From: a virus
Reading direction: 5' to 3' (one strand)
Virus record (IMG/VR): IMGVR_UViG_3300044846_005309
Location: 32,001-96,000 of that record
DNA length: 64,000 bases
Numbering within the stretch: the stretch's first letter is position 1; each line of letters begins with the position of its first letter. A program made the translations under genes and the position numbers. Positions 1 to 64,000 of the stretch are shown here, in pieces. The notes below the pieces were generated by a model. It had not been told where the DNA came from. It did no database searches and saw nothing but the letters and a program-made list of their open reading frames with translations.

Positions 1-150
1 ATCATACCCGTCAATACCATACCACCCTGCTGAATCAACAGTGTCTGGTAAAAACGCACCCACTATATTTTGTCCATCAACAAACTGCCCTGAATTTTGT
101 ACATACTGGGCGTCTAATTGATTAACTAATCCTTGAGTTACTAAAGGCAT
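1..150 (-). CDS. N-terminal fragment of a probable virion/tail-fibre (LamG-associated) protein, truncated by the window edge
   Basis: ATG at 150 just after the gp15 stop; reads MPLVTQGLVNQLDAQYVQ..., resembling the 'GLVxxLDA' N-termini of phage LamG-type proteins. Confidence 0.4.
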   Translation of the reverse strand, partial: MPLVTQGLVNQLDAQYVQNSGQFVDGQNIVGAFLPDTVDSAGWYGIDGYD

Positions 151-153
151 AAA

Positions 154-1266
154 TTAAACAACTTGTATACCCGACACATAAGGGTATTGTGTGGTAAAAT
201 TGGGGTTATATGAACCAGTTGATAATTTTGTATAGCCAGCGTCGTTAACAACTATAATATCAAAAAAGCCTGTTGCGCTTGGAGCTTGGTAAGTTATAGT
301 CATTTTATTATCACTAACCACGTAATAATCTAGCGCTGCTGCTACCCCTGTTAAGGCTGGGTACGAGGCTGAGAGACTAGTTGAAGCTGAAAAAGGATTA
401 ATAGTGGTTGTGTTTGCGAACATACCTGAACTACCGCTGAGATATACATTATTAGTATGGGTGTACATATCTCCATATATCTCTACTGTACCTGATAGAG
501 ATCTTGGCGCAAACCAAGTTGAGCTATACGCTACAACAGGAACAGCTGAAATAGTAAAAGATTCAGTTAATTCAGGATTGACTAAATAATCTATATTTTG
601 CGGGGTAGGTGTACCCGAAACAGGGTAAAAATTTGTATCAATTTTAAATATTCTACCTACAGGGTTTGCATCATACTTAAATAGCCACCCCTTAATTGTG
701 AAGCTTGTGTCGCAAATAACTCGAGTCGGTTGAGTGCTTTGCTGTTCAATGGGGTAAGTCATTGCAAGACTGCCACTCCATAAAACTTCTGAGCGTATTT
801 CTAGACCCGGCATTCCATCTCTTGTCCACGAAATAATAAAATAAGGGTCGCTATATGGAACAAAATTACTAAGAATTTGATCCATATCTGTTTGAAATCT
901 AGTTAATATACTAACGCTAACTTCTATGTTAACCGGGACCGGTTGTAAGTTTTTATCTGAAAAACTAGTATTATAAACAGAAGTAGTAGTATTAGTCCAA
1001 TATTGCCCTTCAAGTTTATTAAAAACTCTATTATTATCTCTACTTATAGCTGTAATCCAAAAAGAAATAGCCGGTAAGGTAATATGCTGCGCTTTGTTAA
1101 CTAAATCATGCAACACTCTCTGCTTAGGGGCATACACATATCTAACAGCGACGTTATTACCAGCAACGCGTGCATTATCATACCGTTTTACTATAGCCCC
1201 GTCAAAGGCCTGTAAAAATTGGGTTAATAAATCCTTTACTTCCCAGTGAAATGTATACTTCTGCAC
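154..1266 (-). CDS. T4 gp15-like tail sheath stabilizer/completion protein with C-terminal extension
   Basis: N-terminal pattern 'LLTQFLQAF...VRYVYAPKQR...LPAISF...PVPVNI...DMDQILSNFVPY...SFTIKGWLF' is typical of gp15. Confidence 0.75.
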   Translation of the reverse strand: MQKYTFHWEVKDLLTQFLQAFDGAIVKRYDNARVAGNNVAVRYVYAPKQRVLHDLVNKAQHITLPAISFWITAISRDNNRVFNKLEGQYWTNTTTSVYNTSFSDKNLQPVPVNIEVSVSILTRFQTDMDQILSNFVPYSDPYFIISWTRDGMPGLEIRSEVLWSGSLAMTYPIEQQSTQPTRVICDTSFTIKGWLFKYDANPVGRIFKIDTNFYPVSGTPTPQNIDYLVNPELTESFTISAVPVVAYSSTWFAPRSLSGTVEIYGDMYTHTNNVYLSGSSGMFANTTTINPFSASTSLSASYPALTGVAAALDYYVVSDNKMTITYQAPSATGFFDIIVVNDAGYTKLSTGSYNPNFTTQYPYVSGIQVV

Positions 1267-1274
1267 ATTATTAC

Positions 1275-2882
1275 TTACATTATACGGTCTAAGAAGTGTT
1301 TAGGTAAAATATGTCTATTTTCTATAATAGTTTTAGCTGAAACACCATCTAATATATAGGTTATACTTTCATCCTCTGCACTTCGTGTGCACCGACCACA
1401 AGCTTGAATAAGAGAGATAAACATTTTCATTTTATACCATTTTGGATCTACTTCGAAGAGTTTTTTTATTCTCTTACTTGCTAAAGACGGATACGGCATC
1501 TTTATAATAACTTGCCATTTACCTAAATCCCCTTTAAGATCTAGACCCATAGTAAGAGAAGGACTTACGAGAACGGTATCGTCCTTACGAATGCCGTGTT
1601 CTTTAATAATAGTTTCGTTAGTAGTACCTTCTTCTCTGTATAAAAAGCGTTTACCCTTAAGCCTCTTTTGCACAGCTTGGGTAATATTGAAAGAATGAGT
1701 ATGTATAATACCCTTCTCGCCTTTATGACTTTCAGCGATAGTGTGTGCAATTTCAACTACATTAGGTAGGTGAGTATCTAGAGTTTTGTAATTAAGAGGG
1801 TATTTGCTATGACAATAAATAGGGCTCTTCTTAGGATCAAAAGTAGAGTCAAACTCAACATACTCAAAATCTTTAATACCTAATGTTTTTGCAAAAATAT
1901 TCTTATCTACTATAGTCGCGCTCATCAATACAATAACGTCCGCGTAATCAAACAAACAATGTGTAAGAGTGTCAATTTTAAGCGGTGTAAAGATAGCTTT
2001 TTCCACGTCTTTTTCAATTATATACTGAGTTTTATCCCAATGATCAATAATGTTAATAATTGACTCGTAAAGGTCCTTTCTAAACTGCTGTTTAATAAGT
2101 TCTATTTTATTATTTTCATATCGAGCGCGTCCTTTATGCGCTTCAATAACTTCTTTTACAGACTCAGCAAGATCAGTCAACCAACCAAGCGCTTTAGCAG
2201 GCGTTTCACTAGTTAATTTATCATATTCAATTCCATTAACAGTTAATCGCTTGTAATCAATAACAGCTGAGTAGTATTTTACTATTTCGTCTTCTAGCTC
2301 TGAACATTCGTCTGCAACAATTATTTGTCGCTTTTTAAGATGGTCAGGTAGATTAAAAAATGAAGCGTAATTTAGTACCGTGAAGTTTTCAATTAATGCG
2401 CTATTACGCGCTTCATAGTACGGACAGCAATGTTGATCCCAGCATTCTTTTTTCTGCGCTGGAGCAATCAAACACGGAGCGTGCTCTGTAGTAAAGCTAG
2501 TATCGACTTCACACTGGTAATTACTCTTACCTTTAAAAATAGAAGACTCATTAAATAAGTCTTTATACTGATTCTGCAATGCTTTAGTGGTAGTAAGAGC
2601 AAACAGCCCGTGAGACGGCAACTTCGCTATAGCTCCAGCGTAGTCTTCGTCATAAGCATGGTAATTAAATACTAGCTGCTCATAATCTTTATGACAGCAA
2701 TTAGTAGTATTTGAAAGCGTCTTACTAATAAACGACTTACCTGAACCAGTCGGTGCTTGAACTATAATAAATTTTGCGCCTTTATTGACAGCGGCTTCTA
2801 TTTTTTCTAAGCCCTGTACCTGGTGGCTCCTTGGTGTAAAGCCGGCAGGAAAATACTCTATCAAAGGCTTAGTAAGTTTCAT
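1275..2882 (-). CDS. DinG/YoaA/XPD-family SF2 helicase
   Basis: Q-motif FTPRSHQ, Walker A APTGSGKS, Cys cluster, DECS box, MSAT, GLDLKGD, QACGRCTRS. Confidence 0.85.
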   Translation of the reverse strand: MKLTKPLIEYFPAGFTPRSHQVQGLEKIEAAVNKGAKFIIVQAPTGSGKSFISKTLSNTTNCCHKDYEQLVFNYHAYDEDYAGAIAKLPSHGLFALTTTKALQNQYKDLFNESSIFKGKSNYQCEVDTSFTTEHAPCLIAPAQKKECWDQHCCPYYEARNSALIENFTVLNYASFFNLPDHLKKRQIIVADECSELEDEIVKYYSAVIDYKRLTVNGIEYDKLTSETPAKALGWLTDLAESVKEVIEAHKGRARYENNKIELIKQQFRKDLYESIINIIDHWDKTQYIIEKDVEKAIFTPLKIDTLTHCLFDYADVIVLMSATIVDKNIFAKTLGIKDFEYVEFDSTFDPKKSPIYCHSKYPLNYKTLDTHLPNVVEIAHTIAESHKGEKGIIHTHSFNITQAVQKRLKGKRFLYREEGTTNETIIKEHGIRKDDTVLVSPSLTMGLDLKGDLGKWQVIIKMPYPSLASKRIKKLFEVDPKWYKMKMFISLIQACGRCTRSAEDESITYILDGVSAKTIIENRHILPKHFLDRIM

Positions 2883-2910
2883 CAGCCTTACATAATAGAG
2901 TAGGTTACAA

Positions 2911-3246
2911 TTAATTCAATTTATTAATTGCAAGTACTGCGTTATAAAATTTGCTGTTTTTAATTTTCGATGTTGATTTTAAATTTACCAGTAATTCAAA
3001 ATCTTGCTCAGCTAAAGTTTCAAGCCGATAATCAAAAATAATTTGATTATTTTTTTCTTCTAGAGCAAAAGGAAACGGCACTTCAAAAGTTTCTCTCTTT
3101 TTTTCAGTGTTAACAATAAAAGCAATGTAACAGCCAGACAAACGATAATTGATAAGCTTACCTTTTTTGTAGGGTTTGTTTTTTAAAGAAAATATTACAT
3201 CTTTAAGAAAGTAAGGTTTAATAGCTTTATCTAAATTATCATACAT
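2911..3246 (-). CDS. hypothetical protein
   Basis: 111-aa ORF tightly packed in the minus-strand operon. Confidence 0.6.
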   Translation of the reverse strand: MYDNLDKAIKPYFLKDVIFSLKNKPYKKGKLINYRLSGCYIAFIVNTEKKRETFEVPFPFALEEKNNQIIFDYRLETLAEQDFELLVNLKSTSKIKNSKFYNAVLAINKLN

Positions 3247-3247
3247 A

Positions 3248-3631
3248 TTATTTGTCCATAAACTGTTGTTTATCAGTTGCAGACATCTTACTTAATACCT
3301 CACTGAAGTATTTCCAGAACTCATCCGGAGGGGTTGTCGGTATAACACTAACCACCTCTACGGATTCTGAAGGTACTAGCCTGTAATCTTGCATAAATAT
3401 ATCCCATGTCAGTACTAATCCTTTTTGTTGAGGATTAAACTTAAGTCTACCTGAAGCAGGTTTAAAATTTAATGCTACTCTCCCTTCTGTACTATTTAAG
3501 AGTAAAGTATCATTAGTTGCAAGCATTCTACGGGTAGGGGGTGAGCCGGCAATAGGACGACGCCGTAGAAATCTAAGTTCTACGGCGTTTTTATTAAGTA
3601 AAGCTGTTAAAGCTGTTTGGGATACTCTCAT
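3248..3631 (-). CDS. SH3/WYL-like beta-barrel protein (DUF2693-like)
   Basis: 'VELRFLRR...TRRMLAT...LTWDIFMQDYR' pattern seen in small T4-like SH3-fold proteins. Confidence 0.5.
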   Translation of the reverse strand: MRVSQTALTALLNKNAVELRFLRRRPIAGSPPTRRMLATNDTLLLNSTEGRVALNFKPASGRLKFNPQQKGLVLTWDIFMQDYRLVPSESVEVVSVIPTTPPDEFWKYFSEVLSKMSATDKQQFMDK

Positions 3632-4083
3632 TTAGTTTCTTCAGGCTCAGCAACACCAAAAATACGGTCTTCGTTTAAGAAGACGATATGTCTAAGATTA
3701 TTTATGTTGCTAGCCTTTAGACCAAATGTGCTCGGAAAAATAACGTGCTGGCCTGGTTTAACTTTAGCACGAGGACCTGCTAAAAGCACTTTTGCAACAC
3801 GCCAAGCTTGCTGAGTAACATTGATAGGTACAAAAATCCCGCCACGCATAATTTGCGTGCCATCTTCGTTAGTATCAGCAAATTGACACATTAAAATGTC
3901 GTCTAATACAGCGGTCAAGCGCCAACTAGCAAGATTAAGATCACTACCGGTATAGTCCTCGAGTCGCACCATACCTTTAGTCAAATTAGTACCCACGTCT
4001 TCATAAGCCTGAAACGCTTTTTCGCGATCAGACTTACTCATATCTTTTGTTGCTTTTTCTAAAGCGATTTCACTTTTTTTCAT
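3628..4083 (-). CDS. GroES-like co-chaperonin (functional analogue of T4 gp31)
   Basis: 'LDDILM...GGIFVP...AKVLLAGP..VKPGQHVIF...FLNEDRIFGV' Cpn10 signature. Confidence 0.8.
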   Translation of the reverse strand: MKKSEIALEKATKDMSKSDREKAFQAYEDVGTNLTKGMVRLEDYTGSDLNLASWRLTAVLDDILMCQFADTNEDGTQIMRGGIFVPINVTQQAWRVAKVLLAGPRAKVKPGQHVIFPSTFGLKASNINNLRHIVFLNEDRIFGVAEPEETK

Positions 4084-4456
4084 TTGGTAAATTTAAATTA
4101 AATTGTTCTATATACAAACTTACCTCTCTACTGGAAATTTCAAGATTGTTAGCAACTTTTTGTATAGTTTGTTTTTGTACGGATTTACTTTCAGTATCTT
4201 TCTTCTTCTTTATGTAATTAATACGTTTAAATCTAGTTTTAGGTACAACACTATGTAGATAGTTAAACCATTCAGAATTACTCTGTAACGTAGACCAATG
4301 AACATTGCTTGTCTGGTTAAGCAATACAGTTACTTCAGGGGAGTACATACTGCACCATCGCTGCACCAGATACGGCTGAAATTCAGAGTTTTCATCTAAA
4401 TTAGCCGTATCTGGAGTCTTAGTTTTAAATAAAATCTTATTTAAAAAATCAAACAT
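4070..4456 (-). CDS. clamp loader small subunit (T4 gp62-like)
   Basis: 'MFDFLNKI...FQPYLVQRWCS...YLHSVVPK.RF..YIKK...LEISSRE'. Confidence 0.7.
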   Translation of the reverse strand: MFDFLNKILFKTKTPDTANLDENSEFQPYLVQRWCSMYSPEVTVLLNQTSNVHWSTLQSNSEWFNYLHSVVPKTRFKRINYIKKKKDTESKSVQKQTIQKVANNLEISSREVSLYIEQFNLNLPNEKK

Positions 4457-5037
4457 TAAACGATAACTTTAGTGGTAGCAATAAAAATATTATCTACCAT
4501 GCTATAAAACTGATGCATTACTTCATTTTGGAATTTTACGGTCTGTTCGGGAGAGAGGTTAGTACTAAATGCAAAGGCGGGGGCCTTTTTACCTGCAAGA
4601 ATGTTAATACCGGTATGACCGATAGCTACATTTTCTTTAGAATAGGTAATGCTCACAGATGCTTTGCCTTTAGTCTGATGAATACCTCCTTGATTATGAT
4701 CTGCATGGATCATGATATCGTCTCCTTTCATCTCAATAGTCTTATTGATTTGCTTATAAAGAATATTAGCAATAGAAGTGTTAAACAGTCGCTGAAAGCA
4801 TACAGCCCCAAAAGGATCTAGGTTAGGGATCTCCCAGCAAAAATTTACCATAGATTCGCTATAAATGTAATCTTTTTCGAGTGAATCCTCTAAGTCAATA
4901 AGATTCAAAGTAACTTCTACTGGAGCTACAAAAGAAACAATATTACCAATAGGTAGAGTCTTGTCTCTAAAATACTTGTAAGCAAAACGCTTATGAATAA
5001 AAGAACCGTCGTATATTTTTTGATCGTTAATAATCAT
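4456..5037 (-). CDS. DUF366-family protein (BPL/LplA-like fold)
   Basis: 'YDGS.I...FAY...IVSF..P...IDLED...IYS..M.NF..E...FQRL...GDDI...KASVSI...HTGINI'. Confidence 0.7.
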   Translation of the reverse strand: MIINDQKIYDGSFIHKRFAYKYFRDKTLPIGNIVSFVAPVEVTLNLIDLEDSLEKDYIYSESMVNFCWEIPNLDPFGAVCFQRLFNTSIANILYKQINKTIEMKGDDIMIHADHNQGGIHQTKGKASVSITYSKENVAIGHTGINILAGKKAPAFAFSTNLSPEQTVKFQNEVMHQFYSMVDNIFIATTKVIV

Positions 5038-5052
5038 AGTGATATTATACTA

Positions 5053-5739
5053 TTAAATTAAATATTTTCCATTCTTAACTTTGTCTAAAAACCATACTTG
5101 GCCTGAAAGCCATTCATCAGTAAAAGAGCGAAGACCGTGAGAGTTATGTACAACGTTTATGTCTACTGTACCTAATTTTAATTTTTTGCTGTTACACGTT
5201 AAGCTAAAATCTATATCGTAAAAATGAGCTACGCAAGGGTTAGATTCATCGAAAAATGCCCCGGCTTGATACACTCGCTTAGAATTAAAAGCTAGAAATA
5301 GCCCATCAAGTATAAGAACTCTTCCGTGTTTACCAAAATAGGTAACAAATGTACCGCTGCCTCCGTCTGATACATGACTAACTTTACCTCTATGGTCTTC
5401 TTTAGAGCTCATTAGGTGCCACAGACACGGCTCAGAAATTTTTGCACTTGAAGTGCCTGCTAGACCGATTACATCATATTTTTCTAAATTGTTATTTATT
5501 TTTTCTAACCACCCCTCATCGTTTATCAAAACATCATCATGAACAAATACAACATTATAGTCTTCGTCTTTTATCCACTCATTATATTTTTTAGGTAGAG
5601 GTTTTGTATTAGAAAATATCTTTACGCACTCTATTTCTTTCAAACGCGGAGATTTTAAAATATGATATTTACCGTATCTCTCATTAAGTTCTTTTTCGTT
5701 CAAAACTTGAGAACAAAACACTAAAACTGTTTTTTTCAT
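5053..5739 (-). CDS. GT2-like glycosyltransferase
   Basis: VFVHDDV (DxD), VIGLAG, LDGLFLA, HFYDIDFS. Confidence 0.75.
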   Translation of the reverse strand: MKKTVLVFCSQVLNEKELNERYGKYHILKSPRLKEIECVKIFSNTKPLPKKYNEWIKDEDYNVVFVHDDVLINDEGWLEKINNNLEKYDVIGLAGTSSAKISEPCLWHLMSSKEDHRGKVSHVSDGGSGTFVTYFGKHGRVLILDGLFLAFNSKRVYQAGAFFDESNPCVAHFYDIDFSLTCNSKKLKLGTVDINVVHNSHGLRSFTDEWLSGQVWFLDKVKNGKYLI

Positions 5740-6008
5740 TAATCGGTAATAATATCGCTTTGAGGTAAATTAGAAAATTTTTCGCAAAGAAGTGCGGTAA
5801 TCTTATCAGGTACAATAGGTGTGTCTTTATAAAGATAGATATTATGCAAATTGGGTTTATCGAATTTAACATTAAGACTTTCAGCTAAATTTACCATTTT
5901 AATTCTTTGAGCATCAGTATGTTCTGAGCATACGTCGGTGCCTGCAGTAAACAGCAAAGACTCTATAATTAATTGGACTTCTTCTAAATTAAAATTAATA
6001 CTCTTCAT
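5739..6008 (-). CDS. hypothetical protein
   Basis: 89-aa ORF overlapping the next start codon. Confidence 0.55.
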   Translation of the reverse strand: MKSINFNLEEVQLIIESLLFTAGTDVCSEHTDAQRIKMVNLAESLNVKFDKPNLHNIYLYKDTPIVPDKITALLCEKFSNLPQSDIITD

Positions 6009-6042
6009 TTCAAGAGTATTTTAAAATATAATTTTATTAAAT

Positions 6043-6441
6043 CTACTTACTTTTTTTAACCGGTGCAGGGTTAGTCACATTAACCTGATCGAGTTTTTCT
6101 AATACTTGTTGTAACAATTCATCGTGTTTATTAGATGTAAAATGTATAACAAGAGAAGTAAGACTGGATAATAAAGCAGCTACGACTACTGCTTTAAACT
6201 GCCAAGACAAATTTGTGCTCTCTAAATTAGTTTTTTTTATGTTGTCCACGCTTTCGGTTAAATCGTTTAATTGTGCAGTAAGTTTAACATCTAAATGAGA
6301 TATTTCATTATGAAGAGTTGCAACCTGTTGTATAAGACTTGGTTGACCATTACCGTCCCGTACTAATTTGCTAATAGTTTGGAGTTCACTTTTTACGTTA
6401 ACTATATCTCTATTAATATAATCAATTGCTTCATTACCCAT
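6043..6441 (-). CDS. coiled-coil plus single-TM protein (holin/XhlA-like candidate)
   Basis: 'LVRDGNGQPSL' then heptad coil, then hydrophobic AVVVAALLSSLTSLVI. Confidence 0.45.
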   Translation of the reverse strand: MGNEAIDYINRDIVNVKSELQTISKLVRDGNGQPSLIQQVATLHNEISHLDVKLTAQLNDLTESVDNIKKTNLESTNLSWQFKAVVVAALLSSLTSLVIHFTSNKHDELLQQVLEKLDQVNVTNPAPVKKSK

Positions 6442-6449
6442 ACATATAT

Positions 6450-7106
6450 TTATAAAATAAAGTAGGGAGAATTAAAGTTATAACTCTTGATGTATTTTAT
6501 TTTTGCGTCTCGTGTGTAAAGATTATTATATTTTATATTAAAAAGCATTTTTTCTTCAAGTGGCTCGCTATTTTCAAACTCTGTTGAAGAAAAGTCTCCA
6601 GTAATCCAGTTTACGAATAACGTACATGAATTACGAACTAAATAGAGATTCTTAGTACGTGTATTAAACGCCCAAAACGCAAATGTACCTTCTAGTTTTT
6701 CGGGACCATTTTCTATACCAAACACATCTAACATACGAGGAATAATGCAGCTATCTGTTTTTCCTGCAAAATCTTCTTCAGGATAGTGTTGTTTAGTTAA
6801 TTTTTCAAAATTACTAATAATACCGTTATGAGCTACAGCCCAGTCTTTATAGAAAAAAGGGTGATTATTGTCTTCTTCAAAACCTTTAGTTTCTACAGTA
6901 GGTCCTCGCGAATGGTAAAGATAATATATTTTAGTGTAGTTATTTGAACTAAACGGCGTTTTAAAATCCCCTAAAACTTTTTTATAGGCCTGCACCCCTG
7001 TATCATCTAGTAACATAGAACCAGAGCTATAAAAGCCTCTATTAAGGTTATCTTTATAGAGTTTATACGCTCTATCTTTATCAGTTGAGCCTGCAATACC
7101 GCACAT
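6450..7106 (-). CDS. stand-alone class II (Ntn) glutamine amidotransferase adjacent to queC
   Basis: N-terminal MCGI, HSRGPT, NNHPF, HNGII.NF, TDS motifs. Confidence 0.85.
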   Translation of the reverse strand: MCGIAGSTDKDRAYKLYKDNLNRGFYSSGSMLLDDTGVQAYKKVLGDFKTPFSSNNYTKIYYLYHSRGPTVETKGFEEDNNHPFFYKDWAVAHNGIISNFEKLTKQHYPEEDFAGKTDSCIIPRMLDVFGIENGPEKLEGTFAFWAFNTRTKNLYLVRNSCTLFVNWITGDFSSTEFENSEPLEEKMLFNIKYNNLYTRDAKIKYIKSYNFNSPYFIL

Positions 7107-7109
7107 AAC

Positions 7110-7820
7110 TTAGTATGGCTTACAATCAAATTTACTCCACGGTATTTCTTTTGCGTATTTAATTGGGTCTATAGTTTTATTATCTATAAAAGCTTTAATA
7201 CGCGCTGCGCATGATACGCATTCCCCGCAGGCTACTTCTTTACCTTCATAACAAGTATGGGTATGTGCAAAATTAACATTCAAATCAATACCTTCTTTTA
7301 CAACTCGATCTTTAGACCACGTCATGAATGGAGCATTTACTTTAATTGTATTTTTACGGTTAAGATTATATACATCATTGACTTTGTTTAGGAACAAAGA
7401 AGTACAGTCCCAATAACCAGAAAAGTCATCCGTTTGCACAGCCCCGTAAAATAAATCATTAGCTCCAATACTTTCAGCCCAGCCCGCAGCGGTTGTTAAA
7501 AGCAAAAGATTTCTAAAAGGTACATAACTCAAAGGCTGAGCGTTACCGATATCTTCTCGAGCCTTAGGAATCTTAAGATCAGTATTAGTAAGAGCGGACA
7601 TTTTGGATATCTCTCTAAAGAAATCCATATTGATGAGTTTATGTTCAGTCACGCCTACGTTTAGAGCTTGTGTTTTTGCACAATCAACTTCTCGGATAAT
7701 CCGTTGCCCGTAATTAAATGTAATAGCATACACTTCATTGTATGCAAGTCGTTTTGTAACATGGTGTAAAAGAATAGTACTATCCATGCCACCTGAAAGG
7801 ATGACGAGCGCTTTAGACAT
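7110..7820 (-). CDS. queC: 7-cyano-7-deazaguanine synthase QueC
   Basis: SGGMDS PP-loop, FNYGQR, YVPFRN, GYWDC, TCY..ACGECVSC zinc site. Confidence 0.95.
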   Translation of the reverse strand: MSKALVILSGGMDSTILLHHVTKRLAYNEVYAITFNYGQRIIREVDCAKTQALNVGVTEHKLINMDFFREISKMSALTNTDLKIPKAREDIGNAQPLSYVPFRNLLLLTTAAGWAESIGANDLFYGAVQTDDFSGYWDCTSLFLNKVNDVYNLNRKNTIKVNAPFMTWSKDRVVKEGIDLNVNFAHTHTCYEGKEVACGECVSCAARIKAFIDNKTIDPIKYAKEIPWSKFDCKPY

Positions 7821-7878
7821 ATGTTTATAATAAAATATAACCTTAGAAATTCAAATGTTTTTGATAAATAATAGTATT

Positions 7879-8703
7879 ATGTCAAAGTTTGCAAATACAT
7901 TTCTTAAATCCCTTAACGAAGAAGCTGAAAAACTTCATGGCGGACAAAAAAATATCGATGTAGCAGCTCCTAAAGGCAAAATTACAGGTGCAGATTTTGC
8001 GGCTCTTCGCAAAAAGAAAGGTCTAAAGAAAGAAGGCGGTGGCGGCGGTGGCGGTGGTGGTGGCGGCGGAGGCGGGGGTGGCGGTGGTGGTGGAGGTGGA
8101 GGTGGTGGCTCATGGGAAGAAAGTGGTCGTATGAAACGAGGATTAAAGAAAGAAGAAGCAGAAGGCAATGCATTCAGCAAAGCCGTACAAGACGCAAAAG
8201 CGGCTGGCAAAAAACCAGGAGATAAAATTAAAGTAGGGGATAAGGACGTAACTCTTCGCGAAAAAAATAAAATGGCGGATAAAAAGAAAAAAGCTATGAA
8301 GGAGAATTATGAAATGGAAGCGGCGCCAGCTCCTTCAGGTGGGGAAATGTCTGATGAAGAAGCGTATAAGCGTTCGCTAGACAAAGGCACTAACCCTAGA
8401 GACTTTGATGTAGCAGACAATCCTCAGCTTAAAGTGGACTCCTCAGGGGTTGACGCGGCGCGTAATTGGATTTCTAAATTAGAAGAAATGGCTGACTTTG
8501 TAAACGGTACTGGACCGGAAAGCCTTAACTCTCAAATCAATCAACTTGAAATTAAAAACTCAATACCGTTTCGCGGAGTTGTTCGTCGGGAAGAAAAACG
8601 TATTACTAAATTAGCAGAAAACCTCCGCGGTTTAGCAGAGGTCTTCAAATCAGTCGTAATTACTTCTGAAAAGAAAGTTAAAGACGCTTCTACCCCTCGT
8701 TAA
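7879..8703 (+). CDS. probable prohead core/internal protein with a 25-Gly tract
   Basis: ATAAATA late-promoter-like motif upstream; MSKF...LNE N-terminus; repeated (L/M)x(x)E motifs; poly-Gly at 8035-8109. Confidence 0.55.
   Translation: MSKFANTFLKSLNEEAEKLHGGQKNIDVAAPKGKITGADFAALRKKKGLKKEGGGGGGGGGGGGGGGGGGGGGGGGGSWEESGRMKRGLKKEEAEGNAFSKAVQDAKAAGKKPGDKIKVGDKDVTLREKNKMADKKKKAMKENYEMEAAPAPSGGEMSDEEAYKRSLDKGTNPRDFDVADNPQLKVDSSGVDAARNWISKLEEMADFVNGTGPESLNSQINQLEIKNSIPFRGVVRREEKRITKLAENLRGLAEVFKSVVITSEKKVKDASTPR
8035..8109 (+). repeat. (GGN)25 trinucleotide tract encoding poly-glycine
   Basis: 25 consecutive GGN codons using all four Gly codons. Confidence 0.95.
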
Positions 8704-9391
8704 CGTTTAATTCATTAATAGCTTTAAAGGTCTCAGGAAATAACCCTTCGAGGCCTTTTTTTATGTCTAGAGCTATTTCTCTATGCTCTTTTTGTGTGCC
8801 CTCCGCGCAACGAAGATCAAGATAGTGAATCCAGCTACGCAAAGTACCTGACATATAGATTCTTGTTTGGGTATTCAGAGGTAGTATGATTCTTGCACAT
8901 TCTTTTGCAATACCTTTTTCAATTAATGCATTATACGCAGCTAATGACGTTTCCTGCGCGACTTTAACAATTTCTTGAAGTTCAGGAGATAGTACAACAG
9001 GATCATCTCCTACCTGTCTGTTTGTTTTTCCTTGCATTCTCCACTCTGGCGCTTCAAGCCTTGTGGCTGTAGCATATCTCTGGCTAAACTCCTGAAACGT
9101 AAATGATCTATGGCGTAGAATTTGTGCAGCAATAGCTCTAGACGTCCAAATCTCAAAAGTACAACTTACATGCTCAAAGGGGCTCCAATGCTTATGCTTA
9201 ATAAGATAGCGAATAAGCTTATGACCGGTTTCGGTGTTCATCTGGTTAGCCGGATTACTTACCCGGGCTATATACACTATAAATTGCTCCGGAGTCATAT
9301 TGAAATGGCCGTTACCGGGGTGAGGGTTCCTGAAACCTTCAGGAACCATAGGGACAAACGGCTGAGTGATTGCGATTAATTTTGTTTGCAT
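8690..9391 (-). CDS. thyX: flavin-dependent thymidylate synthase ThyX
   Basis: HWSPFEH, RHRSFTFQEFSQRY, ARIILP, TQKEHR. Confidence 0.95.
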   Translation of the reverse strand: MQTKLIAITQPFVPMVPEGFRNPHPGNGHFNMTPEQFIVYIARVSNPANQMNTETGHKLIRYLIKHKHWSPFEHVSCTFEIWTSRAIAAQILRHRSFTFQEFSQRYATATRLEAPEWRMQGKTNRQVGDDPVVLSPELQEIVKVAQETSLAAYNALIEKGIAKECARIILPLNTQTRIYMSGTLRSWIHYLDLRCAEGTQKEHREIALDIKKGLEGLFPETFKAINELNVNEG

Positions 9392-10401
9392 TTGATTTGT
9401 GAAAATTTAATTAAACCTTTCATACCTGTATACGTATGCTTAACTATTATATTCCAATCTAGTTCATCTTGCTTGGTGTGCACGCATAAATCGTTAATAT
9501 CTTTAAACCTTTCGAGACCAGCTGGCCATAGAAAAACTTTTTCTCCTTTATCTAAAAGAGACTTAGTAACATCGTAAGAAGTGCTATCCACCCATTGATT
9601 ATCAGGTACATATACTAAAGTGTGCATAGGGAACAACGTTTGCAGACGCTCTACCTGGCCTTCAGTAGGGTTAATACCAGCCAAGGCTACACTATTGCGT
9701 AAAAACATGGCGTCAATAGGGCCTTCCTGTAAAAATATATACTCAATATCAGGTATAATCTTATCTATATTAAATATACCTTTATCTGAATTGGCTTTAG
9801 ATAAATACTTAGCTCTATCCTCGTCTACCTTATAAAGAGCGCGAGATTGATAAAATTCTATTTTAGCGCCTCCGTTGGGGCTGTAAAACGGAAACACGAC
9901 TCTATTCTTGTGCGTGTAATCTGTTAAACTTAACCACAAAGCTTTAGGACGATTAACAGCAGTATTGAGCCTTCTTTTGTTAATGAAATCTAAAGCGTCT
10001 TTGACTGTTACATTTGCGCTATAAAATGAAGTTTGATTATTATCAAATAAATTTATACTGTCATCGGGCAAACTCTTAGGGTTATATTTTTTGTATACAG
10101 AAGAGCGTTTAATAATATCTTCTATGGTGTCTGTCCGCAATTCGGACTCTGCAAGTATATCTTTTAAAGATAGACCTGTCTGTTCTTTTACAAAACTAAA
10201 CCCGTCAGTACTAGCCCCGCAATTATGACAGTAAAGATGATCTTCTTCAGGTATATAAAAAAACCGTCTCTTTTTGCCAGTGCTTTTTCCTTCATGGCAG
10301 TACGGACACTCCCCGTTATATGTACCGGTAGTTTTTTTGAATACTGGACGTTTGCAGTATTGAAAAAAAGTATTGATAACTAAATTTTGAGATATTTGCA
10401 C
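9376..10401 (-). CDS. DNA primase (T4 gp61-like)
   Basis: CPYC...CHNCG zinc finger; TOPRIM EGPIDAMF and PDN. Confidence 0.9.
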   Translation of the reverse strand: MQISQNLVINTFFQYCKRPVFKKTTGTYNGECPYCHEGKSTGKKRRFFYIPEEDHLYCHNCGASTDGFSFVKEQTGLSLKDILAESELRTDTIEDIIKRSSVYKKYNPKSLPDDSINLFDNNQTSFYSANVTVKDALDFINKRRLNTAVNRPKALWLSLTDYTHKNRVVFPFYSPNGGAKIEFYQSRALYKVDEDRAKYLSKANSDKGIFNIDKIIPDIEYIFLQEGPIDAMFLRNSVALAGINPTEGQVERLQTLFPMHTLVYVPDNQWVDSTSYDVTKSLLDKGEKVFLWPAGLERFKDINDLCVHTKQDELDWNIIVKHTYTGMKGLIKFSQIKCKQN

Positions 10402-10420
10402 AGGTAAGTAACTATAGTAT

Positions 10421-10879
10421 ATGGCCTACCCTAAAAATAACAAGTACTTTCAGGGGCTATACACCCCAATAAATAAAGACAAATACAAAGGCAGTACAAA
10501 TCCATCCTACAGGTCTTCATTAGAAAAAAACTTTTTCTTATATTTTGATAAAAATCCAAACGTAGTTGCTTGGGCCAGCGAATCAATAGTTATACCTTAT
10601 TACAACGATGTAGATAAAAAAGTGCACAAATATTATATAGATCTTATAGCTGCAATAAAGAACCCAAACGGGGAAGTACAAAAGTATTTAATTGAATTAA
10701 AACCATACGCACAGACCCAGCCACCTAAGCAGTCTAACAAAAAGAAAAGTAGTACAGTATTGTATGAAAACTTAATGTACCATCAAAATCAGTGCAAATG
10801 GAAAGCCGCGCACGAATACGCGGCTAAAAAAGGTATGAAATTTATTATACTAACCGAAAAATTTCTTACAATTCATTAG
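10421..10879 (+). CDS. head completion nuclease (T4 gp4-like, TnsA fold)
   Basis: 'G.Y.P.N..KYKG...YRSSLE...WASE..IPY...YYID...IELKP..QT..P...NQCKW.AA...F.ILTE'. Confidence 0.9.
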   Translation: MAYPKNNKYFQGLYTPINKDKYKGSTNPSYRSSLEKNFFLYFDKNPNVVAWASESIVIPYYNDVDKKVHKYYIDLIAAIKNPNGEVQKYLIELKPYAQTQPPKQSNKKKSSTVLYENLMYHQNQCKWKAAHEYAAKKGMKFIILTEKFLTIH

Positions 10880-11408
10880 GATCAAATGTGCTGTCTAGAT
10901 CCTCTTCGTCATCATAATCGCGACGCATCATACGGTCATATTTGCTAGAAAGTTCATCTTTACCAAGCTTGTCAATATCAGACAAAGAAGGTTCTTCTGG
11001 CCCTAATTCTCCTGCGCCTGGCTCCATTGAGGTTTCTTGATCAACAATTGCTTTAACTACTGCTGGGTCAAGATTAAGAGGGGTCTCTTCAGTGCTATCG
11101 ATTGCAATTGCATCAATAATTTCATCGACTGACGCATCTGGGTTATGCGCGATATAGTCCGCGACAGCAAGACGGGTGCGTTCAGTAGCCGGATCTTTAC
11201 TTAAAGTGCTGATTTCTGGCTCAGCAGACGGCTTGGAAATAGGGCCTGTAGCTCCAAGTCCAGCTTTCTTGTCTCGTTGCATTTTATAAAACTTATAATG
11301 TGGTACTCCAGGATTTTCTACTTTCCACTTTTGGAATTCTGGATTAGGCTTACGAGCTTCCGGCATGAAGTTCTCGTTAATTTGATTCGCGAGTTTGTCA
11401 AATTTCAT
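10866..11408 (-). CDS. hypothetical acidic protein with capsid-targeting-like N-terminus
   Basis: MKFDKLANQINE start; acidic C-terminus. Confidence 0.55.
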   Translation of the reverse strand: MKFDKLANQINENFMPEARKPNPEFQKWKVENPGVPHYKFYKMQRDKKAGLGATGPISKPSAEPEISTLSKDPATERTRLAVADYIAHNPDASVDEIIDAIAIDSTEETPLNLDPAVVKAIVDQETSMEPGAGELGPEEPSLSDIDKLGKDELSSKYDRMMRRDYDDEEDLDSTFDPNEL

Positions 11409-11428
11409 AATAAGTATGTTATTACTTA

Positions 11429-12139
11429 TTACTTTTTGTGCAAGTTTTTATTGGATAATCCTAGTTGTTCTGAAAGAAAAGCTTGTTCATTAATGTCTTT
11501 AGTGATAAGGCTTTCGCTTTCCCCATAGAATTCACACTTCTCATTAATATACATTTTTAACATAGCTATTCTTTCTAGCGGATTACCGTAGATCGGTATA
11601 ATCGGCGGGCAGTCTTCATTATCGAAGAATTTAGAGCCGCCTTTTTGCCATGCTTTGTATAGCATTTCAAATAACACACCTATTTCCCCTCTATAAACCG
11701 GATCAATATCTCTATGCTCTTTAACAGTTAAAGTTACATCATTTTCTCTAACTAAAGGAAGATAAAATAAAACAGAATAAAATTTAAGCGCATGTCTAAC
11801 CGTAATTACGCATTTGTCAATAAAAGCTTCATCAATATCCGAAGTTTGTTTATCGTATAACCATAAAGAGTAAACCAAATTATCTAGAGGGGTACGGTCG
11901 AAAATCATTTTTTTAGATCCAACATTACCCATAGCTTCGTCAACAAGAAAATTAAGTATCGCTTCCTGAGACTCTTTAGTACCGTGCTTATTAATCGGTA
12001 GATTCTTTTCTTTAATTAAATCTCTATAAGTCTTAGTAGGGCGCTGCAACTGAGGCCATTGTAAAGTCATATCCTCAATAAGAGTACTCTTACCCACACA
12101 TTGTGTACCAATAACCCCTATCTTTTTTAATTTTGTCAT
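11429..12139 (-). CDS. P-loop nucleoside monophosphate kinase-like protein (AAA_28/NadR-type)
   Basis: GTQCVGKST Walker A; FDRTPLD. Confidence 0.75.
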   Translation of the reverse strand: MTKLKKIGVIGTQCVGKSTLIEDMTLQWPQLQRPTKTYRDLIKEKNLPINKHGTKESQEAILNFLVDEAMGNVGSKKMIFDRTPLDNLVYSLWLYDKQTSDIDEAFIDKCVITVRHALKFYSVLFYLPLVRENDVTLTVKEHRDIDPVYRGEIGVLFEMLYKAWQKGGSKFFDNEDCPPIIPIYGNPLERIAMLKMYINEKCEFYGESESLITKDINEQAFLSEQLGLSNKNLHKK

Positions 12140-12363
12140 TCTAACGACTTAGGCTTTTCCGTATCATTATCAACGTAGTCTAAATGGGCATTTTCAGGTG
12201 GAAAATACCCAATACCTTTTGTAAAAAGCTCGAACTGTTCGATAAGCTCGGTAAGATTTACATCTCCGCTTAAAACTATCTCAAGCTTGCGCGGTACACT
12301 ACTACAACTTTCTAAAGTAGGGGATTGCTCAACTTCGTATATAAATTTAATTACGGTTTTCAT
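12136..12363 (-). CDS. hypothetical protein
   Basis: 75-aa ORF in operon. Confidence 0.55.
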   Translation of the reverse strand: MKTVIKFIYEVEQSPTLESCSSVPRKLEIVLSGDVNLTELIEQFELFTKGIGYFPPENAHLDYVDNDTEKPKSLE

Positions 12364-12522
12364 TTATATAATTTCTTCCGCTATACCAATAATTTCAGCC
12401 AAAATCAATAATAGCCCGCCAGCAACTATATTACCCCCTATAAAAGCCGCCCCTGCAATAATACGCAGTATACTTTTAATAATACTAAGCTTAAAATGCC
12501 ATTCTGGATTAGGTGCTTCCAT
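12364..12522 (-). CDS. small two-TM membrane protein (not in the ORF track)
   Basis: MEAPNPEWHFKLSIIKSILRIIAGAAFIGGNIVAGGLLLILAEIIGIAEEII*; fills the gap exactly between queE and the next gene. Confidence 0.7.
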   Translation of the reverse strand: MEAPNPEWHFKLSIIKSILRIIAGAAFIGGNIVAGGLLLILAEIIGIAEEII

Positions 12523-12526
12523 AATT

Positions 12527-13330
12527 TTATACCTTTAAGGCTTTGTCCCAGATTTGCAAATGCATACGATTGCTAAATTTGAAACAATACTTCTTGCATA
12601 TCTCAGCTACCACCGGACCGACTTTAAGTAGTTCCTCTCGAGAGCCGCACATAGGCATAATCCAGACTAACTCGCTAGGTACCGCAACATCAGGATTGTT
12701 TACGTACTTTTCTAGTACTTCAGTAAGATCAGATTCTTGCTTAGCAACAAATTTAAAGCACGCTCTCTTATCAACAAGATTACGAAGTACATCTGGTTTA
12801 AAACGCTTTTCTTCAGGGTCTCCGTTACTAGAGAGTTTAGGGGACGTGGTATAGGATACAACGCAACCTAGTTGATGCCACATTTCATCTGGCATGATAG
12901 TACCATTAGTTTCAAAGTCAATTTTAAGTACCGGCTCTTGAGGCTCTGCAGCCATAAAGTCGAATTCGTTTTCTAAGTTAAAAAAACCCCAGCGGTCTAT
13001 AATGAATCTAACAAACTCAATAAGATTCTTTTGTTGAATAAAAGGCTCTCCACCGGTAAGCTTGAGAATAGCGCCCTGCTTAAGCATCTCATGATAGTCA
13101 TGCTTTTCAAAAAGCTGGGCTATTTCTTCAAAAGTCATTCTGTTCTTTTTAGACCAGCTTACATAACTATCACAACCGAAAGGAGCATCCTCACTCTTAA
13201 ACCCAATACAAGTGAGGTTGCACATAGATAGTCTCATAAACACAGAAGGATAACCGATGTATCGGCCTTCCCCCTCGAGAGTATAAAAGACAAAATCGTC
13301 AGAAAGAAAAAGAGTTTTATCAGCGCTCAT
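12527..13330 (-). CDS. queE: 7-carboxy-7-deazaguanine synthase QueE (radical SAM)
   Basis: FYTLEGEG..IG.PSVFMRL..CNLTC...CD, LTGGEP, ETNGT, SPKL, RMHLQIW. Confidence 0.93.
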   Translation of the reverse strand: MSADKTLFLSDDFVFYTLEGEGRYIGYPSVFMRLSMCNLTCIGFKSEDAPFGCDSYVSWSKKNRMTFEEIAQLFEKHDYHEMLKQGAILKLTGGEPFIQQKNLIEFVRFIIDRWGFFNLENEFDFMAAEPQEPVLKIDFETNGTIMPDEMWHQLGCVVSYTTSPKLSSNGDPEEKRFKPDVLRNLVDKRACFKFVAKQESDLTEVLEKYVNNPDVAVPSELVWIMPMCGSREELLKVGPVVAEICKKYCFKFSNRMHLQIWDKALKV

Positions 13331-13332
13331 AG

Positions 13333-13785
13333 TTAAATATTAAAGTACTTTTGATAAATTGCACTGTTTTGTTCGTGCTCCCAAACTTCTACTTTTTCAC
13401 ACCAGCAACGATTATCAGTCATATTTCTGACATAAGAATCAGCAAGATCGCAGCAAAGCTCAGCAAACTTCTCTATGCCTACCCCGCCATGAAGCACAAC
13501 TAGTTCAATCATTCCCTTACTCTCAAGTAGGTAAAAAGTTTCAAGATCAGGATCTTTACCCCATACTACGGTTTTATGATCAAATGTATTTTCAAGATCT
13601 CTCTTTAGTTCCTTTAGACCACCAAAATCAACTACCCAGTTGTTTTGATCTAGTTCATTGCATACAAACCAAAATTTAGCCTGTAGCCGATAACCGTGAA
13701 TATATTTGCAATGGCTTTTCGCATGAGGTTGGCGGAATGCACATGAACCTAGAGGAATTACTTTAGTGGAATAAAATTTGCCCAT
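13333..13785 (-). CDS. queD: 6-carboxytetrahydropterin synthase QueD
   Basis: HCKYIHGY, WVVDFGGLK, FDHK, VEVWE. Confidence 0.93.
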   Translation of the reverse strand: MGKFYSTKVIPLGSCAFRQPHAKSHCKYIHGYRLQAKFWFVCNELDQNNWVVDFGGLKELKRDLENTFDHKTVVWGKDPDLETFYLLESKGMIELVVLHGGVGIEKFAELCCDLADSYVRNMTDNRCWCEKVEVWEHEQNSAIYQKYFNI

Positions 13786-13823
13786 ACTTATAATAGTATA
13801 AAATTAATCTTTAATTTCAACTA

Positions 13824-14177
13824 TTAAAGTAAGTTATCTATGTTTTTTTCTATCCACAATTCTAAGCTTCGCTCTTCAATATCCGCCGGGCTGCATAAAA
13901 ATGCATTACTATCTTCTGGATTAAAAAAAATACTTTTTTGTAAAGACTTCTTTTCAATAAGCTCATCAAAACTTATATAAATGCGCGCTCTTTTATCTTT
14001 TATAACTGTATTGCCTGCGAGTATAACGTATACAGAAGGTATTTCTTTAAATTCGTTAATTAACGAGTTATTAGCTAAAAAATCTATAAATTCGTCTTTT
14101 TTAGAAGAATCTTTAAAATAAAAAAACAAAGGCACGTCATCACTACTATATATTTTGTTGCGGTATTTAACCTTCAC
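13824..14177 (-). CDS. hypothetical protein
   Basis: 117-aa ORF. Confidence 0.55.
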   Translation of the reverse strand: MKVKYRNKIYSSDDVPLFFYFKDSSKKDEFIDFLANNSLINEFKEIPSVYVILAGNTVIKDKRARIYISFDELIEKKSLQKSIFFNPEDSNAFLCSPADIEERSLELWIEKNIDNLL

Positions 14178-14202
14178 TAGTAATTACTTATAAATATATA
14201 AT

Positions 14203-14832
14203 ATGAGACACGGAATTAATAAGAAAATAACTTTAAATAATGAAGTAGGGCCAATTACCGTGAATATTCCGCCTCCCATACCGGCTCAAGTTCAGACAGT
14301 AGAACCTCGAAACACTGCCCTAAGAGGTTCTTTTAAGGATTTTTATCATAGCGATATCAAATCCTTTGCTCCTACAGGAAGCTCTTTCGTAGAAAGAGCG
14401 GCTAACTATATAAAGCGTAATGAAGGAGTAAAGAATAAAATGTACCGGGATAAGGGGTTTTGGTCTATAGGTATAGGGCATTTAATAACCCCTCAAGAAT
14501 ATAATTTTTATAAAAATAGAATTCTAAGTGACAAAGAAATTTTAGATTTGTTTAATAAAGATTTGAACAAAAAAATACAATTAGCTAAAAGTCATTTTGG
14601 AGCAAAATTTGATTCTTTTTCAGAGAATTTAAAAATTGCGATTATTGACGGATATTTTAGAGGGGACCTTTCCGGTTCGCCTCGCGCAAGAGAGTTATTA
14701 CGAAGAGGGAACTACCAAGCAGCTGCAAAAGAATATTTGAATAATAAGGAATATAAAGACGCGTTAGCCTCGGGTTCAGGAGTTGCAAAACGTATGCAAC
14801 GTAATGCTGAAATAATGGCTAGAGAAAATTAA
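14203..14832 (+). CDS. GH24-type phage lysozyme
   Basis: IKRNEG...MYRD..WSIGIGH catalytic motif; TATAAATA upstream (14189-14196). Confidence 0.8.
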   Translation: MRHGINKKITLNNEVGPITVNIPPPIPAQVQTVEPRNTALRGSFKDFYHSDIKSFAPTGSSFVERAANYIKRNEGVKNKMYRDKGFWSIGIGHLITPQEYNFYKNRILSDKEILDLFNKDLNKKIQLAKSHFGAKFDSFSENLKIAIIDGYFRGDLSGSPRARELLRRGNYQAAAKEYLNNKEYKDALASGSGVAKRMQRNAEIMAREN

Positions 14833-15218
14833 TCTATTTTAGCAGGATTAAGCCTGTTAATAATACTAGCTAGTTTCTTTTCTATTTCAGAAGCATTTTC
14901 AATAGTCACTTCATCATCAGCAAACACCCCCATATCAGAATCATCCATAGACTTAGGATCGATTTCTAAGGCTCTTCTAATTAAGTCTACTAAAAACGCC
15001 CGACCTGGAGAAGATAACGGCTTAGGTTTTTGCTCTTTCTCCGGGTCAGGTATATCTGCTGGCATAGGAGCAGGAGCCGGTGCTGCGGGAGGCGCCATGG
15101 GAGGCTGGCCCTGAGGGCCACCGGTTTGATCTAACCCTGGCGGTGGAGCTGGTGGGGCAGGCTGCTCAGTGAGCAGATCGGTAAATACTCTGTTAACTAT
15201 AGAATCAAATTTTTTCAT
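14829..15218 (-). CDS. Pro-rich hypothetical protein with capsid-targeting-like N-terminus
   Basis: MKKFDSIV...LLTE then a PAPP-rich linker. Confidence 0.55.
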   Translation of the reverse strand: MKKFDSIVNRVFTDLLTEQPAPPAPPPGLDQTGGPQGQPPMAPPAAPAPAPMPADIPDPEKEQKPKPLSSPGRAFLVDLIRRALEIDPKSMDDSDMGVFADDEVTIENASEIEKKLASIINRLNPAKID

Positions 15219-15220
15219 TA

Positions 15221-15595
15221 TTAAAGGGTACCACCTAAAGGTGAACTAGCACTTGATGTACTCGCGCCTTTTATTGTCGCTTGAAGAGCTTTAATTCTAT
15301 CATTCATCATCTTTTGTTGAGCTGGAAAATCATTCGCAGCTTTTTGTAATGCAGCTAACTCAGCTTGAGCAGCTTTAGCTTGAGCCTCTTTAGCTTTTTT
15401 AGCAGCGGCTTGCTGCATGGCTACTACCTTAGGATCAACACCCCCTGTAGCTGCTCCTGGTTGAGGTGTTACCGGTAAAGTGCCTGGATTAGCGCCAGCT
15501 GGAGTAGATGTAGTTGGTTGCCCGCCCATATTATATTCTTCCAACATCTTAAAAAATTTACTCTTGGCTTTAACTTTTTGATAAATCTTATCCAT
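15221..15595 (-). CDS. low-complexity Ala/Gln-rich hypothetical protein
   Basis: 124 aa; SKFFKMLEE motif. Confidence 0.55.
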   Translation of the reverse strand: MDKIYQKVKAKSKFFKMLEEYNMGGQPTTSTPAGANPGTLPVTPQPGAATGGVDPKVVAMQQAAAKKAKEAQAKAAQAELAALQKAANDFPAQQKMMNDRIKALQATIKGASTSSASSPLGGTL

Positions 15596-15639
15596 ATTTA
15601 TTATACTTACTAGTTTCTAACTATTTTGTAAACTCTTAG

Positions 15640-15668
15640 TTGATTTTTTTGTATATGATTTTTATAAT
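15640..15668 (+). promoter_or_regulatory. sigma70-type promoter with no downstream ORF
   Basis: TTGATT-N17-TATAAT. Confidence 0.55.
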
Positions 15669-15811
15669 CTCTTAGGGGGAGAAAGGAGAGGCTTGTTTAC
15701 ATGGTAATGTAAACGTTTGTATTGTATAAGGTTCTTTTTGTAGGTAACTTTTTTAAGGCTCACTTCGTTCGCCTTATATACCATATATAATATATATCTC
15801 AAGTGGATTTT

Positions 15812-16294
15812 TTAATTAAATGGCTGGATTTTATACTTGTCGTGGAATGCAGCCGCCTTTTGTCTGGTGTATTTGCTATAATCAAAATTAAATCTAGTTG
15901 TCTTAACCCCTTCTATGATTTCTTTTGACTCTCCTTTATCGGAGTCAATCCAAACAAAATCTATATTGCCGTAATGTACTATAAACGGGAAATGTTTAGT
16001 AATAATGCTTAGATATGGATTCTCTTTAGCATTGTTGACATAAAAAACAATATTTCTATTATTACCGTTTTCCTTTAAAACATTAAACATGTATTTTGTA
16101 TAATGATAAAGACGTAGCCGGTCTTTTTCTTTATCTTTTAATGTTTCTTCCAATATACCCCAGTCGTTTAATTGCTGGTAGTAATCTTTACTAGCGTTTT
16201 CTTCTATCCAAGTAAAATCAATTATTAGAAGATTCAGAGCTGTTCTGTAAAAACGCATCACAGTACAGTTTATAGTTATCTTGATTAAGAGCAA
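15812..16294 (-). CDS. hypothetical protein (start uncertain)
   Basis: ORF downstream of and overlapping the resolvase. Confidence 0.45.
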   Translation of the reverse strand: MLLIKITINCTVMRFYRTALNLLIIDFTWIEENASKDYYQQLNDWGILEETLKDKEKDRLRLYHYTKYMFNVLKENGNNRNIVFYVNNAKENPYLSIITKHFPFIVHYGNIDFVWIDSDKGESKEIIEGVKTTRFNFDYSKYTRQKAAAFHDKYKIQPFN

Positions 16295-16796
16295 CTATAG
16301 CTTCTTTGTTCTTTTCAAAAAAGCCTTCCATCTTAACTATAATATAACAACCCATAGCTGCACTATCCTTTTTAGTGACCCAATAATTTAAATAGCTACC
16401 TTCAACTATTAATTTATCTTTAATACTAGAAGGAAATACTACAAAACCACCTTTACGGTTAATTTTAAATAAAACAAAAGGAATTTTACCAACTACAGAT
16501 GCTTGCTCAATCCATCCATCGAGTTGTTGGTTGTTAATAAGTAAACTTTCAAAATTAAAATCTTTATAAAATTTACCTTCAAGAGTTATATGAGATAAAA
16601 ATCGGGGCAGGATAATGTCTCCTGAAGCTAGTAACAGCTGCTCAGGGGTTAGATTTGCAATGCGGTTAGCATTAAACCCACCTACAAACGCGCCACTATT
16701 GGGTACTCTTTGAAAATTTACCTTGTATATTGCAGTAAGATGTTTTGCAATTTCTCGCTCCCAGCTCTTACCTTTATTCTTACTTGCATTAGCCAT
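16218..16796 (-). CDS. Hjc-like PD-(D/E)xK Holliday junction resolvase
   Basis: SKNKGKSWERE...RVPNSGA...GDI...EGK. Confidence 0.75.
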   Translation of the reverse strand: MANASKNKGKSWEREIAKHLTAIYKVNFQRVPNSGAFVGGFNANRIANLTPEQLLLASGDIILPRFLSHITLEGKFYKDFNFESLLINNQQLDGWIEQASVVGKIPFVLFKINRKGGFVVFPSSIKDKLIVEGSYLNYWVTKKDSAAMGCYIIVKMEGFFEKNKEAIVALNQDNYKLYCDAFLQNSSESSNN

Positions 16797-16809
16797 TTCT
16801 GACTACTTA

Positions 16810-17070
16810 TTACATCCCGGGAAAACTTCTACGTATCATCTTACCCTTTTTAAATCCCGGGGGTTTAAATTTAGACTTTTTACCTTTTTTAGCTTTCCCG
16901 CCAAATATATTACGAGCATCTTCTGGGGCATAAAAACCGCCACTCTTACCTATTTGAGTTGGATGAGCTTGACCGGAGCCAAAGGCTGTAGTCGTTGTAT
17001 TACCTGCGGCACCTGCATCAGCTCCAACATCTTCTAAAATTTGTTCCATTCTTTTATTGAATTTTTTCAT
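16810..17070 (-). CDS. small basic hypothetical protein with capsid-targeting-like N-terminus
   Basis: MKKFNKRMEQILE; Lys-rich tail. Confidence 0.55.
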   Translation of the reverse strand: MKKFNKRMEQILEDVGADAGAAGNTTTTAFGSGQAHPTQIGKSGGFYAPEDARNIFGGKAKKGKKSKFKPPGFKKGKMIRRSFPGM

Positions 17071-17106
17071 GTTGATTATTGTATAATATACTTTATACTT
17101 AGTAAT

Positions 17107-17508
17107 ATGGAATCATTGGTTTTAGATAATCTTTTTGATATATATCAGAAAGAAATAGCTGAGGACATTAAAGTCGATGAGTTGTCTTTGAAAGACAAAG
17201 CAATGCTAGTCCCTACCATAAAACATAAGTGGGTAGGTCGGTTAATGAACCACAAAATGCAGCTTAAAAAACTTAATGATACAAAAAAGAAAGCTGTAAA
17301 AAACATGATCAGTAAATCGCCTATACCGCTTTCAAAGACCACATTAGAACAAGCTGCATCAAATGACGAAAACATAATTAAAATACAGGAAAGTATCGAT
17401 AAACTCGAAACTATTATAGAGTATTTAGAAAAAGTTGAAAAACTCACAAGTTCTTTAACTTGGGATTGTAAAAATCTTATAGATCTTCAAAAACTTGAGA
17501 CAACGTAA
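17107..17508 (+). CDS. uvsY: recombination mediator UvsY
   Basis: helical ~133 aa, 'EDIKVDE...KHKW...TWDCKNLIDLQK'; directly upstream of uvsW. Confidence 0.7.
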   Translation: MESLVLDNLFDIYQKEIAEDIKVDELSLKDKAMLVPTIKHKWVGRLMNHKMQLKKLNDTKKKAVKNMISKSPIPLSKTTLEQAASNDENIIKIQESIDKLETIIEYLEKVEKLTSSLTWDCKNLIDLQKLETT

Positions 17509-18971
17509 TGAGAGTAGAGTTTAATTACGATCCTAAGAGAAAAGAAGTTAAAATTGTTTCTGATTTTTTCAGTAACATTAAAGAACGTTTTTCGGTTCGT
17601 AATAAAGCCGCTCATTTCAATAAATTTGGCAGATTCATGCCGCAAAGAATATATGCAATTACCCCAGCCGGGTATTGCGGGGTCGGGTTGGTACCAGAAA
17701 TAATAAAGTACCTAAAAACACTAGATATACCCTTTGACATAGTGTTTAATGGAGATCTTATAAAATTATATAACGATGTACATATAGTTGTACCTGGCCC
17801 GATTATAAAAAAATTAAACTGTAATTTTGAGCTACGAGATTATCAAACTGAAGCCATAGGTCGCGCGTTAGAACGCGGATACGGTATTATCGAGGTTGCT
17901 ACCGGGGGTGGTAAAACATTTATTATTTCAAATTTAGTATATGGTGCTTTACAATATATAGATTACACTCAAAAAGTATTGATAGTTGTGCCAGATATAG
18001 GGTTAGTAGAGCAAACTTATAAAGACTTTACTTCATATAACTTTCCTATGAAGTTAGTTACTAAATGGACAGGTAGTAATGAACTAGATCCTAATTGTAG
18101 AGTTATTATTGCTAATATGGGCATACTTCAATCAGAAAAATCTGATTTATCTTGGTTTGCAGAGGTAGGTTTTTTAATTGTTGATGAATGCCATAAACTC
18201 CGCCGCGGCAATAAAATATGTAAACTTCTCGACAAGATACCTACATTAAGACGTATAGGGTTTACAGGTACTCTACCGGAAGACGATATAGATAAATGGA
18301 ATATATTCAATTATATAGGGCCAGTCATTTACAAAAAGACCACAACTGAATTAAGAGAAATAGCTGGGGATAAGTATATTGCAAACGCTCAAGCTCTTTC
18401 TATAATCTTACAGTACGATAGAGTACCTGATTACACGTCAGTTTCGTCAATGCAAAAGTACCGTCTTGAGTTAGATTTTATACATAGTAATGAGTATAGA
18501 AATAAAATTATAAAGAATGTTGTTGAGAAACTAAAAAATAACTGTCTAATTCTGGTTGATCATATTGATCACGGCCAGACTTTGTACAACAATCTAGTTA
18601 CTATTGAAAACAAACAAGTATACTTTATACAAGGTAGTGTAGAATTAGAAGATAGAGTAAAGATACAGCAAATGATGGAAGCACATGACAATGTAGTTTG
18701 TGTCGCGATAAGCAAAATTTTCTCTACCGGTATTTCAATTAAAAATATACACTATATCATGTTTGCAGCTGGTGGTAAGTCAAAGATTAAGACTCTTCAA
18801 TCAATAGGCCGCGGACTCCGCACTCACGAAAACAAATCAATATTAACTTTAATAGATATAGTTGACGATTTAGTTTACGGAAAAGCTCATTATAATAAAC
18901 GTAAAGAATTTTATGCCCTTGAAAAAATCAAAATTACCGAAAAAAACGTTACCGAAGGCAGCCCCGGCTGA
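17508..18971 (+). CDS. uvsW: UvsW RNA-DNA/DNA helicase
   Basis: LRDYQ, ATGGGKT, DECH, GFTGT, QSIGRGLR. Confidence 0.9.
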   Translation: MRVEFNYDPKRKEVKIVSDFFSNIKERFSVRNKAAHFNKFGRFMPQRIYAITPAGYCGVGLVPEIIKYLKTLDIPFDIVFNGDLIKLYNDVHIVVPGPIIKKLNCNFELRDYQTEAIGRALERGYGIIEVATGGGKTFIISNLVYGALQYIDYTQKVLIVVPDIGLVEQTYKDFTSYNFPMKLVTKWTGSNELDPNCRVIIANMGILQSEKSDLSWFAEVGFLIVDECHKLRRGNKICKLLDKIPTLRRIGFTGTLPEDDIDKWNIFNYIGPVIYKKTTTELREIAGDKYIANAQALSIILQYDRVPDYTSVSSMQKYRLELDFIHSNEYRNKIIKNVVEKLKNNCLILVDHIDHGQTLYNNLVTIENKQVYFIQGSVELEDRVKIQQMMEAHDNVVCVAISKIFSTGISIKNIHYIMFAAGGKSKIKTLQSIGRGLRTHENKSILTLIDIVDDLVYGKAHYNKRKEFYALEKIKITEKNVTEGSPG

Positions 18972-19431
18972 AAAAGTAGCGCCACCTAAAAAAGAAAAGA
19001 AGTTAAGCGCATCTGCGCAAGCTAAAAAAATTTATTATGTAAGCCCTAAAGAGTTTACAGATGAACTTAAAATGTACTATGAGAGTAATGTTATTACCGA
19101 TAAGCTTGCTTTGATGATAAAAAATATTGCTTATGGTTTAGCACATGCCCCTAATTTTATTAATTATACATTCAAAGAAGAAGCAATAGGGGATTCTTTA
19201 ATAAACATGTTTAATGCCATTAAAGAGAAAAAATACAAATTTGACCGTGGCTTTAACCCGTTTTCATACTTTAATTCTATAGCGTTTAACTGCTGGAGAT
19301 CTCGTATTAAGAAAGAAAAAAGAATGCGAGATACGTTAGCAGCTTATCAAGAAGAAGTTTATAGCGTGATCGGCCCGCAAGTAGGAGTTGATGACCCTAT
19401 AAATCCAATACACAAAAATAATGACATTTAA
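18913..19431 (+). CDS. late-transcription sigma factor (T4 gp55-like)
   Basis: 'YYV..KEF...IAYGLA..PNFINYT.KEE.IGD...NPFSYF..IAFN...RIKKEK'. Confidence 0.88.
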   Translation: MPLKKSKLPKKTLPKAAPAEKVAPPKKEKKLSASAQAKKIYYVSPKEFTDELKMYYESNVITDKLALMIKNIAYGLAHAPNFINYTFKEEAIGDSLINMFNAIKEKKYKFDRGFNPFSYFNSIAFNCWRSRIKKEKRMRDTLAAYQEEVYSVIGPQVGVDDPINPIHKNNDI

Positions 19432-20479
19432 AATTTATAACTCTGAAATTGGTATTTTTTCAGACCCACATTACGGAGTACATCGCAACAGTGAAACATG
19501 GCATAAGATTGCTTTAGATCACGCGAAGTGGGCTTGTGAACAATTCAAACAAAGAGGCATAAAAGATATAATAATACCCGGAGACATTTTTCATGATCGC
19601 AACGATATTGCTGTTAACACTCTTCACATTGCTACTGACATATTCGATATACTTCGCGACTTCAATATCATTATTACAGTCGGCAATCACGACGCTTATT
19701 ATCGTGATAATTCTACCGTTAACTCCGTCTCCGTACTTAGAGGCTGGTCTAACATTACTGTTATTGATACTCTTCAAGTTGTTAACCTCCAAGGAAAGAC
19801 GATAGCTTTTTGCCCGTGGGGTCAAGATATAAATGAAGTACCTAAGTGTGACTTAATTGTAGGACATTTTGAAATTAATAGTTTTAAAATGAATTCTTTT
19901 AAGGTCTGCACTAACGGTCTTAAATCCGCTGATCTTACCAGTAGAGCGCCGCTTACTATTTCAGGACATTTTCATCATAGAGAGGAAAGAAAATACAGCG
20001 AAGGTACTATTCTTTATGTAGGTTGCCCGTATCAGCAAGACTGGGGAGATTATAATACTACTAAAGGGCTTTATATTTTAGATTTAGATACTCTTTCGTA
20101 CGAGTTTATTGAAAACAATATTTCTCCGCGTTACAATAAGATTTATTACTCTGAAATCTTTAGCGGTAAACATACCGCTACAGTTATCAAACAGTTAATT
20201 GCAGGCAATATAGTAAAATTTATTATAGATAAGCAACTAGAACCAAGCTTGGTAGATGCTATTGTACGTAAGTTAGTCTCAGTAAAGCCTGTAGAGCTGA
20301 CAATAGATTATGACTATACTGAAATTAGTAAAATTAATAATGAACTTGCTAATACTAAGAATTTTAGCGTAAGTGTCGAAACTTCTATATCTGAATTTAT
20401 TGATTTTTTGGACATTAAAGATAAAGATAAAGTAAAGGCGTACGTTAATGACTTGTATTTACGCGCTAATAAAATATGA
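19421..20479 (+). CDS. recombination endonuclease subunit (T4 gp47/Mre11-like)
   Basis: SDPHYG, GDIFH, GNHD, GHF, SGHFH metallophosphoesterase motifs. Confidence 0.9.
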   Translation: MTFKIYNSEIGIFSDPHYGVHRNSETWHKIALDHAKWACEQFKQRGIKDIIIPGDIFHDRNDIAVNTLHIATDIFDILRDFNIIITVGNHDAYYRDNSTVNSVSVLRGWSNITVIDTLQVVNLQGKTIAFCPWGQDINEVPKCDLIVGHFEINSFKMNSFKVCTNGLKSADLTSRAPLTISGHFHHREERKYSEGTILYVGCPYQQDWGDYNTTKGLYILDLDTLSYEFIENNISPRYNKIYYSEIFSGKHTATVIKQLIAGNIVKFIIDKQLEPSLVDAIVRKLVSVKPVELTIDYDYTEISKINNELANTKNFSVSVETSISEFIDFLDIKDKDKVKAYVNDLYLRANKI

Positions 20480-22056
20480 GAGATATGAAACAAACATTAA
20501 GTATATACGGGGCTCATGATTGTAGTGCGGTATATATAGATAAAAATGAAGATCTAAAAATATTAGAATATGAGCGTTTAGTTAAAAAGCGTTATGCTGC
20601 GTTTTCAGATAAATTAGACACAAGAGAAGGTATAGGCTCTAACTTAGAAGAACGAAAAAAATTTTTAAATTATATTAAAGAAACATGTTATCATATCACA
20701 AAAGTACTACATAATGAAATTTCAAATACTGATATAGAGTTAATTAAAGATTTTTTTCCAGATGCGACTTTTTTTAAAAAAGACCACCATTTTTCTCATG
20801 CAATCTGTGGTTATAGACTATCCGGTTTCAAAGAAGCAATAATACTATCTATTGACGGTGGCGGTATAGATAGTAATGAAACTGTTTACACTAGAGTCTA
20901 TCACGCTAAAGATAATGATATTAAAACTGTTGAGACTTATAATATTAATTTAGGGGTACCTTACAGTTTTATAGCTAGTCCAATCTCTGAAATCAAACCT
21001 GGGCCCGACGACAGGTATCATTCTCTTGTATATGCAGGTAAAGTAATGGGATTATGCGCATATGGTCAAATAAAAAATGAATGGATAGAGCCGCTTAAAA
21101 AATTCTATATAACTAATAATAGTTCAAAGCTGGGACGAGATATCAATCTTAATCTGTCTTATAATGCTCTGTCTGGGCAATCTGGTTATGATTTAGCTGC
21201 AACTTCTCAAAAAGTGTTTGAAGAATATGTGCATGCTTTGCTAACTTCTGTGCTTAATCGATTTAATCATGATATAATTTTAGTAGGTGGTTGTGCATTA
21301 AACGTACTTTCAAACCAAAAAATTTATTCATGGCTTAAAAATAATAAGCCAAATATTAAGCTTTATGTACCGCCCAACCCGAACGACTGCGGACTCGCTT
21401 TAGGTCAATTTTTAACTGATCACCCAGAAGCAGTAAAGAAAGCTAATACATATTGCGGTTGGGATATTTTAGATAAAGATAAGTTTACTAACTATATAGA
21501 AGAGCGTAAAGCAACACCAGTAACTATTACAGAGATAGTAAATTTAATTAAATCAGGTAAAATTATTGGTATTATTGATGGTTGTTCAGAGGTCGGACCG
21601 CGAGCGCTAGGCAATAGAAGTATTATTTGTGACCCTACTCTTTCTGATATGAAAGATGTGCTTAATTTAAAAGTAAAGTTTAGAGAATGGTATAGGCCTT
21701 TCGCGCCGGTATGTAGGCTTGAAGATAAAGATTTATACTTTGAAGAAGCACCAGAAGCAGTTTATATGAGCTATGCTCCGAAAGTAAAAGAAGAATACAG
21801 AAACGTACTAAAAGCAATAACCCATATAGATAACACTTCAAGACTACAAACAGTCACGGAAAAACAACACAAGTTATTTTACAATATATTAACTGAATTA
21901 AAAAACCGCAATCAAATAGCGGTAATATTAAATACTTCTTTTAATATTAGAGGAAAACCCATACTGACCACATTACAAGATGCTTTGTATGTATTAGACA
22001 ATACGCAACTTGATTATGTTACTTCAAATGGATTTTTATTTAAAAAACAATTATGA
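20476..22056 (+). CDS. CmcH/NodU-family carbamoyltransferase
   Basis: HD, HHFSHA, DGGG, GKVMGL, GGCALN, PNDCG, E.GPRALGNRSI, K.RE.YRPFAP, LNTSFN. Confidence 0.92.
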   Translation: MRDMKQTLSIYGAHDCSAVYIDKNEDLKILEYERLVKKRYAAFSDKLDTREGIGSNLEERKKFLNYIKETCYHITKVLHNEISNTDIELIKDFFPDATFFKKDHHFSHAICGYRLSGFKEAIILSIDGGGIDSNETVYTRVYHAKDNDIKTVETYNINLGVPYSFIASPISEIKPGPDDRYHSLVYAGKVMGLCAYGQIKNEWIEPLKKFYITNNSSKLGRDINLNLSYNALSGQSGYDLAATSQKVFEEYVHALLTSVLNRFNHDIILVGGCALNVLSNQKIYSWLKNNKPNIKLYVPPNPNDCGLALGQFLTDHPEAVKKANTYCGWDILDKDKFTNYIEERKATPVTITEIVNLIKSGKIIGIIDGCSEVGPRALGNRSIICDPTLSDMKDVLNLKVKFREWYRPFAPVCRLEDKDLYFEEAPEAVYMSYAPKVKEEYRNVLKAITHIDNTSRLQTVTEKQHKLFYNILTELKNRNQIAVILNTSFNIRGKPILTTLQDALYVLDNTQLDYVTSNGFLFKKQL

Positions 22057-22850
22057 AAATTGGAGCTGCAATTATAGCCTGTGATAGAGTAGACTTTACA
22101 GAGCAATGTATAGACAGTATACTTGCTAATAAACAAGATTTAAATGAACTACTAGTTATTAATGACGGCTTACCGTGGTATTGCAATAAAAATATAGAAA
22201 TTAAACAAAATTTACCTTCTTATCAAACCGTAGGTGTTGCTAAAAATAACGGTATAAAAGAATTAATAAATAGAGGTTGTGATCATATATTTCTTATAGA
22301 AAATGATATGATTATTAAATCTTCTTCTATTTTTAAAAAATATATAGAAACTGCTAAAGCTACAGGTATAACTCATTTAAACTTTGGCTATCATGGGCCG
22401 GCTAATAGAACTAGAGACTACTCTAAGCCTAATCCACGCTATATAGTAGAGTATCCAAAAAATATAAAAGTCGCTTTAAATACACATTCGGTAGGAGCTT
22501 TTTCATATTTTGATAAACGCTTTATCGAGGAAGTGGGTATACACGATACATATTTCAAAAATGCCTGGGAGCATGTTGAGCTTTGTCAGCGCGGTATTAA
22601 GAAAGGTTTATTACCTGCTTTTTGGTGGTTTCCAGATGTAGAAGGTAGTAGCGACTTAATAGAGGAAATACCTCTTTCCATTCAAAAAAGTTCTATTACA
22701 CATACTGAGGAATGGACAGCAAATATGAAAAAAGGCGCTGAATATTATAAAAAACAACACGGTTGGATACCCATTCATACTCCAGACACTTCCCTTGATA
22801 CAGTATTAAACAATCTTAAAATTATTTATAAAAAATACAAAAGTGTGTAA
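22053..22850 (+). CDS. GT2-like glycosyltransferase
   Basis: VINDG, GVAKN, FLIEND, WEHVE. Confidence 0.75.
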   Translation: MKIGAAIIACDRVDFTEQCIDSILANKQDLNELLVINDGLPWYCNKNIEIKQNLPSYQTVGVAKNNGIKELINRGCDHIFLIENDMIIKSSSIFKKYIETAKATGITHLNFGYHGPANRTRDYSKPNPRYIVEYPKNIKVALNTHSVGAFSYFDKRFIEEVGIHDTYFKNAWEHVELCQRGIKKGLLPAFWWFPDVEGSSDLIEEIPLSIQKSSITHTEEWTANMKKGAEYYKKQHGWIPIHTPDTSLDTVLNNLKIIYKKYKSV

Positions 22851-22854
22851 CAGT

Positions 22855-23658
22855 ATGATTAAAATACCTCTTAAAGATAAAACTTTCGGTCACTGTTTAT
22901 ATAGTAATAACCCGCAACCCCCCACTTCATTTTCAAAATTTATAGACTGGGAAAGAAATGTAATAAATGAAAAGACAGTTTATACAGATTTCTGTATAGA
23001 AGAGGCTCCCACTAATGCAGTGGTATGGCTTATAGAACCAAGAGATTTAATACCTCATATATATTCATACGTAGAAAAAAACGCTTTTAAATTTAAAAAA
23101 ATCTGGACCCATAACACAGACATTTTACAAAAATACCCTCACGCAGTTTTTTTGCCTCTCGGGGGGTGCTGGATAAAAAATGAAGACCAAAAAATTTATA
23201 ATAAAACTAAATCTTTTTCTATTATTGCTTCTGGTAAAAGACAGCTTTCAGGTCATAAATTAAGGCATGAAATTATTTTAGCGAGTGATAATAAAATAGA
23301 TGTGTATGGTAATGGTTATAATCCTATACCATACAAATTAGAAGGTTTAAGAGATTACCGTTATCATTTTGCTATAGAAAACTGCAAGAAAGATTTTTGG
23401 TTTACTGAAAAACTTATTGACTGTTTAAACACAGGCACTATACCTATTTACTGGGGCTGTCCTTCAATTCATAAATATTTCAATACAGAAGGTTTTATTA
23501 TTTTTGACACACTGCCTGAATTAAAAGAAAAACTTAAATTATGTACTCCAGAATACTACGAAAGTAGATTACCTTTTATAAAAGAAAATTTCGAACGAGC
23601 ACAGAATTTTATTTTAGCAGAAGATTGGATATATAAAAATAAACTTTATTTAATTTAA
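22855..23658 (+). CDS. GT10-like fucosyltransferase
   Basis: YRYHFAIEN...FTEK..DC...GTIPIYWG motif. Confidence 0.75.
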   Translation: MIKIPLKDKTFGHCLYSNNPQPPTSFSKFIDWERNVINEKTVYTDFCIEEAPTNAVVWLIEPRDLIPHIYSYVEKNAFKFKKIWTHNTDILQKYPHAVFLPLGGCWIKNEDQKIYNKTKSFSIIASGKRQLSGHKLRHEIILASDNKIDVYGNGYNPIPYKLEGLRDYRYHFAIENCKKDFWFTEKLIDCLNTGTIPIYWGCPSIHKYFNTEGFIIFDTLPELKEKLKLCTPEYYESRLPFIKENFERAQNFILAEDWIYKNKLYLI

Positions 23659-23671
23659 AATTAAATATAAC

Positions 23672-24598
23672 ATGCAAACTAAAATTTTAGTTACTGGTGG
23701 TACAGGCATGGTAGGTCGCCATTTAAGAGATTTAGGTCTTTCTGCAATTTATGTAGGCTCTAAACAAGCAGACTTAACAAAATATAATGAAGTAGATGAA
23801 TTATTTAATTTTATCAGGCCCACTACTGTAGTGCATTTAGCTGCAAAAGTGGGTGGTATATTAGATAATATTAAAAACCCTATAAGTTTTTACGAAAACA
23901 ATATAGATATTAATACAAATGTAGTTAAATGCGCCTACAAGTATGGGTGTACACGTTTTGTCGGGGTGCTCAGTACTTGTATATACCCCGATAACTTAAA
24001 TCCAGACTGCTACCCTTTAACAGAAGATAAAATACATGACGGACCTCCAACTATAACTAATTTTTCATATGGTTACGCTAAACGTTGTTTAGATGTACAT
24101 CTTAAGTGTTATCAAAAACAACATAATTTGCAGTATAATAGTTTAATACCATGTAATCTTTATTCAGAGTACGATCATTTTGAAGGGGATAAAGCTCATT
24201 TCGTGACTAGTCTTGTACGTAAAATAGCCTTAGCGAAAATCAATAAAAAAGATAGTATAGAACTGTACGGTACGGGTAAGCCTTTAAGACAATTCATGCA
24301 TGCTGAAGATTTTGCAAGAGCAATTATACAGTATACAAAAGGGGAATATTATGCGGATTTAAACATAGCAACACCTGAAGTTTATACTATTAAACAAATA
24401 GCTGAAATAGCTCTTGAAGCATGTGATGCAACTTCTTTAAAAATTAACTGGGATAGGTCTAAGCCTGACGGGCAACACAGAAAAGATGTCACTGATAATA
24501 AGTTTAAACAATTTTTTCCACACTTTAAATATACTACTTTAAAGGATGGTATAAAGAGAACTTTTGATAATTATTATCATGGTATGGTTATTAAATGA
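23672..24598 (+). CDS. GDP-L-fucose/GDP-colitose synthase (Fcl/ColC-like epimerase-reductase)
   Basis: GGTGMVG, HLAAKVGGI, STCIYP, YGYAKR, PCNLY, GTGKPLRQF, KPDG. Confidence 0.9.
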   Translation: MQTKILVTGGTGMVGRHLRDLGLSAIYVGSKQADLTKYNEVDELFNFIRPTTVVHLAAKVGGILDNIKNPISFYENNIDINTNVVKCAYKYGCTRFVGVLSTCIYPDNLNPDCYPLTEDKIHDGPPTITNFSYGYAKRCLDVHLKCYQKQHNLQYNSLIPCNLYSEYDHFEGDKAHFVTSLVRKIALAKINKKDSIELYGTGKPLRQFMHAEDFARAIIQYTKGEYYADLNIATPEVYTIKQIAEIALEACDATSLKINWDRSKPDGQHRKDVTDNKFKQFFPHFKYTTLKDGIKRTFDNYYHGMVIK

Positions 24599-25757
24599 AT
24601 CTAATTTTACTTGGAAGGACCGTCTTAAGATTTGCGCGTTCTTCTTAAACAAAAAGAAATTCTGGACAATGGCAGATGAGGTCTCAAAATTTGAGACTAG
24701 AATGGCTGAGTATGTTGGCAGTAAATATGCTATTTTTGTATCGAGTGGCTCAACTGCGAACACTTTAATAGCTATGCACTTAAAAGATAGGTTAAGGGCA
24801 GAAGGAAAAAATATCGTTATTTTTCCTTCTACTACATGGATTACTTCAGTTTCCCCGTTTCTTAGAGAAGGCTTTACCCCGCACTTTATAGATATTACTT
24901 TAAAAGACTTAAGTTTAGATTTAGAAAAACTCGAAGAATATTTAAAACTTAACTGCAATAAAGTTGCATGTGTATTTGTAACGAGCTTATTAGGTTTCAG
25001 TCCAAATATAGATAAACTTTATGATTTAAGTGTAAAATATGGAGTCAAAATAATGTTAGACAACTGCGAGTCTACTTTCACTCGTTATAAAGAACGTAAT
25101 ATTTCTTTTTATTTTACCTCTACTACTAGTACATATTTTGGTCATCAAATACAAAGTGTAGAGGGCGGTTTTGTGTTTACAAACTGCAAAAAAGAAAGGG
25201 ATTACTTTCTTATGGCCAGAAATCACGGAATGGTACGCAGTCTTTCTACGGAAGAAGATAAAATTCCTTTCCGCAATCTAGATGTTGATAGTCGTTTTGA
25301 TTTTAATTTATTAGGAAATAATTTTAGAAATACTAATATTAACGCATACATTGGTCAGTTAGACATTAAAAGAGCAACCAAATATACTAAAAAAAGAAAA
25401 GAATTGTATAGTTTTTATTTAGATAAAGTAAAAAATATTTCCCTTTTACAAACAATTGAAATGAGAACAGGATTATACGAAGATGTACCTTTTTCTTTTC
25501 CTATAATTTTTACCGAAGGTGGAATAAAAAAAGATATTGAAACCCGGGTACTCGGTGCAGATATTGAAACTAGGCCTATTATTTCAGGCAATCTTTTAAG
25601 ACAAACTTGTCTTAAAGAAATTGCAGATGCTAGGTCTTTTCCAGTAAGCGATTTTATACATAAAAATGGTTTTTATGTAGGGCTACATAATAGAGTTACT
25701 AAAAAACACGTTACTGAGCTTGTAGAAATTCTAAAAACCGGCCTGTCATATTTTTAA
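24579..25757 (+). CDS. PLP-dependent DegT-family enzyme, ColD-type (GDP-4-keto-6-deoxymannose 3-dehydratase-like)
   Basis: SSGSTAN, DNCES, YFGHQIQSVEGG with His in place of the Schiff-base Lys, RNHG, ETRPIISGN. Confidence 0.8.
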   Translation: MVWLLNESNFTWKDRLKICAFFLNKKKFWTMADEVSKFETRMAEYVGSKYAIFVSSGSTANTLIAMHLKDRLRAEGKNIVIFPSTTWITSVSPFLREGFTPHFIDITLKDLSLDLEKLEEYLKLNCNKVACVFVTSLLGFSPNIDKLYDLSVKYGVKIMLDNCESTFTRYKERNISFYFTSTTSTYFGHQIQSVEGGFVFTNCKKERDYFLMARNHGMVRSLSTEEDKIPFRNLDVDSRFDFNLLGNNFRNTNINAYIGQLDIKRATKYTKKRKELYSFYLDKVKNISLLQTIEMRTGLYEDVPFSFPIIFTEGGIKKDIETRVLGADIETRPIISGNLLRQTCLKEIADARSFPVSDFIHKNGFYVGLHNRVTKKHVTELVEILKTGLSYF

Positions 25758-26561
25758 CCAACTCTCTGGTATTACATCTTTGGGATCAATAACACCTTCA
25801 TAGGCAGGTCCAAACCATTTTTTAGGCCCGACCACTATTTTTTTAGGGTTAATATTTAACCAAGCAGCCCACCAGCTAAATGAACTGTTAGCTATTACGT
25901 TATGCGCGCACATACTCATTGCACACATATCTTCAAAAGGATTAGTAAGCGTAGAAAAAAATACTCTTGAATCTTGTGCAAAAGCTTGTTTGCACCATTC
26001 AATATCATCAGAGAAAATTAAATAATATTTAGTTTTAATTGACTTACAAGCTTTTATATAATACTCCTGCGGCATAAGTGGGTGATGTTCTTGTTTATGT
26101 ACGTAATCCCCTCTACGTAAATGTAAGGAGGTCGTATTTTCAGGCTCTATATTTAACTGCTTAAACAATTGCACAGCTTGTTCCTTAATTTCAGGCTTGA
26201 ATTGAAAATTGTCTATAATGTAATTTTTATTATGAATGAAATATTTTTCACTTTGAAAATAGCCAGCTAAATCAGTATTATCAGGCTGTTCTAGTACTTT
26301 ACTATCATAATGAAACCAGCGCTCATTATAAACGTTTAATTTCATCTGGCCTAGTTCTTCTATAGTTATAGAAGGAGTTTTAATAATAAAACCTTCTGCT
26401 ATAGATCTGTTCATACAATTATAATTAATATCAAAGTATGAAGGCCTTAAAGGAATTTTTACTTCATACCCTTTACTTTTACCTAAAGACAATAAAACTG
26501 CATACTGAAACATAGAATTGCCTATGTTACCGTGCACCCCCAATTTAGAGTATGTTATCAT
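25746..26561 (-). CDS. GT11 alpha-1,2-fucosyl/colitosyltransferase
   Basis: GNIGNSMFQYA, GYFQSEKYF, HLRRGDY, FSDDIEW, NSSFSWWAAWL. Confidence 0.9.
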   Translation of the reverse strand: MITYSKLGVHGNIGNSMFQYAVLLSLGKSKGYEVKIPLRPSYFDINYNCMNRSIAEGFIIKTPSITIEELGQMKLNVYNERWFHYDSKVLEQPDNTDLAGYFQSEKYFIHNKNYIIDNFQFKPEIKEQAVQLFKQLNIEPENTTSLHLRRGDYVHKQEHHPLMPQEYYIKACKSIKTKYYLIFSDDIEWCKQAFAQDSRVFFSTLTNPFEDMCAMSMCAHNVIANSSFSWWAAWLNINPKKIVVGPKKWFGPAYEGVIDPKDVIPESWLKI

Positions 26562-26572
26562 TTTAAAAAAAA

Positions 26573-27325
26573 TTATTCTATCCAATTCCAATTTTTAATT
26601 TCTTGTTTTAATTCTTCTTTAGTTAATTTTGAAACTCTGTTGTATTCATTTAAGTTAGAAGCAATATATGGATTGTGGTTATAAGAAGTATCTTTTCTTT
26701 CATGAGTTAAGTGCAATAAAGGATCTGAGACTCTACCAAACTTATAACCAAGTCGGCTGAATCTTGTATAAATTTCATTATCTTCATACCCCAGCCCTTT
26801 AAAGTTTTCGTTGGCGCCACCGCCCTCCCAAAAAACAGAAGCATTAAAAAAGACCGCTCCACCAACTGAATGCGGGTTAAATAAAGTGCAATGCTCTAAA
26901 GTAACATGTTCTGTACTTGCTGTACTTTTAATTTTTTCATGAAATTGTTTAGGTACATCGTAAAACCGACCATCATATGGATAAACAATATCAGCATCCT
27001 TATTCATAATAATTTTTGTAGCTTTTTTAAGCTGGTTAGGAGTAAACAAAACGTCTGCATCATAATGCGCGATTATAGAGGTTTTCGCGTATTTTGCAGC
27101 TAAATTTACACCCCGTTGCCTATTAAAAAATTCTTCTGTTTTACAAAAAACGTACCCGCAGTTGTATTTATTTGCTAATTTAGGGGATACGTCTTGCTCA
27201 CAAAGCACAATATTTGTGTCAAAGTTGGTTTGCAAATATGGGATAGTAATATCTAAATTTTTAACTCTATCTTCACTATCTACTTTAATTGCAATTAAAA
27301 ATGTAACGTTTTTTAAGTCTACCAT
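26573..27325 (-). CDS. GT2/GT7C-like glycosyltransferase
   Basis: HYDADV, GG.NENFKGLGYED, HLTH. Confidence 0.8.
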   Translation of the reverse strand: MVDLKNVTFLIAIKVDSEDRVKNLDITIPYLQTNFDTNIVLCEQDVSPKLANKYNCGYVFCKTEEFFNRQRGVNLAAKYAKTSIIAHYDADVLFTPNQLKKATKIIMNKDADIVYPYDGRFYDVPKQFHEKIKSTASTEHVTLEHCTLFNPHSVGGAVFFNASVFWEGGGANENFKGLGYEDNEIYTRFSRLGYKFGRVSDPLLHLTHERKDTSYNHNPYIASNLNEYNRVSKLTKEELKQEIKNWNWIE

Positions 27326-27373
27326 ATTTTTATTTACAGTAGATTTAAAATTATTACACTCTAATATTAGCAT

Positions 27374-29197
27374 ATGCGGTATATTCATTTTAAGAGGCTT
27401 AAAGCTACTAATTTTCTTTCTATTGGTAAGAAGCCTGTTGAAGTTGTATTCCGTCCCGGTCTTAATATTATTACCGGCCGTAATTTTGATAAAGCTGATC
27501 GAGCTAACGGAGTAGGCAAATCAACTATTGCAGATGCAATGCATTTTGCATTGTATGGAAGCACCATAAGAGAACTAAAGAAAGAAAACATAGTAAATGA
27601 TCAAGCCCCGGATAGTCTTTGTGAAGTAGAACTCGAGTTTGTTTGCATACAAGGAGAAACTAGTAACACTTATAAGATAGTAAGAACGCTCAATCCAACC
27701 AAATGTTATCTCTTTATGAACGATCAAGAAATAACTCGTTCAGGGGTACCGCAAACTACTGAGTATATTGTTGATATAATTAAAACTTCTTCTGAAGTTT
27801 TCCAGAATAGTGTAGTAATGACTATTAACAACACTGTACCTTTTATGGCGCAGAAAAAAGTTGAAAAGCGCAAATTCATTGAAGGCATACTCGGGCTTGA
27901 AGTGTTCGGTAATATGCTGCTTTTTGCACGTCATGACTACAATGAAACCAAACGTAATCTAGAAGTAGAAACAACTAAATTTGAAGAGATAAATCGCTCT
28001 TTACAGGATAATATAAAACAAAAAGAACTTTACGACGCAAACAAAGAAAAGAGACTTGAAACGCTTAAAGTACGTCAAACTAATAATAGTAATGAGCTTT
28101 TTCTGCTTAAAGAAAAATTAGATAAGTTTGAGCCGGTAGATAGTGAAGCTAAAGCAAAACTAGAAGAAGAGCTTAAAAATTTTACTAATGCTAAAAAAAT
28201 ATTAGCCGGAAATTTGCTAGAAACGGAAAGACTTATTACCGAGGCTAACACCCATATTAAAATTAATACCGATCGTAATAAAAAAATAAAAAAAGTAAAC
28301 AGTCTATGCCCCCATTGCGGAAAAGATTTGGCCGAAGCTGTCAATACTCAATACGAAAAAGATAAAAATGATTGTATAAGAGAAATTGAAAAGTACGAAG
28401 AAGTACTAAAAACTAATACCCCTAAACACAAGGATATTACTAGTAAAATTAGTAAATTAGAAGAAAATTTAATTAAACTGCAAAACAGGTTTAACGAGTT
28501 TGTTATACGCAAAAAAGAAATAGAAAATATAAATTCAAGAATTACCCAGTTAGACGCATGGCAACAGCAACTATCTATAGATATAGACAATCTTAATAAG
28601 GATTCAAATAATTTTGAAAAGATTATTCTAGATATAACGTCCCGCATAAACGAAACCAAAACTGGTATAACCGCTTTGCAGACACGTATTGAAATAATTG
28701 AAAACGCTAAACTAATAGTTTCAGAAGAAGGAGTAAAATCCTATATAGTTAAGAAGATTATTGAAGTATTAAACACTAGATTAGGGTTCTACTTGAAAAA
28801 ACTTGAAAGTAACAGTATTGTGCGTTTTAATGAGTTTTTTGAAGAAATTATTACTAACGAGCGAGGCAAAGAATGTAGCTATTTTAATTTTTCAGGAGCT
28901 GAGCGTAAGGCTATAGATCTAGCCATGCTTTTTACTTTTCAGGATATAAGAAGAGCACAGGCTCAAGTATGTCTTAATTTATCTATGTTTGACGAGCTTT
29001 TTGACTCGTCTTTGGATGAAAAAGGTATTGAGTTAGTACTTGATATTCTTAAAGAAAGAGTAGATAACTATAATGAAGCTATTTATATTATTTCTCACCG
29101 TAAAGAAAGTAAAAAGTACTGTATAGGCGGAGAAATAATCTTCTTAGTAAAGAAAAACGGCATTACCACACGAACAACTAACTATGACTTATCCTAA
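27374..29197 (+). CDS. recombination ATPase subunit (T4 gp46/Rad50-like)
   Basis: NFLSIG, NGVGKST, CPHC hook, FSGAE, FDELFDSSLD, ISH. Confidence 0.92.
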   Translation: MRYIHFKRLKATNFLSIGKKPVEVVFRPGLNIITGRNFDKADRANGVGKSTIADAMHFALYGSTIRELKKENIVNDQAPDSLCEVELEFVCIQGETSNTYKIVRTLNPTKCYLFMNDQEITRSGVPQTTEYIVDIIKTSSEVFQNSVVMTINNTVPFMAQKKVEKRKFIEGILGLEVFGNMLLFARHDYNETKRNLEVETTKFEEINRSLQDNIKQKELYDANKEKRLETLKVRQTNNSNELFLLKEKLDKFEPVDSEAKAKLEEELKNFTNAKKILAGNLLETERLITEANTHIKINTDRNKKIKKVNSLCPHCGKDLAEAVNTQYEKDKNDCIREIEKYEEVLKTNTPKHKDITSKISKLEENLIKLQNRFNEFVIRKKEIENINSRITQLDAWQQQLSIDIDNLNKDSNNFEKIILDITSRINETKTGITALQTRIEIIENAKLIVSEEGVKSYIVKKIIEVLNTRLGFYLKKLESNSIVRFNEFFEEIITNERGKECSYFNFSGAERKAIDLAMLFTFQDIRRAQAQVCLNLSMFDELFDSSLDEKGIELVLDILKERVDNYNEAIYIISHRKESKKYCIGGEIIFLVKKNGITTRTTNYDLS

Positions 29198-30359
29198 TTT
29201 CGGCAATGTATTTGGAGCTCCGCAACTACCATTTGGCGTACCAGCTGTCGGTAACCCTATGGTCAACGCAGCACCTCAACAGGTTATGCAACACGGTGGG
29301 ATGCCTAACGGCTTAGATCGAGCTATTAGTTTTGCTGCCGACCATCAAGGTTGCGGGTTCTGGAGAATGCATTGGCCGGAATTACTAATTAACGGGCAGC
29401 AACTTGGAATTATTAACAATAATAATTTCATGATTTTGCAAGAGAACTTTTATGGTGGTATTAAGAGCGTACGTGTTCAAAGACAGGTAACCCCTACTCA
29501 GCTGCAATTTGTAAAGTTTTTAAGAGAGCTTTCTAATAAAACTAACAAATTTAAAATTTATTACGAAATTGATGATGTTATTTTTCCAGAAGATATTCCT
29601 GTGTATAACAAGGCTCGAGAGGCATTTGTAGACCCAGTTATAGGGGCTACAGCTATAGAAATAATGAAACATTGCGATATGATTACTACCCCGACTGCCT
29701 ACATGTCTCAGTATTATCAAAAAAGAAGCGGGGTACCTGCAATAGTACTACCTAATTATATACCTAAGTTTTGGCTAGATAGATTTTATACAAAATCTAA
29801 AATAGTTGAAAATTTTGATAGAAATAGAAAGCGGCCACGGGTAGGTTATGTCGGTAGCCCTACTCATTTCAATATTGCAAAATTACCCGGGGTTCAAGAT
29901 GACTTTAAAGGTATTGTAGAAGTTATTATTAAAACAGTAAAAAACTTTAAATGGGTGTTGATGGGGGGTCTCCCACAAGAACTTGAACACTATGTGCGTA
30001 CCGGAGAAATTGAATACCAGCCCTGGGCTCGTATTTTTGATTACCCTTCAGTCTATGATAGTTTGAATCTTAATGTAGCTATTGCACCTATTCAAAATAA
30101 TCCTTTTAATCTGGCAAAAGCTAATATTAAATACATTGAAGCAGGGGCGTTAGGTATCCCGTGTGTATGTCAAGATCTCGAGCCGTATAAAATTGCTCCT
30201 TTGCGTTTTAACACAGGGGATGAAATGATTGATAAAATTAAAAAATTGACTTCTGATAGAAAAACTTACCTCACCGAATCTGATAATGCCCGCAAAGTTG
30301 CATGTAAATACTGGCTGGAAGATCATATTGATGAGTACGTAAAGCTATATTTTACTTGA
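29184..30359 (+). CDS. GT-B fold glycosyltransferase immediately upstream of DNA polymerase
   Basis: GCGFWR, EIDD, VGYVGSPTH, IAPIQNNPFN.AK.NIKYIEAGALG. Confidence 0.8.
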   Translation: MTYPNFGNVFGAPQLPFGVPAVGNPMVNAAPQQVMQHGGMPNGLDRAISFAADHQGCGFWRMHWPELLINGQQLGIINNNNFMILQENFYGGIKSVRVQRQVTPTQLQFVKFLRELSNKTNKFKIYYEIDDVIFPEDIPVYNKAREAFVDPVIGATAIEIMKHCDMITTPTAYMSQYYQKRSGVPAIVLPNYIPKFWLDRFYTKSKIVENFDRNRKRPRVGYVGSPTHFNIAKLPGVQDDFKGIVEVIIKTVKNFKWVLMGGLPQELEHYVRTGEIEYQPWARIFDYPSVYDSLNLNVAIAPIQNNPFNLAKANIKYIEAGALGIPCVCQDLEPYKIAPLRFNTGDEMIDKIKKLTSDRKTYLTESDNARKVACKYWLEDHIDEYVKLYFT

Positions 30360-30391
30360 ACTTTATGTAAGGTCATACGACAATATGACCT

Positions 30392-32956
30392 ATGTACCGT
30401 AACGTTTATTATAGCTCTCGAGACGGGTTGATCCATCTCTTTACTTGGAATGATAAAGGAGAGCGAGTTATCAAGAAGATGGCATTTCAGCCGTATTTTT
30501 ACGTTGAGACGAATTCTGATAACGTAGACGCTGTATCTATCTTTAATACTAAACTAAAGAAAAAGGTTTTTCGCAATAGTTTTGATCGTAATAAAGCTGC
30601 GCAAGATGGAGCTATCAAGCGGCTTTACCATAATATTCAAGTAGAGCAGCAATTTTTAATAGATCAATTTAGTGAACAATACGATAAACCCGAATTTACT
30701 GCTAACCCTATTAAGGTGTGTTTTCTGGATATCGAAGTATTCAGCCCTGATGAATTTCCGGAAGCTAAAGATGCAAAGCACCCTATCAATCTAATTACCA
30801 TCTATGATAATTTATCTAAAACGTTTTACACATGGGGAACTAAGCCGTATACCTCTAAGCGTCAAAATGTAGTATATACAGAATGCTCGAGCGAAGCCGA
30901 TCTTCTAGAAAAGTTTTTAGAGTTTTGGGAGAATGGGTATTACCCGGACATTCTATCAGGGTGGAATACGGACTTTTTCGATTTTCCGTATTTAATTAAC
31001 CGTATTACTAACTTACTCGGGGAAGATGCCGCAAAGCGGTTATCCCCGCTTAAGAGTCTGTGGTGCCGGAAAGGTATTTTTGTAAAGGGTCAAGAACTAG
31101 ACCGCTGGTATATTCATGGCCTTGCAGCTATGGACTATCTTGAAGTCTACAAAGGTTTCGCTCGCGGGTTGCTTGAGTCATATGCTCTCAACTTTGTTGC
31201 GCAGCACGAGCTAGGAGAAGGTAAGTTGGCTATTAACGCAACTAATCTAGCTACTCTTTCAGAGTCTGATTGGAATAATTTTGTAGATTATAACATTCAA
31301 GACGTTGACCTACTTGTGCGTATGGAGAACAAGCTTCAATTCTTTAAGATTATACGTATGTTAGCGTATAAGGGATTAACTAATTTCGAAAGCGCGCTTG
31401 GTAAAGTCTCTATTGTAACTGGCTGCGTCTCCCTAGAAGCCCGTAAACATGGTATGGTTATACCTACGTTTGTAGAAGGGCCCACAAGAGAAGCTATTGA
31501 AGGAGGTTATGTAAGAGATCCTGAACGAGGTCTTAAGACTGCTGTAGTTAGCTACGATGCTAACTCACTATATCCTAATACTATCATTACTCTTAATATC
31601 TCCCCCGAAACTAAGGTAGGTAAAATTGTTAGTAGAGATAATGAAAATACCAACATACTTTTAACGAGTGGTAAAGAGTATAAATTACCTAATGCTAAGT
31701 TTGAACAATTTGTAGCTTTGGAAAAACTGGCTATTTCTAAGGCTAATGTGTTATACACTCAAAAGAAGAAAGGAGTTGTGCCTTCTCTTATTGACGGGCT
31801 ATATGCAGAACGAGTTGCTAACAAAAATCAGTACGTAGAGTATAAGAAAAAACTCAGTAAGTTAATTCCAGATACTGATGATTATAGAGCGTGTAAGACT
31901 TTTATGGAAAGAGCGGATACTATTCAATACGTTATCAAAATTTTGCTTAATTCTATTTATGGTGTTTTTGCTAATAAATTTTCTCCTATTTGCGATAGTG
32001 ATCATGCTGGGAGTATTACTCTCACGGGGCAATCTGTGGTTAAACAAGCAAGTGTTATCCTGGATGAATATGCTAAAACAAGACATAGTATTGGGACTTC
32101 TCTTACTATTTACGGGGATACTGACAGTACTCACATTACTATACAGCCTATACTCGATAAGTTAAAATTAAAAATATTTCAGAATAATAAAGTTACGCCT
32201 GAAGGGTTAGATCTTATTGATAAAGATATGGGGACATATCTTAATGATGAGATTAAAAAGTGGTCTGCTTCAGAGTTCAAATCAGTCGATCCTCGTTATT
32301 TCTTTAAACGAGAATCAATTTGTGATGTAGGGGTGTACCTAGAAAAGAAGCGCTATATTATTCACGTACTCAATGATGAAGGGGCAGACGTAAATAAGTT
32401 TAAATACGTAGGTGTCGAGATTGCTCGTTCTACCACACCTAAAAAAGCTAAAGAACTTATTAAGAAAGTAATTGAAACGTCCCTAGTAATGCAGGACCAG
32501 ATTAATGCTAATAACCTTTACAAGCAAACCTACGAAAGCTTTAAGAAATTACAAATTGATGATATAGCTATTAGAGGGGGGTTAAGTGATTTAGAAAAGT
32601 ATGAGAGTAAATGTGAGTACCCTTTTAAAATTGCTAAAGGCACTCCTAATCACGTAAAAGGTGCAATTTACTTTAATCACCTACTTAGAAAGATGGGTTT
32701 AGATACAAAATACGAAAAAATTACTTCAGGGGGTAAGGTTAAAAAGATTTACGTTGCTCCTAATCGTTACCAAATCGATACGCTTTGCTATACCGCAACC
32801 TACCCAGTAGAATTTACTGAGTTTCAGGTAGATTATATTGAAATGTTTGATACACTTATTAAACCGCCTATCTTAGCAGTTTATGAGGCTATTGGTTGGC
32901 GACTGCCCGATGTTGTTAATGAATCTGAAACCGATCTTTTTTCTTTATTCTCATGA
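30392..32956 (+). CDS. family B DNA polymerase (T4 gp43-like)
   Basis: DIEV exo I, GWN..FFD, YNIQD, YDANSLYP, KILLNSIYG, YGDTDS, KKRY. Confidence 0.96.
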   Translation: MYRNVYYSSRDGLIHLFTWNDKGERVIKKMAFQPYFYVETNSDNVDAVSIFNTKLKKKVFRNSFDRNKAAQDGAIKRLYHNIQVEQQFLIDQFSEQYDKPEFTANPIKVCFLDIEVFSPDEFPEAKDAKHPINLITIYDNLSKTFYTWGTKPYTSKRQNVVYTECSSEADLLEKFLEFWENGYYPDILSGWNTDFFDFPYLINRITNLLGEDAAKRLSPLKSLWCRKGIFVKGQELDRWYIHGLAAMDYLEVYKGFARGLLESYALNFVAQHELGEGKLAINATNLATLSESDWNNFVDYNIQDVDLLVRMENKLQFFKIIRMLAYKGLTNFESALGKVSIVTGCVSLEARKHGMVIPTFVEGPTREAIEGGYVRDPERGLKTAVVSYDANSLYPNTIITLNISPETKVGKIVSRDNENTNILLTSGKEYKLPNAKFEQFVALEKLAISKANVLYTQKKKGVVPSLIDGLYAERVANKNQYVEYKKKLSKLIPDTDDYRACKTFMERADTIQYVIKILLNSIYGVFANKFSPICDSDHAGSITLTGQSVVKQASVILDEYAKTRHSIGTSLTIYGDTDSTHITIQPILDKLKLKIFQNNKVTPEGLDLIDKDMGTYLNDEIKKWSASEFKSVDPRYFFKRESICDVGVYLEKKRYIIHVLNDEGADVNKFKYVGVEIARSTTPKKAKELIKKVIETSLVMQDQINANNLYKQTYESFKKLQIDDIAIRGGLSDLEKYESKCEYPFKIAKGTPNHVKGAIYFNHLLRKMGLDTKYEKITSGGKVKKIYVAPNRYQIDTLCYTATYPVEFTEFQVDYIEMFDTLIKPPILAVYEAIGWRLPDVVNESETDLFSLFS

Positions 32957-33762
32957 TTAAAATCTCACACGAATCCCCTCTTAGTATGCTTGAGATCTCT
33001 CGGACATACAACGATTATGACTATGCTCTGGTACATCTTTTCGAGACTAACCCTGAGTATTTTTCTTTTTTTAAAGAAAGTTTAAAGTTAAACCGAACTG
33101 TTCTTCTAGATAATTCTATTTTTGAACTCGGTGTTGCTTTCGAAACAAAAAAATATATTAATTGGATTAATAATTTGGAGCCTACAGAGTATATTATACC
33201 CGACGTACTTGAAAATTGCGATAAAACCATTCAAGAAGCAAAATACTGGATGGGTGGTGCAATTTTTTCTTGTTATAGTGATTCTGTACCGATCGGAGTT
33301 ATACAAGGTAAGACCTATGCAGAATTTGTTAAATGCTACACTGCTTTAGATTATTTAGGGGTAGAGAAACTAGCTATTTCCTTTGATTATAGTTACTATT
33401 TAACGGTTTTTCCGCATCCTAATAAATGGGTAAGTTATGCCATGGGAAGAGTGATGACTCTAAAAAGACTTTTGGACGATGGTGTCATTAATACCAAGAA
33501 GCCACACCACCTACTTGGCTGCGCACATCCTCGCGAATATAGTTTTTATAACGATCCCTCTTTTAATTGGATCAAGACTTTAGATACTTCATCTCCTATT
33601 GTACACGGTATTAAGAAAGTAGGTTATGGAGATCTTTTTGCAAACTGGACAAAAGAAAAAACTAAACTCGTCGACCTACTAGATTGTGTTCCCGATGAAG
33701 AGCAAGAACAATGGATAGCAGAAAATATAAGAGACTTTAGAAAGTTTGTCCATAATGGATAA
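32953..33762 (+). CDS. dpdA: TGT-fold DpdA-like 7-deazaguanine transglycosylase (DpdA3-like by context)
   Basis: LLDNSIFE, PDV, VIQG, HLLG, LDTSSP TIM-barrel motifs; sits between DNA polymerase and dpdN/kinase/queF. Confidence 0.7.
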   Translation: MIKISHESPLSMLEISRTYNDYDYALVHLFETNPEYFSFFKESLKLNRTVLLDNSIFELGVAFETKKYINWINNLEPTEYIIPDVLENCDKTIQEAKYWMGGAIFSCYSDSVPIGVIQGKTYAEFVKCYTALDYLGVEKLAISFDYSYYLTVFPHPNKWVSYAMGRVMTLKRLLDDGVINTKKPHHLLGCAHPREYSFYNDPSFNWIKTLDTSSPIVHGIKKVGYGDLFANWTKEKTKLVDLLDCVPDEEQEQWIAENIRDFRKFVHNG

Positions 33763-33988
33763 GACGATTGAAACTTTAACTGAAATTGTACGAATTAATT
33801 ATCCACATTTATTAGACGGAGATACAAAAATAATCGACTATTGCTTTTGGAACGCAACAAGCAATAAAGAATTACCCGTCAAAAAACTAGAAAATGTTAA
33901 ATCCTATAAACTTACCCATGACAATTTTGATTTAGTGCTTGTAATTTTTTTCAGTGATAATACAATAGGTTTTAGATTAAAAATATGA
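33755..33988 (+). CDS. hypothetical protein
   Basis: 77-aa ORF coupled to both neighbours. Confidence 0.55.
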   Translation: MDKTIETLTEIVRINYPHLLDGDTKIIDYCFWNATSNKELPVKKLENVKSYKLTHDNFDLVLVIFFSDNTIGFRLKI

Positions 33989-34578
33989 AAAAAGACTTTT
34001 ACTGGAAAGCGCTTTTTTCTCAAAGCGGGTCTGAGATACTAGAGGTTTCAACTCGAGTTGGGCGCTTCCCGAATGCAATTATTACTAACAAGCCTTTAGA
34101 AGATATGGATCGTATTAATCCTAGACTTCTAGAGTTAGCTTTTGATCGGTTTATTTTTATTTCTCAAAAGCCATCGATAGAGGAATACAAAGAATCTATT
34201 AGACGGGCTGATATGGTAACATTACACGGTTTTTTACGTATTTTACCTTCTCAAATTTGTGGCCGTTATAGGATTTTTAATGGTCACCCAGGCCTTATTA
34301 CTAAGTTTCCTGCGCTTAAAGGTAAAGATCCTCAGAAAAAAGTTTGGGATAACTATGCAAATACACCATACAAGCTTCATGGACATGTTATACATGAAGT
34401 TATACCTGAAGTAGATGCTGGTAAGGTTGTTTCTGAAAAACAGTTTTATAGCGAAAACATCTATACCGATTTTAATAATATCGATTCTTATATTGCTAAG
34501 CTGCACAGTCTGGCAATTGAAAATTGGGTTGAGTTTATTAAAAAACGTATTATACTAAATAATTCTTATGCGAAATAA
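33985..34578 (+). CDS. PurN-like formyltransferase (DpdN-like preQ1 formyltransferase)
   Basis: FSQSGS, LHGFLRILP, NGHPGL, HEVIPEVDAG Formyl_trans_N motifs; no other purine biosynthesis genes in the window. Confidence 0.8.
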   Translation: MKKDFYWKALFSQSGSEILEVSTRVGRFPNAIITNKPLEDMDRINPRLLELAFDRFIFISQKPSIEEYKESIRRADMVTLHGFLRILPSQICGRYRIFNGHPGLITKFPALKGKDPQKKVWDNYANTPYKLHGHVIHEVIPEVDAGKVVSEKQFYSENIYTDFNNIDSYIAKLHSLAIENWVEFIKKRIILNNSYAK

Positions 34579-35137
34579 TTACAAAGCATGTATTTGTGGT
34601 GCGCATTCTCAAGGTAAAACTACATTAGTTAATGCTCTTAAAAAAGAAACTTTTTTAACGAGTGAATGTCATTTTTCCTTTCGTACCAATCTTACAAGGG
34701 GTTTGAAAGACTTAAACATACCTATTAATGAGAACGGCACGTCTTTGACACAATACTTAGTCATGGCAAGGCATTTAGAATATGCTACTGCTCCAGGTAA
34801 TTGGATTTTAGATCGCGGAGCTTTAGATGGCATTGCTTATACGGGGTATTTTTACGAAAAAGAACAAGTAAAAAAGGAAGTATATGAAGCTGCTGTAGAA
34901 ATATATAGAGATGTAATTAAGTTGTATGACAAGATTTTTTATATTGTACCTGAGTTAAATCTAGAAGATGATGGGGTACGTAGTACAAATAAAGAGTTTT
35001 TTGAAAGCGTGGTTAAGCAGTTTGAGTTCTACGTTAAGCATAACTCTATGCCTTCTGACAAATTTAAATTCGTTATGGGCTCTAAACAAGAGCGAGTAGA
35101 AACTGTAATTAATGAAATTAAAAAAGACTTTCAATGA
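34568..35137 (+). CDS. P-loop NMP kinase-like protein (AAA_28)
   Basis: GAHSQGKTT, LDRGALD, EDDGVRS. Confidence 0.75.
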   Translation: MRNNYKACICGAHSQGKTTLVNALKKETFLTSECHFSFRTNLTRGLKDLNIPINENGTSLTQYLVMARHLEYATAPGNWILDRGALDGIAYTGYFYEKEQVKKEVYEAAVEIYRDVIKLYDKIFYIVPELNLEDDGVRSTNKEFFESVVKQFEFYVKHNSMPSDKFKFVMGSKQERVETVINEIKKDFQ

Positions 35138-36060
35138 ATACTAATAATATCGATAAAGTACTCGGTCAAAGAGTAGATTCTCCTACTACCTATACGCCCG
35201 ATATTCTCGTACGAGAAGAGCGTCAACGTAACCGTACATATCTTAATATCCAGAATCAAAACCTGCCATTCGTGGGTTATGATATATGGAATGGTTATGA
35301 GTGTAGTGCAATGACTGAAAACGGATTGCCTGTCGCGTGCGTAGCTAAAGTTGTTTATACTGCAACTAATCCTTATATCGTCGAATCTAAGTCAATGAAG
35401 CTATATTGGAACGGTTTTAACATGCAGCCTATGGGTAAAACTGTAAAGGAAGTTCTTAAAAATATTAAGACTACTGCAGAAAAAGATCTTAGCGCTCTTC
35501 TAGAGACTGACGTAAAAGTCCAGTTGTTCTCTCAAGTACTCAACGATAATATTACTGAAGATTACGTATCATCTAGAGCTCGCTGGGAAATTAAATATAC
35601 CAACGACTGTTGGGGTACTCTTGAAACTCTGCCCGGCGCGGATAAAATTAAGTTTGAGGTTTTTAACGAAGATTCTAACTTACTTGAAGTTTACTCTGAG
35701 GAAAAAGAAGGGTTCGATTATTTTAGAAGCTCCTTACTTCGCTCTAATTGCAAGATTACTAAGCAGCCTGACTCAGGAGACATTTATATCTATTATAAGG
35801 GTAATTACAAGATAACCCCTTACTCTCTTCTTAAGTGGATCGTTTCATTTCGGAATGAATGTCACTTTCACGAAGAAATTTGTGAAGCAGCGTATAAGCG
35901 TCTCTGGGATGTATTGCACCCTAAGGAACTTCTTGTAACTTGTTTCTATGCCCGGCGTGGTGGTTGGGATATTGTACCGACTCGTGCTAATAAAAAGAGT
36001 CTGCTTGATAAAGACCTTATTAACCCCAAGTCTCCTTATTTTAAGTTCCCTCGTCAATAA
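35134..36060 (+). CDS. queF: bimodular NADPH-dependent preQ0 reductase QueF
   Basis: VESKSMKLY QueF motif, LLRSNC.IT.QPD, FHEEICE, YARRGG, C-terminal PRQ. Confidence 0.92.
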   Translation: MNTNNIDKVLGQRVDSPTTYTPDILVREERQRNRTYLNIQNQNLPFVGYDIWNGYECSAMTENGLPVACVAKVVYTATNPYIVESKSMKLYWNGFNMQPMGKTVKEVLKNIKTTAEKDLSALLETDVKVQLFSQVLNDNITEDYVSSRARWEIKYTNDCWGTLETLPGADKIKFEVFNEDSNLLEVYSEEKEGFDYFRSSLLRSNCKITKQPDSGDIYIYYKGNYKITPYSLLKWIVSFRNECHFHEEICEAAYKRLWDVLHPKELLVTCFYARRGGWDIVPTRANKKSLLDKDLINPKSPYFKFPRQ

Positions 36061-36095
36061 CTTGATATTAACTAAAAACACTATAATATAACTAT

Positions 36096-36443
36096 ATGGA
36101 CAATAAAATCATTGTATTTCTTGATAATATTCAGCGTACTATCGTAGCCACGCTTGTATCTGATAATGGTACTAGTATTACCGTTACTAAGCCTGCTATT
36201 CTTAATGTGAGCCCTACCCCTGAAAAGAAGCTCCAGGTGCAGCTGTATCCAGTTATCTTTAGAGAGTTTCTGAAGGATAGAGATGTTTTTCCTACCTGGA
36301 CTTACAGCAAGACTGCGGTTACTACAACCGACAGCCTAGATCTCGAGCCTAACTTGATTCTTCAGTATAATGAGATGTTTAAGGTAGTTAAGAACGAGCC
36401 TGCTCCTACTATCAAGCTGTTCGACGCAGACGAGAACAACTAA
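36096..36443 (+). CDS. conserved T4-like hypothetical (Sm-like fold candidate)
   Basis: 115-aa beta-rich protein ending 'LILQYNEMF'. Confidence 0.55.
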   Translation: MDNKIIVFLDNIQRTIVATLVSDNGTSITVTKPAILNVSPTPEKKLQVQLYPVIFREFLKDRDVFPTWTYSKTAVTTTDSLDLEPNLILQYNEMFKVVKNEPAPTIKLFDADENN

Positions 36444-36444
36444 T

Positions 36445-37581
36445 ATGGCTCGTAAAAGCAATAACGAAGAAACCAAGGTCTCCAGCCTCAAGGACATCTT
36501 TGAGGCTGTAGATGCTTTAAATGCTGATGCATCTTTACTTTCAGAAGAAAATTCTCTATCTATTGTTAATGATTGGATAGACACCGGTTCATATGCTCTC
36601 AATGCTATATTTTCTGGCTCACTCTACGGCGGAGTACCTGTCGGTCGTATTACTGGGTTTTCTGGCCCTTCTGGGGCTGGAAAGACACTTATCATTAACA
36701 AAATCATCGCTAATGCTCAAAAGAAGGGCTATTTTGCGGCTATATGGGATACCGAAGCAGCTGTCGATCGTCAATCTGCTGAAGGTGTTGGTATTGACGC
36801 TAAAAGAGTCAAGTATTATCCTGTTGAAACCGTAGAAGATTGTCGCAACCAAATTGCGACTTTTCTAGATAAAATCATTGCTGCAAAAGATCCTAATCTC
36901 AAAGTTATTATTGCTATTGATAGTCTAGGTAATCTTGCCAGCGCTAAAGAGCTACGAGATGTAACTGAAGGTAAGGACGCAGCAGATATGGGCACAAAGG
37001 CAAAAGCGATGAAATCTATGATGCGCGCTCTTACCTTTAAAGCAGCTAAGGCACGCGTGCCTATTCTGTTTACTAATCATATCTACGATAATCCTACATC
37101 TATGTACCCTGAACTAGTTAAAAAACAGTCTGGTGGTTCAGGTCCAGTCTATCTTGCATCTCTTCTTGTACAGTTAGCCACACGTAATGAAAAGATTGAT
37201 AAGAACGAAGATCAGGAAGCTATCGGAGTTGCACATAATGTTAGTGGTGTAACGCTATCAGCAATGACAGTAAAGAACCGATTCGTGCCTCCCTTTCTCA
37301 AGGCTGAACTTTATAACAATTTCCGTACCGGCCTATCCCGTTATGCAGGATTGGCTGATATGGCGATTGCTATGGGAGTCGTGACCGGAGATAAAACCTA
37401 TACTCTAGGTACTGATAAGATCGGTTATAGAAAAAACTGGGAAAACGACACAGAGTTTTGGGACAAAAAAGCGCTACCTCTCCTTGAAAAAGCTTTCAAG
37501 GAGAAAGTTTGCTACGGTAACGCTGCTATTGACAGTACGGACGAAACGTTAGAAGCGGAACCAGAAGAAACAAATACCTAA
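36445..37581 (+). CDS. uvsX: RecA-like recombinase UvsX
   Basis: IDTGSYALN, GPSGAGKT, DTE, DSLGNL, DMG, SGGSG, KNRF. Confidence 0.93.
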   Translation: MARKSNNEETKVSSLKDIFEAVDALNADASLLSEENSLSIVNDWIDTGSYALNAIFSGSLYGGVPVGRITGFSGPSGAGKTLIINKIIANAQKKGYFAAIWDTEAAVDRQSAEGVGIDAKRVKYYPVETVEDCRNQIATFLDKIIAAKDPNLKVIIAIDSLGNLASAKELRDVTEGKDAADMGTKAKAMKSMMRALTFKAAKARVPILFTNHIYDNPTSMYPELVKKQSGGSGPVYLASLLVQLATRNEKIDKNEDQEAIGVAHNVSGVTLSAMTVKNRFVPPFLKAELYNNFRTGLSRYAGLADMAIAMGVVTGDKTYTLGTDKIGYRKNWENDTEFWDKKALPLLEKAFKEKVCYGNAAIDSTDETLEAEPEETNT

Positions 37582-37584
37582 AAT

Positions 37585-37612
37585 AAAAGCTAAGGGCAAC
37601 CTTAGCTTTTTT
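37585..37612 (+). terminator. intrinsic terminator after uvsX
   Basis: AAAAGCTAAGG-GCAA-CCTTAGCTTTTTT. Confidence 0.85.
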
Positions 37613-37635
37613 AGTTTATACACTATAATAATGCT

Positions 37636-38979
37636 ATGAAGAAAGAAACCCTTCGAGTTAATACTGATTTCTTTGAGAACATCGTGGCATGTCAGTGTTT
37701 AACTAATTCGTACTATGCATCTTTAGTTTTTGACCATCTTAACCCAGAAAATTTTAAAAACGCGGGTAACAAACTAGTAATTACTATTATTAAAGATTTT
37801 TTCGGTAAACGTAGAACTTTACCTACTCTTACCGAAATTAAGACTTATCTATCAAAGCAGGAAGACCTTAAACTTTTTAAAGAAACGGTAACTACCTATA
37901 AGCAATACGACACTAATGTCAATATTGACGAGCTTATTGCTAATACTGAAATTTTCTTTAAAGAAAGAGCGGTTTATAATACAGTACTTAAAATAGTAGA
38001 TGATGTTACTAATGAACGTTCAGACTATGGTAAATTCTTAAGCTGGTTTGAACGAGCCTGTAATATTACTCTAGTAAATGATATTGGGCTAGATTTTTAC
38101 GGAGATTACGAAAGAGTAATCAGAGAGCTGAGTGTACAAAACGAAGTAATACCAACAGGCTGGAACTTTATAGACAGTAAAATCGGAGGAGGGCTAATGA
38201 AGAACGGACGCGCTCTTTATTTATTTCTTGGTCCTACCAACGTAGGTAAGAGTATATTTTTAGGTAATGTAGCTAGTAATATGGCTCAAAGAGGTCTTAC
38301 TACCGTGCTTATTTCCCTTGAAATGCCTGAAATGATGTATGCAAAAAGAATTAGTAGCCACCTTTCAAAAATACCAATTAATAATATACAAGAGCAGACT
38401 TCTTCACTAGAAACCTTCTTTAAAGAGAACGTAGAGACTCATAAACGTAAGCTTATTATTAAAGAGTTTCCGCCTAAAAGCGTTACAGTCGGAGGTATTA
38501 AAGCATATATAGAGTCTCTTGTAAAAGCAGGTATAAAGCCTGAGGTGTTAGTAATTGATTATTTGGGTCTTATCAAATCCAATGACGGAGATAATTCATA
38601 CTCGCAAGGTAAAGCTGCAGCAGAAGAGCTTAGAGCATTGTCATATTATTTTAATATGCCAGTAGTAAGCGCTATACAGACTAACAGAGAAGGTATGGAG
38701 AATCCAAGCCTAGATACAGTGTCAGAGTCTTTAGGTGTAGCATTTACTGCAGATGTGGTGTGGTCTATTCATCAAGAAGAAGGAGATCAAGAACTGGGCA
38801 TAATTAAAGTCGGAGGTATTAAGAACCGTTTAGGACCTAAACATGGGGCCACAGCAATGCGTATTGATTATACTACTCTTTCGCTTTCTGAAGAAAAAGA
38901 TTATATAGGATTAACCAAGAACGGGGAAGATTCTAATGAAATATCTAATTTAGAAGCAAAACTGGAAAAACTTTCGTAA
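37636..38979 (+). CDS. replicative DnaB-like helicase (T4 gp41)
   Basis: GPTNVGKS, SLEM, IKEFPP, IDYL, QTNR, SES, KNRLG. Confidence 0.93.
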   Translation: MKKETLRVNTDFFENIVACQCLTNSYYASLVFDHLNPENFKNAGNKLVITIIKDFFGKRRTLPTLTEIKTYLSKQEDLKLFKETVTTYKQYDTNVNIDELIANTEIFFKERAVYNTVLKIVDDVTNERSDYGKFLSWFERACNITLVNDIGLDFYGDYERVIRELSVQNEVIPTGWNFIDSKIGGGLMKNGRALYLFLGPTNVGKSIFLGNVASNMAQRGLTTVLISLEMPEMMYAKRISSHLSKIPINNIQEQTSSLETFFKENVETHKRKLIIKEFPPKSVTVGGIKAYIESLVKAGIKPEVLVIDYLGLIKSNDGDNSYSQGKAAAEELRALSYYFNMPVVSAIQTNREGMENPSLDTVSESLGVAFTADVVWSIHQEEGDQELGIIKVGGIKNRLGPKHGATAMRIDYTTLSLSEEKDYIGLTKNGEDSNEISNLEAKLEKLS

Positions 38980-38995
38980 CTAGCTAAATAGACAA

Positions 38996-39907
38996 GTGGA
39001 TCCAAAGAAGATATTTGTTTTTACAGACTCCGACTTAGACGGAGCGGCCAGTCTTTTAACCTTACACTGGGCTCTAAAAGCCAACCCTGGCGATATAAAA
39101 TTCCATACAGTTACAGTTTCAAATTTTAGAAAAGAATTTTTACTTTGGGCAGCAGAGAACAGTATAGAGAACTACGATGCGGTATATTTTTTGGATCTAG
39201 ATACAAGTACAAGTTTTGACTTAATTGATAGCAAAAAGTCTATTATTATAGATCACCACGAAACACACGATACAAGCAAATATAAAAATGCTACAACTAA
39301 TGTTGTGGTTACGTCCTCTTGTGCGAAGTTACTCTATTTACATTTTAAAGACAAACTAACGTCTTTAAATAACGAGCAAAAATATTTAATAGCGTTAGCT
39401 AATGACTATGACAGTTATGCCTTTAAACTGCCTGAGTCATATAATCTTAACTGTGCCTTTTCAAACTCTCAAAAAACACTAGGTAAGAACAAGACCTACA
39501 AATTTTTAGAACGTTTTTATAATGGTTTTACCGGGTTTACCTCATTAGAAAACAATATTATAAAAGAATATGTAACCGGTAGAGATGCAGCTATATCTAC
39601 TTTACAAATCTATTCAGGCAATGTACCTATAAGCAAGCAAAACTTACAGATTACCGGGACAATGGGTACCAAATATATAAACGATATTTGCGACCATCTT
39701 CTTAAAACTTATAATTCAGATATCGTATTTTTTGTTAACACAAATAGTTCTCACGTTTCTTTTAGAAAAAAGAAAACTTGTAATGTAAATTTAGCTAAAC
39801 TAGCTGAGTTTTTATGTGGTGGTGGCGGCCACGAATACGCAGCTGGTGGAAAGATCACGGAAAAATTTATGAATTTTTCTAAACAATTGTCCCTAATTAC
39901 AGCTTAA
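38996..39907 (+). CDS. DHH/DHHA1 phosphoesterase
   Basis: DSDLDG, DHH, GGGHEYAAG. Confidence 0.88.
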   Translation: MDPKKIFVFTDSDLDGAASLLTLHWALKANPGDIKFHTVTVSNFRKEFLLWAAENSIENYDAVYFLDLDTSTSFDLIDSKKSIIIDHHETHDTSKYKNATTNVVVTSSCAKLLYLHFKDKLTSLNNEQKYLIALANDYDSYAFKLPESYNLNCAFSNSQKTLGKNKTYKFLERFYNGFTGFTSLENNIIKEYVTGRDAAISTLQIYSGNVPISKQNLQITGTMGTKYINDICDHLLKTYNSDIVFFVNTNSSHVSFRKKKTCNVNLAKLAEFLCGGGGHEYAAGGKITEKFMNFSKQLSLITA

Positions 39908-39908
39908 C

Positions 39909-40205
39909 ATGTCTGGAGTAATTGGAGCATTAGAACAAGCTGTTGTAGATAATCCTTTAGATAGTCTAACTAAGGATGAAACAGAATATGAAATTTTAAA
40001 ATTTTGTTCTTTTTGCTCTATATTGCATAACAAAAAATTAAACAACGTCACCGTGTTCACTCTTATTGTCAAGAACAATATCTACAAAAAGATATTCATG
40101 AAACTAATACAAGTTGACAATGAAAAAGAAGCGTTTATTGTGTTTTTAAAGTATAATTCAAATTTATGCCGTAGCAAAGTTGTACGAGAGGTATTAAAAT
40201 CATGA
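39909..40205 (+). CDS. hypothetical protein
   Basis: 98-aa ORF in the replication operon. Confidence 0.55.
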   Translation: MSGVIGALEQAVVDNPLDSLTKDETEYEILKFCSFCSILHNKKLNNVTVFTLIVKNNIYKKIFMKLIQVDNEKEAFIVFLKYNSNLCRSKVVREVLKS

Positions 40206-40211
40206 AGGCTA

Positions 40212-40853
40212 ATGAACGCACCTTACATTTACAATACCTACTTAAGCGTATCGCGAGGGCTTCAGAACAAGCCATGGCGTGCTCGTAAAGATTTTGACGG
40301 GTTTGATATTACAATCGACGGAGTAGCTTGTAAAAAATTAGAACTTTTTTTCAAGAAATTTCCGCAGATAGACGTAAAAGAGTTTTTTAATGCTCCTTAT
40401 CTCATCTATAAAGACGAGCAGCATTTTCCTTTAAAATTTTACACAACCCAGAAAGCAATCGCGGTATATTCAGCAGTACAAAAGCAAAAATTAGAAGAAT
40501 CCCCTGACACTCAAAATCAGATTGATAATATTAAGAAAAGCCTCAAACATATTGGGTTGACATGTTTAGAGCGTAAAATAGCCTTCGATAGATACTGCTT
40601 CGAGAAAAACGGATACACGTATACCCCGATTATTGATTACAGTAATAAACTAATTAACATTTACGTACTGATTAAGTTGCCTTCTTTCGATAGTATGATA
40701 AACTCTTTTAACCTTCAAGATAAGGAGCTTTACCTAAAAAACATACACAATAGCATTGGTAAGTTTAAACTGCGATTGAATATGTCTACTAGAGCAAAGA
40801 ACCTAATTGACGAAGGTTTCAAAATACTAACCAAAAATACTCAAAATTACTAA
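40212..40853 (+). CDS. hypothetical protein, possible gp59-like helicase loader
   Basis: 213 aa directly upstream of gp32, as gp59 is in T4; only positional and size support. Confidence 0.4.
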   Translation: MNAPYIYNTYLSVSRGLQNKPWRARKDFDGFDITIDGVACKKLELFFKKFPQIDVKEFFNAPYLIYKDEQHFPLKFYTTQKAIAVYSAVQKQKLEESPDTQNQIDNIKKSLKHIGLTCLERKIAFDRYCFEKNGYTYTPIIDYSNKLINIYVLIKLPSFDSMINSFNLQDKELYLKNIHNSIGKFKLRLNMSTRAKNLIDEGFKILTKNTQNY

Positions 40854-40855
40854 TT

Positions 40856-41800
40856 ATGAAACCTACATTTAATACCAATATGTTCGAAAGCATTAAGAGC
40901 GCGCTCGAAAATGCTAAAAATAAGCAAGGAGACGGCGCTAGTTATAAGAATATTCTGCAAATTGCAGCACCTGCTACTTACGTGGTGCGTTTGCTTCCTA
41001 ACGTTAAGAACCCTGCTGAGACGTTTTTGCATTATTATCATCACGGCTGGAATAGTATCTCCACTGGCAAGTACTTTAGTGTAACTTCTCCGTCGACTTG
41101 GGGAGAGCGGTGCCCTGTAAGCGAGCTTTACTTTAAGATCCTTCGCGAGGGCAGTGATGAAGAGAAGAACCGTGCTAAGGAACATCTTAAGCGTAAGGAA
41201 AACTGGATGGTTAATGTTTATGTTGTAAGCGATCCCAAAAACCCTGATAATAATGGTACTGTTAAGGTTCTTCGTTATGGCCGCCAACTCAATAAGATTA
41301 TTGAAGCGGCTATCAATGGAGATGATGCGGCGGAGTACGGCGCTAAGATTTTTGATCTTAGCGAGAATGGATGCAGTCTACGTATTAAAGCTGAGCTTGT
41401 TTCGGACAAGCCAGGTGCCCCTAAGTACCCTACGTATACCGCGTCTAAGTTTCTTAGCCCTGCTGCTATCGATGGTATTGATGAAGACAAGATCAATGAG
41501 GTCTATAATAACATCTACGATCTACAGACCTTTTTGGATCACAAATCAGCTGATGAGTTGAAAGAGGTTATTAATGTACACTTCTACGGTCAGGAGGCTG
41601 CTGCAGCGGCACCAGCGCCTGAGGTTAAGGCTACAGAAGACGTAGAGGAAGATGTCCCTTATGAAGCTCCTAAGCCTGTTGTTAAGCCTGTAGCAGCTAC
41701 TCCCAGTCCAGTTAAGGCTGCCCCTAAGACTGAAGTAAAGAGCACTAAGTCGAATGATGAAGCAGTAATGGCTATTCTCAACGGCTTGGAAGATCTTTAA
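40856..41800 (+). CDS. single-stranded DNA-binding protein (T4 gp32-like)
   Basis: VRLLP, HGW, TWGERCPV, NVYVVSDPKNPDNNG.VK...YG, IFD...G, Y..SKF, acidic tail. Confidence 0.9.
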   Translation: MKPTFNTNMFESIKSALENAKNKQGDGASYKNILQIAAPATYVVRLLPNVKNPAETFLHYYHHGWNSISTGKYFSVTSPSTWGERCPVSELYFKILREGSDEEKNRAKEHLKRKENWMVNVYVVSDPKNPDNNGTVKVLRYGRQLNKIIEAAINGDDAAEYGAKIFDLSENGCSLRIKAELVSDKPGAPKYPTYTASKFLSPAAIDGIDEDKINEVYNNIYDLQTFLDHKSADELKEVINVHFYGQEAAAAAPAPEVKATEDVEEDVPYEAPKPVVKPVAATPSPVKAAPKTEVKSTKSNDEAVMAILNGLEDL

Positions 41801-41803
41801 GAT

Positions 41804-42331
41804 ATGACTGAACAGCAAAGAAGAGAACAAATTATGAAAATGAGGCAGCAGGCGCAAGGGCCTGCTGCGCCCTCTCTTTCTGATGCTGATGCTATGAAAA
41901 TGGCAGGCAGCACCAACGGGCTCACGCAAGAGCAAATGATTGCTATTGCTATGTTTGGCAAAGTGGTGCAAAATGATGTAAACACAATTAAAAAAGCTGG
42001 ATTGGGTGATATGAAAGTCAGTGATGTGGATATGTCTAAAGTCATGCCTTCAGGTATTGCTAAAGCTGCCGGTATGGTTATTCCTCAAATACCGGCAGCT
42101 ATGCCTGTTAATCCGCCTGTAGTACCAGTAATGCCGCAAATGGCTTTACCTTTAGTGAGTCAGCCTGTTGCAGCTAATTCCGACTCTCAATTAGAGTTTA
42201 ATTTTGACAAAAAAGCTCGTTACGAAGATATTATTGAACATATTGAAAAACTAGAAAAAAAGCTTATTATGGTTAATGAAAAGCTTGATCTTCTTCTAGA
42301 AGATAAAAAAAAATTAGTAACGAACCCATAA
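41804..42331 (+). CDS. hypothetical protein
   Basis: 175 aa, Pro-rich middle, coiled C-terminus. Confidence 0.6.
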   Translation: MTEQQRREQIMKMRQQAQGPAAPSLSDADAMKMAGSTNGLTQEQMIAIAMFGKVVQNDVNTIKKAGLGDMKVSDVDMSKVMPSGIAKAAGMVIPQIPAAMPVNPPVVPVMPQMALPLVSQPVAANSDSQLEFNFDKKARYEDIIEHIEKLEKKLIMVNEKLDLLLEDKKKLVTNP

Positions 42332-42332
42332 T

Positions 42333-43067
42333 ATGGAACTTAAACTGGTTAAGAAAGATTTTGCAGATAACTTCTTAAATGTTATTAGCAAAACAGTCGA
42401 CATTGCTTCTATTAAAGCAAATTCAAACGGTATTTATACGGTTTGTAATAAACCCGATACTAGTATTATCCTTCTTGGCAAATACAATACTCCCTTAGAT
42501 CTTACTGAAGAGGTTACTCTTAATATAGGAGATATTAAAAAACTATTAAGAGTGGTAGATTGTATTGAAGACGAAAATGTTGTATTTAAGATTAATAGTA
42601 ATAATCTTACCTACAAATCCCCCAGTGTCCAGTTTAAGTACCACTTTTTAGATGATTCTATTGTACCTAAAGTTTCTCTTAAAAAAGAGAAAATAGAAAA
42701 TCTAGAGCTTGATACTTTCTTTGATCTTGACTATAAAAAGTTTCAAGAGATTCTTAAGGCTAGTTCATTTACTACTGATACTAATAAAATTTATATTTTC
42801 GGTCAACCTGATGGTTGCTATTGCGAACTAGGAGACAAAGAAAAAAGCAATACCGATAGCATTGTACTTAAGATTTGTGATACAATAGAAGGACAGCCTT
42901 TGTCTCACGTAATACCGTTTAATCTTGATATTTTTAGAGTGATATCTGGTATACGCTTCGAGAGAGCGCGTATCGGTATTAATCTTAAGTTTAAAGTGCT
43001 TTCTTTTTTTATTAAACCAACTAACGAGACAGAATTTAAATTTATTATTTCGGGTCTAGTTAAGTAA
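42333..43067 (+). CDS. sliding clamp (T4 gp45/PCNA-like)
   Basis: 244 aa, 'IGDIKKLL...FKYHFLDD...ILKASS' alternating alpha/beta; replication operon. Confidence 0.7.
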   Translation: MELKLVKKDFADNFLNVISKTVDIASIKANSNGIYTVCNKPDTSIILLGKYNTPLDLTEEVTLNIGDIKKLLRVVDCIEDENVVFKINSNNLTYKSPSVQFKYHFLDDSIVPKVSLKKEKIENLELDTFFDLDYKKFQEILKASSFTTDTNKIYIFGQPDGCYCELGDKEKSNTDSIVLKICDTIEGQPLSHVIPFNLDIFRVISGIRFERARIGINLKFKVLSFFIKPTNETEFKFIISGLVK

Positions 43068-43405
43068 TGGCTAATAAAATTACAACACAGAGTTATTTTA
43101 TAAAACGACTTAAAGATAGCGGTTATGTCGTTTATAAAATATTTGACGAGTATAATGAAGCTGATCCCCGCTCGTGGACTGTTATGATTGATCCAGGTAA
43201 TGCATCTATTTTTTGTACTTGTTACGTGAACGATCAATCTATGTTTGGAGAGACTTATTTTGAAATCTACGATGGTGGTCAATATATACCTGAAAAGTTT
43301 AAGTTGAAGACAGATTCAATTGAGGTTATAATAAGCTATTTAGTTAAACATGGAATCAATAACAAATCAGACAACTACAACAGCAAGTCGAATTCAAACA
43401 TATAA
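43067..43405 (+). CDS. hypothetical protein
   Basis: 112-aa ORF. Confidence 0.6.
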   Translation: MANKITTQSYFIKRLKDSGYVVYKIFDEYNEADPRSWTVMIDPGNASIFCTCYVNDQSMFGETYFEIYDGGQYIPEKFKLKTDSIEVIISYLVKHGINNKSDNYNSKSNSNI

Positions 43406-43415
43406 TTTTACCAAT

Positions 43416-44078
43416 ATGAGCAAAAACGGTCTACAACACCCCCTTCTGCCTACTGCTAATAGTAGTATGCTTGTTAGTGATAGCGAGAAGAAGGAGATTA
43501 TTGAAAAAGCGGCTATAGCTTATGAAGGCTTTCTTGATGCTCTACGCATAGACTGGCGCAACGATGTAAATAGTGCGGACACACCTCGTCGTGTCGCTAA
43601 GTCTTATGTTTGCGATCTTATTAAGGGCTGCTATGAAGGACCCCCTAAGATCACTACATTTCCTTCTGATGGATATGACGGTATTGTAAGTCAAATGAAT
43701 ATCCCGGTTACGTCTATGTGCTCTCATCACCATCTTGCTTTTACTGGTGTAGCGCATGTTGCTTATATCCCTGATAAAAACGGTCAAGTTATTGGACTTT
43801 CTAAATTAAATCGCATTGTTGAACATTATGCACGTAGGCCTCAAATACAAGAAGGACTGACAGTGCAGGTACATAATGCTATTAATGAACTCTGTAAGGG
43901 TAACCAAGGGGTTGCCGTTGTTCTTAAGTGTGCACATACTTGCGCATGCCATCGCGGTGTAAAACATCACGGTTGTTCTATGATCACTTCGAAGCTTTCC
44001 GGTAGTTTTATGAACGAAGGGGCAGCTCGCAAAGAGTTTTACGATTTTATTGCTTCTGCAGAGCGTAGCAGTAAATAA
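43416..44078 (+). CDS. folE: GTP cyclohydrolase I FolE
   Basis: TPRRVAK, SMCSHH, GLSKLNR, ARRPQIQE, HTC...RGV. Confidence 0.95.
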   Translation: MSKNGLQHPLLPTANSSMLVSDSEKKEIIEKAAIAYEGFLDALRIDWRNDVNSADTPRRVAKSYVCDLIKGCYEGPPKITTFPSDGYDGIVSQMNIPVTSMCSHHHLAFTGVAHVAYIPDKNGQVIGLSKLNRIVEHYARRPQIQEGLTVQVHNAINELCKGNQGVAVVLKCAHTCACHRGVKHHGCSMITSKLSGSFMNEGAARKEFYDFIASAERSSK

Positions 44079-44083
44079 TATAA

Positions 44084-44542
44084 ATGGCTGATACAAATAA
44101 AGAAGCAGCTAAGCAAAAAAGCAAAAAACAGTCTAAGAAAAAGACTGTTACTACAAGTATAGCTCAAACTTCAGAGGTAGTAGGGGGGTCTTCTTTGTCG
44201 ACACAAAGTTCCCCTCTTACTGCTACTGGGTTAACTGATAACGATCAAAGACGCTTGCAAGAAATGGTAATGCTTGCAAATATAGAGTATAATAAAATTA
44301 AAAACAAAATAATAAAAGAAAAACGACGGGAAATTGAGTCACTAGACGGCCAAATTAAAGAATTCTTAGGGCCTTACATGCTTATTGGCTATGACTTAAA
44401 TAATAACCCGGTTGAAATTGTATCAGCTAATACTGCCGCAGAAAACGACGCGTTGCTTGAACGTTTTAGAAGGGTAATGTTTAAGATCAATCAAAATATT
44501 ACCAATTCCAATGGCGATGACCCGTTTGGCAACAGTAATTAA
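44084..44542 (+). CDS. hypothetical protein
   Basis: 152-aa ORF. Confidence 0.6.
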   Translation: MADTNKEAAKQKSKKQSKKKTVTTSIAQTSEVVGGSSLSTQSSPLTATGLTDNDQRRLQEMVMLANIEYNKIKNKIIKEKRREIESLDGQIKEFLGPYMLIGYDLNNNPVEIVSANTAAENDALLERFRRVMFKINQNITNSNGDDPFGNSN

Positions 44543-44873
44543 GCACTTAAAGCTCTTTTTCCTTCCAAAACACCGGTTTATATATGTAGTTTTGGAAGGA
44601 AGGCTTAAGGGAGAGTGGTTAGTTAAAGTAAAACAAGAAAAAGACTCGATTATTTTCTTCTCTTTACCCGATAAACATATAAGAACTGTAAAAAAAGCAG
44701 ATTTTGACTGGGGTATTGCAAATAAAATACTAGAACCAGTTGACGTTTTGCCCAAAAGCGTGTACAATGTTTGTATAGCTGAGTATAACCATAAAAAAAC
44801 CAATGTCGACCTCAACAATTCTACTAATCGATGGGAACAACACCTTGCACAGGACGCATTGGGTAGCAAATAA
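44511..44873 (+). CDS. hypothetical protein
   Basis: 120-aa ORF overlapping both neighbours. Confidence 0.45.
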   Translation: MAMTRLATVIKHLKLFFLPKHRFIYVVLEGRLKGEWLVKVKQEKDSIIFFSLPDKHIRTVKKADFDWGIANKILEPVDVLPKSVYNVCIAEYNHKKTNVDLNNSTNRWEQHLAQDALGSK

Positions 44874-45723
44874 CAATGGACGCCAGTTAATTAATTCAAA
44901 AGGGGAAAATGTTGGTTGTCTTTTCACTTTTTTAAAGACTATTAAGTCTTACGCAGAGCAGTTTAATACAAGTGATATCTACATAGCCTGGGATCGTAAG
45001 CTAACTAACGAGGTTAACTTCAGAAAAGAACTTACCGACGGTAGCTATAAGGGAAACCGTGATCACGAACGTAATAAAAACGTATATGACAGCATGAACC
45101 CTGTTATTGAAGCTACCGCTGCTTTAGGAATTAAAAATATATTCCCTGGTAAGCTAGAAGCTGATGATGTAATTGGATGGCTTGCTAGTAATTTAACCGG
45201 TAAGAAGGTAATAGTAAGCGTGGATAAAGATTTTATCCAACTTATCTCTGAAAACGTAAGCTATTACAACCCTATTAAGAAATTCTTAATAGACGTCAAT
45301 AATTTTTCAGAACACTACGATATGTCCCCTAAAGAATTTCTTTATTATAAAGCTATTATAGGGGATATTTCAGATAATATTACTGGTATTGAAGGTTTTG
45401 GTAAGGTTAAAGGTGTAAAACTTGCAAAAGCATTCGAAGCTAACGACGAAGACACTATAGCACCGTATAAAGAACAGGTTTATAACAATCTTAAACTTAT
45501 AGACTTGACTTATGGGGTTAAATCTTTTCCGGAAGAGGTAAAGCTCTATAATGAGCAGCTTGTTACACTTAAGAACACTCACCCTGAATTCGTTAAATTT
45601 AAAGAAATTTGCGAAAACTATGAGTTTGCATCTATAATTGATAAAATGCCGAGTTGGCAACGAGTTTTTAATCAAAAAAACACTGCGGATGTTTTGACCG
45701 AGTATTTTAAAGTGTTCTCGTAA
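44803..45723 (+). CDS. 5'-3' exonuclease / RNase H (T4 rnh-like)
   Basis: LIDGN, AWD, YKGNR, EADD, SVDKDF.QL, GDISDNI.GI.GFG. Confidence 0.9.
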   Translation: MSTSTILLIDGNNTLHRTHWVANNNGRQLINSKGENVGCLFTFLKTIKSYAEQFNTSDIYIAWDRKLTNEVNFRKELTDGSYKGNRDHERNKNVYDSMNPVIEATAALGIKNIFPGKLEADDVIGWLASNLTGKKVIVSVDKDFIQLISENVSYYNPIKKFLIDVNNFSEHYDMSPKEFLYYKAIIGDISDNITGIEGFGKVKGVKLAKAFEANDEDTIAPYKEQVYNNLKLIDLTYGVKSFPEEVKLYNEQLVTLKNTHPEFVKFKEICENYEFASIIDKMPSWQRVFNQKNTADVLTEYFKVFS

Positions 45724-45732
45724 GTATAGTAT

Positions 45733-45924
45733 ATGTATACTACAGTAGCTCCGCGGCCAGAAACATGCAATACGTGCGGTCAACCATCAGTTCATCCGAA
45801 AGTTATGAAAATAACACGTGGTACGCAGATAGTAACTGAAGCGCATTGGATTTGTTCTAGATGTTCTAATAGATTTAAGATTGGAACCCTAAGTATAGAA
45901 GAGCGTGAAAAGAAGAAAAACTAA
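45733..45924 (+). CDS. small zinc-ribbon protein
   Basis: CNTC...CSRC. Confidence 0.6.
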   Translation: MYTTVAPRPETCNTCGQPSVHPKVMKITRGTQIVTEAHWICSRCSNRFKIGTLSIEEREKKKN

Positions 45925-46303
45925 AAAACTCTTAGACGAAGCTTCGTATTACACTGGAGCCTACAGTGGCCAGCAATCTCCTGAAACAGTTTCAGCGTAT
46001 GAGTTTGCAAAAGATAGTGTTCCTACGCTGAATAAACTAGGAACTCTAAAAGACCAAAAACCTGGCATACCCACTCCACAAGAATTACCGTTTCCAATGC
46101 AAGATTCGGTAAGAGAGCTTGCAGATTTATATTTAAAAGCTCAAGATCTACGTAACAAAGCAAGAAATGCCGAAGCTCTTCCACTTTTTAAGAACAAAAA
46201 AGAAGAACTTGATGTGTTCCGTCGTCAGCTTAACGGTATAATGGTAACTTGCAAGAAATTAGCAGCGCAGTTAGACAACTTTACTCTTGCACCTAAGCAA
46301 TAA
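45905..46303 (+). CDS. hypothetical protein
   Basis: 132-aa ORF. Confidence 0.55.
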   Translation: MKRRKTKKLLDEASYYTGAYSGQQSPETVSAYEFAKDSVPTLNKLGTLKDQKPGIPTPQELPFPMQDSVRELADLYLKAQDLRNKARNAEALPLFKNKKEELDVFRRQLNGIMVTCKKLAAQLDNFTLAPKQ

Positions 46304-46324
46304 GTCTCTTTAATACGCGTCATC

Positions 46325-46750
46325 ATGAATGACTCGTTAAAAGTATTCCTTATATCATCAGTAAAAACAGCATTAATTTCCGGGGTTATTGCAGGAATTG
46401 CGTTTTTACTCAGTGGAAATATTATTGTTTGGTTTGTGGTAGGTATGGCTTCGCAGTATGTACTGTTCTACTTGCTTAATAGCTATCTAGAATATAAAGT
46501 TGTACGGGACTCTCGGGTGTTTCAGCTAAAAGAAGCTGAAATTATGGCGCAAAATACCGTCACAGTAGAATGCGCGTCGTGTAAGAAAGAAAGCGAAGTA
46601 TTAGTTAAGTTTGGACAATCAAATTATTACACCTGCGGTCATTGTGATACAAAAAATTCTATATTTTTATTTGCAGAAACTGCAGTAACAACCGAACCTA
46701 AATACGACTCTACTCCTGCTATCAATACTTCTTCTACAAATGGACTCTAA
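46325..46750 (+). CDS. membrane protein with zinc ribbon
   Basis: two N-terminal TM segments; CASC...CGHC. Confidence 0.6.
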   Translation: MNDSLKVFLISSVKTALISGVIAGIAFLLSGNIIVWFVVGMASQYVLFYLLNSYLEYKVVRDSRVFQLKEAEIMAQNTVTVECASCKKESEVLVKFGQSNYYTCGHCDTKNSIFLFAETAVTTEPKYDSTPAINTSSTNGL

Positions 46751-47033
46751 TACTAATACAAAAAATATTTCGATGTATGAATTTGCCCGCTGGGCTGCAC
46801 TGCTTGAAGCGGTCGATATTATCGCGGAAAAATGTGAAGACCGCGGAATCGATTTTGATAGCCCAGAAGGAATAAAATACATTAAACCTCTCGATATACA
46901 GGATTATGTTAATAACAGAACCGACACTTTGATAATGAAAATTAAAACTGCTCGTAACATTGAAAAGAATCTTATGAGTATCAAACAACTACAAATTGAG
47001 AAACAACTAAAAACCTTAGAAATAACTGAATAA
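46740..47033 (+). CDS. hypothetical protein
   Basis: 97-aa ORF. Confidence 0.55.
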   Translation: MDSNTNTKNISMYEFARWAALLEAVDIIAEKCEDRGIDFDSPEGIKYIKPLDIQDYVNNRTDTLIMKIKTARNIEKNLMSIKQLQIEKQLKTLEITE

Positions 47034-47035
47034 TT

Positions 47036-47233
47036 ATGGCATACTCAGCTAGACAGACTCCTGCAAACGGTATACAAGTGTTTGATGCCTTAACAGGCAC
47101 ACCGCATTTTTATATTTCTACTATAAATCGCAAAGTCCATTCGTTTTTCATAAATGGTAACACACTTACAATTTCATTCGAAAACAACGTAACCGAAATC
47201 TGGGACCTCACTAAACGCTATAAAATTCGATGA
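47036..47233 (+). CDS. hypothetical protein
   Basis: 65-aa ORF. Confidence 0.5.
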   Translation: MAYSARQTPANGIQVFDALTGTPHFYISTINRKVHSFFINGNTLTISFENNVTEIWDLTKRYKIR

Positions 47234-47478
47234 TTAATTCTGGCTATTACATAGTAGATAAATCTATTAAGTATATGAACGCTAGAAACCCTCTAGAAGA
47301 AGGGCTTTTCTATGACGGAGACAAGAACTGGTCTCGTAACCCCAATCACGCTAAGGTTTACGGTACAGCTGAATTGGCAATAGAAAAAGCACGGGATTTA
47401 CAGAAGGAGGGGCCCGTTAAAGTGCTATATATCGAAATTAACGGTACTAACGTAGGAGTAGGAGAGATCCAATTCTAG
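47230..47478 (+). CDS. hypothetical protein
   Basis: 82-aa ORF. Confidence 0.5.
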   Translation: MINSGYYIVDKSIKYMNARNPLEEGLFYDGDKNWSRNPNHAKVYGTAELAIEKARDLQKEGPVKVLYIEINGTNVGVGEIQF

Positions 47479-47494
47479 TTTCATAAGTATCTGC

Positions 47495-47857
47495 ATGAAG
47501 ATAGTTGTACCTTTAGTACAGTTCCAACAGCAACTCAGGATATTTCATTGGCAAACCGAGAGTTACGCTCAACATAAAGCTTTAGGTAAAGCATATGAAG
47601 CCCTTGATGCCTTAATAGATGGTTTTGTTGAGACGTTTATGGGCAAATACGGGCGCTTGAAATCGACCGAAGGCAACTATACTATTACTCTTAACAATCT
47701 AGAAGGTAATGATATTAATAAAACTATTGATGAATTTATCACTTATCTAGAAACGTACGAGAGCGAACTTGAAGAAAGTGATACTGATCTTTTCAACATT
47801 AGAGATGAAATGAAAGGTCAATGTAACACGTTAAAGTATCTATTGACATTAAAATAA
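47495..47857 (+). CDS. ferritin/Dps-like four-helix protein (DUF5856-like)
   Basis: HWQT.SYAQHKAL...YE.L..LID.FVE..MGKYGR...L.NIRDE...KYLLTL. Confidence 0.75.
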   Translation: MKIVVPLVQFQQQLRIFHWQTESYAQHKALGKAYEALDALIDGFVETFMGKYGRLKSTEGNYTITLNNLEGNDINKTIDEFITYLETYESELEESDTDLFNIRDEMKGQCNTLKYLLTLK

Positions 47858-47906
47858 TAATTTAAGCTTGCTTTTGAGCCAAAATAGCTCAAAATGAATA
47901 GCTTAA

Positions 47907-48488
47907 ATGAAAGTTGTACAGCCAGACGCTAAAACTAGTCTTCTTCTCAACCGTAACTACCAAGCTTTTGCTTTTTGTTCGGCTAGAGCGGCGATCCGTC
48001 ATTTTATGACTGGTAAAGTAAAAGGGCTAGATGCAGAAAACAATACTCACGAATTTGATACCTGGTCCACTCCTTATGTTCAACTTCATGCAGATCAGCC
48101 CGCTCTACGTAGTGCAAGTCAAACATGGGCTATACCTACTGTTTTAGTTTGTACCAATCATTTCGGTTTTCACCCTCGCAAAGGAGACAACGTTTCGCTA
48201 AAAAATCTTTTTAATATCTATAAAGGTACTTGCCAGTTTTGTTTAAAGCCGATACCATTCAGTCATGCTACTAAGGACCACCTTTATCCAAAATCTAAAG
48301 GCGGTACTAATCACGATTTTAATATGGTTCTAGCATGCCGTAAATGTAATAGCGAGAAAGATAACATCTTTCCTTACTATGATATTAACGGTAACGAGGT
48401 AAAACCACGTAAGTTAATGCATTCCGGTGTGTTCATTCCAGATATCCAAGATGTTAGAGAAGAATGGAAACCTTTCCTTTATATGTAA
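47907..48488 (+). CDS. HNH endonuclease (McrA-like)
   Basis: LLLN..Y, CQFC, T.DHLYPKSKGG, N.VLAC.KCN..K. Confidence 0.88.
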   Translation: MKVVQPDAKTSLLLNRNYQAFAFCSARAAIRHFMTGKVKGLDAENNTHEFDTWSTPYVQLHADQPALRSASQTWAIPTVLVCTNHFGFHPRKGDNVSLKNLFNIYKGTCQFCLKPIPFSHATKDHLYPKSKGGTNHDFNMVLACRKCNSEKDNIFPYYDINGNEVKPRKLMHSGVFIPDIQDVREEWKPFLYM

Positions 48489-48496
48489 AAAAGTGC

Positions 48497-48524
48497 TTGA
48501 CTTTAAGAGAAAAAGTACCATTAT
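48497..48524 (+). promoter_or_regulatory. tRNA-array promoter 1
   Basis: TTGACT-N16-CATTAT with GTAC before the -10; same architecture recurs at 55815, 56135 and 57571. Confidence 0.7.
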
Positions 48525-48544
48525 ATGTAAATATTAAATAACAA

Positions 48545-48631
48545 ATGATCAAATCCATAACCAGTTCAACAATTAATCCAGCACAATGCGATACATTCGC
48601 CTGGGTTCATTATGAACTGGGCAGGGTTTAA
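48545..48631 (+). CDS. putative attenuator leader peptide MIKSITSSTINPAQCDTFAWVHYELGRV (all 20 amino acids)
   Basis: ATG ~20 nt after promoter 1; 28 codons, 26 distinct; stop codon lies inside the antiterminator arm. Confidence 0.75.
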   Translation: MIKSITSSTINPAQCDTFAWVHYELGRV

Positions 48632-48688
48632 AGCAAATTTTCTAACGAAAAACTTTAAACCCTAGGCCTTAAAAACCTAGGGTTTTTT
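48623..48688 (+). terminator. attenuator: antiterminator (48623-48633/48653-48663) competing with intrinsic terminator (48657-48666/48676-48685 plus U run)
   Basis: AGGGTTTAAAG pairs perfectly with CTTTAAACCCT; AAACCCTAGG pairs with CCTAGGGTTT followed by TTT; the two helices share 48657-48663. Confidence 0.8.
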
Positions 48689-48914
48689 AATGCGAGCTGC
48701 CGCTAACCAAGCAGCCAAGACGTCTTATAAGAGGCATCCAAACCGGCGAATAAAAAGCCGATAGGGGTGAGATCAATAAGTTCTTTATTAGATGAAATAG
48801 AGCGGCCCCGGACGCTCTTTAAAACAATTCGCCGGGCCTTTTTCCTGCCTGCACTGAAGTCTGGGTCCATATCCAGGAAGCAGCAATGCTCTAGGTGCAG
48901 CGTGGGACTATTTT

Positions 48915-48989
48915 GCCTCTATAGCACAGTGGTAGTGCAACAGTTTTGTAAACTGTAGGTCGTTGGTTCGAATCCGACTGGAGGCTCCA
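48915..48989 (+). tRNA. tRNA-Thr(TGT)
   Basis: cloverleaf, ACAGT-TTTGTAA-ACTGT, encoded CCA. Confidence 0.92.
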
Positions 48990-49004
48990 TTTTCAACGAC
49001 TCGT

Positions 49005-49370
49005 TTATACAGCATTGTATGCTGTGTTGTAATCTCGATTTTTATTTTGAAGCAATCTATATAAAACTTTGTCGTTCCCCGTTTGTTTTACTTCAGCATC
49101 ATTTATATACTTATTTACAGTGTTGTAATCTTTATTAAGCCAAGCAATAGTACCTAAATAGTATTTTACTATACCTTGAGAATCGTCGGTTTTAGCTTGG
49201 GTAGCTGCTTTATTCATCATAGATATAGCTTCTTGCGTTTTACCTTGAATAGCTAATTCTTGAGCAGCATGCCAAGTGTCTAGTGAAGGAATATTTAGCG
49301 GGTTAGTGTTACCCGTATAATTTTCGATTAACGATGAAAGATACAAATTTACCCTTTTATCAAATTTCAT
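49005..49370 (-). CDS. TPR-like helical hypothetical protein with MKF...LIE N-terminus, antisense within the array
   Basis: MKFDKRVNLYLSSLIE; YYLGTIAWL helix pair. Confidence 0.55.
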   Translation of the reverse strand: MKFDKRVNLYLSSLIENYTGNTNPLNIPSLDTWHAAQELAIQGKTQEAISMMNKAATQAKTDDSQGIVKYYLGTIAWLNKDYNTVNKYINDAEVKQTGNDKVLYRLLQNKNRDYNTAYNAV

Positions 49371-49384
49371 ATACAATATTTATT

Positions 49385-49476
49385 GGAAGCGTGGGTGAGT
49401 GGATAAAAATCGCTTGTCTTGAAAACAAGAATCGGTGATGAGCCGGTCGTAGGTTCGAATCCTACCGCTTCCGCCA
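49385..49476 (+). tRNA. tRNA-Ser(TGA)
   Basis: long variable arm, CTTGAAA loop, GCCA end. Confidence 0.9.
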
Positions 49477-49481
49477 ATTTT

Positions 49482-49680
49482 GCGCGAGGGGTAACCAATA
49501 GTCGGTTCTTCAATGGGCCAGTACCCTGAGTGGGCTGAGAAATACCAAGCACAAACAGGAAACCCGTGCCGGACTAGTACGGAAGTAGGAAGAGATGCAT
49601 CTCGCTCCCTACAAGTCGGGGTTGGACGAAATTGCTTGGGGCTCTAAGAAGGTAAGGTTGACAGCCTCCCTCGCGCGCCA
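49482..49680 (+). ncRNA. unidentified 199-nt structured RNA with tRNA-like acceptor stem and CCA end
   Basis: GCGCGAGGG pairs with CCCTCGCGC followed by GCCA; bounded by T runs like the neighbouring tRNAs; GC-rich. Confidence 0.6.
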
Positions 49681-49685
49681 TTTTT

Positions 49686-49770
49686 GGGAGTATGGCACAG
49701 CGGCAACTGCAGGAGACTGTAAATCTCCCGCCTTCGGGCTTCATTGGTTCGAGTCCAATTGCTCCCACCA
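49686..49770 (+). tRNA. tRNA-Tyr(GTA)
   Basis: GGAGA-CTGTAAA-TCTCC, V-arm, ACCA. Confidence 0.92.
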
Positions 49771-49776
49771 CTTTAA

Positions 49777-49858
49777 GCGGACGTGTCGTAATGGTAGCCG
49801 AGATGGTCTTAGAAGCCATTGCTTATGCGTGTGGGTTCGAGTCCCTCCGTCCGCACCA
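49777..49858 (+). tRNA. tRNA-Leu(TAG)
   Basis: ATGGT-CTTAGAA-GCCAT, V-arm, ACCA. Confidence 0.88.
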
Positions 49859-49877
49859 CTTTAAAATAAATATTATT

Positions 49878-50159
49878 ATGAAAACACTAGCATTGCTTAT
49901 TATTAGTTTGACTATGACCGGCTGCTACGCATCCCCGGTTATTCGTGGCCCTCGAGTAATTGTTGTTGATCCGCATCCTCGGGTAATTATTGTTGAACCA
50001 GCTCCTCGAGTAATTGTAACGAGAGAATACCCTCGTTATCCTAGTGTTTCGTGGCATATTGATGTAAATTTTGGACGGGGTCACGGTCATGGCCATGTTT
50101 ACGGCCCTATTCGTGGTCATTCGAATCCTGGCATTTGGCGTCACTATCGCCATTGGTAA
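49878..50159 (+). CDS. small lipoprotein with PRVIVV repeats
   Basis: MKTLALLIISLTMTG|C lipobox; three PRVI(V/I)(V/T) repeats. Confidence 0.6.
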   Translation: MKTLALLIISLTMTGCYASPVIRGPRVIVVDPHPRVIIVEPAPRVIVTREYPRYPSVSWHIDVNFGRGHGHGHVYGPIRGHSNPGIWRHYRHW

Positions 50160-50162
50160 TTT

Positions 50163-50250
50163 GGAAGGATGGCTGAGCGGCCTATAGCAGAAGTTTACTA
50201 AACTTCCGAAGAGCAATCTTCCGGGGGTTCGAATCCCTCTCCTTCCGCCA
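50163..50250 (+). tRNA. tRNA-Ser(ACT), rare A34 anticodon
   Basis: Ser-type body (GGAAGGA, long V-arm, G73); GAAGT-TTACTAA-ACTTC. Confidence 0.85.
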
Positions 50251-50252
50251 TC

Positions 50253-50329
50253 GCGCCAGTGTCGTTGAAAGGCTAAACTACTGTTTGCAAAACAGTTACA
50301 TGCAGGTTCGATTCCTGTCTGGCGCTCCA
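50253..50329 (+). tRNA. tRNA-Cys(GCA), atypical D-arm
   Basis: ACTGT-TTGCAAA-ACAGT; U73 then CCA. Confidence 0.8.
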
Positions 50330-50334
50330 TTTAT

Positions 50335-50411
50335 GGCGATTGTAGCTCAATGGTCAGAGTATTCGATTGTGATTCGAAGGGTTGCGAGTTCGAGTCTCGT
50401 CAGTCGCCCCA
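50335..50411 (+). tRNA. tRNA-His(GTG)
   Basis: 8-bp acceptor with G-1:C73; TTGTGAT loop. Confidence 0.9.
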
Positions 50412-50449
50412 AATATTTGATTTAGAACGTATCTAAACTAAATTTTAAT

Positions 50450-51124
50450 ATGAGTTTAGTTTTTGAAAAAATACTACCTTTAGTTAATAAAATTACCGAA
50501 AAATTTAATTTGGTATCATATGAAATTACAGAAGAAGGTATTAAGGATTACGACTGGTATAATAAAATTTTTTATTCTTTTAACAAATTTAGAAGAGCTC
50601 ATATAGAAGTTCTAGATCGTAGAGAACAAAACAATATGTGGATAATGCATACCACCGTTTTTCCGCATTTAGATGATGATGCGCCTATATTTGGTTTCGA
50701 TATAATTTGTACAGGTAATAAGGTGTCTGGAGTGTTTCATGATCTATCTATTACAACTAACCCTAACCATCCATTACAGGTAAACTTTAAAAAACTAGTT
50801 AGTAATTTAACTTGGAAAAGAGAAAGAGAATTACCCGAATGGGGCAAAGCAATTTTTTCGGAAGATATGATCGCCGCAGGTGGAAGTAATACTGAACAAG
50901 AACTACAGCAAATAGTGGATGTCTGTTTAGAAAGCTTAGATGTTTATTTGAGAAACATAGGAGCTACAAATTTTCCAAGTCCAATTTCATCCAAAGAAAT
51001 GCAGAATAGATATTGCAAGTATCAAAAGATGAATCCATACCCAGTTAAGATGTTAACTAATTTTGGATTGACAGAAGAGCAGGCTCGTCAGTTTGTTGAA
51101 AAACATCTCTTTCCTGAAGTTTAA
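50450..51124 (+). CDS. pcyX: ferredoxin-dependent bilin reductase, PcyX/PcyA-like
   Basis: FRRAHIE, MH...FP....PIFGFD, FHDLS, RELPEWG.AIFS, QNRYC..QK.NP. Confidence 0.8.
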   Translation: MSLVFEKILPLVNKITEKFNLVSYEITEEGIKDYDWYNKIFYSFNKFRRAHIEVLDRREQNNMWIMHTTVFPHLDDDAPIFGFDIICTGNKVSGVFHDLSITTNPNHPLQVNFKKLVSNLTWKRERELPEWGKAIFSEDMIAAGGSNTEQELQQIVDVCLESLDVYLRNIGATNFPSPISSKEMQNRYCKYQKMNPYPVKMLTNFGLTEEQARQFVEKHLFPEV

Positions 51125-51147
51125 TCCTTTTTTCTGTAAATATTGCT

Positions 51148-51753
51148 ATGAAATATATAGCAATATTTTTTGCATTATTACTAACTAGTTTTGCACAAAA
51201 TTTAAAAGTATCTACTAAGACTACAAACTACACTCTAACCACTAATGACACTAACACTCTTATTGCATTTATGAGTGTTAATGCCCCCTTAGTGAGAATG
51301 ACTGTACCTTCAGAAACGTCTTCAAGAAATACCTTTCCTACCGGGGCTAGAATATACGGTACATCTTTAACAAACTCGATAGTTCACATAACCGGTTCAT
51401 CAGGCGTGACAATTATAAGTCCTGAAAACTCATTTCGTAGTAAAAACTATGGTTCAAGATGGGAGCTTATAAAATTATCAAAGAATATGTGGTTACTTGA
51501 AGGAGATTTATATTCCTTAGAAATGAATGCTTTTATTGGAGATGATGTAGTAATAAAAGCAGTTGTTGATGCCGATGCTACAGGTCCTTTCATTTATAAG
51601 TGGTATAAAAATGGAGTACTAATACCGGATGCTACTTTTGCTAGTTTAAAACTTAATAATATAGACCTTTCAACTTCTGGAAAGTATTATGCCATAGTAA
51701 GTAATAGAGCAGGTTCTTACACGGGAGAAACGACTACTTTAATAGTTAGATAA
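51148..51753 (+). CDS. secreted protein with C-terminal Ig-like (I-set) domain
   Basis: signal peptide; YKWYKNG..IP.AT..SL...SGKY..IVSN.AGS. Confidence 0.75.
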   Translation: MKYIAIFFALLLTSFAQNLKVSTKTTNYTLTTNDTNTLIAFMSVNAPLVRMTVPSETSSRNTFPTGARIYGTSLTNSIVHITGSSGVTIISPENSFRSKNYGSRWELIKLSKNMWLLEGDLYSLEMNAFIGDDVVIKAVVDADATGPFIYKWYKNGVLIPDATFASLKLNNIDLSTSGKYYAIVSNRAGSYTGETTTLIVR

Positions 51754-51771
51754 CTGCATAAGTATATTAGT

Positions 51772-52128
51772 ATGAAAAAACTAATATCTGCTATATTCGC
51801 AAGTATTGTATTGACCTCTGCAGTAGTAGCGCAAGTCGCGCCCGTACCTAACCCAGATGTCTCAGAGACAGTACTAACAAATACAAAAGTTACTTTGACA
51901 GCCACTGCTGATGGTACAGCCCCAATTACATATGCTTGGTTCAAGGGTACTACCCAAGTAGCAACAGGCTCTACTCTAGTTTTTAATAGTATTCAAACTG
52001 CCGATGCAGGGGTATACAAGGCTGTAGCTACTAACCCAGGCGGTTCAACTGATAGTAATCTCGCAACGCTTGTTGTTATTACCCCAGTTGCTCCTTTCAA
52101 TGTAAAGATTACTATTACTAAGGGTTAA
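51772..52128 (+). CDS. secreted single Ig-like domain protein
   Basis: signal peptide; GTAPITYAWFKG...DAGVY..VATN..GS..S..ATL.V. Confidence 0.78.
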   Translation: MKKLISAIFASIVLTSAVVAQVAPVPNPDVSETVLTNTKVTLTATADGTAPITYAWFKGTTQVATGSTLVFNSIQTADAGVYKAVATNPGGSTDSNLATLVVITPVAPFNVKITITKG

Positions 52129-52135
52129 TTTTTTT

Positions 52136-52210
52136 ACGGACGTGGTATAGTGGTCGTGCAGCAGCCTCCAAACCTGCCCTAAGAGAGTTCGATTCTCTCC
52201 GTCCGTGCCA
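52136..52210 (+). tRNA. tRNA-Trp(CCA)
   Basis: CTCCAAA loop (31-39 mismatch), GCCA end. Confidence 0.82.
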
Positions 52211-52214
52211 CTTT

Positions 52215-52535
52215 ATGAGATTTATAGCTATATTTCTCTTTGCTTCAATAGCTTACTGTTCTGATACAATTACGTTTTCGTCGTATCAGGCCCCTAAGCT
52301 ATACAATTATAGTTATTCCTATAGTAAGGATAGAGACGATGATAGACACTATAGTAAGGATAGAGACGATGATAGACACTATAGTTGGGATAGAAAATAT
52401 AGCTATAAAGATGATAAGTATGAATATGGTCATCCTTCTATTCCTGAGCCTTCTACTTGGACTTTACTTGCTGGCGTGTGCGCCTTGTCGGCAGCATTTA
52501 TTAAACGGCGTAAAACGCTTACTAGTAAACCCTAA
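52215..52535 (+). CDS. small PEP-CTERM sorting-domain protein
   Basis: signal peptide; C-terminal IPEPSTWTLLAGVCALSAAFIKRRK (PEP motif, TM helix, basic tail). Confidence 0.85.
   Translation: MRFIAIFLFASIAYCSDTITFSSYQAPKLYNYSYSYSKDRDDDRHYSKDRDDDRHYSWDRKYSYKDDKYEYGHPSIPEPSTWTLLAGVCALSAAFIKRRKTLTSKP
52321..52380 (+). repeat. perfect 30-bp tandem duplication (YSKDRDDDRH x2)
   Basis: ATAGTAAGGATAGAGACGATGATAGACACT twice, with a degenerate third copy. Confidence 0.9.
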
Positions 52536-52767
52536 ATGTTTACTCGCGATAGCAATAACTATACTAGTTACTATAGTAGCGGTTTTTACAGTTAGCGGTA
52601 AGAAAGAGATTGGGGTATTTAACAGAGAAATCAAATGCCCTAATGCCGTTAAGAATGAATATGGTATCTTTTTAGCAAGTGGAGACTGCAAATGTTCAGA
52701 ATGCTCGCCTAAAACAACTCCACCCACTCCTTTGAATGCGCCAGTTGTAAGCGATTCAAAATAATCT

Positions 52768-52845
52768 GGGGTGGTAGCTCAATTGGTTAGTAGCGACAGC
52801 CTGTCACGCTGTAGGCTGCGGGTTCGAGTCCCGTCCATCCCGCCA
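52768..52845 (+). tRNA. tRNA-Asp(GTC)
   Basis: ACAGC-CTGTCAC-GCTGT, GCCA. Confidence 0.92.
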
Positions 52846-52851
52846 TTTTTT

Positions 52852-52926
52852 TGCCCAGTAGCTCAGTGGCAGAGCATGCGACTGTTAATCGCGTGGTCGT
52901 TGGTTCGATCCCAACTTGGGCAGCCA
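52852..52926 (+). tRNA. tRNA-Asn(GTT)
   Basis: CTGTTAA loop, GCCA. Confidence 0.92.
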
Positions 52927-52967
52927 TTTTAGTGGAAAATAGTGTAAGTATGAGTATATTATAGTCT

Positions 52968-53044
52968 CGGCCGTTAGCACAGCCTGGTAGTGCGTTCGCC
53001 TTGGGCGCGAAAGGTCGCAAGTTCGAGTCTTGCACGGCCGACCA
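52968..53044 (+). tRNA. tRNA-Pro(TGG)
   Basis: CGG start, TTCGC-CTTGGGC-GCGAA, ACCA. Confidence 0.92.
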
Positions 53045-53050
53045 TTTTAT

Positions 53051-53124
53051 TGACTCGTGGTGTAACGGTAGCACAAGAGACTTTGACTCTCTTTGTTGGG
53101 GTTCGAATCCCTACGAGTCAGCCA
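53051..53124 (+). tRNA. tRNA-Gln(TTG)
   Basis: U1-A72, AGAGA-CTTTGAC-TCTCT. Confidence 0.92.
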
Positions 53125-53158
53125 TTTGAAAAATAAGTCTTTTTTGGTAAATGTTAGT

Positions 53159-53719
53159 ATGGAGCATTTTCATTATAAAATACCCGGCTGGTTTACATTT
53201 CCTAAATTGTATTCCACTATGGTTGATAGATCTTTTTCAGGCTCTCATTTTGTAGAGGTTGGTACTTGGCAAGGCTCATCTGCTGCTTACATGGCTGTAG
53301 AAATTATTAACTCCGGTAAAAACATTAAATTTGATTGTATTGACATATGGGGTCGTTATTCAATTGACGGGCTTAATACTAAAACCCCTGAGCTTTTACC
53401 GGATAATACCGTAGAACAACTTTTCTTAAAAAATATAGAACCAGTTAAACATATAATCAATCCAATAAAAACTCCATCTACTGAAGGGGCTAAGCTTTAT
53501 AAAAATGAGTCTTTGGATTTTGTTTTTATTGATGCTAACCATGTTTATGAAGCTGTAAAAGACGATCTACATGCATGGTATAATAAAGTTAAACCGGGCG
53601 GGTTTATTGCTGGTCATGACTATTATAATGATGCAGGTGTAAAGCGAGCTGTTGATGAATTTTTTAAAGATAAAAATTTGTACTTAGGAGAAGGCTGCTG
53701 GTTATATTTTAAACAATGA
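53159..53719 (+). CDS. class I SAM methyltransferase (Methyltransf_24-like)
   Basis: VEVGTWQGSS, DFVFIDANH.YE.V..D, KPGG.IAGHDY. Confidence 0.85.
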   Translation: MEHFHYKIPGWFTFPKLYSTMVDRSFSGSHFVEVGTWQGSSAAYMAVEIINSGKNIKFDCIDIWGRYSIDGLNTKTPELLPDNTVEQLFLKNIEPVKHIINPIKTPSTEGAKLYKNESLDFVFIDANHVYEAVKDDLHAWYNKVKPGGFIAGHDYYNDAGVKRAVDEFFKDKNLYLGEGCWLYFKQ

Positions 53720-54375
53720 AATACGAGCATTTAAAACAGCAAGACGATTTTGTTTACACTGAAATTTTTGATTGGAATGTTTATCAAGCGCTGCCTGATG
53801 AAATATATAATCAGAATATTTTAGATATAGGGGGTCATTATGGAATGTTTAGTTTATTCTGCAATGAATATAATCCTAAACAAATTATCACAGTTGAAGC
53901 CAGCCCTATTAATTTTATTAAATTACTTAACAACACAAAAAATATACGTAATTTAAAAGCGATTAATGCTGCTGTTACAGTTAAAACTGGAGATTTTATT
54001 ACTATTAGTAATGATGGATGCCAATCTCAAATTAATAAAGGCAACACTAACGTTAGTACGGTCTCATTAGTTGACGTAGTAAACTGGTTTCCTGATAATG
54101 AAGATATAGTGCTAAAGATGGATATCGAAGGAGCAGAGTATCCTTTATTTTTTAATAGTCCTTCGTTTATTTTCAGACGTTTCAATAAAATTTATATTGA
54201 ATTACATGAAGAAAGTATTGCGGGCCCGGGTAATTCTATTAAAAGACTCGACTCGTTTATACAAAAAGAGTTAAAATTTAAATCTGTTTGGGAAGGGCGA
54301 TTTTTTACTAATACAGATACCGGTAAACAGTCTAATAATGATATAGCTGTATTTAAATACGAACGAGCTTTATAA
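53716..54375 (+). CDS. FkbM-family methyltransferase
   Basis: LDIGGHYG.FS, VEAS, LKMDIEGAEY, IELH. Confidence 0.85.
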   Translation: MKYEHLKQQDDFVYTEIFDWNVYQALPDEIYNQNILDIGGHYGMFSLFCNEYNPKQIITVEASPINFIKLLNNTKNIRNLKAINAAVTVKTGDFITISNDGCQSQINKGNTNVSTVSLVDVVNWFPDNEDIVLKMDIEGAEYPLFFNSPSFIFRRFNKIYIELHEESIAGPGNSIKRLDSFIQKELKFKSVWEGRFFTNTDTGKQSNNDIAVFKYERAL

Positions 54376-54378
54376 ATT

Positions 54379-54993
54379 ATGAATCCTTTGCTGTCTATTT
54401 TAGTTTGTACTATTAATAAACGAGCTTCTTTATTTGAGCGGTTAGATAAAAAAATTAGAAACCAGCTAACAATAGAAACCGAGTATTTAGTTAATTTAGA
54501 TGACGGTAAATTGTCAATAGGAAATAAAAGAGAAGAATTAAAATTACAATCGACTGGTAAATATATAGTATATATAGATGATGATGATCATATAAGCAAA
54601 AATTATGTAAAAAATATACTTTCTGTTATTAAAGGTCATGAGCCAGATGCAATAGGCATAAAATGCATATACACTGTAAATTTTAAACAAAAATCTTATT
54701 TTGTATCGACTAATAATACATCTGAATTAACTACTAAAGGTGTACATTGTAGACCTATAGGGCATTTAAACCCGGTAAAACGAGAAATAGCTATAAAAGC
54801 ACCATTTCCAGATCTTTATTATGGAGAAGATAGAAAATATTCTAATGAAATAAAACCTCATATAAAAACAGAAGTTTTAGCGAAAAACACTCTTTATTGG
54901 TATGACTATAGGCCGAATAGTTCAGAGTCTATAAAAAAAGATATTGAAGTAAAAAGTTTAGGGCTAAAGTTAATTGAAAACAATATTATATAG
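54379..54993 (+). CDS. GT2 glycosyltransferase
   Basis: LSILVCT, IGNKR, YIDDDD, GED. Confidence 0.8.
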   Translation: MNPLLSILVCTINKRASLFERLDKKIRNQLTIETEYLVNLDDGKLSIGNKREELKLQSTGKYIVYIDDDDHISKNYVKNILSVIKGHEPDAIGIKCIYTVNFKQKSYFVSTNNTSELTTKGVHCRPIGHLNPVKREIAIKAPFPDLYYGEDRKYSNEIKPHIKTEVLAKNTLYWYDYRPNSSESIKKDIEVKSLGLKLIENNII

Positions 54994-54998
54994 TTTAC

Positions 54999-55073
54999 GC
55001 GTGAGTAGCTCAATGGTAGAGCACCTCGTTGCCAACGAGGATGTTGCAGGTTCGAGTCCTGTCTCACGCACCA
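54999..55073 (+). tRNA. tRNA-Gly(GCC)
   Basis: CCTCG-TTGCCAA-CGAGG. Confidence 0.92.
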
Positions 55074-55083
55074 TTTTAAAAAT

Positions 55084-55779
55084 ATGCTTTATACAGTAAT
55101 AATACCTACATACAATAAAATTGATAATTTAAAATATTGTATAGAGAGTATACAACAATATACCTCTTTAAATGATATTGAAATTATTGTAATTTCTAAC
55201 GGGTGTAAAGACGGCACAGTAGAGTACATGCAAAAACTAGAAGGGCCATTTAAAATTGTACATTGGCCTGAGCCGTTAGGGTATATTAATAGTGTTAATA
55301 TAGGGATAAGTCTTAGTAAGGGAAATTATATAGTTTTATTAAATAATGACACCATTCTAAATGGTAAAGGCTGGTTATCATATTTAATAGATCCTTTTAA
55401 TCAAATTTCAACCGCAGGCATTACTGGGCCATATAAAGGATATTGGAATAAGTACCCGTGGTTAATGTTTTTTTGTGTAGCAATAAAAAGAGATGTATTT
55501 AAAAAAATCGGTTTGTTAGATATTAATTTTCACCCAGGCTACGGAGAAGATGTAGATTTTTGTATACGAGCTGGAAAAGCCGGGTTCACTATCCATCAAG
55601 TACCTGAACAGCGGCTAACACAAGATAAAAATATTAGTACATTAAAACATGGTAAATTTCCTATTTACCATGCAAGTAATACGACTTTTAAAGACGATCC
55701 TTACTACAGTGATTATTTAACTAACTCTAAAGAACTACTCACTAAAAAGTACGGGTTAAGATGCTCCGAAGTTAGCTAA
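55084..55779 (+). CDS. GT2 glycosyltransferase
   Basis: VIIPTYN, LLNND, GEDVDFC. Confidence 0.85.
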   Translation: MLYTVIIPTYNKIDNLKYCIESIQQYTSLNDIEIIVISNGCKDGTVEYMQKLEGPFKIVHWPEPLGYINSVNIGISLSKGNYIVLLNNDTILNGKGWLSYLIDPFNQISTAGITGPYKGYWNKYPWLMFFCVAIKRDVFKKIGLLDINFHPGYGEDVDFCIRAGKAGFTIHQVPEQRLTQDKNISTLKHGKFPIYHASNTTFKDDPYYSDYLTNSKELLTKKYGLRCSEVS

Positions 55780-55814
55780 TTTACCTATTAAAGCACTATT
55801 ATTTAAAATAAAGC

Positions 55815-55857
55815 TTGAGGTTTAAGATTAAAGTACTACTATATGTCTTGTTCTTTT
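55815..55857 (+). promoter_or_regulatory. tRNA-array promoter 2 plus boxA-like element
   Basis: TTGAGG-N16-TACTAT (GTAC before the -10) then TGTTCTTTT. Confidence 0.6.
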
Positions 55858-55876
55858 GATACTTAAACAATTTTTT

Positions 55877-55970
55877 GGTCCCATAGTGTAACTGGAAGCA
55901 CCGACAGCCTTATAAACTGTGCGCACCTGATTAGTGCCGAGCGGGGGTTCGATTCCCTCTGGGACTACCA
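55877..55970 (+). tRNA. tRNA with TAT (Ile) anticodon and long variable arm
   Basis: GGTCCCA/TGGGACT acceptor, CTTATAA loop, V-arm GCAC-CTGATTA-GTGC, ACCA. Confidence 0.8.
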
Positions 55971-55974
55971 TTTT

Positions 55975-56050
55975 GCGGTAGTAGCTCAATTGGTAGAGCG
56001 CCATCCTTCCAAGCTGGATGTTGCAGGTTCGAGCCCTGTCTACCGCACCA
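55975..56050 (+). tRNA. tRNA-Gly(TCC)
   Basis: CTTCCAA loop, GCG start. Confidence 0.88.
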
Positions 56051-56051
56051 T

Positions 56052-56126
56052 GCTCCCGTCGTTCAACGGATAGGACAACCGCCTTCTAAGCAGTTTATGG
56101 GGGTTCGATTCCCTCCGGGAGTGCCA
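56052..56126 (+). tRNA. tRNA-Arg(TCT)
   Basis: CTTCTAA loop, GGATA D-loop (A20). Confidence 0.88.
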
Positions 56127-56134
56127 TTTTTATC

Positions 56135-56177
56135 TTGACTTTTGGTACAAAAGTACCATTATATATTTTGTTCTTTT
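56135..56177 (+). promoter_or_regulatory. tRNA-array promoter 3 plus boxA-like element
   Basis: TTGACT-N16-CATTAT (GTAC before the -10) then TGTTCTTTT. Confidence 0.7.
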
Positions 56178-56183
56178 ATTGAC

Positions 56184-56259
56184 GGGCCTGTAGCACAATT
56201 GGCGGTGCGCCTCCTTTGCAAGGAGAGGGTTAGGGGTTCAAATCCCCTCTGGTCCACCA
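56184..56259 (+). tRNA. tRNA-Ala(TGC)
   Basis: G3:U70, TTTGCAA loop. Confidence 0.9.
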
Positions 56260-56341
56260 TTTTCGTACGAAAAAGCCACCAGTCTAATTAACTGTCCTAC
56301 CAGCCGTGGCAATTCTCTATGGTAGGGAAGAGACCATTTTC

Positions 56342-56417
56342 GCCTCTATAGCTCAACGGTTAGAGCTGCTGCCTTTTAAGCAGTAGGTTCAGAGTTCAAA
56401 TCTCTGTGGAGGCACCA
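56342..56417 (+). tRNA. tRNA-Lys(TTT)
   Basis: GCTGC-CTTTTAA-GCAGT. Confidence 0.92.
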
Positions 56418-56438
56418 ATTTTCGTTCTTTAATATTTT

Positions 56439-56842
56439 GGGCGTGTTCTGGATTCTACTTAATAGTGGACTTATTAGAAGCAAGCAAGGTTGTTAGACCT
56501 TATAAAACTAGCAAAAAACATAAATGGCATTGTAAATAGCCTTAAGGGTGCTTTTGCTGCTCCGGTTGCTGCTCTCGCAGCATTCTTCAGCACAGAAGAA
56601 CTCCAATTCGCAGCCTAAGAATTGCGATCGTTATAGTATAGATTCTCGCTATATATTATAACGTTGACTAGCGAGGATGTTGTTTGAGGTACTTGGAATA
56701 AATAAAACAACATTAAAGCTGTTCCTAAAGTACTATACATTGCGTATTAACAGTGTTAAGTACTTATATATTAATACTAAGCTTGTAGAAACTAGTCGGA
56801 AAAGTATTAGGCACGCGGGTTCGACTCCCGCCACGTCCACCA
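56439..56842 (+). ncRNA. ssrA: tmRNA
   Basis: GGGCGTG...GGATTCTAC 5' end; 3' GCGGGTTCGACTCCCGC-CACGTCC-ACCA with G3:U70; tag ORF ending FAA*. Confidence 0.92.
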
Positions 56843-56852
56843 ATTTGTATAT

Positions 56853-56930
56853 AGGGTCATAGCTTAATTGGTTCAAAGCATCCGATTGATAATCGGAAGA
56901 GTCCTGGTTCAATTCCTGGTGGCCCTACCA
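56853..56930 (+). tRNA. tRNA-Ile(GAT)
   Basis: TCCGA-TTGATAA-TCGGA. Confidence 0.9.
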
Positions 56931-56931
56931 T

Positions 56932-57006
56932 AGGAGGGTGGATCGATAGGTAAGACAGGAGTTTCATAAGCTCTTTCATATGGGTTCAAATCCCATCCCT
57001 CCTACC
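56932..57006 (+). tRNA. tRNA-Met/Ile2(CAT), elongator-type, atypical D-arm
   Basis: AGGAGGG/CCCTCCT acceptor, TTCATAA loop. Confidence 0.8.
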
Positions 57007-57046
57007 AATTTAATTGCATTTTATTTAGTAACTATTAAGTTTAATT

Positions 57047-57574
57047 ATGAGTCTCAAAGAATTAACTAAAGCAAAGCATGAGACAGCTGAAAAGCTGCCT
57101 TTTATAAATAAAATTTTTCAGAAAAAAGTTACCCCAGAAGAGTACCTTAAATATCTTTATCAGATGCAGCCGGTTTACGAAGCTTTAGAAAATAAAGCTA
57201 AAGCTTTAGGTATTCTTAATGATCTTAAGGGTTTAGAGCGCGCATCTCGAATACAAGAAGATATTAACGAGCTACAAGAAACTACCTCTCTTAAGTACTA
57301 TATGCATTTTCCTGTGACAGATGAATATTTAAATTATTTAAAACAAATGTCAGACCCTAAAAAAGTCCTGGCTCATTTATATGTTAGACATATGGGAGAT
57401 CTTTATGGTGGTCAAATGCTTAGACTGTGTGTACCTGGTTCAGCCAAGTGGTACTGGTTTGATAACGCCCCAGAACTTATCTCTAAGTTGAGAGGCTTAA
57501 TTACAGTAGATCTTGCAGATGAAGCTAATGTAGCCTTTGATTATTCAATTAAAATAATTGAACAATTGTCTTGA
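57047..57574 (+). CDS. hemO: biliverdin-producing heme oxygenase (HemO/Ho1-like)
   Basis: LKELT...H..AE, Y.ALE, AHLYVRHMGDLYGGQ, EAN.AF. Confidence 0.9.
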   Translation: MSLKELTKAKHETAEKLPFINKIFQKKVTPEEYLKYLYQMQPVYEALENKAKALGILNDLKGLERASRIQEDINELQETTSLKYYMHFPVTDEYLNYLKQMSDPKKVLAHLYVRHMGDLYGGQMLRLCVPGSAKWYWFDNAPELISKLRGLITVDLADEANVAFDYSIKIIEQLS

Positions 57575-57614
57575 CTTTAAAGGGCCGGGTACCATAATAG
57601 TCTTTGTTCTTTTA
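57571..57614 (+). promoter_or_regulatory. tRNA-array promoter 4 plus boxA-like element
   Basis: TTGACT-N16-CATAAT (GTAC before the -10) then TGTTCTTTT. Confidence 0.7.
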
Positions 57615-57620
57615 AATAAC

Positions 57621-57697
57621 GCTCGCTTAGCTCAGTTGGTTAGAGCAGGATCTTTACATGGTCAAGGTCGTGGGTTCAAGTCCTACAGCGAGCACCA
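57621..57697 (+). tRNA. tRNA-Val(TAC)
   Basis: TTTACAT loop, ACCA. Confidence 0.9.
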
Positions 57698-57701
57698 TTT
57701 T

Positions 57702-57946
57702 CGAAACTCGACTAGGCGAGTATAAATAGAATTTAAGCCTAGTGCGGCTGCTGATACCGTCGACGCTACCAGCAGCATATCGTCTCGCGTCAGTGACAGT
57801 GCACAGTCATAAAGTGTTCCTAGTATAGCCGCTTTCATGGATATATTATACATGCTGATCATAGAAAGAGTGACAAAAACATATATGTATTTGCGAAGTA
57901 TATGTACAAATCACCGCCTATAGCAATAGGGCTAGCGAGACACCCC
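57702..57946 (+). ncRNA. unidentified ~245-nt multi-helix non-coding region between tRNA-Val and tRNA-fMet
   Basis: ACTAGGC/GCCTAGT, GCTGCTG/CAGCAGC, long-range GTCTCGC/GCGAGAC; no ORF in the track. Confidence 0.5.
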
Positions 57947-57952
57947 TTTTCT

Positions 57953-58028
57953 TGCAGAGTGGAGCAGTAGTAGCTCGACTGGCTCATAACCAGTAGGTCG
58001 ACGTGTGCAATTCCGTCCTCTGCATCCA
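57953..58028 (+). tRNA. tRNA-Met(CAT), initiator-like D-arm, aberrant T-arm
   Basis: GGAGCAG...GCTCG D-arm, CTCATAA loop; GTGCAATTC replaces GTTCRA. Confidence 0.7.
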
Positions 58029-58034
58029 ATTTAT

Positions 58035-58109
58035 GCCGCTATCTTCTAACGGTTAGGAAGGCGCCCTTTCACGGCGATAATCGGGGTTCGATTCCCCGTA
58101 GCGGTACCA
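58035..58109 (+). tRNA. tRNA-Glu(TTC)
   Basis: CGCC-CTTTCAC-GGCG. Confidence 0.9.
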
Positions 58110-58129
58110 ATTTCTAATAAACTTATTGA

Positions 58130-58945
58130 TCAAACCGGGTTAACTGGAAGTTCTGGGTTATCATATGATAACGGTTTCCATTCAGGGTAAACAAATATGT
58201 CCCCATGCCATGCAAAAGTATTGCGCCGGTCATTATAATATACGTTTGTAGCGTTACTTAATACTCCTACCCACCAACAATACGTACCTTCACTTAGTAC
58301 TAAATTGTTAAAATTTTTTCCAAAATTAAGGGTTTCAACAGGAACGTCTGACGTATAAAGTTTAAGCTTATATTTTTCTAAAAGAAATTGTACGTCAGGG
58401 TGTTGCAGGCTATCTGAAGTAATGTACCCGCCGTGACAACCACTTTGATAAAGCCTCTCTATAGCATCTACGTAGTACTGCAAAGGTAAACGCTGCCTTC
58501 TTTTAGCTACGTCCCCTAGACGAAAAATAACAAATATTTCATTATCGGGTCTTGGGATATAAGTTAAATTAAACATATCTTTTATTTGATTTTTATACGG
58601 TAAAACAAAATCTTTTAATTGAAAATAATCTTGAAAATGATATTGAGCGTCCGTTACATAGGCTCTATTCAACAATTCAACAAAATTTAAATCATGTATA
58701 GGGATATAAGGTAATTCAAATTTACGCGTAGTTTCTAGAGGGCTAGATTTTACAGATGACCATGCTTCGTTGAACCCGGTAGTTATTGGCTGCGGCTTAT
58801 CCGGACTTAAAGGAAAGTGAGGCAACAAAGGATCTACGTTAAAATATAAATTATGTTTTTTAGCAAATACGTAAGCAGCGGTATACATTAACAAACAATT
58901 GCCTAAACGATTTCCCCATCCATATTCTATCGTTACCATATCCAT
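58130..58945 (-). CDS. GT11-like glycosyltransferase
   Basis: GNRLGN, DYFQ, FRLGD, ITSDS, LSEGTYCWW. Confidence 0.7.
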   Translation of the reverse strand: MDMVTIEYGWGNRLGNCLLMYTAAYVFAKKHNLYFNVDPLLPHFPLSPDKPQPITTGFNEAWSSVKSSPLETTRKFELPYIPIHDLNFVELLNRAYVTDAQYHFQDYFQLKDFVLPYKNQIKDMFNLTYIPRPDNEIFVIFRLGDVAKRRQRLPLQYYVDAIERLYQSGCHGGYITSDSLQHPDVQFLLEKYKLKLYTSDVPVETLNFGKNFNNLVLSEGTYCWWVGVLSNATNVYYNDRRNTFAWHGDIFVYPEWKPLSYDNPELPVNPV

Positions 58946-58995
58946 ATTGATACTGGTAAGTTGATAATTCCATAAAGTATTATAAATTTAATTGT

Positions 58996-59718
58996 ATGAA
59001 GAAACTAATCGCATTCATTACCTTGGCTGTATTTGCCAGTGTAGGTTTTGCTGCTCCTGCGCCTAGCGTAGTTAGCGGCGGAATCGACCTCGGCTTTAAA
59101 TCCAAGCTCATTGAACAGGGTAAAGTAACCGGCACCAATTATATTGTTGCTGGTGCAAACGTTGAAGTAGCAAGCTTTGGGCTTGGCGTTACAACTTATA
59201 ACGCTTATGAGGGTTCAACCGCAACTGGTATCAGTTCCGGACTCTTTAAGCGTGTAGATGTAGCAGCAACCTATAAGTTTACTTCTACTCTTGCTGACTT
59301 GCACCTTGGTGCTACCTATAGAAATGCTAGTAAGAACGCTAGTCTTGCTAATGTGCGCGACAACGTACTTCCGTCTGTCAAGCTCAGTGGTAAAGTGTTC
59401 GGGACATTTCCTTGGGACGTAACACTGCTCAATGACACTAAGAATCGTAGCAACAACTACGAAGGCAATATCAAGCTACCGCTTGGTACTAAGGCCTTTA
59501 AGGTTGTACCTGCTGTTGGAGTAGGTTTTAACGATCCGGGCACTGCCACTATTGCAGCGCTTAGAAGCGTTAAGAAGTACTACAATGGTGGTCTCGGTGT
59601 AGCGTATGTTATTGCCGGTGGTACCTTTAGCGTGAATGGATATGTCCAGCGCGTTAATCTTACCGATAATTACGGACAGGTAACTGGCTACGACGCAGGC
59701 TATAGCTTTAGATTCTAA
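58996..59718 (+). CDS. outer-membrane beta-barrel protein
   Basis: signal peptide, alternating amphipathic strands, C-terminal YSFRF BAM signal. Confidence 0.75.
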   Translation: MKKLIAFITLAVFASVGFAAPAPSVVSGGIDLGFKSKLIEQGKVTGTNYIVAGANVEVASFGLGVTTYNAYEGSTATGISSGLFKRVDVAATYKFTSTLADLHLGATYRNASKNASLANVRDNVLPSVKLSGKVFGTFPWDVTLLNDTKNRSNNYEGNIKLPLGTKAFKVVPAVGVGFNDPGTATIAALRSVKKYYNGGLGVAYVIAGGTFSVNGYVQRVNLTDNYGQVTGYDAGYSFRF

Positions 59719-59741
59719 AAGCTATTTTAGTGTAGTAATTG

Positions 59742-59768
59742 ACCCCTCGCGAAAGTGAGGGGTTTTTT
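59742..59768 (+). terminator. intrinsic terminator
   Basis: ACCCCTCGC-GAAA-GTGAGGGGT-TTTTT. Confidence 0.85.
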
Positions 59769-59967
59769 ATTCTTCGATATGAAACTGTAAAGCTCTATTA
59801 AGTTTTTGAGCAAACTTCTTTTTATCTATTCCCGCTTTTTCCTGTTTTCTGATCTCTTCTTTTAAAGCTTTTATAAAAGTTTCTGAAAGATTAAAATTTC
59901 TAGGATAGAACAGGCGTTGTTCTTTTTTTAACATACCATATTGCTCCATTAACTCTTGAAATTTCAT
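59767..59967 (-). CDS. small hypothetical protein
   Basis: MKFQELME N-terminus. Confidence 0.5.
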   Translation of the reverse strand: MKFQELMEQYGMLKKEQRLFYPRNFNLSETFIKALKEEIRKQEKAGIDKKKFAQKLNRALQFHIEE

Positions 59968-59993
59968 AAACGTATTATACAATACTTATCGTT

Positions 59994-60950
59994 ATGGTAG
60001 GCAATTACAACGAACATACTCACGCATTAAATTATAGGGACGTGTATCTAGTTCCTAATTTCAGTGAATTAAAGTCTCGAACTGAAGCTGATACATCTGT
60101 AAAGATAAGAGACTTTAAATTTACTCTACCCGTCATGCCTTCTAATATGAAGGCAGTGGTGGATTTTGAAACATATCACTTGTATGCCGATCTAGGTCTG
60201 GCGCCGATCATGCATCGTTTTGATATGCCTAACGTTGAAGTTCTTCGTCGTATTATTACGCCTTGGAGAGCTATTAGCGTGGGAGTTAAAGAAAGAGATA
60301 AGAAAGAACTAGAAGAATGTAAACATATTACAGAAGCTCCTGCTTGTATCTGTATTGATATTGCCCACGGACATTGCAAAGAAATGCTTAATATGATTAC
60401 GTTTGTACGAGACCTGTTCCCGGATGTTATAATTATAGCGGGTAATGTCACGACCCCTTTAGCTTGTAATGATCTTGCAGTCTGGGGTGCAGATATGGTT
60501 AAGGTTGGTATCGGGCCCGGTCAAGTATGCTCAACTAAGAATAAGACCGGGTTTCATGTACCAATGTTTACAGCAGTTAAGGAATGCGCTGCTATGTCCC
60601 CGGTACCCGTTATTGCCGATGGTGGATTTAGAGAGAACGGAGATATTGCAAAAGCATTAGTTGCCGGCGCAACTTTCTGTATGATCGGTGGAATGTTTGC
60701 GGGCTGCTCGGATTCTCCTGCTACAATTGTGAACGGTAAAAAAGAGTATTACGGCAGTGCTTCTGAAAGAAACAAGGGATCCGTTAGGAACATCGAGGGA
60801 TTCACTACGCATCTAACACCTACAGACACTATTACTAGTAAAGTTCGAGAAATCCGAGAAGACTTGCAATCCGCTATCAGTTATGCTGGTGGTAAAGATC
60901 TTTCTGCACTTGATCTTTCGAAAGTACAGTATAGAATAGTAAACAATTAA
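59994..60950 (+). CDS. guaC: GMP reductase (IMPDH/GMPR family, no CBS domain)
   Basis: PSNM, IDIAHGH, AGNV, KVGIGPG.VC.TK.KTGF, IADGG, YYGSAS, LQSAISYAGG. Confidence 0.85.
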   Translation: MVGNYNEHTHALNYRDVYLVPNFSELKSRTEADTSVKIRDFKFTLPVMPSNMKAVVDFETYHLYADLGLAPIMHRFDMPNVEVLRRIITPWRAISVGVKERDKKELEECKHITEAPACICIDIAHGHCKEMLNMITFVRDLFPDVIIIAGNVTTPLACNDLAVWGADMVKVGIGPGQVCSTKNKTGFHVPMFTAVKECAAMSPVPVIADGGFRENGDIAKALVAGATFCMIGGMFAGCSDSPATIVNGKKEYYGSASERNKGSVRNIEGFTTHLTPTDTITSKVREIREDLQSAISYAGGKDLSALDLSKVQYRIVNN

Positions 60951-60951
60951 T

Positions 60952-61440
60952 ATGTCAAAAGAAGAATACGTTCAACTCGAAGCGGTCCGTGAGGCCCTCG
61001 AAAAAGTAGTCAAAGATGAGAACGCTATCGAAAAAGTTCTCGATCTTTTGAGTGATGCTGCAGTACAGGTAGATGAAGCTAAACAAGCTGAAGAGCCTGA
61101 GGCTTCTGATACTAATGAAACCGAAGAATCCGACGAGCCTAAGATTAAGAAGCAATACGGTATTCTTGTTTCTGACAAGGATGGCGTTATTAATAAAGAC
61201 CTAGTAGGGTGGGTTTTCCAGATGCCTGAAAACGAAGATACTAGAGATGTAGTAGAGCTTATTAAGAAAGCTGCATATAATTATAATGCTTCGAAGAAAG
61301 GCCGTAAATACCCAGTAAGCACTATCGGTCAGTCAATCGAGGGAGTGGGTAATAAGTTTTTTAAGCCTTACAATGTAAGCCTTAAGACTAAGGAACCGGT
61401 GCTTGTAATTACTACGGATAACGTTTTGCCGCGTAGTTAA
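60952..61440 (+). CDS. hypothetical protein
   Basis: 162-aa ORF. Confidence 0.6.
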   Translation: MSKEEYVQLEAVREALEKVVKDENAIEKVLDLLSDAAVQVDEAKQAEEPEASDTNETEESDEPKIKKQYGILVSDKDGVINKDLVGWVFQMPENEDTRDVVELIKKAAYNYNASKKGRKYPVSTIGQSIEGVGNKFFKPYNVSLKTKEPVLVITTDNVLPRS

Positions 61441-61479
61441 AACTCTGTTAGAGTTTAAAATAGAAAACTGAGCTCAAGC

Positions 61480-63162
61480 TCAGTTTTCTTTTCGTAATTC
61501 TGCTTTATAATGAGCAAATCTATGGTGATTTATAGGAGATGCTAAAAGTACCGCGCTTTTAATTTTACCTTTTTTAGCCTCTTGATACATATGAGACATC
61601 CAAGTTTGCTCAAAAGGATGATCCCACTTAGTATCGAGAAACATTTTGGTATTACCCTGTCTTGTTACTAGTTGAGGCCAGTTACAATAGTATATCTCTC
61701 CGTCGGCATAGCTGAGCCCTTCAAGCGTATGTATATTGTTAAATTTAGTCAAAGGCGCATTAGGATCTAAACCAGACTCTGGTAATTTTGGTTTTTCGGG
61801 CCAAAATTGCTCTCTAATTTTTTGCGGAACATTATACCATGTCCATTGAGTTTTGTTGTCGCCGAAAAACTCGGTAAAGCTAAGTTTTAAAAAGTCATAT
61901 TTTTGCTTTGCGACAATTTTGTGTATTTTATCGTAAAGATTAGGACAATACCTTGTAAAGCCGGATGCGCACAATTCTTTATTTTCCTCCTTTAAGAGCA
62001 TATCATCTTCTAGAAATATATAAAAATCATGATTAGACTGATCAAAATGTTCTGCTATAAATTGACGGCCACCGCAAATACCTAAATTGTCCTTTTTAAT
62101 ATGTGTAAAATTATACTTTTTACAGAGTTCAGCATACTTAGGAGTAGTCTCAAGGTCAGTACTATTATCCAATAAATAGTTGACTGTGTCAGTTATAAAC
62201 CTAGGCTGCTTTAAATATGATTGTACTAATGTATCAAACTGATCAGGAGAATTAAAAGTAATCACATATAAAGCAGTAGTAGTATTGGTAAGATCTAAAG
62301 GAATGTTTGTAGCTTTAGGGGTTTCAAGAAATACTTTATCATTTTTTAATTGCTCTGCAAAATACCCTATTAACCCATTGTCTTCAATCATAAACCTACG
62401 ATATAATTCAGGTTCAAGATGAGACATAATAGTAAAAATACTCTCTTCAGTACCCATGTAACCTTCTTGAAGAGAATTAGCTAACAAATGATAATACATA
62501 TTGTTAGCTTTTTTTATAGCATCAATATGACCACCAAATAAACCGCCTCTACACACATAAGAAACATAATCCACTTGAGCATATTTGTTCATTCCGTTTC
62601 TATCAAAGCCATGTATTTCGGTGTTACCTACATACGGAAATGAAAGAAAGAAAAAATCTTTTAAAAATGGAGTAATTTTGTTTAAAATTTTATCATGTGT
62701 AAAATAACCCGGATGCACTGTGTTTGTAATACCTCCATCAAGCCAAATAAAATATTCTGAATTGAAAGGATTAAAACAAGTCTGATCATGCAGCATAAAC
62801 ATCTTAGACATAACCATAGGGTTATAATATTCTAAGGTAGCCTGTGTACTATTACGCAGCCATTCGGCCTGAGACAGCCACTTTTCGCTTTTTCTTATAT
62901 TTTGTATCTTATCGTAAAAATCAAACTTAGTTTTAAACTCTTCTACTTCTTTTATATAGACACGGGTATTTTCTGGTTTGCGATTTTGCCAAACAATATT
63001 TTCATACTGTTTTTCGATATAAATTGACATATTAACATCGATCTGTAATAACTTTATAAAATTGTCAATATAATGCTGAAAGGGTCTTTTAAATCCTTCC
63101 CCAGCATCATGCCTCTTAAGATCCCAAATACCTGTTACAACTGTTAAATTATTCTTGGTCAT
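61480..63162 (-). CDS. HtrL/WlaTC-like plus GT2 two-domain glycosyltransferase
   Basis: TVVTGIWD, SKMFML, WLDGG, GGLFGG, TEE; second domain with DNS, FLEDD. Confidence 0.7.
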   Translation of the reverse strand: MTKNNLTVVTGIWDLKRHDAGEGFKRPFQHYIDNFIKLLQIDVNMSIYIEKQYENIVWQNRKPENTRVYIKEVEEFKTKFDFYDKIQNIRKSEKWLSQAEWLRNSTQATLEYYNPMVMSKMFMLHDQTCFNPFNSEYFIWLDGGITNTVHPGYFTHDKILNKITPFLKDFFFLSFPYVGNTEIHGFDRNGMNKYAQVDYVSYVCRGGLFGGHIDAIKKANNMYYHLLANSLQEGYMGTEESIFTIMSHLEPELYRRFMIEDNGLIGYFAEQLKNDKVFLETPKATNIPLDLTNTTTALYVITFNSPDQFDTLVQSYLKQPRFITDTVNYLLDNSTDLETTPKYAELCKKYNFTHIKKDNLGICGGRQFIAEHFDQSNHDFYIFLEDDMLLKEENKELCASGFTRYCPNLYDKIHKIVAKQKYDFLKLSFTEFFGDNKTQWTWYNVPQKIREQFWPEKPKLPESGLDPNAPLTKFNNIHTLEGLSYADGEIYYCNWPQLVTRQGNTKMFLDTKWDHPFEQTWMSHMYQEAKKGKIKSAVLLASPINHHRFAHYKAELRKEN

Positions 63163-64000
63163 GTATATGTTTTAAAATTTTGTAAAAACTATTAGCATCT
63201 TCAGTTAAATAACTAGTTATCTCCCCTGGAGAATAAAACCACCACATATCGAATTTATGTAAATCGTACTTTTCAGGAAATACTGAATATAAACAATTAA
63301 ATAAGTGCTCTTCAAAACAATGTATTTTATTGTCTATAGTTCCTTTTAGTAATTTTTCGTATAGAAAAAAGTTTTCTAAAACATCTTCCTTATAACCGCC
63401 AAATAATCCCGCTACAAGATGGTCTACAATATGAGATTTTTTATTAAATATTTTTTCAGTCAAACTTGCAAGTGCAGAATTGTCTCCTTGTGCGAGTAAA
63501 GAGCAGTAAAACAATTTACCCTTTTGTACCATTTTAGGCAAATTACGGCCTAGTTTAGGATTAAAAATATTGTTGCTATTAAGTGGGTAATAACGTTCTT
63601 TTGGATGGGTTCTTAAAAGTTCTACCCCGCCTACCTTTTCAGGTATTATACCATGATGAGTAAGCCCTGCGTCTATCCACATATATATGTCGTCGTTAGT
63701 TAAATTTTTTTCTATAGCGTCTTTTAACCAATACATTTTATTGAAACATAAAATTTCATTACGATCGTTAGGTATAGTTTTATAAAATGTTTTTTTCCAA
63801 TTTATGTACTGTTCAAAATGTATGAATTGTTCTAATTCGTACTCGAACACAAATAAATTTTTAAAATACGGGGTTAAGAGCGTTCTATAATTTTCAACAT
63901 TTTCTTTTTTACAATATAAAATTAAACTATGCCCTAAATTACCTATATTAATAAGAGAGGGTAAGAAAAACTCTATATCGCGACCGCGGCCGCCTATTAC
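63149..64000 (-). CDS. HtrL/WlaTC-like glycosyltransferase, 5'-truncated by the window edge
   Basis: frame is open to base 64000; NKMYWL, WIDAGL, GLFGG, EE. Confidence 0.65.
   Translation of the reverse strand, partial: VIGGRGRDIEFFLPSLINIGNLGHSLILYCKKENVENYRTLLTPYFKNLFVFEYELEQFIHFEQYINWKKTFYKTIPNDRNEILCFNKMYWLKDAIEKNLTNDDIYMWIDAGLTHHGIIPEKVGGVELLRTHPKERYYPLNSNNIFNPKLGRNLPKMVQKGKLFYCSLLAQGDNSALASLTEKIFNKKSHIVDHLVAGLFGGYKEDVLENFFLYEKLLKGTIDNKIHCFEEHLFNCLYSVFPEKYDLHKFDMWWFYSPGEITSYLTEDANSFYKILKHIHDQE

Follow-up and report, generated by a model that had tools for sequence, protein, structure and literature searches.

The uncultured T4-like phage analyzed here encodes, immediately downstream of its DNA polymerase, a cassette of the DpdA3/DpdN/QueF type, and it probably replaces the guanine of its virion DNA with 7-(formylamino)methyl-7-deazaguanine (fdPreQ1). 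The cassette includes a kinase gene that we find linked to DpdA3 in other phages as well, and we tentatively favor a route in which DpdA3 acts on nucleosides or nucleotides rather than on DNA. The phage is represented by a record of 119.8 kb, and coordinates refer to the window, the stretch of 64,000 nucleotides that was analyzed. The identity of its gp43 to the protein of any cultured phage does not exceed 32%, the closest relative of its bilin reductase is from a Pelagibacter phage (33%), and the MAG bins that contain related phages carry mixed taxon labels.

Organization of the locus

The gp43-type family B DNA polymerase gene (30392..32956, + strand; PF00136 9e-23, PF03104 4e-17, phrog_262 5e-186) is followed on the same strand by five translationally coupled genes. 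These encode DpdA3, a minimal TGT-fold transglycosylase of 269 aa (ORF269, 32953..33762; phrog_19058 1e-45), a small conserved protein (33755..33988, 77 aa from the ATG at 33755), the PurN-like formyltransferase DpdN (33985..34578; PF00551 1.6e-7, 31.7 bits against a cut-off of 26.1; TIGR00639 1.8e-9), a P-loop kinase of the nucleoside or nucleoside-monophosphate kinase class (34568..35137; AAA_28 6e-11, phrog_2107 2e-24), and a bimodular QueF, a predicted preQ0 to preQ1 reductase (35134..36060; QueF_N PF14819 1.8e-26, QueF PF14489 1.7e-16). ATGA overlaps join gp43 to DpdA3, the small ORF to DpdN, and the kinase to QueF, while DpdA3 and the small ORF overlap by 8 nt and DpdN and the kinase by 11 nt. 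The small ORF has no match in a Pfam scan; it has homologues at the same position in T4-like loci (40–58% identity, and 82% in one locus, L004), and is retained in T4-like relatives, one of which lacks both DpdN and QueF.

The remaining 7-deazaguanine genes lie elsewhere in the window: FolE, GTP cyclohydrolase I (43350..44078, + strand; PF01227 3e-46), and, on the − strand, QueD (13333..13785; PF01242 1.3e-17, phrog_2389 7e-36), a QueE-like radical SAM enzyme (12527..13330; phrog_2076 1.2e-40, with a weak Fer4_12 match) and QueC (7110..7820; PF06508 3e-61). Directly downstream of QueC is a class-II glutamine amidotransferase gene (6450..7106, − strand; GATase_6 1.5e-11), a possible ammonia supplier, and the QueC-amidotransferase pair is also present in a second viral lineage. 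Downstream of QueD-QueE is a second, paralogous AAA_28 kinase-like gene (11429..12139, − strand; AAA_28 8e-7, phrog_2107 5e-12), which possibly provides a second phosphorylation step. The coordinates, overlaps and family matches thus agree with the original prediction, which placed TGT-fold, PurN-like, NMP-kinase-like and bimodular QueF genes directly after or overlapping gp43, and folE, queD, queE and queC elsewhere.

Comparison with Flavobacterium phage immuto_2-6A

The passages on immuto_2-6A in Cui et al. (NAR 2023, PMC10516641) describe DNA composed of dA, dC, dT and fdPreQ1, with neither dG nor dPreQ1 seen, such that fdPreQ1 replaces 100% of guanine; they also bear out the link between a PurN paralogue (DpdN), DpdA3 and fdPreQ1 that the prediction had cited. 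The two cassettes have an identical order of DpdA3, small ORF, DpdN, kinase and QueF, with amino acid identities of 47%, 41%, 35% and 40% for DpdA3, DpdN, the kinase and QueF respectively, and both phages encode FolE (58% identical), QueD, QueE and QueC. Pairwise E-values to the immuto_2-6A proteins range from 4e-30 to 3e-85, which excludes a chance resemblance, and the conserved order and 35–47% identities place the cassette with the published DpdA3/DpdN fdPreQ1 system, as predicted. Since three uncultured phages of this genotype are already listed by Cui et al. (2023, PMC10516641), the present phage would be another member of a known system.

There are nevertheless differences. In immuto_2-6A a polymerase of family A is encoded some 3 kb downstream of the cassette, whereas here translational coupling joins the cassette to a T4-type PolB gene; the small ORFs show no similarity in pairwise comparison; the second kinase paralogue and the separate amidotransferase are features of the present phage, in which we found no homologue of the MazG-like gp208 or the phosphoribosyltransferase gp211. 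Identities of only 35–47% to the characterized enzymes also mean that the product could differ, for example unformylated dPreQ1, partial formylation, or an archaeosine base if the amidotransferase diverts preQ0. QueF matches TIGR03138 with an E-value of 2.6e-63 and yet falls below the NCBIfam equivalog cut-off (214 versus 293 bits); the separate amidotransferase following QueC recalls Gat-QueC, a name that Cui et al. (2023, PMC10516641) use in a legend for a fusion of QueC with a class-II amidotransferase domain; and the tailoring step varies among the relatives L070, L082 and L096. We consider a different base unlikely, however, as the ESKSxKLY and SNC motifs of QueF align with those of immuto_2-6A QueF, the same gene set in that phage yields no detectable dPreQ1 (Cui et al. 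2023, PMC10516641), and DpdN retains the PurN catalytic residues, with N99, H101 and D144, as well as P102 and the S12/G15 loop, showing no variation when E. coli PurN is aligned with the family. One position of this N-terminal loop has changed from N to E in the same alignment, so that the loop does not prove a phosphate-bearing substrate. DpdN also adjoins DpdA3 at 55 of the 58 loci, and two natural proteins, P0146 and P0251, combine both in one chain, fusions that we report here for the first time.

DpdA3 is a minimal TGT-fold protein

Profile scans of DpdA3 return no Pfam match, including to TGT, and no NCBIfam match; it is about 40% identical to its relatives in the CP220 group, and hhalign links it to phiST CGPG_00065 with a probability of 98%. 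The sequence link to TGT is weak (hhalign probability 27.8%), and that to phage 9g DpdA1 is weaker still (1.1%). An AlphaFold2 model (pLDDT 90.3) gives VIA Z-scores of 17.2 to the bacterial DpdA 7ui4, 16.9 to ArcTGT and 16.4 to TGT, with generic TIM barrels scoring close behind (PdxJ, 15.2), and the best 50 Foldseek matches are all TGT or DpdA (E of about 1e-8 for tRNA-guanine transglycosylase, PF01702). Aligned motifs include VVQGK/IIQG, KPHHLLG/KPRYLMG and LDTSSP/MFDCVMP with TGT and, in comparison with the DNA preQ0 insertases (bacterial DpdA and phage DpdA1/DpdA2), LDNSIF with LDSGAF, a motif resembling the first catalytic-Asp motif. These insertases also have 7-deazaguanine synthesis genes and polymerase as neighbors. 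Unlike the DpdA, DpdA1 and DpdA2 proteins of 317–413 aa, DpdA3 consists of the barrel only, and its model can be aligned with 234 residues of the 413-residue bacterial DpdA. The CxCxxC zinc motif was found in none of 269 DpdA3 family proteins, whereas all six TGTs in our alignment keep the CxCxxC...H site.

These features bear on an alternative reading, in which the cassette is a set of auxiliary metabolic genes raising the queuosine content of host tRNA, the TGT-fold protein has tRNA as its substrate and the DNA stays unmodified, a possibility raised by Hutinet et al. (2019) for phages with preQ0 genes but no recognized DpdA. We regard this as very improbable: DpdA3 has neither a Pfam TGT match nor a zinc subdomain, its gene is coupled in translation to that of the replicative polymerase, and queuosine synthesis is not known to involve either formylation or a kinase. 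Moreover, the orthologous cassette of immuto_2-6A goes with completely modified DNA (Cui et al. 2023, PMC10516641).

A kinase is linked to DpdA3

A homologue of the cassette kinase lies no more than 1.4 kb downstream of DpdA3 in all 58 evaluable close loci, which are those with at least 1.5 kb of sequence downstream of DpdA3 (56 from IMG/VR, plus immuto_2-6A and CP220), and which stem from few lineages and are not independent. Among distant DpdA3 loci from MAGs, four of six evaluable ones have the kinase; two distant loci with DpdA3 beside PolB, L101 and L102, have none within 4 kb. It is kept where DpdN and/or QueF are missing (CP220, L070, L082 and L096, the L082 copy being fused to a weak GNAT-like domain), showing that it goes with DpdA3 and not with the 7-substituent. 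A search of 50,697 phage records gave matches in 4 immuto, 14 Campylobacter and 35 Streptomyces phage records, the last being weak relatives in phages that lack DpdA3; all 18 matches better than 1e-9 are in DpdA3 phages, and no AAA_28 kinase match was found in these records outside DpdA3 and Streptomyces phages. The kinase is 34% identical to the CP220 'thymidylate kinase', and its neighbors in sequence and fold are nucleoside and NMP kinases (NadR RNK, dGK, dAK, TMPK): its profile matches NadR ribosylnicotinamide kinase (1e-6), dNK (2.5e-4) and TMPK (7e-3) in the PDB, and its model (pLDDT 88.4) has VIA Z-scores of 16.9 and 16.7 to NadR, 15.2 to human dGK and 14.7 to TMPK.

Campylobacter phage CP220 and Cellulophaga phage phiST likewise have a DpdA3 homologue directly adjoining a P-loop kinase-like gene, although they lack DpdN and QueF and have other final bases, dADG and dDG respectively (Cui et al. 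2023, PMC10516641). The P-loop protein of phiST belongs to AAA_18 and is not homologous to the kinase described here. Both phages also have an HD or MazG gene near DpdA3, namely an HD-plus-P-loop fusion in CP220 and, in phiST, a MazG gene two genes from the AAA_18/DpdA3 pair; immuto_2-6A has a MazG-like PRA-PH protein near DpdA3. Pfam scans found no MazG or HD family member in our 119.8-kb record, nor in five related T4-like records, each only 26–65% complete. The kinase linkage, including at loci without DpdN or QueF, the restriction of close kinase relatives to DpdA3 phages within the cultured set, and the phiST P-loop neighbor are new observations; the word 'kinase' does not appear in the 7-deazaguanine accounts of Cui et al. 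(2023) and Hutinet et al. (2019).

The level of guanine replacement

DpdA3 phages show complete replacement, while the other DpdA classes, DpdA1 and DpdA2 among them, reach no more than 30% (Cui et al. 2023, PMC10516641). Two routes to this seem plausible. One is post-replicative: gp43 would use dGTP, and DpdA3, possibly at the replisome, would then exchange every G in the DNA for preQ1 or formyl-preQ1; DpdN would have either DNA or the free base as its substrate, and the kinase would serve in general salvage of dNMPs or nucleosides and simply travel with the cassette. We hold this to be quite possible. All characterized TGT/DpdA enzymes act on polynucleotides, the best structural match of DpdA3 is the DNA preQ0 insertase DpdA, scans of this lineage (our record and its five partial relatives) yielded no dGTP-clearing enzyme, and L101 and L102 lack a nearby kinase. 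It is also the model proposed by Cui et al. (2023, PMC10516641), to our knowledge the sole paper on DpdA3, which notes that tested DpdAs insert at the DNA level and, in its supplement, that the mildly positive surface of DpdN could bind DNA. In the same paper, however, efforts to demonstrate activity of DpdA3 in E. coli did not succeed, and our own analysis finds no zinc subdomain in DpdA3. Post-replicative exchange also gives no role to the kinase so consistently found beside DpdA3, or to the other P-loop family in phiST, and leaves unexplained both the restriction of close kinase matches to DpdA3 phages among cultured phages and the clustering of MazG/HD genes with DpdA3 in immuto_2-6A, CP220 and phiST. 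Polymerase linkage, which the original prediction used as an argument for modification of the nucleotide pool, does not discriminate, because DpdA1 of phage 9g, for which the 7-deazaguanine literature gives up to 27% dG+ replacement and, for those DpdAs that were tested, insertion at the DNA level, also adjoins clamp and polymerase genes.

The kinase linkage, the non-homologous P-loop protein in phiST and the DpdA3-DpdN fusions lead us to lean, tentatively, toward action at the nucleoside or nucleotide level. Further points in its favor are the MazG or HD genes near DpdA3 in phiST, immuto_2-6A and CP220, the nucleoside and NMP kinases to which the linked kinase is closest, the L082 fusion of the kinase to a weak GNAT-like domain, the barrel-only form of DpdA3 and the complete replacement reached by DpdA3 phages. 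FolE, QueD, QueE and QueC would convert GTP to preQ0, perhaps with ammonia from the adjoining amidotransferase, and QueF would reduce preQ0 to the free base preQ1. DpdA3 would then act on a free deoxynucleoside or deoxynucleotide, not on finished DNA, to put the 7-deazaguanine base in the place of guanine, DpdN would formylate the aminomethyl group, the linked kinase, perhaps with its paralogue, would phosphorylate the product toward the triphosphate, and gp43 would incorporate it.

Hydroxymethyl-dC in T4 and 2-aminoadenine in S-2L are examples of base replacement in the nucleotide pool, and work in a like manner, with complete replacement through a base-altering enzyme and a dedicated kinase encoded beside replication genes; in relatives a dNTP pyrophosphohydrolase is also encoded near replication genes. 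No dGTP-clearing enzyme was found in the present record. The base-altering enzyme here would, in contrast, be a TGT-fold transglycosylase, and we know of no TGT-superfamily enzyme that acts on mononucleotides. We note that the published post-replicative model, the lack of MazG/HD matches, L101 and L102, the Streptomyces phage kinases without DpdA3, the small number of lineages and the weak DpdA3-TGT sequence link all weigh against the nucleotide route. The polymerase gene lies immediately 5′ of DpdA3 in 40 of 80 IMG/VR loci, as counted from the locus table.

If the nucleotide-level route is correct, the guanine swap in these phages would be made on free nucleotides and not on finished DNA, contradicting the published proposal of post-replicative exchange.

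A probable guanine-replacement cassette directly downstream of the DNA polymerase gene

The 119,783-base source record (57% complete according to CheckV) is that of a T4-like myophage; inside the window and beyond it, the record encodes gp15, gp20, gp23, gp25, a tail sheath protein, UvsY, a UvsW-like protein, gp46/47-like proteins, gp32, UvsX and a DnaB-like helicase, as well as the small chain of RNR, PhoH and Hsp20. The gene for gp43, a family B polymerase (30392–32956, plus strand), lies directly upstream of a cassette of five genes on the same strand, coding for ORF269 (32953–33762), a small ORF with a likely ATG start at 33755, a PurN-like protein (33985–34578), a P-loop kinase-like protein (34568–35137), and a bimodular QueF (35134–36060). 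Each neighboring pair from gp43 onward overlaps, three of them through an ATGA and one each by 8 and 11 nucleotides. FolE (43350–44078), QueD (13333–13785), a QueE-like radical SAM enzyme (12527–13330), and QueC (7110–7820, minus strand) are also present, so that ORF269 is co-encoded with genes for 7-deazaguanine synthesis, and all of the elements that the original prediction had assigned to a guanine-substitution system were located where it had placed them. Between QueF and UvsX lies orf115 (36096–36443), which has no family match and is 53–73% conserved in all of the T4-like relatives, including one that lacks DpdN and QueF. Neither orf115 nor the small ORF is credible as a hidden MazG, as both are without a Pfam match and their sequences are not suggestive.

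A megablast search for a close cultured relative gave no match, and gp43 is no more than 32% identical to that of any cultured phage. Pfam scans of the record found neither psbA nor any other photosystem family. The window encodes a ferredoxin-dependent bilin reductase (50450–51124) and a heme oxygenase (57047–57574); the best match of the reductase is in Pelagibacter phage Mosig (33%, compared to 23–27% for cyanophages), and because it is nearest to Mosig rather than to the cyanophage PcyA and PebS proteins, we do not take this pair as a mark of a cyanobacterial host. There is also an unusually large set of sugar-modifying genes (20476–27388 and 53093–55779 in the window, and 22390–23487, 26974–28035, 96039–97975 and 118324–119016 in the sequence labeled G000), including a carbamoyltransferase, an epimerase/dehydratase, a DegT aminotransferase, a UDP-galactopyranose mutase, methyltransferases, and glycosyltransferases of families 2, 10, 11 and 25 and of the GlcNAc type.

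ORF269 is a member of the DpdA3 family

ORF269 matches nothing in Pfam or NCBIfam, and a profile built from 20 of its relatives identified nothing relevant among PDB sequences. A tblastn search of 50,697 phage records yielded only 19 matches, four in Flavobacterium immuto phages (48%), in whose records it is labeled DpdA, and 15 in Campylobacter phages, 14 of them at 39.5–41% and CC_R7 at 25%. The named DpdA3 proteins are those of immuto_2-6A (YP_010114477), Campylobacter phage CP220 (YP_009169190) and Cellulophaga phage phiST (YP_007673446); ORF269 shares 47% identity (3e-85) with the first of these. In profile comparisons using hhalign the ORF269 family aligns with phiST CGPG_00065, the founding DpdA3, with a probability of 98% (E 2.7e-13), but with phage 9g DpdA1 at only 1.1% and with a six-sequence TGT profile at 27.8%; ORF269 compared with E. 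coli Tgt alone gives 5.5%. These values and the phage matches together identify ORF269 as DpdA3, which gives the subfamily placement of the TGT-fold protein that the original prediction had left to profile comparison.

Sequence-only links to TGT gave little, and the identity of ORF269 is carried by its fold and its DpdA3 relatives. The AlphaFold2 model is a TIM barrel (pLDDT 90.3) whose best match by VIA-align among 48,161 chains is a bacterial DpdA (Z 17.2, rmsd 3.4, 234 residues aligned), followed by archaeosine TGT (ArcTGT; 16.9), bacterial TGT (16.4) and QTRT2 (15.4); the margin over generic barrels is small, with PdxJ at Z 15.2 and other barrels at 13.2 or less. The top 50 Foldseek matches are all TGT or DpdA proteins (E ~1e-8), and the predicted model has the TGT-type TIM-barrel fold. 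All of the 20 sequences compared retain D53, D84, Q118 and D211, and the invariant motifs are LDNSIFE, IPDVLE, VVQGK, HHLLG and LDTSxP. In the weak alignment to TGT (the one at 27.8%), VVQGK, HHLLG and LDTSxP pair with the TGT motifs IIQG, KPRYLMG and MFDCVMP, and D211 with the invariant Tgt residue D264; D84 is not aligned with Tgt D143, and in the 1.1% comparison LDSGAF of 9g DpdA is the counterpart of the D53 motif. The aspartate of LDTSxP may correspond to the TGT nucleophile, and catalytic roles for D53, D84, Q118 and D211 are putative.

The zinc-binding motif CxCxxC is invariant in six aligned TGTs and absent from all 269 DpdA3-family proteins compared, and ORF269 is a TGT-type barrel alone, without the zinc subdomain. 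With neither a Pfam match nor a CxCxxC...H subdomain it is not a tRNA-guanine transglycosylase of the PF01702 family, and in spite of the shared fold we consider a role on tRNA to be very improbable. Isoelectric point does not discriminate DpdA3 from TGT (median 5.5, versus 5.4–6.9), and the extra parts of two longer DpdA3 forms, P0149 and P0242, have no informative match in the PDB.

DpdN, QueF and the predicted product

The PurN-like protein matches PF00551 (Formyl_trans_N) with 31.7 bits against a cut-off of 26.1, but its score to the PurN (GAR transformylase) equivalog TIGR00639, 37.4 bits, is so far under the cut-off of 150.1 that we regard it as a paralogue and not as PurN itself, whose own substrate is a 5-phosphoribosyl aminomethyl compound. 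It is 41% identical (5e-46) to the DpdN of immuto. In an alignment of 15 sequences that includes E. coli PurN, residues N99, H101, P102 and D144 are invariant and the N-terminal SxxGS loop is retained; N99, H101 and D144 are presumably the catalytic Asn, His and Asp of PurN. QueF has both of its domains (PF14819, QueF_N, 93 bits; PF14489, QueF, 61 bits), although it scores 214 bits against TIGR03138, under the cut-off of 293, and it is 40% identical to immuto QueF, with ESKSMKLY and SNC aligned, which we take to be the QueF motif and the site of the catalytic cysteine. Two cluster representatives, P0146 and P0251 (447 aa), are natural one-chain fusions with DpdA3 at the N-terminus and DpdN at the C-terminus, and they derive from one NCBI contig and one Logan contig. 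In similarity searches the PurN-like protein groups with immuto DpdN, and it is co-encoded with DpdA and with FolE through QueF, the features by which Cui et al. (2023) recognize DpdN.

The same gene order is present in immuto_2-6A, namely DpdA3, a small ORF, DpdN, a 'thymidylate kinase', and QueF. Cui et al. (NAR 2023, PMC10516641) describe immuto DNA as containing dA, dC, dT and a nucleoside of 324 Da, which they identify as fdPreQ1, 7-(formylamino)methyl-7-deazaguanine, with no dPreQ1. By orthology at 35–47% identity it is probable that fdPreQ1 is also the product in the window phage. Data S1 of the same paper lists three uncultured Caudovirales with DpdA3 (one filed as DpdA1), DpdN, QueF and the preQ0 genes, and the genotype of the window is therefore already in print. 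In our literature search Cui et al. 2023 was the only relevant paper to use the term DpdA3, and likewise fdPreQ1. The fdPreQ1 gene set is thus a known one, here in another, uncultured T4-like lineage.

Some additional genes touch on deazaguanine supply. A class-II glutamine amidotransferase (6450–7106, minus strand) follows QueC as a separate gene rather than a Gat-QueC fusion, and the QueC-then-Gat pair recurs in a second lineage (loci L046 and L050); the amidotransferase may supply ammonia to QueC or make an amidino base. A DUF366 protein (4456–5037, minus strand; 9e-22) belongs to the minus-strand run that also contains a glycosyltransferase, the amidotransferase and QueC. An IMPDH/GMP-reductase-family protein (59994–60950, 318 aa, 3e-52) might raise or lower the flow of purines to GTP, the deazaguanine precursor.

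A kinase is closely linked to DpdA3

The kinase-like protein matches Pfam AAA_28 and no NCBIfam model. Its profile matches PDB sequences of NadR ribosylnicotinamide kinase (1e-6), deoxynucleoside kinase (2.5e-4) and thymidylate kinase (7e-3), and the nearest structures to its model (pLDDT 88.4) are NadR (Z 16.9 and 16.7), followed by human deoxyguanosine kinase (15.2), vaccinia thymidylate kinase (14.7) and deoxyadenosine kinase (14.6); as fold matches, NadR RNK, dGK and TMPK differ by no more than about 2 Z units. Thirteen residues are invariant among 15 sequences (G11, S14, G16, K17, T19, R44, D82, R83, D87, E129, D135, R138 and S139), and Walker A, DR(x) and LID-type arginine motifs are present along with the kinase fold. 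Because the PDB profile matches and fold neighbors are enzymes of this type, we class it as a nucleoside or NMP kinase acting on small molecules. The name 'thymidylate kinase' that its orthologues bear in public records is unsupported, with no thymidylate kinase match in Pfam or NCBIfam and the TMPK match well behind that to NadR. A second AAA_28 kinase-like paralogue (11429–12139, minus strand, 236 aa) is located just downstream of QueD-QueE; the short ORF that separates it from QueE (12400–12519, minus strand) matches a 56–58-aa ORF that adjoins QueE in L046 and L050.

A homologue of the cassette kinase is encoded within 1.4 kb of DpdA3 in all 58 loci that extend at least 1.5 kb downstream (56 from IMG/VR, among the best 80 matches listed, plus immuto and CP220), although these are not independent, since they represent the nearest relatives, drawn from a small number of lineages. 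DpdN is beside DpdA3 in 55 of the same 58, and QueF is present in 53 of the 55 loci whose downstream sequence reaches 2.5 kb or more. Among distant loci in metagenome-assembled genomes (MAGs) the kinase is found in four of six that are evaluable; the only evaluable exceptions, L101:3983–7332 and L102:4001–7640, are Clostridia-labeled MAG contigs in which DpdA3 is flanked by a helicase and PolB (the family B polymerase carrying an intein in L101) and which have no kinase within 4 kb. The kinase persists where tailoring genes are missing, as in CP220, L070, L082 and L096. At L082, where there is no DpdN, it (6123–7079) has a 140-residue C-terminal extension with a weak, below-cut-off GNAT match (E 0.0023), and this phage may make an acyl in place of a formyl derivative of preQ1. 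The word 'kinase' occurs neither in Cui et al. 2023 (PMC10516641; main text and available supplement) nor in Hutinet et al. 2019.

Among cultured phage records the kinase matches four immuto, 14 Campylobacter and, weakly (26–27%), 35 Streptomyces phages. In StarPlatinum, the one Streptomyces record examined (L094:4616–6630), the kinase relative is accompanied by an FkbM-type methyltransferase and a SLOG-domain protein, without DpdA3, and this gene set may be another nucleotide-level modification module. We considered the possibility that the methyltransferase is a hidden DpdA3, but the hhalign probability is 0.07% and it is an FkbM methyltransferase. A MazG-like gene in StarPlatinum adjoins a DnaE-type polymerase.

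Distribution and variation of the cassette

A protein search places 3,931 of 4,212 candidates in the DpdA3 family at E ≤1e-3, with 3,190 representatives at the 50% level, and there are at least 536 confirmed relatives among the 597 matched IMG/VR stretches listed. Of the best 80 loci of these, for which contexts are described, 40 are T4-like with gp43 directly upstream of DpdA3. A second viral lineage has the order QueE, FolE, DpdA3, DpdN, kinase, QueF, QueC, Gat, QueD, and others are immuto-like or, as in L070/L071 and L082, lack DpdN and/or QueF. The nine loci from species genomes all lie on MAG contigs whose taxon labels are mixed. The cassette is thus abundant in environmental viromes, and moves from one viral backbone to another, with PolB as well as PolA replisomes represented.

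One T4-like relative, L070 (10001–11603), has gp43, DpdA3, the small ORF, the kinase, orf115 and UvsX, but neither DpdN nor QueF. At 19018–20091 it encodes FolE2 (GCYH-IB) in place of FolE; the best match is to a UPF0343 chain (1.3e-19), and the FolE2 chain of N. gonorrhoeae is matched at 1e-15. L070 is a natural variant in which a different 7-deazaguanine should be expected; in the window phage a different final base is unlikely. Such natural variation in the tailoring enzymes (formyl, possibly acyl, none) provides extra cases for comparison.

Base exchange in the nucleotide pool or in finished DNA

The steps leading to preQ1 are established queuosine biochemistry. Beyond them, we tentatively prefer a pre-replicative route, at the nucleotide-pool level also named in the original prediction, in which DpdA3 would swap guanine on a free deoxynucleoside or deoxynucleotide, the product would be formylated by DpdN and phosphorylated by the kinase, perhaps also by the paralogue at 11429–12139 after QueD-QueE, and the resulting nucleotide would be incorporated by gp43. 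DpdA3 would then not be a DNA-modifying enzyme, and the proposal, which we rate as a little short of even, is that it is the first TGT-fold transglycosylase acting on free deoxynucleosides or deoxynucleotides, with a dedicated kinase feeding the polymerase.

The pre-replicative route would account for the kinase and for its persistence across different 7-substituents, as well as for the loss of the zinc subdomain. It would also account for the MazG and HD neighbors in three named phages: in phiST an unrelated P-loop protein (AAA_18, 9.4e-7) directly adjoins DpdA3 and MazG (4.8e-6) is two genes away, in immuto a PRA-PH/MazG-like protein and a phosphoribosyltransferase-domain protein are nearby, and in CP220 an HD-plus-P-loop fusion is directly upstream. 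Two further observations that it would explain are recorded in Cui et al. 2023 (PMC10516641): CP220, phiST and immuto are completely modified, and the ADG nucleoside is reported, by citation there, in the cytoplasm of CP220-infected cells. A modified dGTP has been proposed before, by Crippen et al. 2019 as cited in Hutinet et al. 2019.

Several points count against the pre-replicative route. Neither MazG nor HD proteins were found in the 119,783-base record or in any of five related records, all of which are 26–65% complete, and L101 and L102 have no nearby kinase. To our knowledge no member of the TGT fold has been seen to act on mononucleotides. Nor does polymerase linkage point to the pre-replicative route in particular: 9g DpdA1 also adjoins a clamp and polymerase, and replacement by dG+ in 9g reaches up to 27% according to Hutinet et al. 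2019. The published model, in which DpdA3 exchanges the base after replication, is nearly as likely as our preferred route. According to Cui et al. 2023 (PMC10516641) the DpdAs tested insert at the DNA level; post-replicative exchange is proposed there for DpdA3, and attempts to show its activity in E. coli failed. The possibilities of a different final base or a tRNA role concern the product and not the route, and overlap with both routes.

The comparative data strengthen the nucleotide-pool reading, which we regard as a live hypothesis. The invariant DpdA3-kinase pair bears on how phages reach 100% replacement of G by a 7-deazaguanine and offers a direct test with few recombinant proteins; if the nucleotide route is true, it would provide enzymes for making 7-substituted 7-deaza-dGTPs and restriction-resistant DNA.

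Follow-up and report, generated by a model that had tools for sequence, protein, structure and literature searches.

The window (the whole stretch of 64,000 nucleotides of phage DNA that was analysed) carries on its + strand, directly ahead of the first genes of the tRNA region, a promoter, an AU-rich leader, a short open reading frame (ORF), two overlapping hairpins, the second of them an intrinsic terminator, and a structured RNA that leads into tRNA-Thr (Table 1). The promoter and the first tRNA were found where the earlier note had placed them. Re-translation of the ORF likewise returned what had been claimed for it, namely 28 sense codons that use 20 distinct amino acids and 26 distinct codons, among them ATC, ATA and ATT as well as TCC, AGT and TCA.

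Table 1. Features of the leader region and of the DNA immediately downstream (positions in the window).
Feature	Position	Strand	Remarks
Sigma-70-type promoter, TTGACT-N16-CATTAT	48497..48524	+	9 of 12 consensus positions matched; conserved in relatives (alignment)
AU-rich 5′ leader, −10 box to ATG	48525..48544	+	No Shine-Dalgarno; stretch just 5′ of the ATG conserved
Leader ORF	48545..48631	+	28 sense codons plus TAA stop; frame open in all 14 distinct relatives
Candidate segment 1, AAATCC, codons 3-4	48551..48556	+	Predicted pairing with GGGTTT of segment 2, closing the ORF hairpin
ORF-internal long hairpin, candidate pause/protector	48561..48620	+	Predicted fold; z −2.2 to −5.2 in 14 of 14 versions
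Segment 2 (antiterminator 5′ arm), AGGGTTTAAAG	48623..48633	+	Holds the leader TAA at 48629-48631
Segment 3 (antiterminator 3′ arm), CTTTAAACCCT	48653..48663	+	7-nt overlap with the terminator 5′ arm
Intrinsic terminator	48657..48688	+	10-bp stem, 9-nt loop, run of six T
Structured RNA, ~155 nt	48689..48845	+	First transcribed after read-through; conserved; 26 pairs, 6 with changes on both sides
Optional hairpin element, ~65 nt	48846..48910	+	Present in some relatives, absent in others
tRNA-Thr (anticodon UGU)	48915..48989	+	First tRNA past the leader in every locus with downstream DNA

An extended, 29-nt form of the promoter recurs at 56135 and 57571, giving three + strand copies in the tRNA region; with up to three mismatches allowed, four matches were found in the window against 0.36 expected, a number reached in none of 100 shuffles. 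The absence of a Shine-Dalgarno sequence at the leader ORF is normal for this phage, in which an SD-like core was found at 4 of 79 long ORFs.

The two antiterminator arms, the stop codon inside the first of them and the overlap with the terminator are all as described before. The terminator stem is formed by 48657-48666 with 48676-48685 and the T-run ends at 48688; a simple hairpin scan listed this hairpin on the − strand only, and on the + strand it is followed by six T. Because 7 nt are common to both hairpins, antiterminator and terminator cannot coexist. The region 48530-48700 folds at −45.7 kcal mol−1 (z=−4.64; as good in 0 of 200 shuffles), and the antiterminator belongs to its minimum-energy fold. 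A hairpin within the leader, which the earlier note had drawn as GTTCA-TTA-TGAAC, is present, but that form is a local alternative: the predicted fold is a longer hairpin in which 48561-48568 pairs with 48613-48620, spanning most of the ORF. Pairing between segments 1 and 2 (codons 2-5) is predicted in all versions of the leader, but at a level near that of shuffles (0.84 versus 0.72).

Sampling of relatives

Fourteen distinct leader versions in six diverged groups were collected from phage contigs of lake and other metagenomes. Most were fetched by a pattern requiring both antiterminator arms exactly, so the invariance of the arms in these loci is by construction, and only five (L005, L007, L046, L048 and L050) came by other routes. 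The pattern scan of metagenomes returned at least 119 stretches, from which rows with a matching terminator just downstream were kept (21 rows among 173 loci, duplicates and the window's own locus included); 107 metagenome stretches among the matches listed, together with L052 and L053, were dropped as chance palindromes.

Searching with the 120-aa protein encoded upstream retrieved 44 loci; only L002, L003, L005 and L007 include any of the leader region, and no tRNA lies within the flanks covered for the other 40. A search with the HNH protein gave seven loci, of which the two new ones (L178 and L180) are non-syntenic. Neither the upstream-protein search (44 loci) nor the HNH search (7 loci) yielded a relative with diverged antiterminator arms. 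In an annotated phage collection, blastn with 47900-49400 matched the tRNA-Thr part only and gave no annotated relative.

Conservation of the leader ORF and of the competing hairpins

All 14 versions place an ATG ~20 nt past the −10 box and keep the frame open for 25-30 codons, whereas by our own arithmetic a random 26-codon frame at the family's base composition would be open about 1 time in 5. The stop is TAA at +5, inside segment 2, in 10 versions; in the other four it is TAG at −2, two bases before segment 2 and in another frame relative to the arm. Across eight within-group comparisons, 15 codons changed synonymously and 30 did not, against a random expectation of 24-27% synonymous. Judged from these comparisons, the peptide does not look conserved as a protein, and the changes between close relatives look nearly neutral.

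The folding energies range from −12.7 to −14.8 kcal mol−1 for the antiterminator and from −11.5 to −15.7 kcal mol−1 for the terminator across every version, and the 7 nt common to the two hairpins are invariant. The terminator keeps a 10-11 bp stem and a T-run in every version whose contig extends that far; its non-shared pair is either A-U (10) or G-C (5), and 97.3% of the terminator cells are paired. The inner helix of the antiterminator is built from different complementary sequences in different groups, and the outer stem, for which exact arms had been required in most loci, has invariant arms without compensatory change. Folding of the ORF part beats that of shuffles in every one of the 14 versions (mean z=−3.45), and the sequences that build the hairpin differ by group.

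One natural deletion allele, L003, retains the promoter and the first eight codons and has lost everything from codon 9 through the terminator stem. With the remainder of the leader and the terminator stem deleted, its promoter leads directly into the structured RNA and on to tRNA-Thr. Another locus, L142, has nearly the same flanks and an intact leader.

Thus, the geometry of the trp type (2:3 versus 3:4 pairing) that had been proposed for the window, with an ORF ending on segment 2, a shared segment 3 and tRNAs downstream, holds for 14 of 14 leaders.

Ribosome position and the predicted choice of fold

Folding with a ribosome mask, one of the checks that the earlier note had suggested, reproduced the proposed switch logic in 15 sequences. 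The mean pair probabilities of antiterminator and terminator were 0.56 and 0.59 with no ribosome, and 0.77-0.85 and 0.23-0.35 with a ribosome stalled at codon 5, 10, 15 or 20. With the ribosome at the stop they were 0.00 and 0.94; part of the mask result is built into the method, since a masked segment 2 can only favour the terminator. In silico, then, ribosome position would choose the fold, with the stop placed at segment 2.

Sequence comparison shows that the ORF and the site of its stop are conserved, as are the competing hairpins, the terminator and the location ahead of tRNA genes; that the ORF is translated, that read-through is regulated and which stress would trigger it are inferred. 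The account that we favour, with moderate confidence, is that the element is a ribosome-mediated (leader-ORF) transcription attenuator heading the first transcription unit of the phage tRNA region, so that this freshwater phage would probably make its first tRNA genes only when ribosomes slow.

By this mechanism, transcription would begin from the promoter at 48497, and a ribosome would load on the AU-rich leader, translate the 28-codon ORF and melt the long hairpin inside it. Where translation matches the pace of the polymerase, the ribosome would reach the stop and cover segment 2, segment 3 would pair with segment 4 and transcription would stop at the T-run at 48688. Where the ribosome is slowed within roughly the first 20 codons, segment 2 would be left free to pair with segment 3, the terminator would not form and the polymerase would continue into the structured RNA and the tRNA genes.

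The same parts might be read without any switch, as one small gene or structured small RNA complete with promoter and terminator; the presumed antiterminator would then be only a second, stabilising hairpin, and transcription of the tRNAs would come from leak-through or begin elsewhere. Within ~160 nt, the promoter, the terminator and three stable hairpins do make up a compact unit, and the many tiny early genes of T4-like phages count in favour of this explanation. However, a micro-protein should show purifying selection, whereas the observed changes are near neutral, and a pure small RNA could do without an ATG and an open frame, which all 14 versions have, and without a stop formed anew at segment 2 in a second frame. 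The shared 7 nt, which preclude coexistence of the two hairpins, also tell against it, as do the absence of any predicted + strand promoter between the terminator and tRNA-Thr and the direct fusion of promoter to downstream RNA in L003; we regard this explanation as quite improbable. That the ORF stands beside an ordinary terminator by accident is scarcely credible. A very large scan will find rare ORFs, and palindromes resembling the arm pair are common (at least 119 metagenome matches, 107 of the matches listed being unrelated), but the arrangement is preserved as a whole in 14 distinct versions from six diverged groups, which effectively refutes chance.

Amino-acid content of the leader and the signal it may sense

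The earlier note had centred on the presence of all 20 amino acids in the leader. Among the 499 window ORFs of 20-40 codons no other has 20 amino acid types, the runner-up having 19, and the probability of 20 types in 28 codons is ~3e-5 to 1e-4 under three null models, a value inflated by selection because the leader was chosen for that very property. A scan of many windows would yield one such ORF by chance; therefore, the relatives rather than the P value bear the weight. As a conserved trait the complete set did not survive this comparison: it occurs in only 2 of 14 versions, both in the clade of the window and 99% identical to each other, and the remaining 12 have 15-18 types with 2-5 missing. 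Ten of the 14 have no His; Leu, Phe, Gly and Trp are other frequent absentees. The earlier note had held that homologous loci keeping the terminator but not the ORF or its amino-acid diversity would speak against its proposal; completeness is indeed lost, but the ORF itself and a raised diversity are retained.

The number of amino acid types exceeds the null mean in 14 of 14 leaders under three nulls (z from +0.5 to +3.6) and is significant against shuffles of each leader's own bases in nine of 14 (P<0.05), the sequences being related and thus non-independent. The hairpin constraint does not inflate this diversity. Codon diversity is high relative to phage codon usage but mostly non-significant against own-base shuffles. 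Since amino-acid diversity is above expectation in every leader, broad sensing is plausible. The leader ORF has no run of a single codon; Thr and Ser, enriched 2.4-fold and 2.0-fold relative to the long ORFs of the phage, are scattered along it, and a search of the leaders for a regulatory-codon cluster of the trp/his/thr type found none. Lacking a one-codon run, and with Thr and Ser only 2.0- to 2.4-fold up, the leader was not filed as an amino-acid-specific attenuator.

These features bear on what the switch would measure. In its strictest form, the leader is selected to contain every amino acid, and a shortage of any charged tRNA switches the array on. The window leader and its 99%-identical relative, the low P values, the raised diversity in all 14 versions and the lack of inflation by the hairpins agree with this, but the complete set is confined to one clade, 12 versions lack 2-5 amino acids, the P value of the window leader is inflated by the way it was chosen, and the last ~5-6 codons would, judging from the size of a ribosome footprint, lie too near segment 2 to sense. 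Such a strict universal sensor appears implausible from the sequences, and we rate it as very unlikely.

The leader might instead gauge the products of the unit itself, mainly sensing the codons of phage tRNAs, above all ACA and UCA, so that the unit would shut off once its tRNAs accumulate. Their decoders, tRNA-Thr(UGU) and tRNA-Ser(UGA), come first and second downstream in nearly all loci; among the leader Thr codons 28 of 50 are ACA versus 24% in phage genes, among the leader Ser codons 19 of 46 are TCA versus 18%, and together with the Thr and Ser enrichment these counts favour such a gauge, although they are non-independent because the 14 sequences are related. Codons matched by a Watson-Crick anticodon account for 0.44-0.60 per leader versus 0.38 in genes, with 14 of 14 above, but the leaders are richer in A (0.40 versus 0.30) and poorer in T at third positions, and richness in third-position A alone raises NNA codons. 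Moreover, once G:U wobble is admitted the match is 0.60-0.81 versus 0.68 in genes, with no clear excess, and the window leader has at most three Ser and at most three Thr, without runs. It also contains codons for Ala and Phe, two amino acids that no tRNA of the array serves, and an extra tRNA at 57953-58025, seen by Rfam only, has a CAT anticodon; on the same ground a strict roster, in which the amino acids of the leader equal the isotypes of the array, was rejected for the window. An own-product gauge of this kind seems unlikely to us.

For the attenuator favoured above, the most likely signal is general decoding speed or tRNA supply rather than one amino acid, because the leader has no single-codon run, includes many amino acids and carries extra Thr and Ser. 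A further reading, which we offer tentatively and as something short of probable, is that of a tRNA-pool gauge: a codon-diverse test message, biased to the codons of phage U34 tRNAs, would hold the first tRNA unit off during fast decoding and open it when any of many tRNAs becomes limiting. Its triggers could be early infection with a mismatched host tRNA pool, starvation or host anticodon nucleases. The counter-defence against tRNA-cutting enzymes that the earlier note proposed is a conjecture.

Downstream genes and reach of the proposed control

Past the terminator, tRNA-Thr(UGU) leads the tRNAs in all 11 relatives whose sequence extends downstream, and where a second tRNA is visible, in 10 of them, it is tRNA-Ser(UGA) in nine. 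The relatives carry 6-8 tightly packed tRNAs downstream of the leader. Rfam gave no match at or near the gathering score for the leader, the downstream structured RNA or the second hairpin element. The structured RNA may itself be the true first cargo of the unit.

That the leader gates the tRNA array, as had been proposed, stands in so far as it sits before the first tRNA genes, but is too wide for the window, where later tRNAs have promoters of their own. This caveat was already part of the proposal and holds: leaderless copies of the same promoter type lie directly 5′ of tRNA-Cys (56135) and tRNA-Val (57571), and a promoter-like site at 49348 precedes tRNA-Ser. The regulatory reach in the window is therefore small, and the gated unit may perhaps comprise the structured RNA and tRNA-Thr only.

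Relation to known leaders and tRNA operons

The amino-acid operons of enterobacteria are controlled by attenuators such as trpL, hisL and pheL and the multivalent thrL and ilvL. Like leaders of the trpL/hisL/pheL type, the phage element has a short ORF right behind the promoter and a terminator and antiterminator with a common segment; the position of the ribosome would pick the fold, a ribosome at the stop would cover segment 2, and the upstream hairpin could serve as a pause site. Unlike them, it has no stretch in which codons of one or a few amino acids are repeated, its cargo is a structured RNA and tRNA genes rather than biosynthetic enzymes, and its 1:2 pairing is only predicted, near shuffle level.

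Leader ORFs that respond to general translation stress are also described, in the accessible parts of the sources, for bmrB-bmrCD of Bacillus subtilis, which acts by transcription attenuation (PMC4191407), for the msrD leader (bioRxiv 10.1101/2021.11.29.470318) and for E. coli ToiL (PMC12121999). As far as those parts go, the signal there is likewise ribosome stalling in a short upstream ORF and not shortage of a single amino acid, but what these leaders sense are antibiotics that target the ribosome, and the genes under their control are those of resistance or of toxin-antitoxin systems. The phage leader differs in its tRNA-gene cargo and has no evident arrest motif.

Similar in physiological logic is the cryptic trn operon of Anabaena sp. 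PCC 7120, whose 26 genes, according to the accessible text, are induced under translational stress (PMC8421152; PMC10272220); the published mechanism is repression at the promoter by way of direct repeats and the repressor TrcR. There too, a supplementary set of tRNA genes stays low and rises once translation falters, but in a bacterium rather than a phage and, in the portions available, with no leader ORF and terminator; the text of PMC10272220 on this operon makes no mention of attenuation, leader peptide, uORF, terminator or stalling.

Within the openly accessible articles covered, we found no account of attenuator control of phage-encoded tRNAs and no attenuator leader peptide with all 20 amino acids. 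The usual view of phage tRNA arrays is that they are constitutive cargo, there to suit the phage's codon usage or to make good the tRNAs that a host has destroyed. If the attenuator is real, the phage would measure decoding speed and adjust its tRNA supply through a conserved, ribosome-read switch, which would extend leader-peptide attenuation from amino-acid operons to tRNA genes and to viruses and provide a case of a sensor not tuned to one amino acid. If the tRNA-pool gauge holds as well, phage tRNA supply would be a feedback-controlled, inducible counter-measure rather than constitutive cargo. The family offers natural material for tests of the switch, with 14 sequence variants, two stop-codon frames and one deletion allele.

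Occurrence in sequencing runs

Among RNA sequencing runs, one clear and two doubtful cases each contain small shares of the stretch as assembled contigs, which lie outside the leader. Across 47500-49500 the contigs cover tRNAs, with one piece over the HNH gene and pieces from relatives, and none of them reveals a transcript end or read-through at the leader. Nineteen lake-water DNA sequencing runs contain the stretch and may be its source.

A predicted attenuator ahead of the first tRNA gene

Five features lie directly 5′ of the first tRNA gene, and every element of the sequence observation in an earlier note was borne out, from the promoter and the 28-codon ORF with its 20 amino acids to the TAA within a hairpin arm, the overlapping terminator and the tRNA. 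The ORF uses 26 different codons. On the comparative evidence below, the leader is rather likely to be a ribosome-mediated transcription attenuator. Under fast translation, the ribosome would cover segment 2 (the 5′ arm of the 11-bp hairpin, the antiterminator) and the terminator would form; slow decoding within the first ~20 codons would leave segment 2 free, so that the antiterminator would form and polymerase would continue into a structured RNA and the tRNA genes. We infer leader translation, regulated read-through and the trigger; what is sensed is most probably the overall speed of decoding or the supply of tRNA.

Features of the leader and the tRNA region
Feature	Position	Remark
Sigma-70-type promoter	48497-48524	First of the five features
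Leader ORF, 28 codons	48545-48631	Second feature
Long hairpin		Third feature; within leader ORF
11-bp hairpin	5′ arm 48623-48633	Fourth feature; 5′ arm contains the ORF's TAA
Terminator hairpin, 10 bp plus six T	48657-48688	Fifth feature; shares 7 nt with 3′ arm of 11-bp hairpin
Conserved structured RNA, ~155 nt	48689-48845	Between terminator and tRNA-Thr in most loci
Hairpin element, ~65 nt	48846-48910	Present in window, L005, L007, L050 and L100
tmRNA gene, phage-borne	56439-56842	Within tRNA array; ARAGORN; Rfam 103.5 bits
Extra tRNA	57953-58025	Rfam 49.2 bits; missed by ARAGORN; anticodon loop CAT

Conservation of the ORF end and of the competing hairpins

Relatives were gathered by neighbour-protein searches, by a pattern for the downstream RNA and by patterns of both hairpin arms. 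Among the matches listed, the arrangement is present at at least 16 loci, whose leaders comprise 14 distinct sequences and fall into about six diverged groups. The pattern fetching most loci demanded exact arms; the other routes reached only five metagenome phage loci (L005, L007, L046, L048 and L050), in all of which the arms are intact. In each of the 14 versions an ATG located ~20 nt past the −10 box opens 25-30 codons, and the ORF ends at the hairpin arm. The TAA lies inside the arm in ten. In the other four the reading frame is shifted relative to the arm, and the ORF is closed by a TAG that takes its last base from the arm's first G and its T and A from the two bases before it. Thus the ORF end is kept, not the frame. 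Codon changes between close relatives number 15 synonymous and 30 nonsynonymous, close to the random expectation of 24-27% synonymous, which indicates that the leader product is not conserved as a protein, despite the frame staying open.

The two hairpins are closely matched in folding energy in every version (antiterminator, −12.7 to −14.8 kcal mol−1; terminator, −11.5 to −15.7 kcal mol−1). The seven bases common to both are invariant, a terminator pair outside the overlap is A-U in ten sequences and G-C in five, and the complementary sequences that make up the antiterminator's inner helix differ between groups, a pattern that would be expected of a single segment with two obligatory pairing partners. 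When 15 sequences were folded with a 28-nt ribosome mask, mean pair probabilities (antiterminator/terminator) were 0.56/0.59 without a ribosome, 0.77-0.85/0.23-0.35 with it stalled at codon 5, 10, 15 or 20, and 0.00/0.94, partly by construction, with it at the stop; the switch that the earlier note expected from such folding was thus reproduced. In all 14 versions the ORF portion has a far stabler fold than its shuffles (z from −2.2 to −5.2), built from sequences unrelated between groups, which suggests a candidate pause or protector hairpin. Pairing of codons 2-5 with segment 2 is predicted in all versions, yet not clearly above shuffles.

Amino-acid and codon content of the leaders

The window contains 499 ORFs with lengths of 20-40 codons, and the leader alone has 20 amino-acid types. 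Three nulls, based on windows along the phage's proteins, on random sampling of its amino-acid composition and on frame-open shuffles of the ORF's bases, put the chance of 20 types in a 28-mer at 3e-5 to 1e-4, a value given little weight because the leader was picked for this very property from a very large scan; the relatives are relied on instead. There, completeness, which had been proposed as the point of the leader, is not kept: it is found only in the window's leader and in that of a relative 99% identical to it, the other 12 versions holding 15-18 types, and His is missing in 10 of the 14. What stands is raised diversity, above the null mean in all 14 versions (z from +0.5 to +3.6) and, against shuffles of each leader's own bases, at P<0.05 in nine; as the leader sequences are related, this is suggestive rather than proof. 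The excess comes from the rare residues Trp (3.7-fold) and Cys (2.9-fold) with few Lys and Leu, and a simulated hairpin constraint did not raise amino-acid diversity.

A possible alternative to a general sensor is an autoregulatory leader, sensing the codons read by the operon's own tRNAs. Thr (2.4-fold) and Ser (2.0-fold) are enriched in the leaders, largely in step with this reading: ACA accounts for 28 of 50 Thr codons (24% in genes) and TCA for 19 of 46 Ser codons (18% in genes), the two matching the anticodons of the first two downstream tRNAs, and 0.44-0.60 of each leader's codons are Watson-Crick matches to array tRNAs versus 0.38 in genes. However, the leaders are generally A-rich at third positions, and the excess of matches is gone once wobble is allowed. 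A leader serving as a strict roster of the array is excluded for the window, where the array has no Ala or Phe tRNA although the leader uses both residues.

Downstream genes and reach of the proposed control

The first downstream tRNA is tRNA-Thr(UGU) in all 11 relatives with downstream DNA and the second is tRNA-Ser(UGA) in nine of the ten showing one, with several relatives harbouring a run of 6-8 tRNAs spaced by 5-8 nt. Of the 26 pairs predicted in the ~155-nt RNA, six have changed on both sides, and an Rfam search gave no match to this RNA; it contains GCTCTTTAAA, which we take to resemble the rrn boxA motif, and may be the attenuator's first cargo or a processing or antitermination leader. 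The ~65-nt element is missing from the phage loci L003, L048, L060, L114 and L142, where the ~155-nt RNA is followed directly by tRNA-Thr, and is also skipped by contigs of two sequencing runs (joint 48813 to 48911).

L003 (5048-5080) is a natural deletion allele in which the T-run directly follows the promoter and first eight codons. All that lies from codon 9 to the end of the terminator stem is missing, antiterminator included, so that the promoter reads straight into the ~155-nt RNA and tRNA-Thr. The flanks of L142 are almost as in L003 and its leader is intact, a presence/absence pair that fits a predicted role of the leader as a dispensable negative control element.

Control of the array, proposed in the earlier note with the caveat that distal tRNAs have their own promoters, would have limited reach in the window. 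The extended 29-nt promoter (TTGACTTT ... GTACCAT(T/A)ATA; four window matches versus 0.36 expected for the class) has + strand copies at 48497, 56135 and 57571, all within the tRNA region, the latter two being leaderless and immediately 5′ of tRNA-Cys and tRNA-Val, respectively; a promoter-like site also precedes tRNA-Ser. Of that interpretation, the attenuator-like arrangement of competing hairpins and a stop at the arm is upheld across 14 versions, while the all-20 requirement and array-wide gating are not.

Comparison with known systems

The defining feature of the trp, his, thr and ilv leader attenuators is a cluster of regulatory codons. The phage leader is predicted from its sequence to act like them, yet it lacks such a cluster and its cargo is also different. 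Comparative sequence evidence supports it well as a putative new variant of a known control type. Its sensing breadth resembles that of bmrB, the msrD leader and ToiL, leader ORFs reported to sense general translation stress. The nearest functional parallel in the literature searched is the trn operon of Anabaena. Translational stress induces it, and its control lies at the promoter, where direct repeats and the repressor TrcR act (PMC8421152); a word search of the available text of both trn papers (PMC8421152, PMC10272220) returned no attenuation, leader peptide or terminator wording. No published account of attenuation at phage tRNA genes was found in the literature searched.

Genomic context

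The viral contig from which the window comes is 119.8 kb long with a G+C content of 35.7%, and the DNA runs containing the window sequence are lake-water metagenomes. A Shine-Dalgarno core precedes only 4 of the 79 long ORFs in the whole window, which points to a host that starts translation without one and renders its lack at the leader uninformative. The tRNA region (48915-58109) harbours 22 tRNA genes plus the tmRNA; given its anticodon, the extra tRNA is a second Met/fMet or an Ile2-type tRNA. Immediately 5′ of the leader is an HNH-type endonuclease gene (47907-48488), with synteny kept in relatives, whose place beside tRNAs is reminiscent of the homing endonuclease SegB of the phage T4 tRNA region, which appears among the references of PMC8421152. 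Directly after tRNA-Val, the stretch 57706-57757 scores 39.8 bits against the Pistol ribozyme family, which exceeds the gathering score of 34.5.
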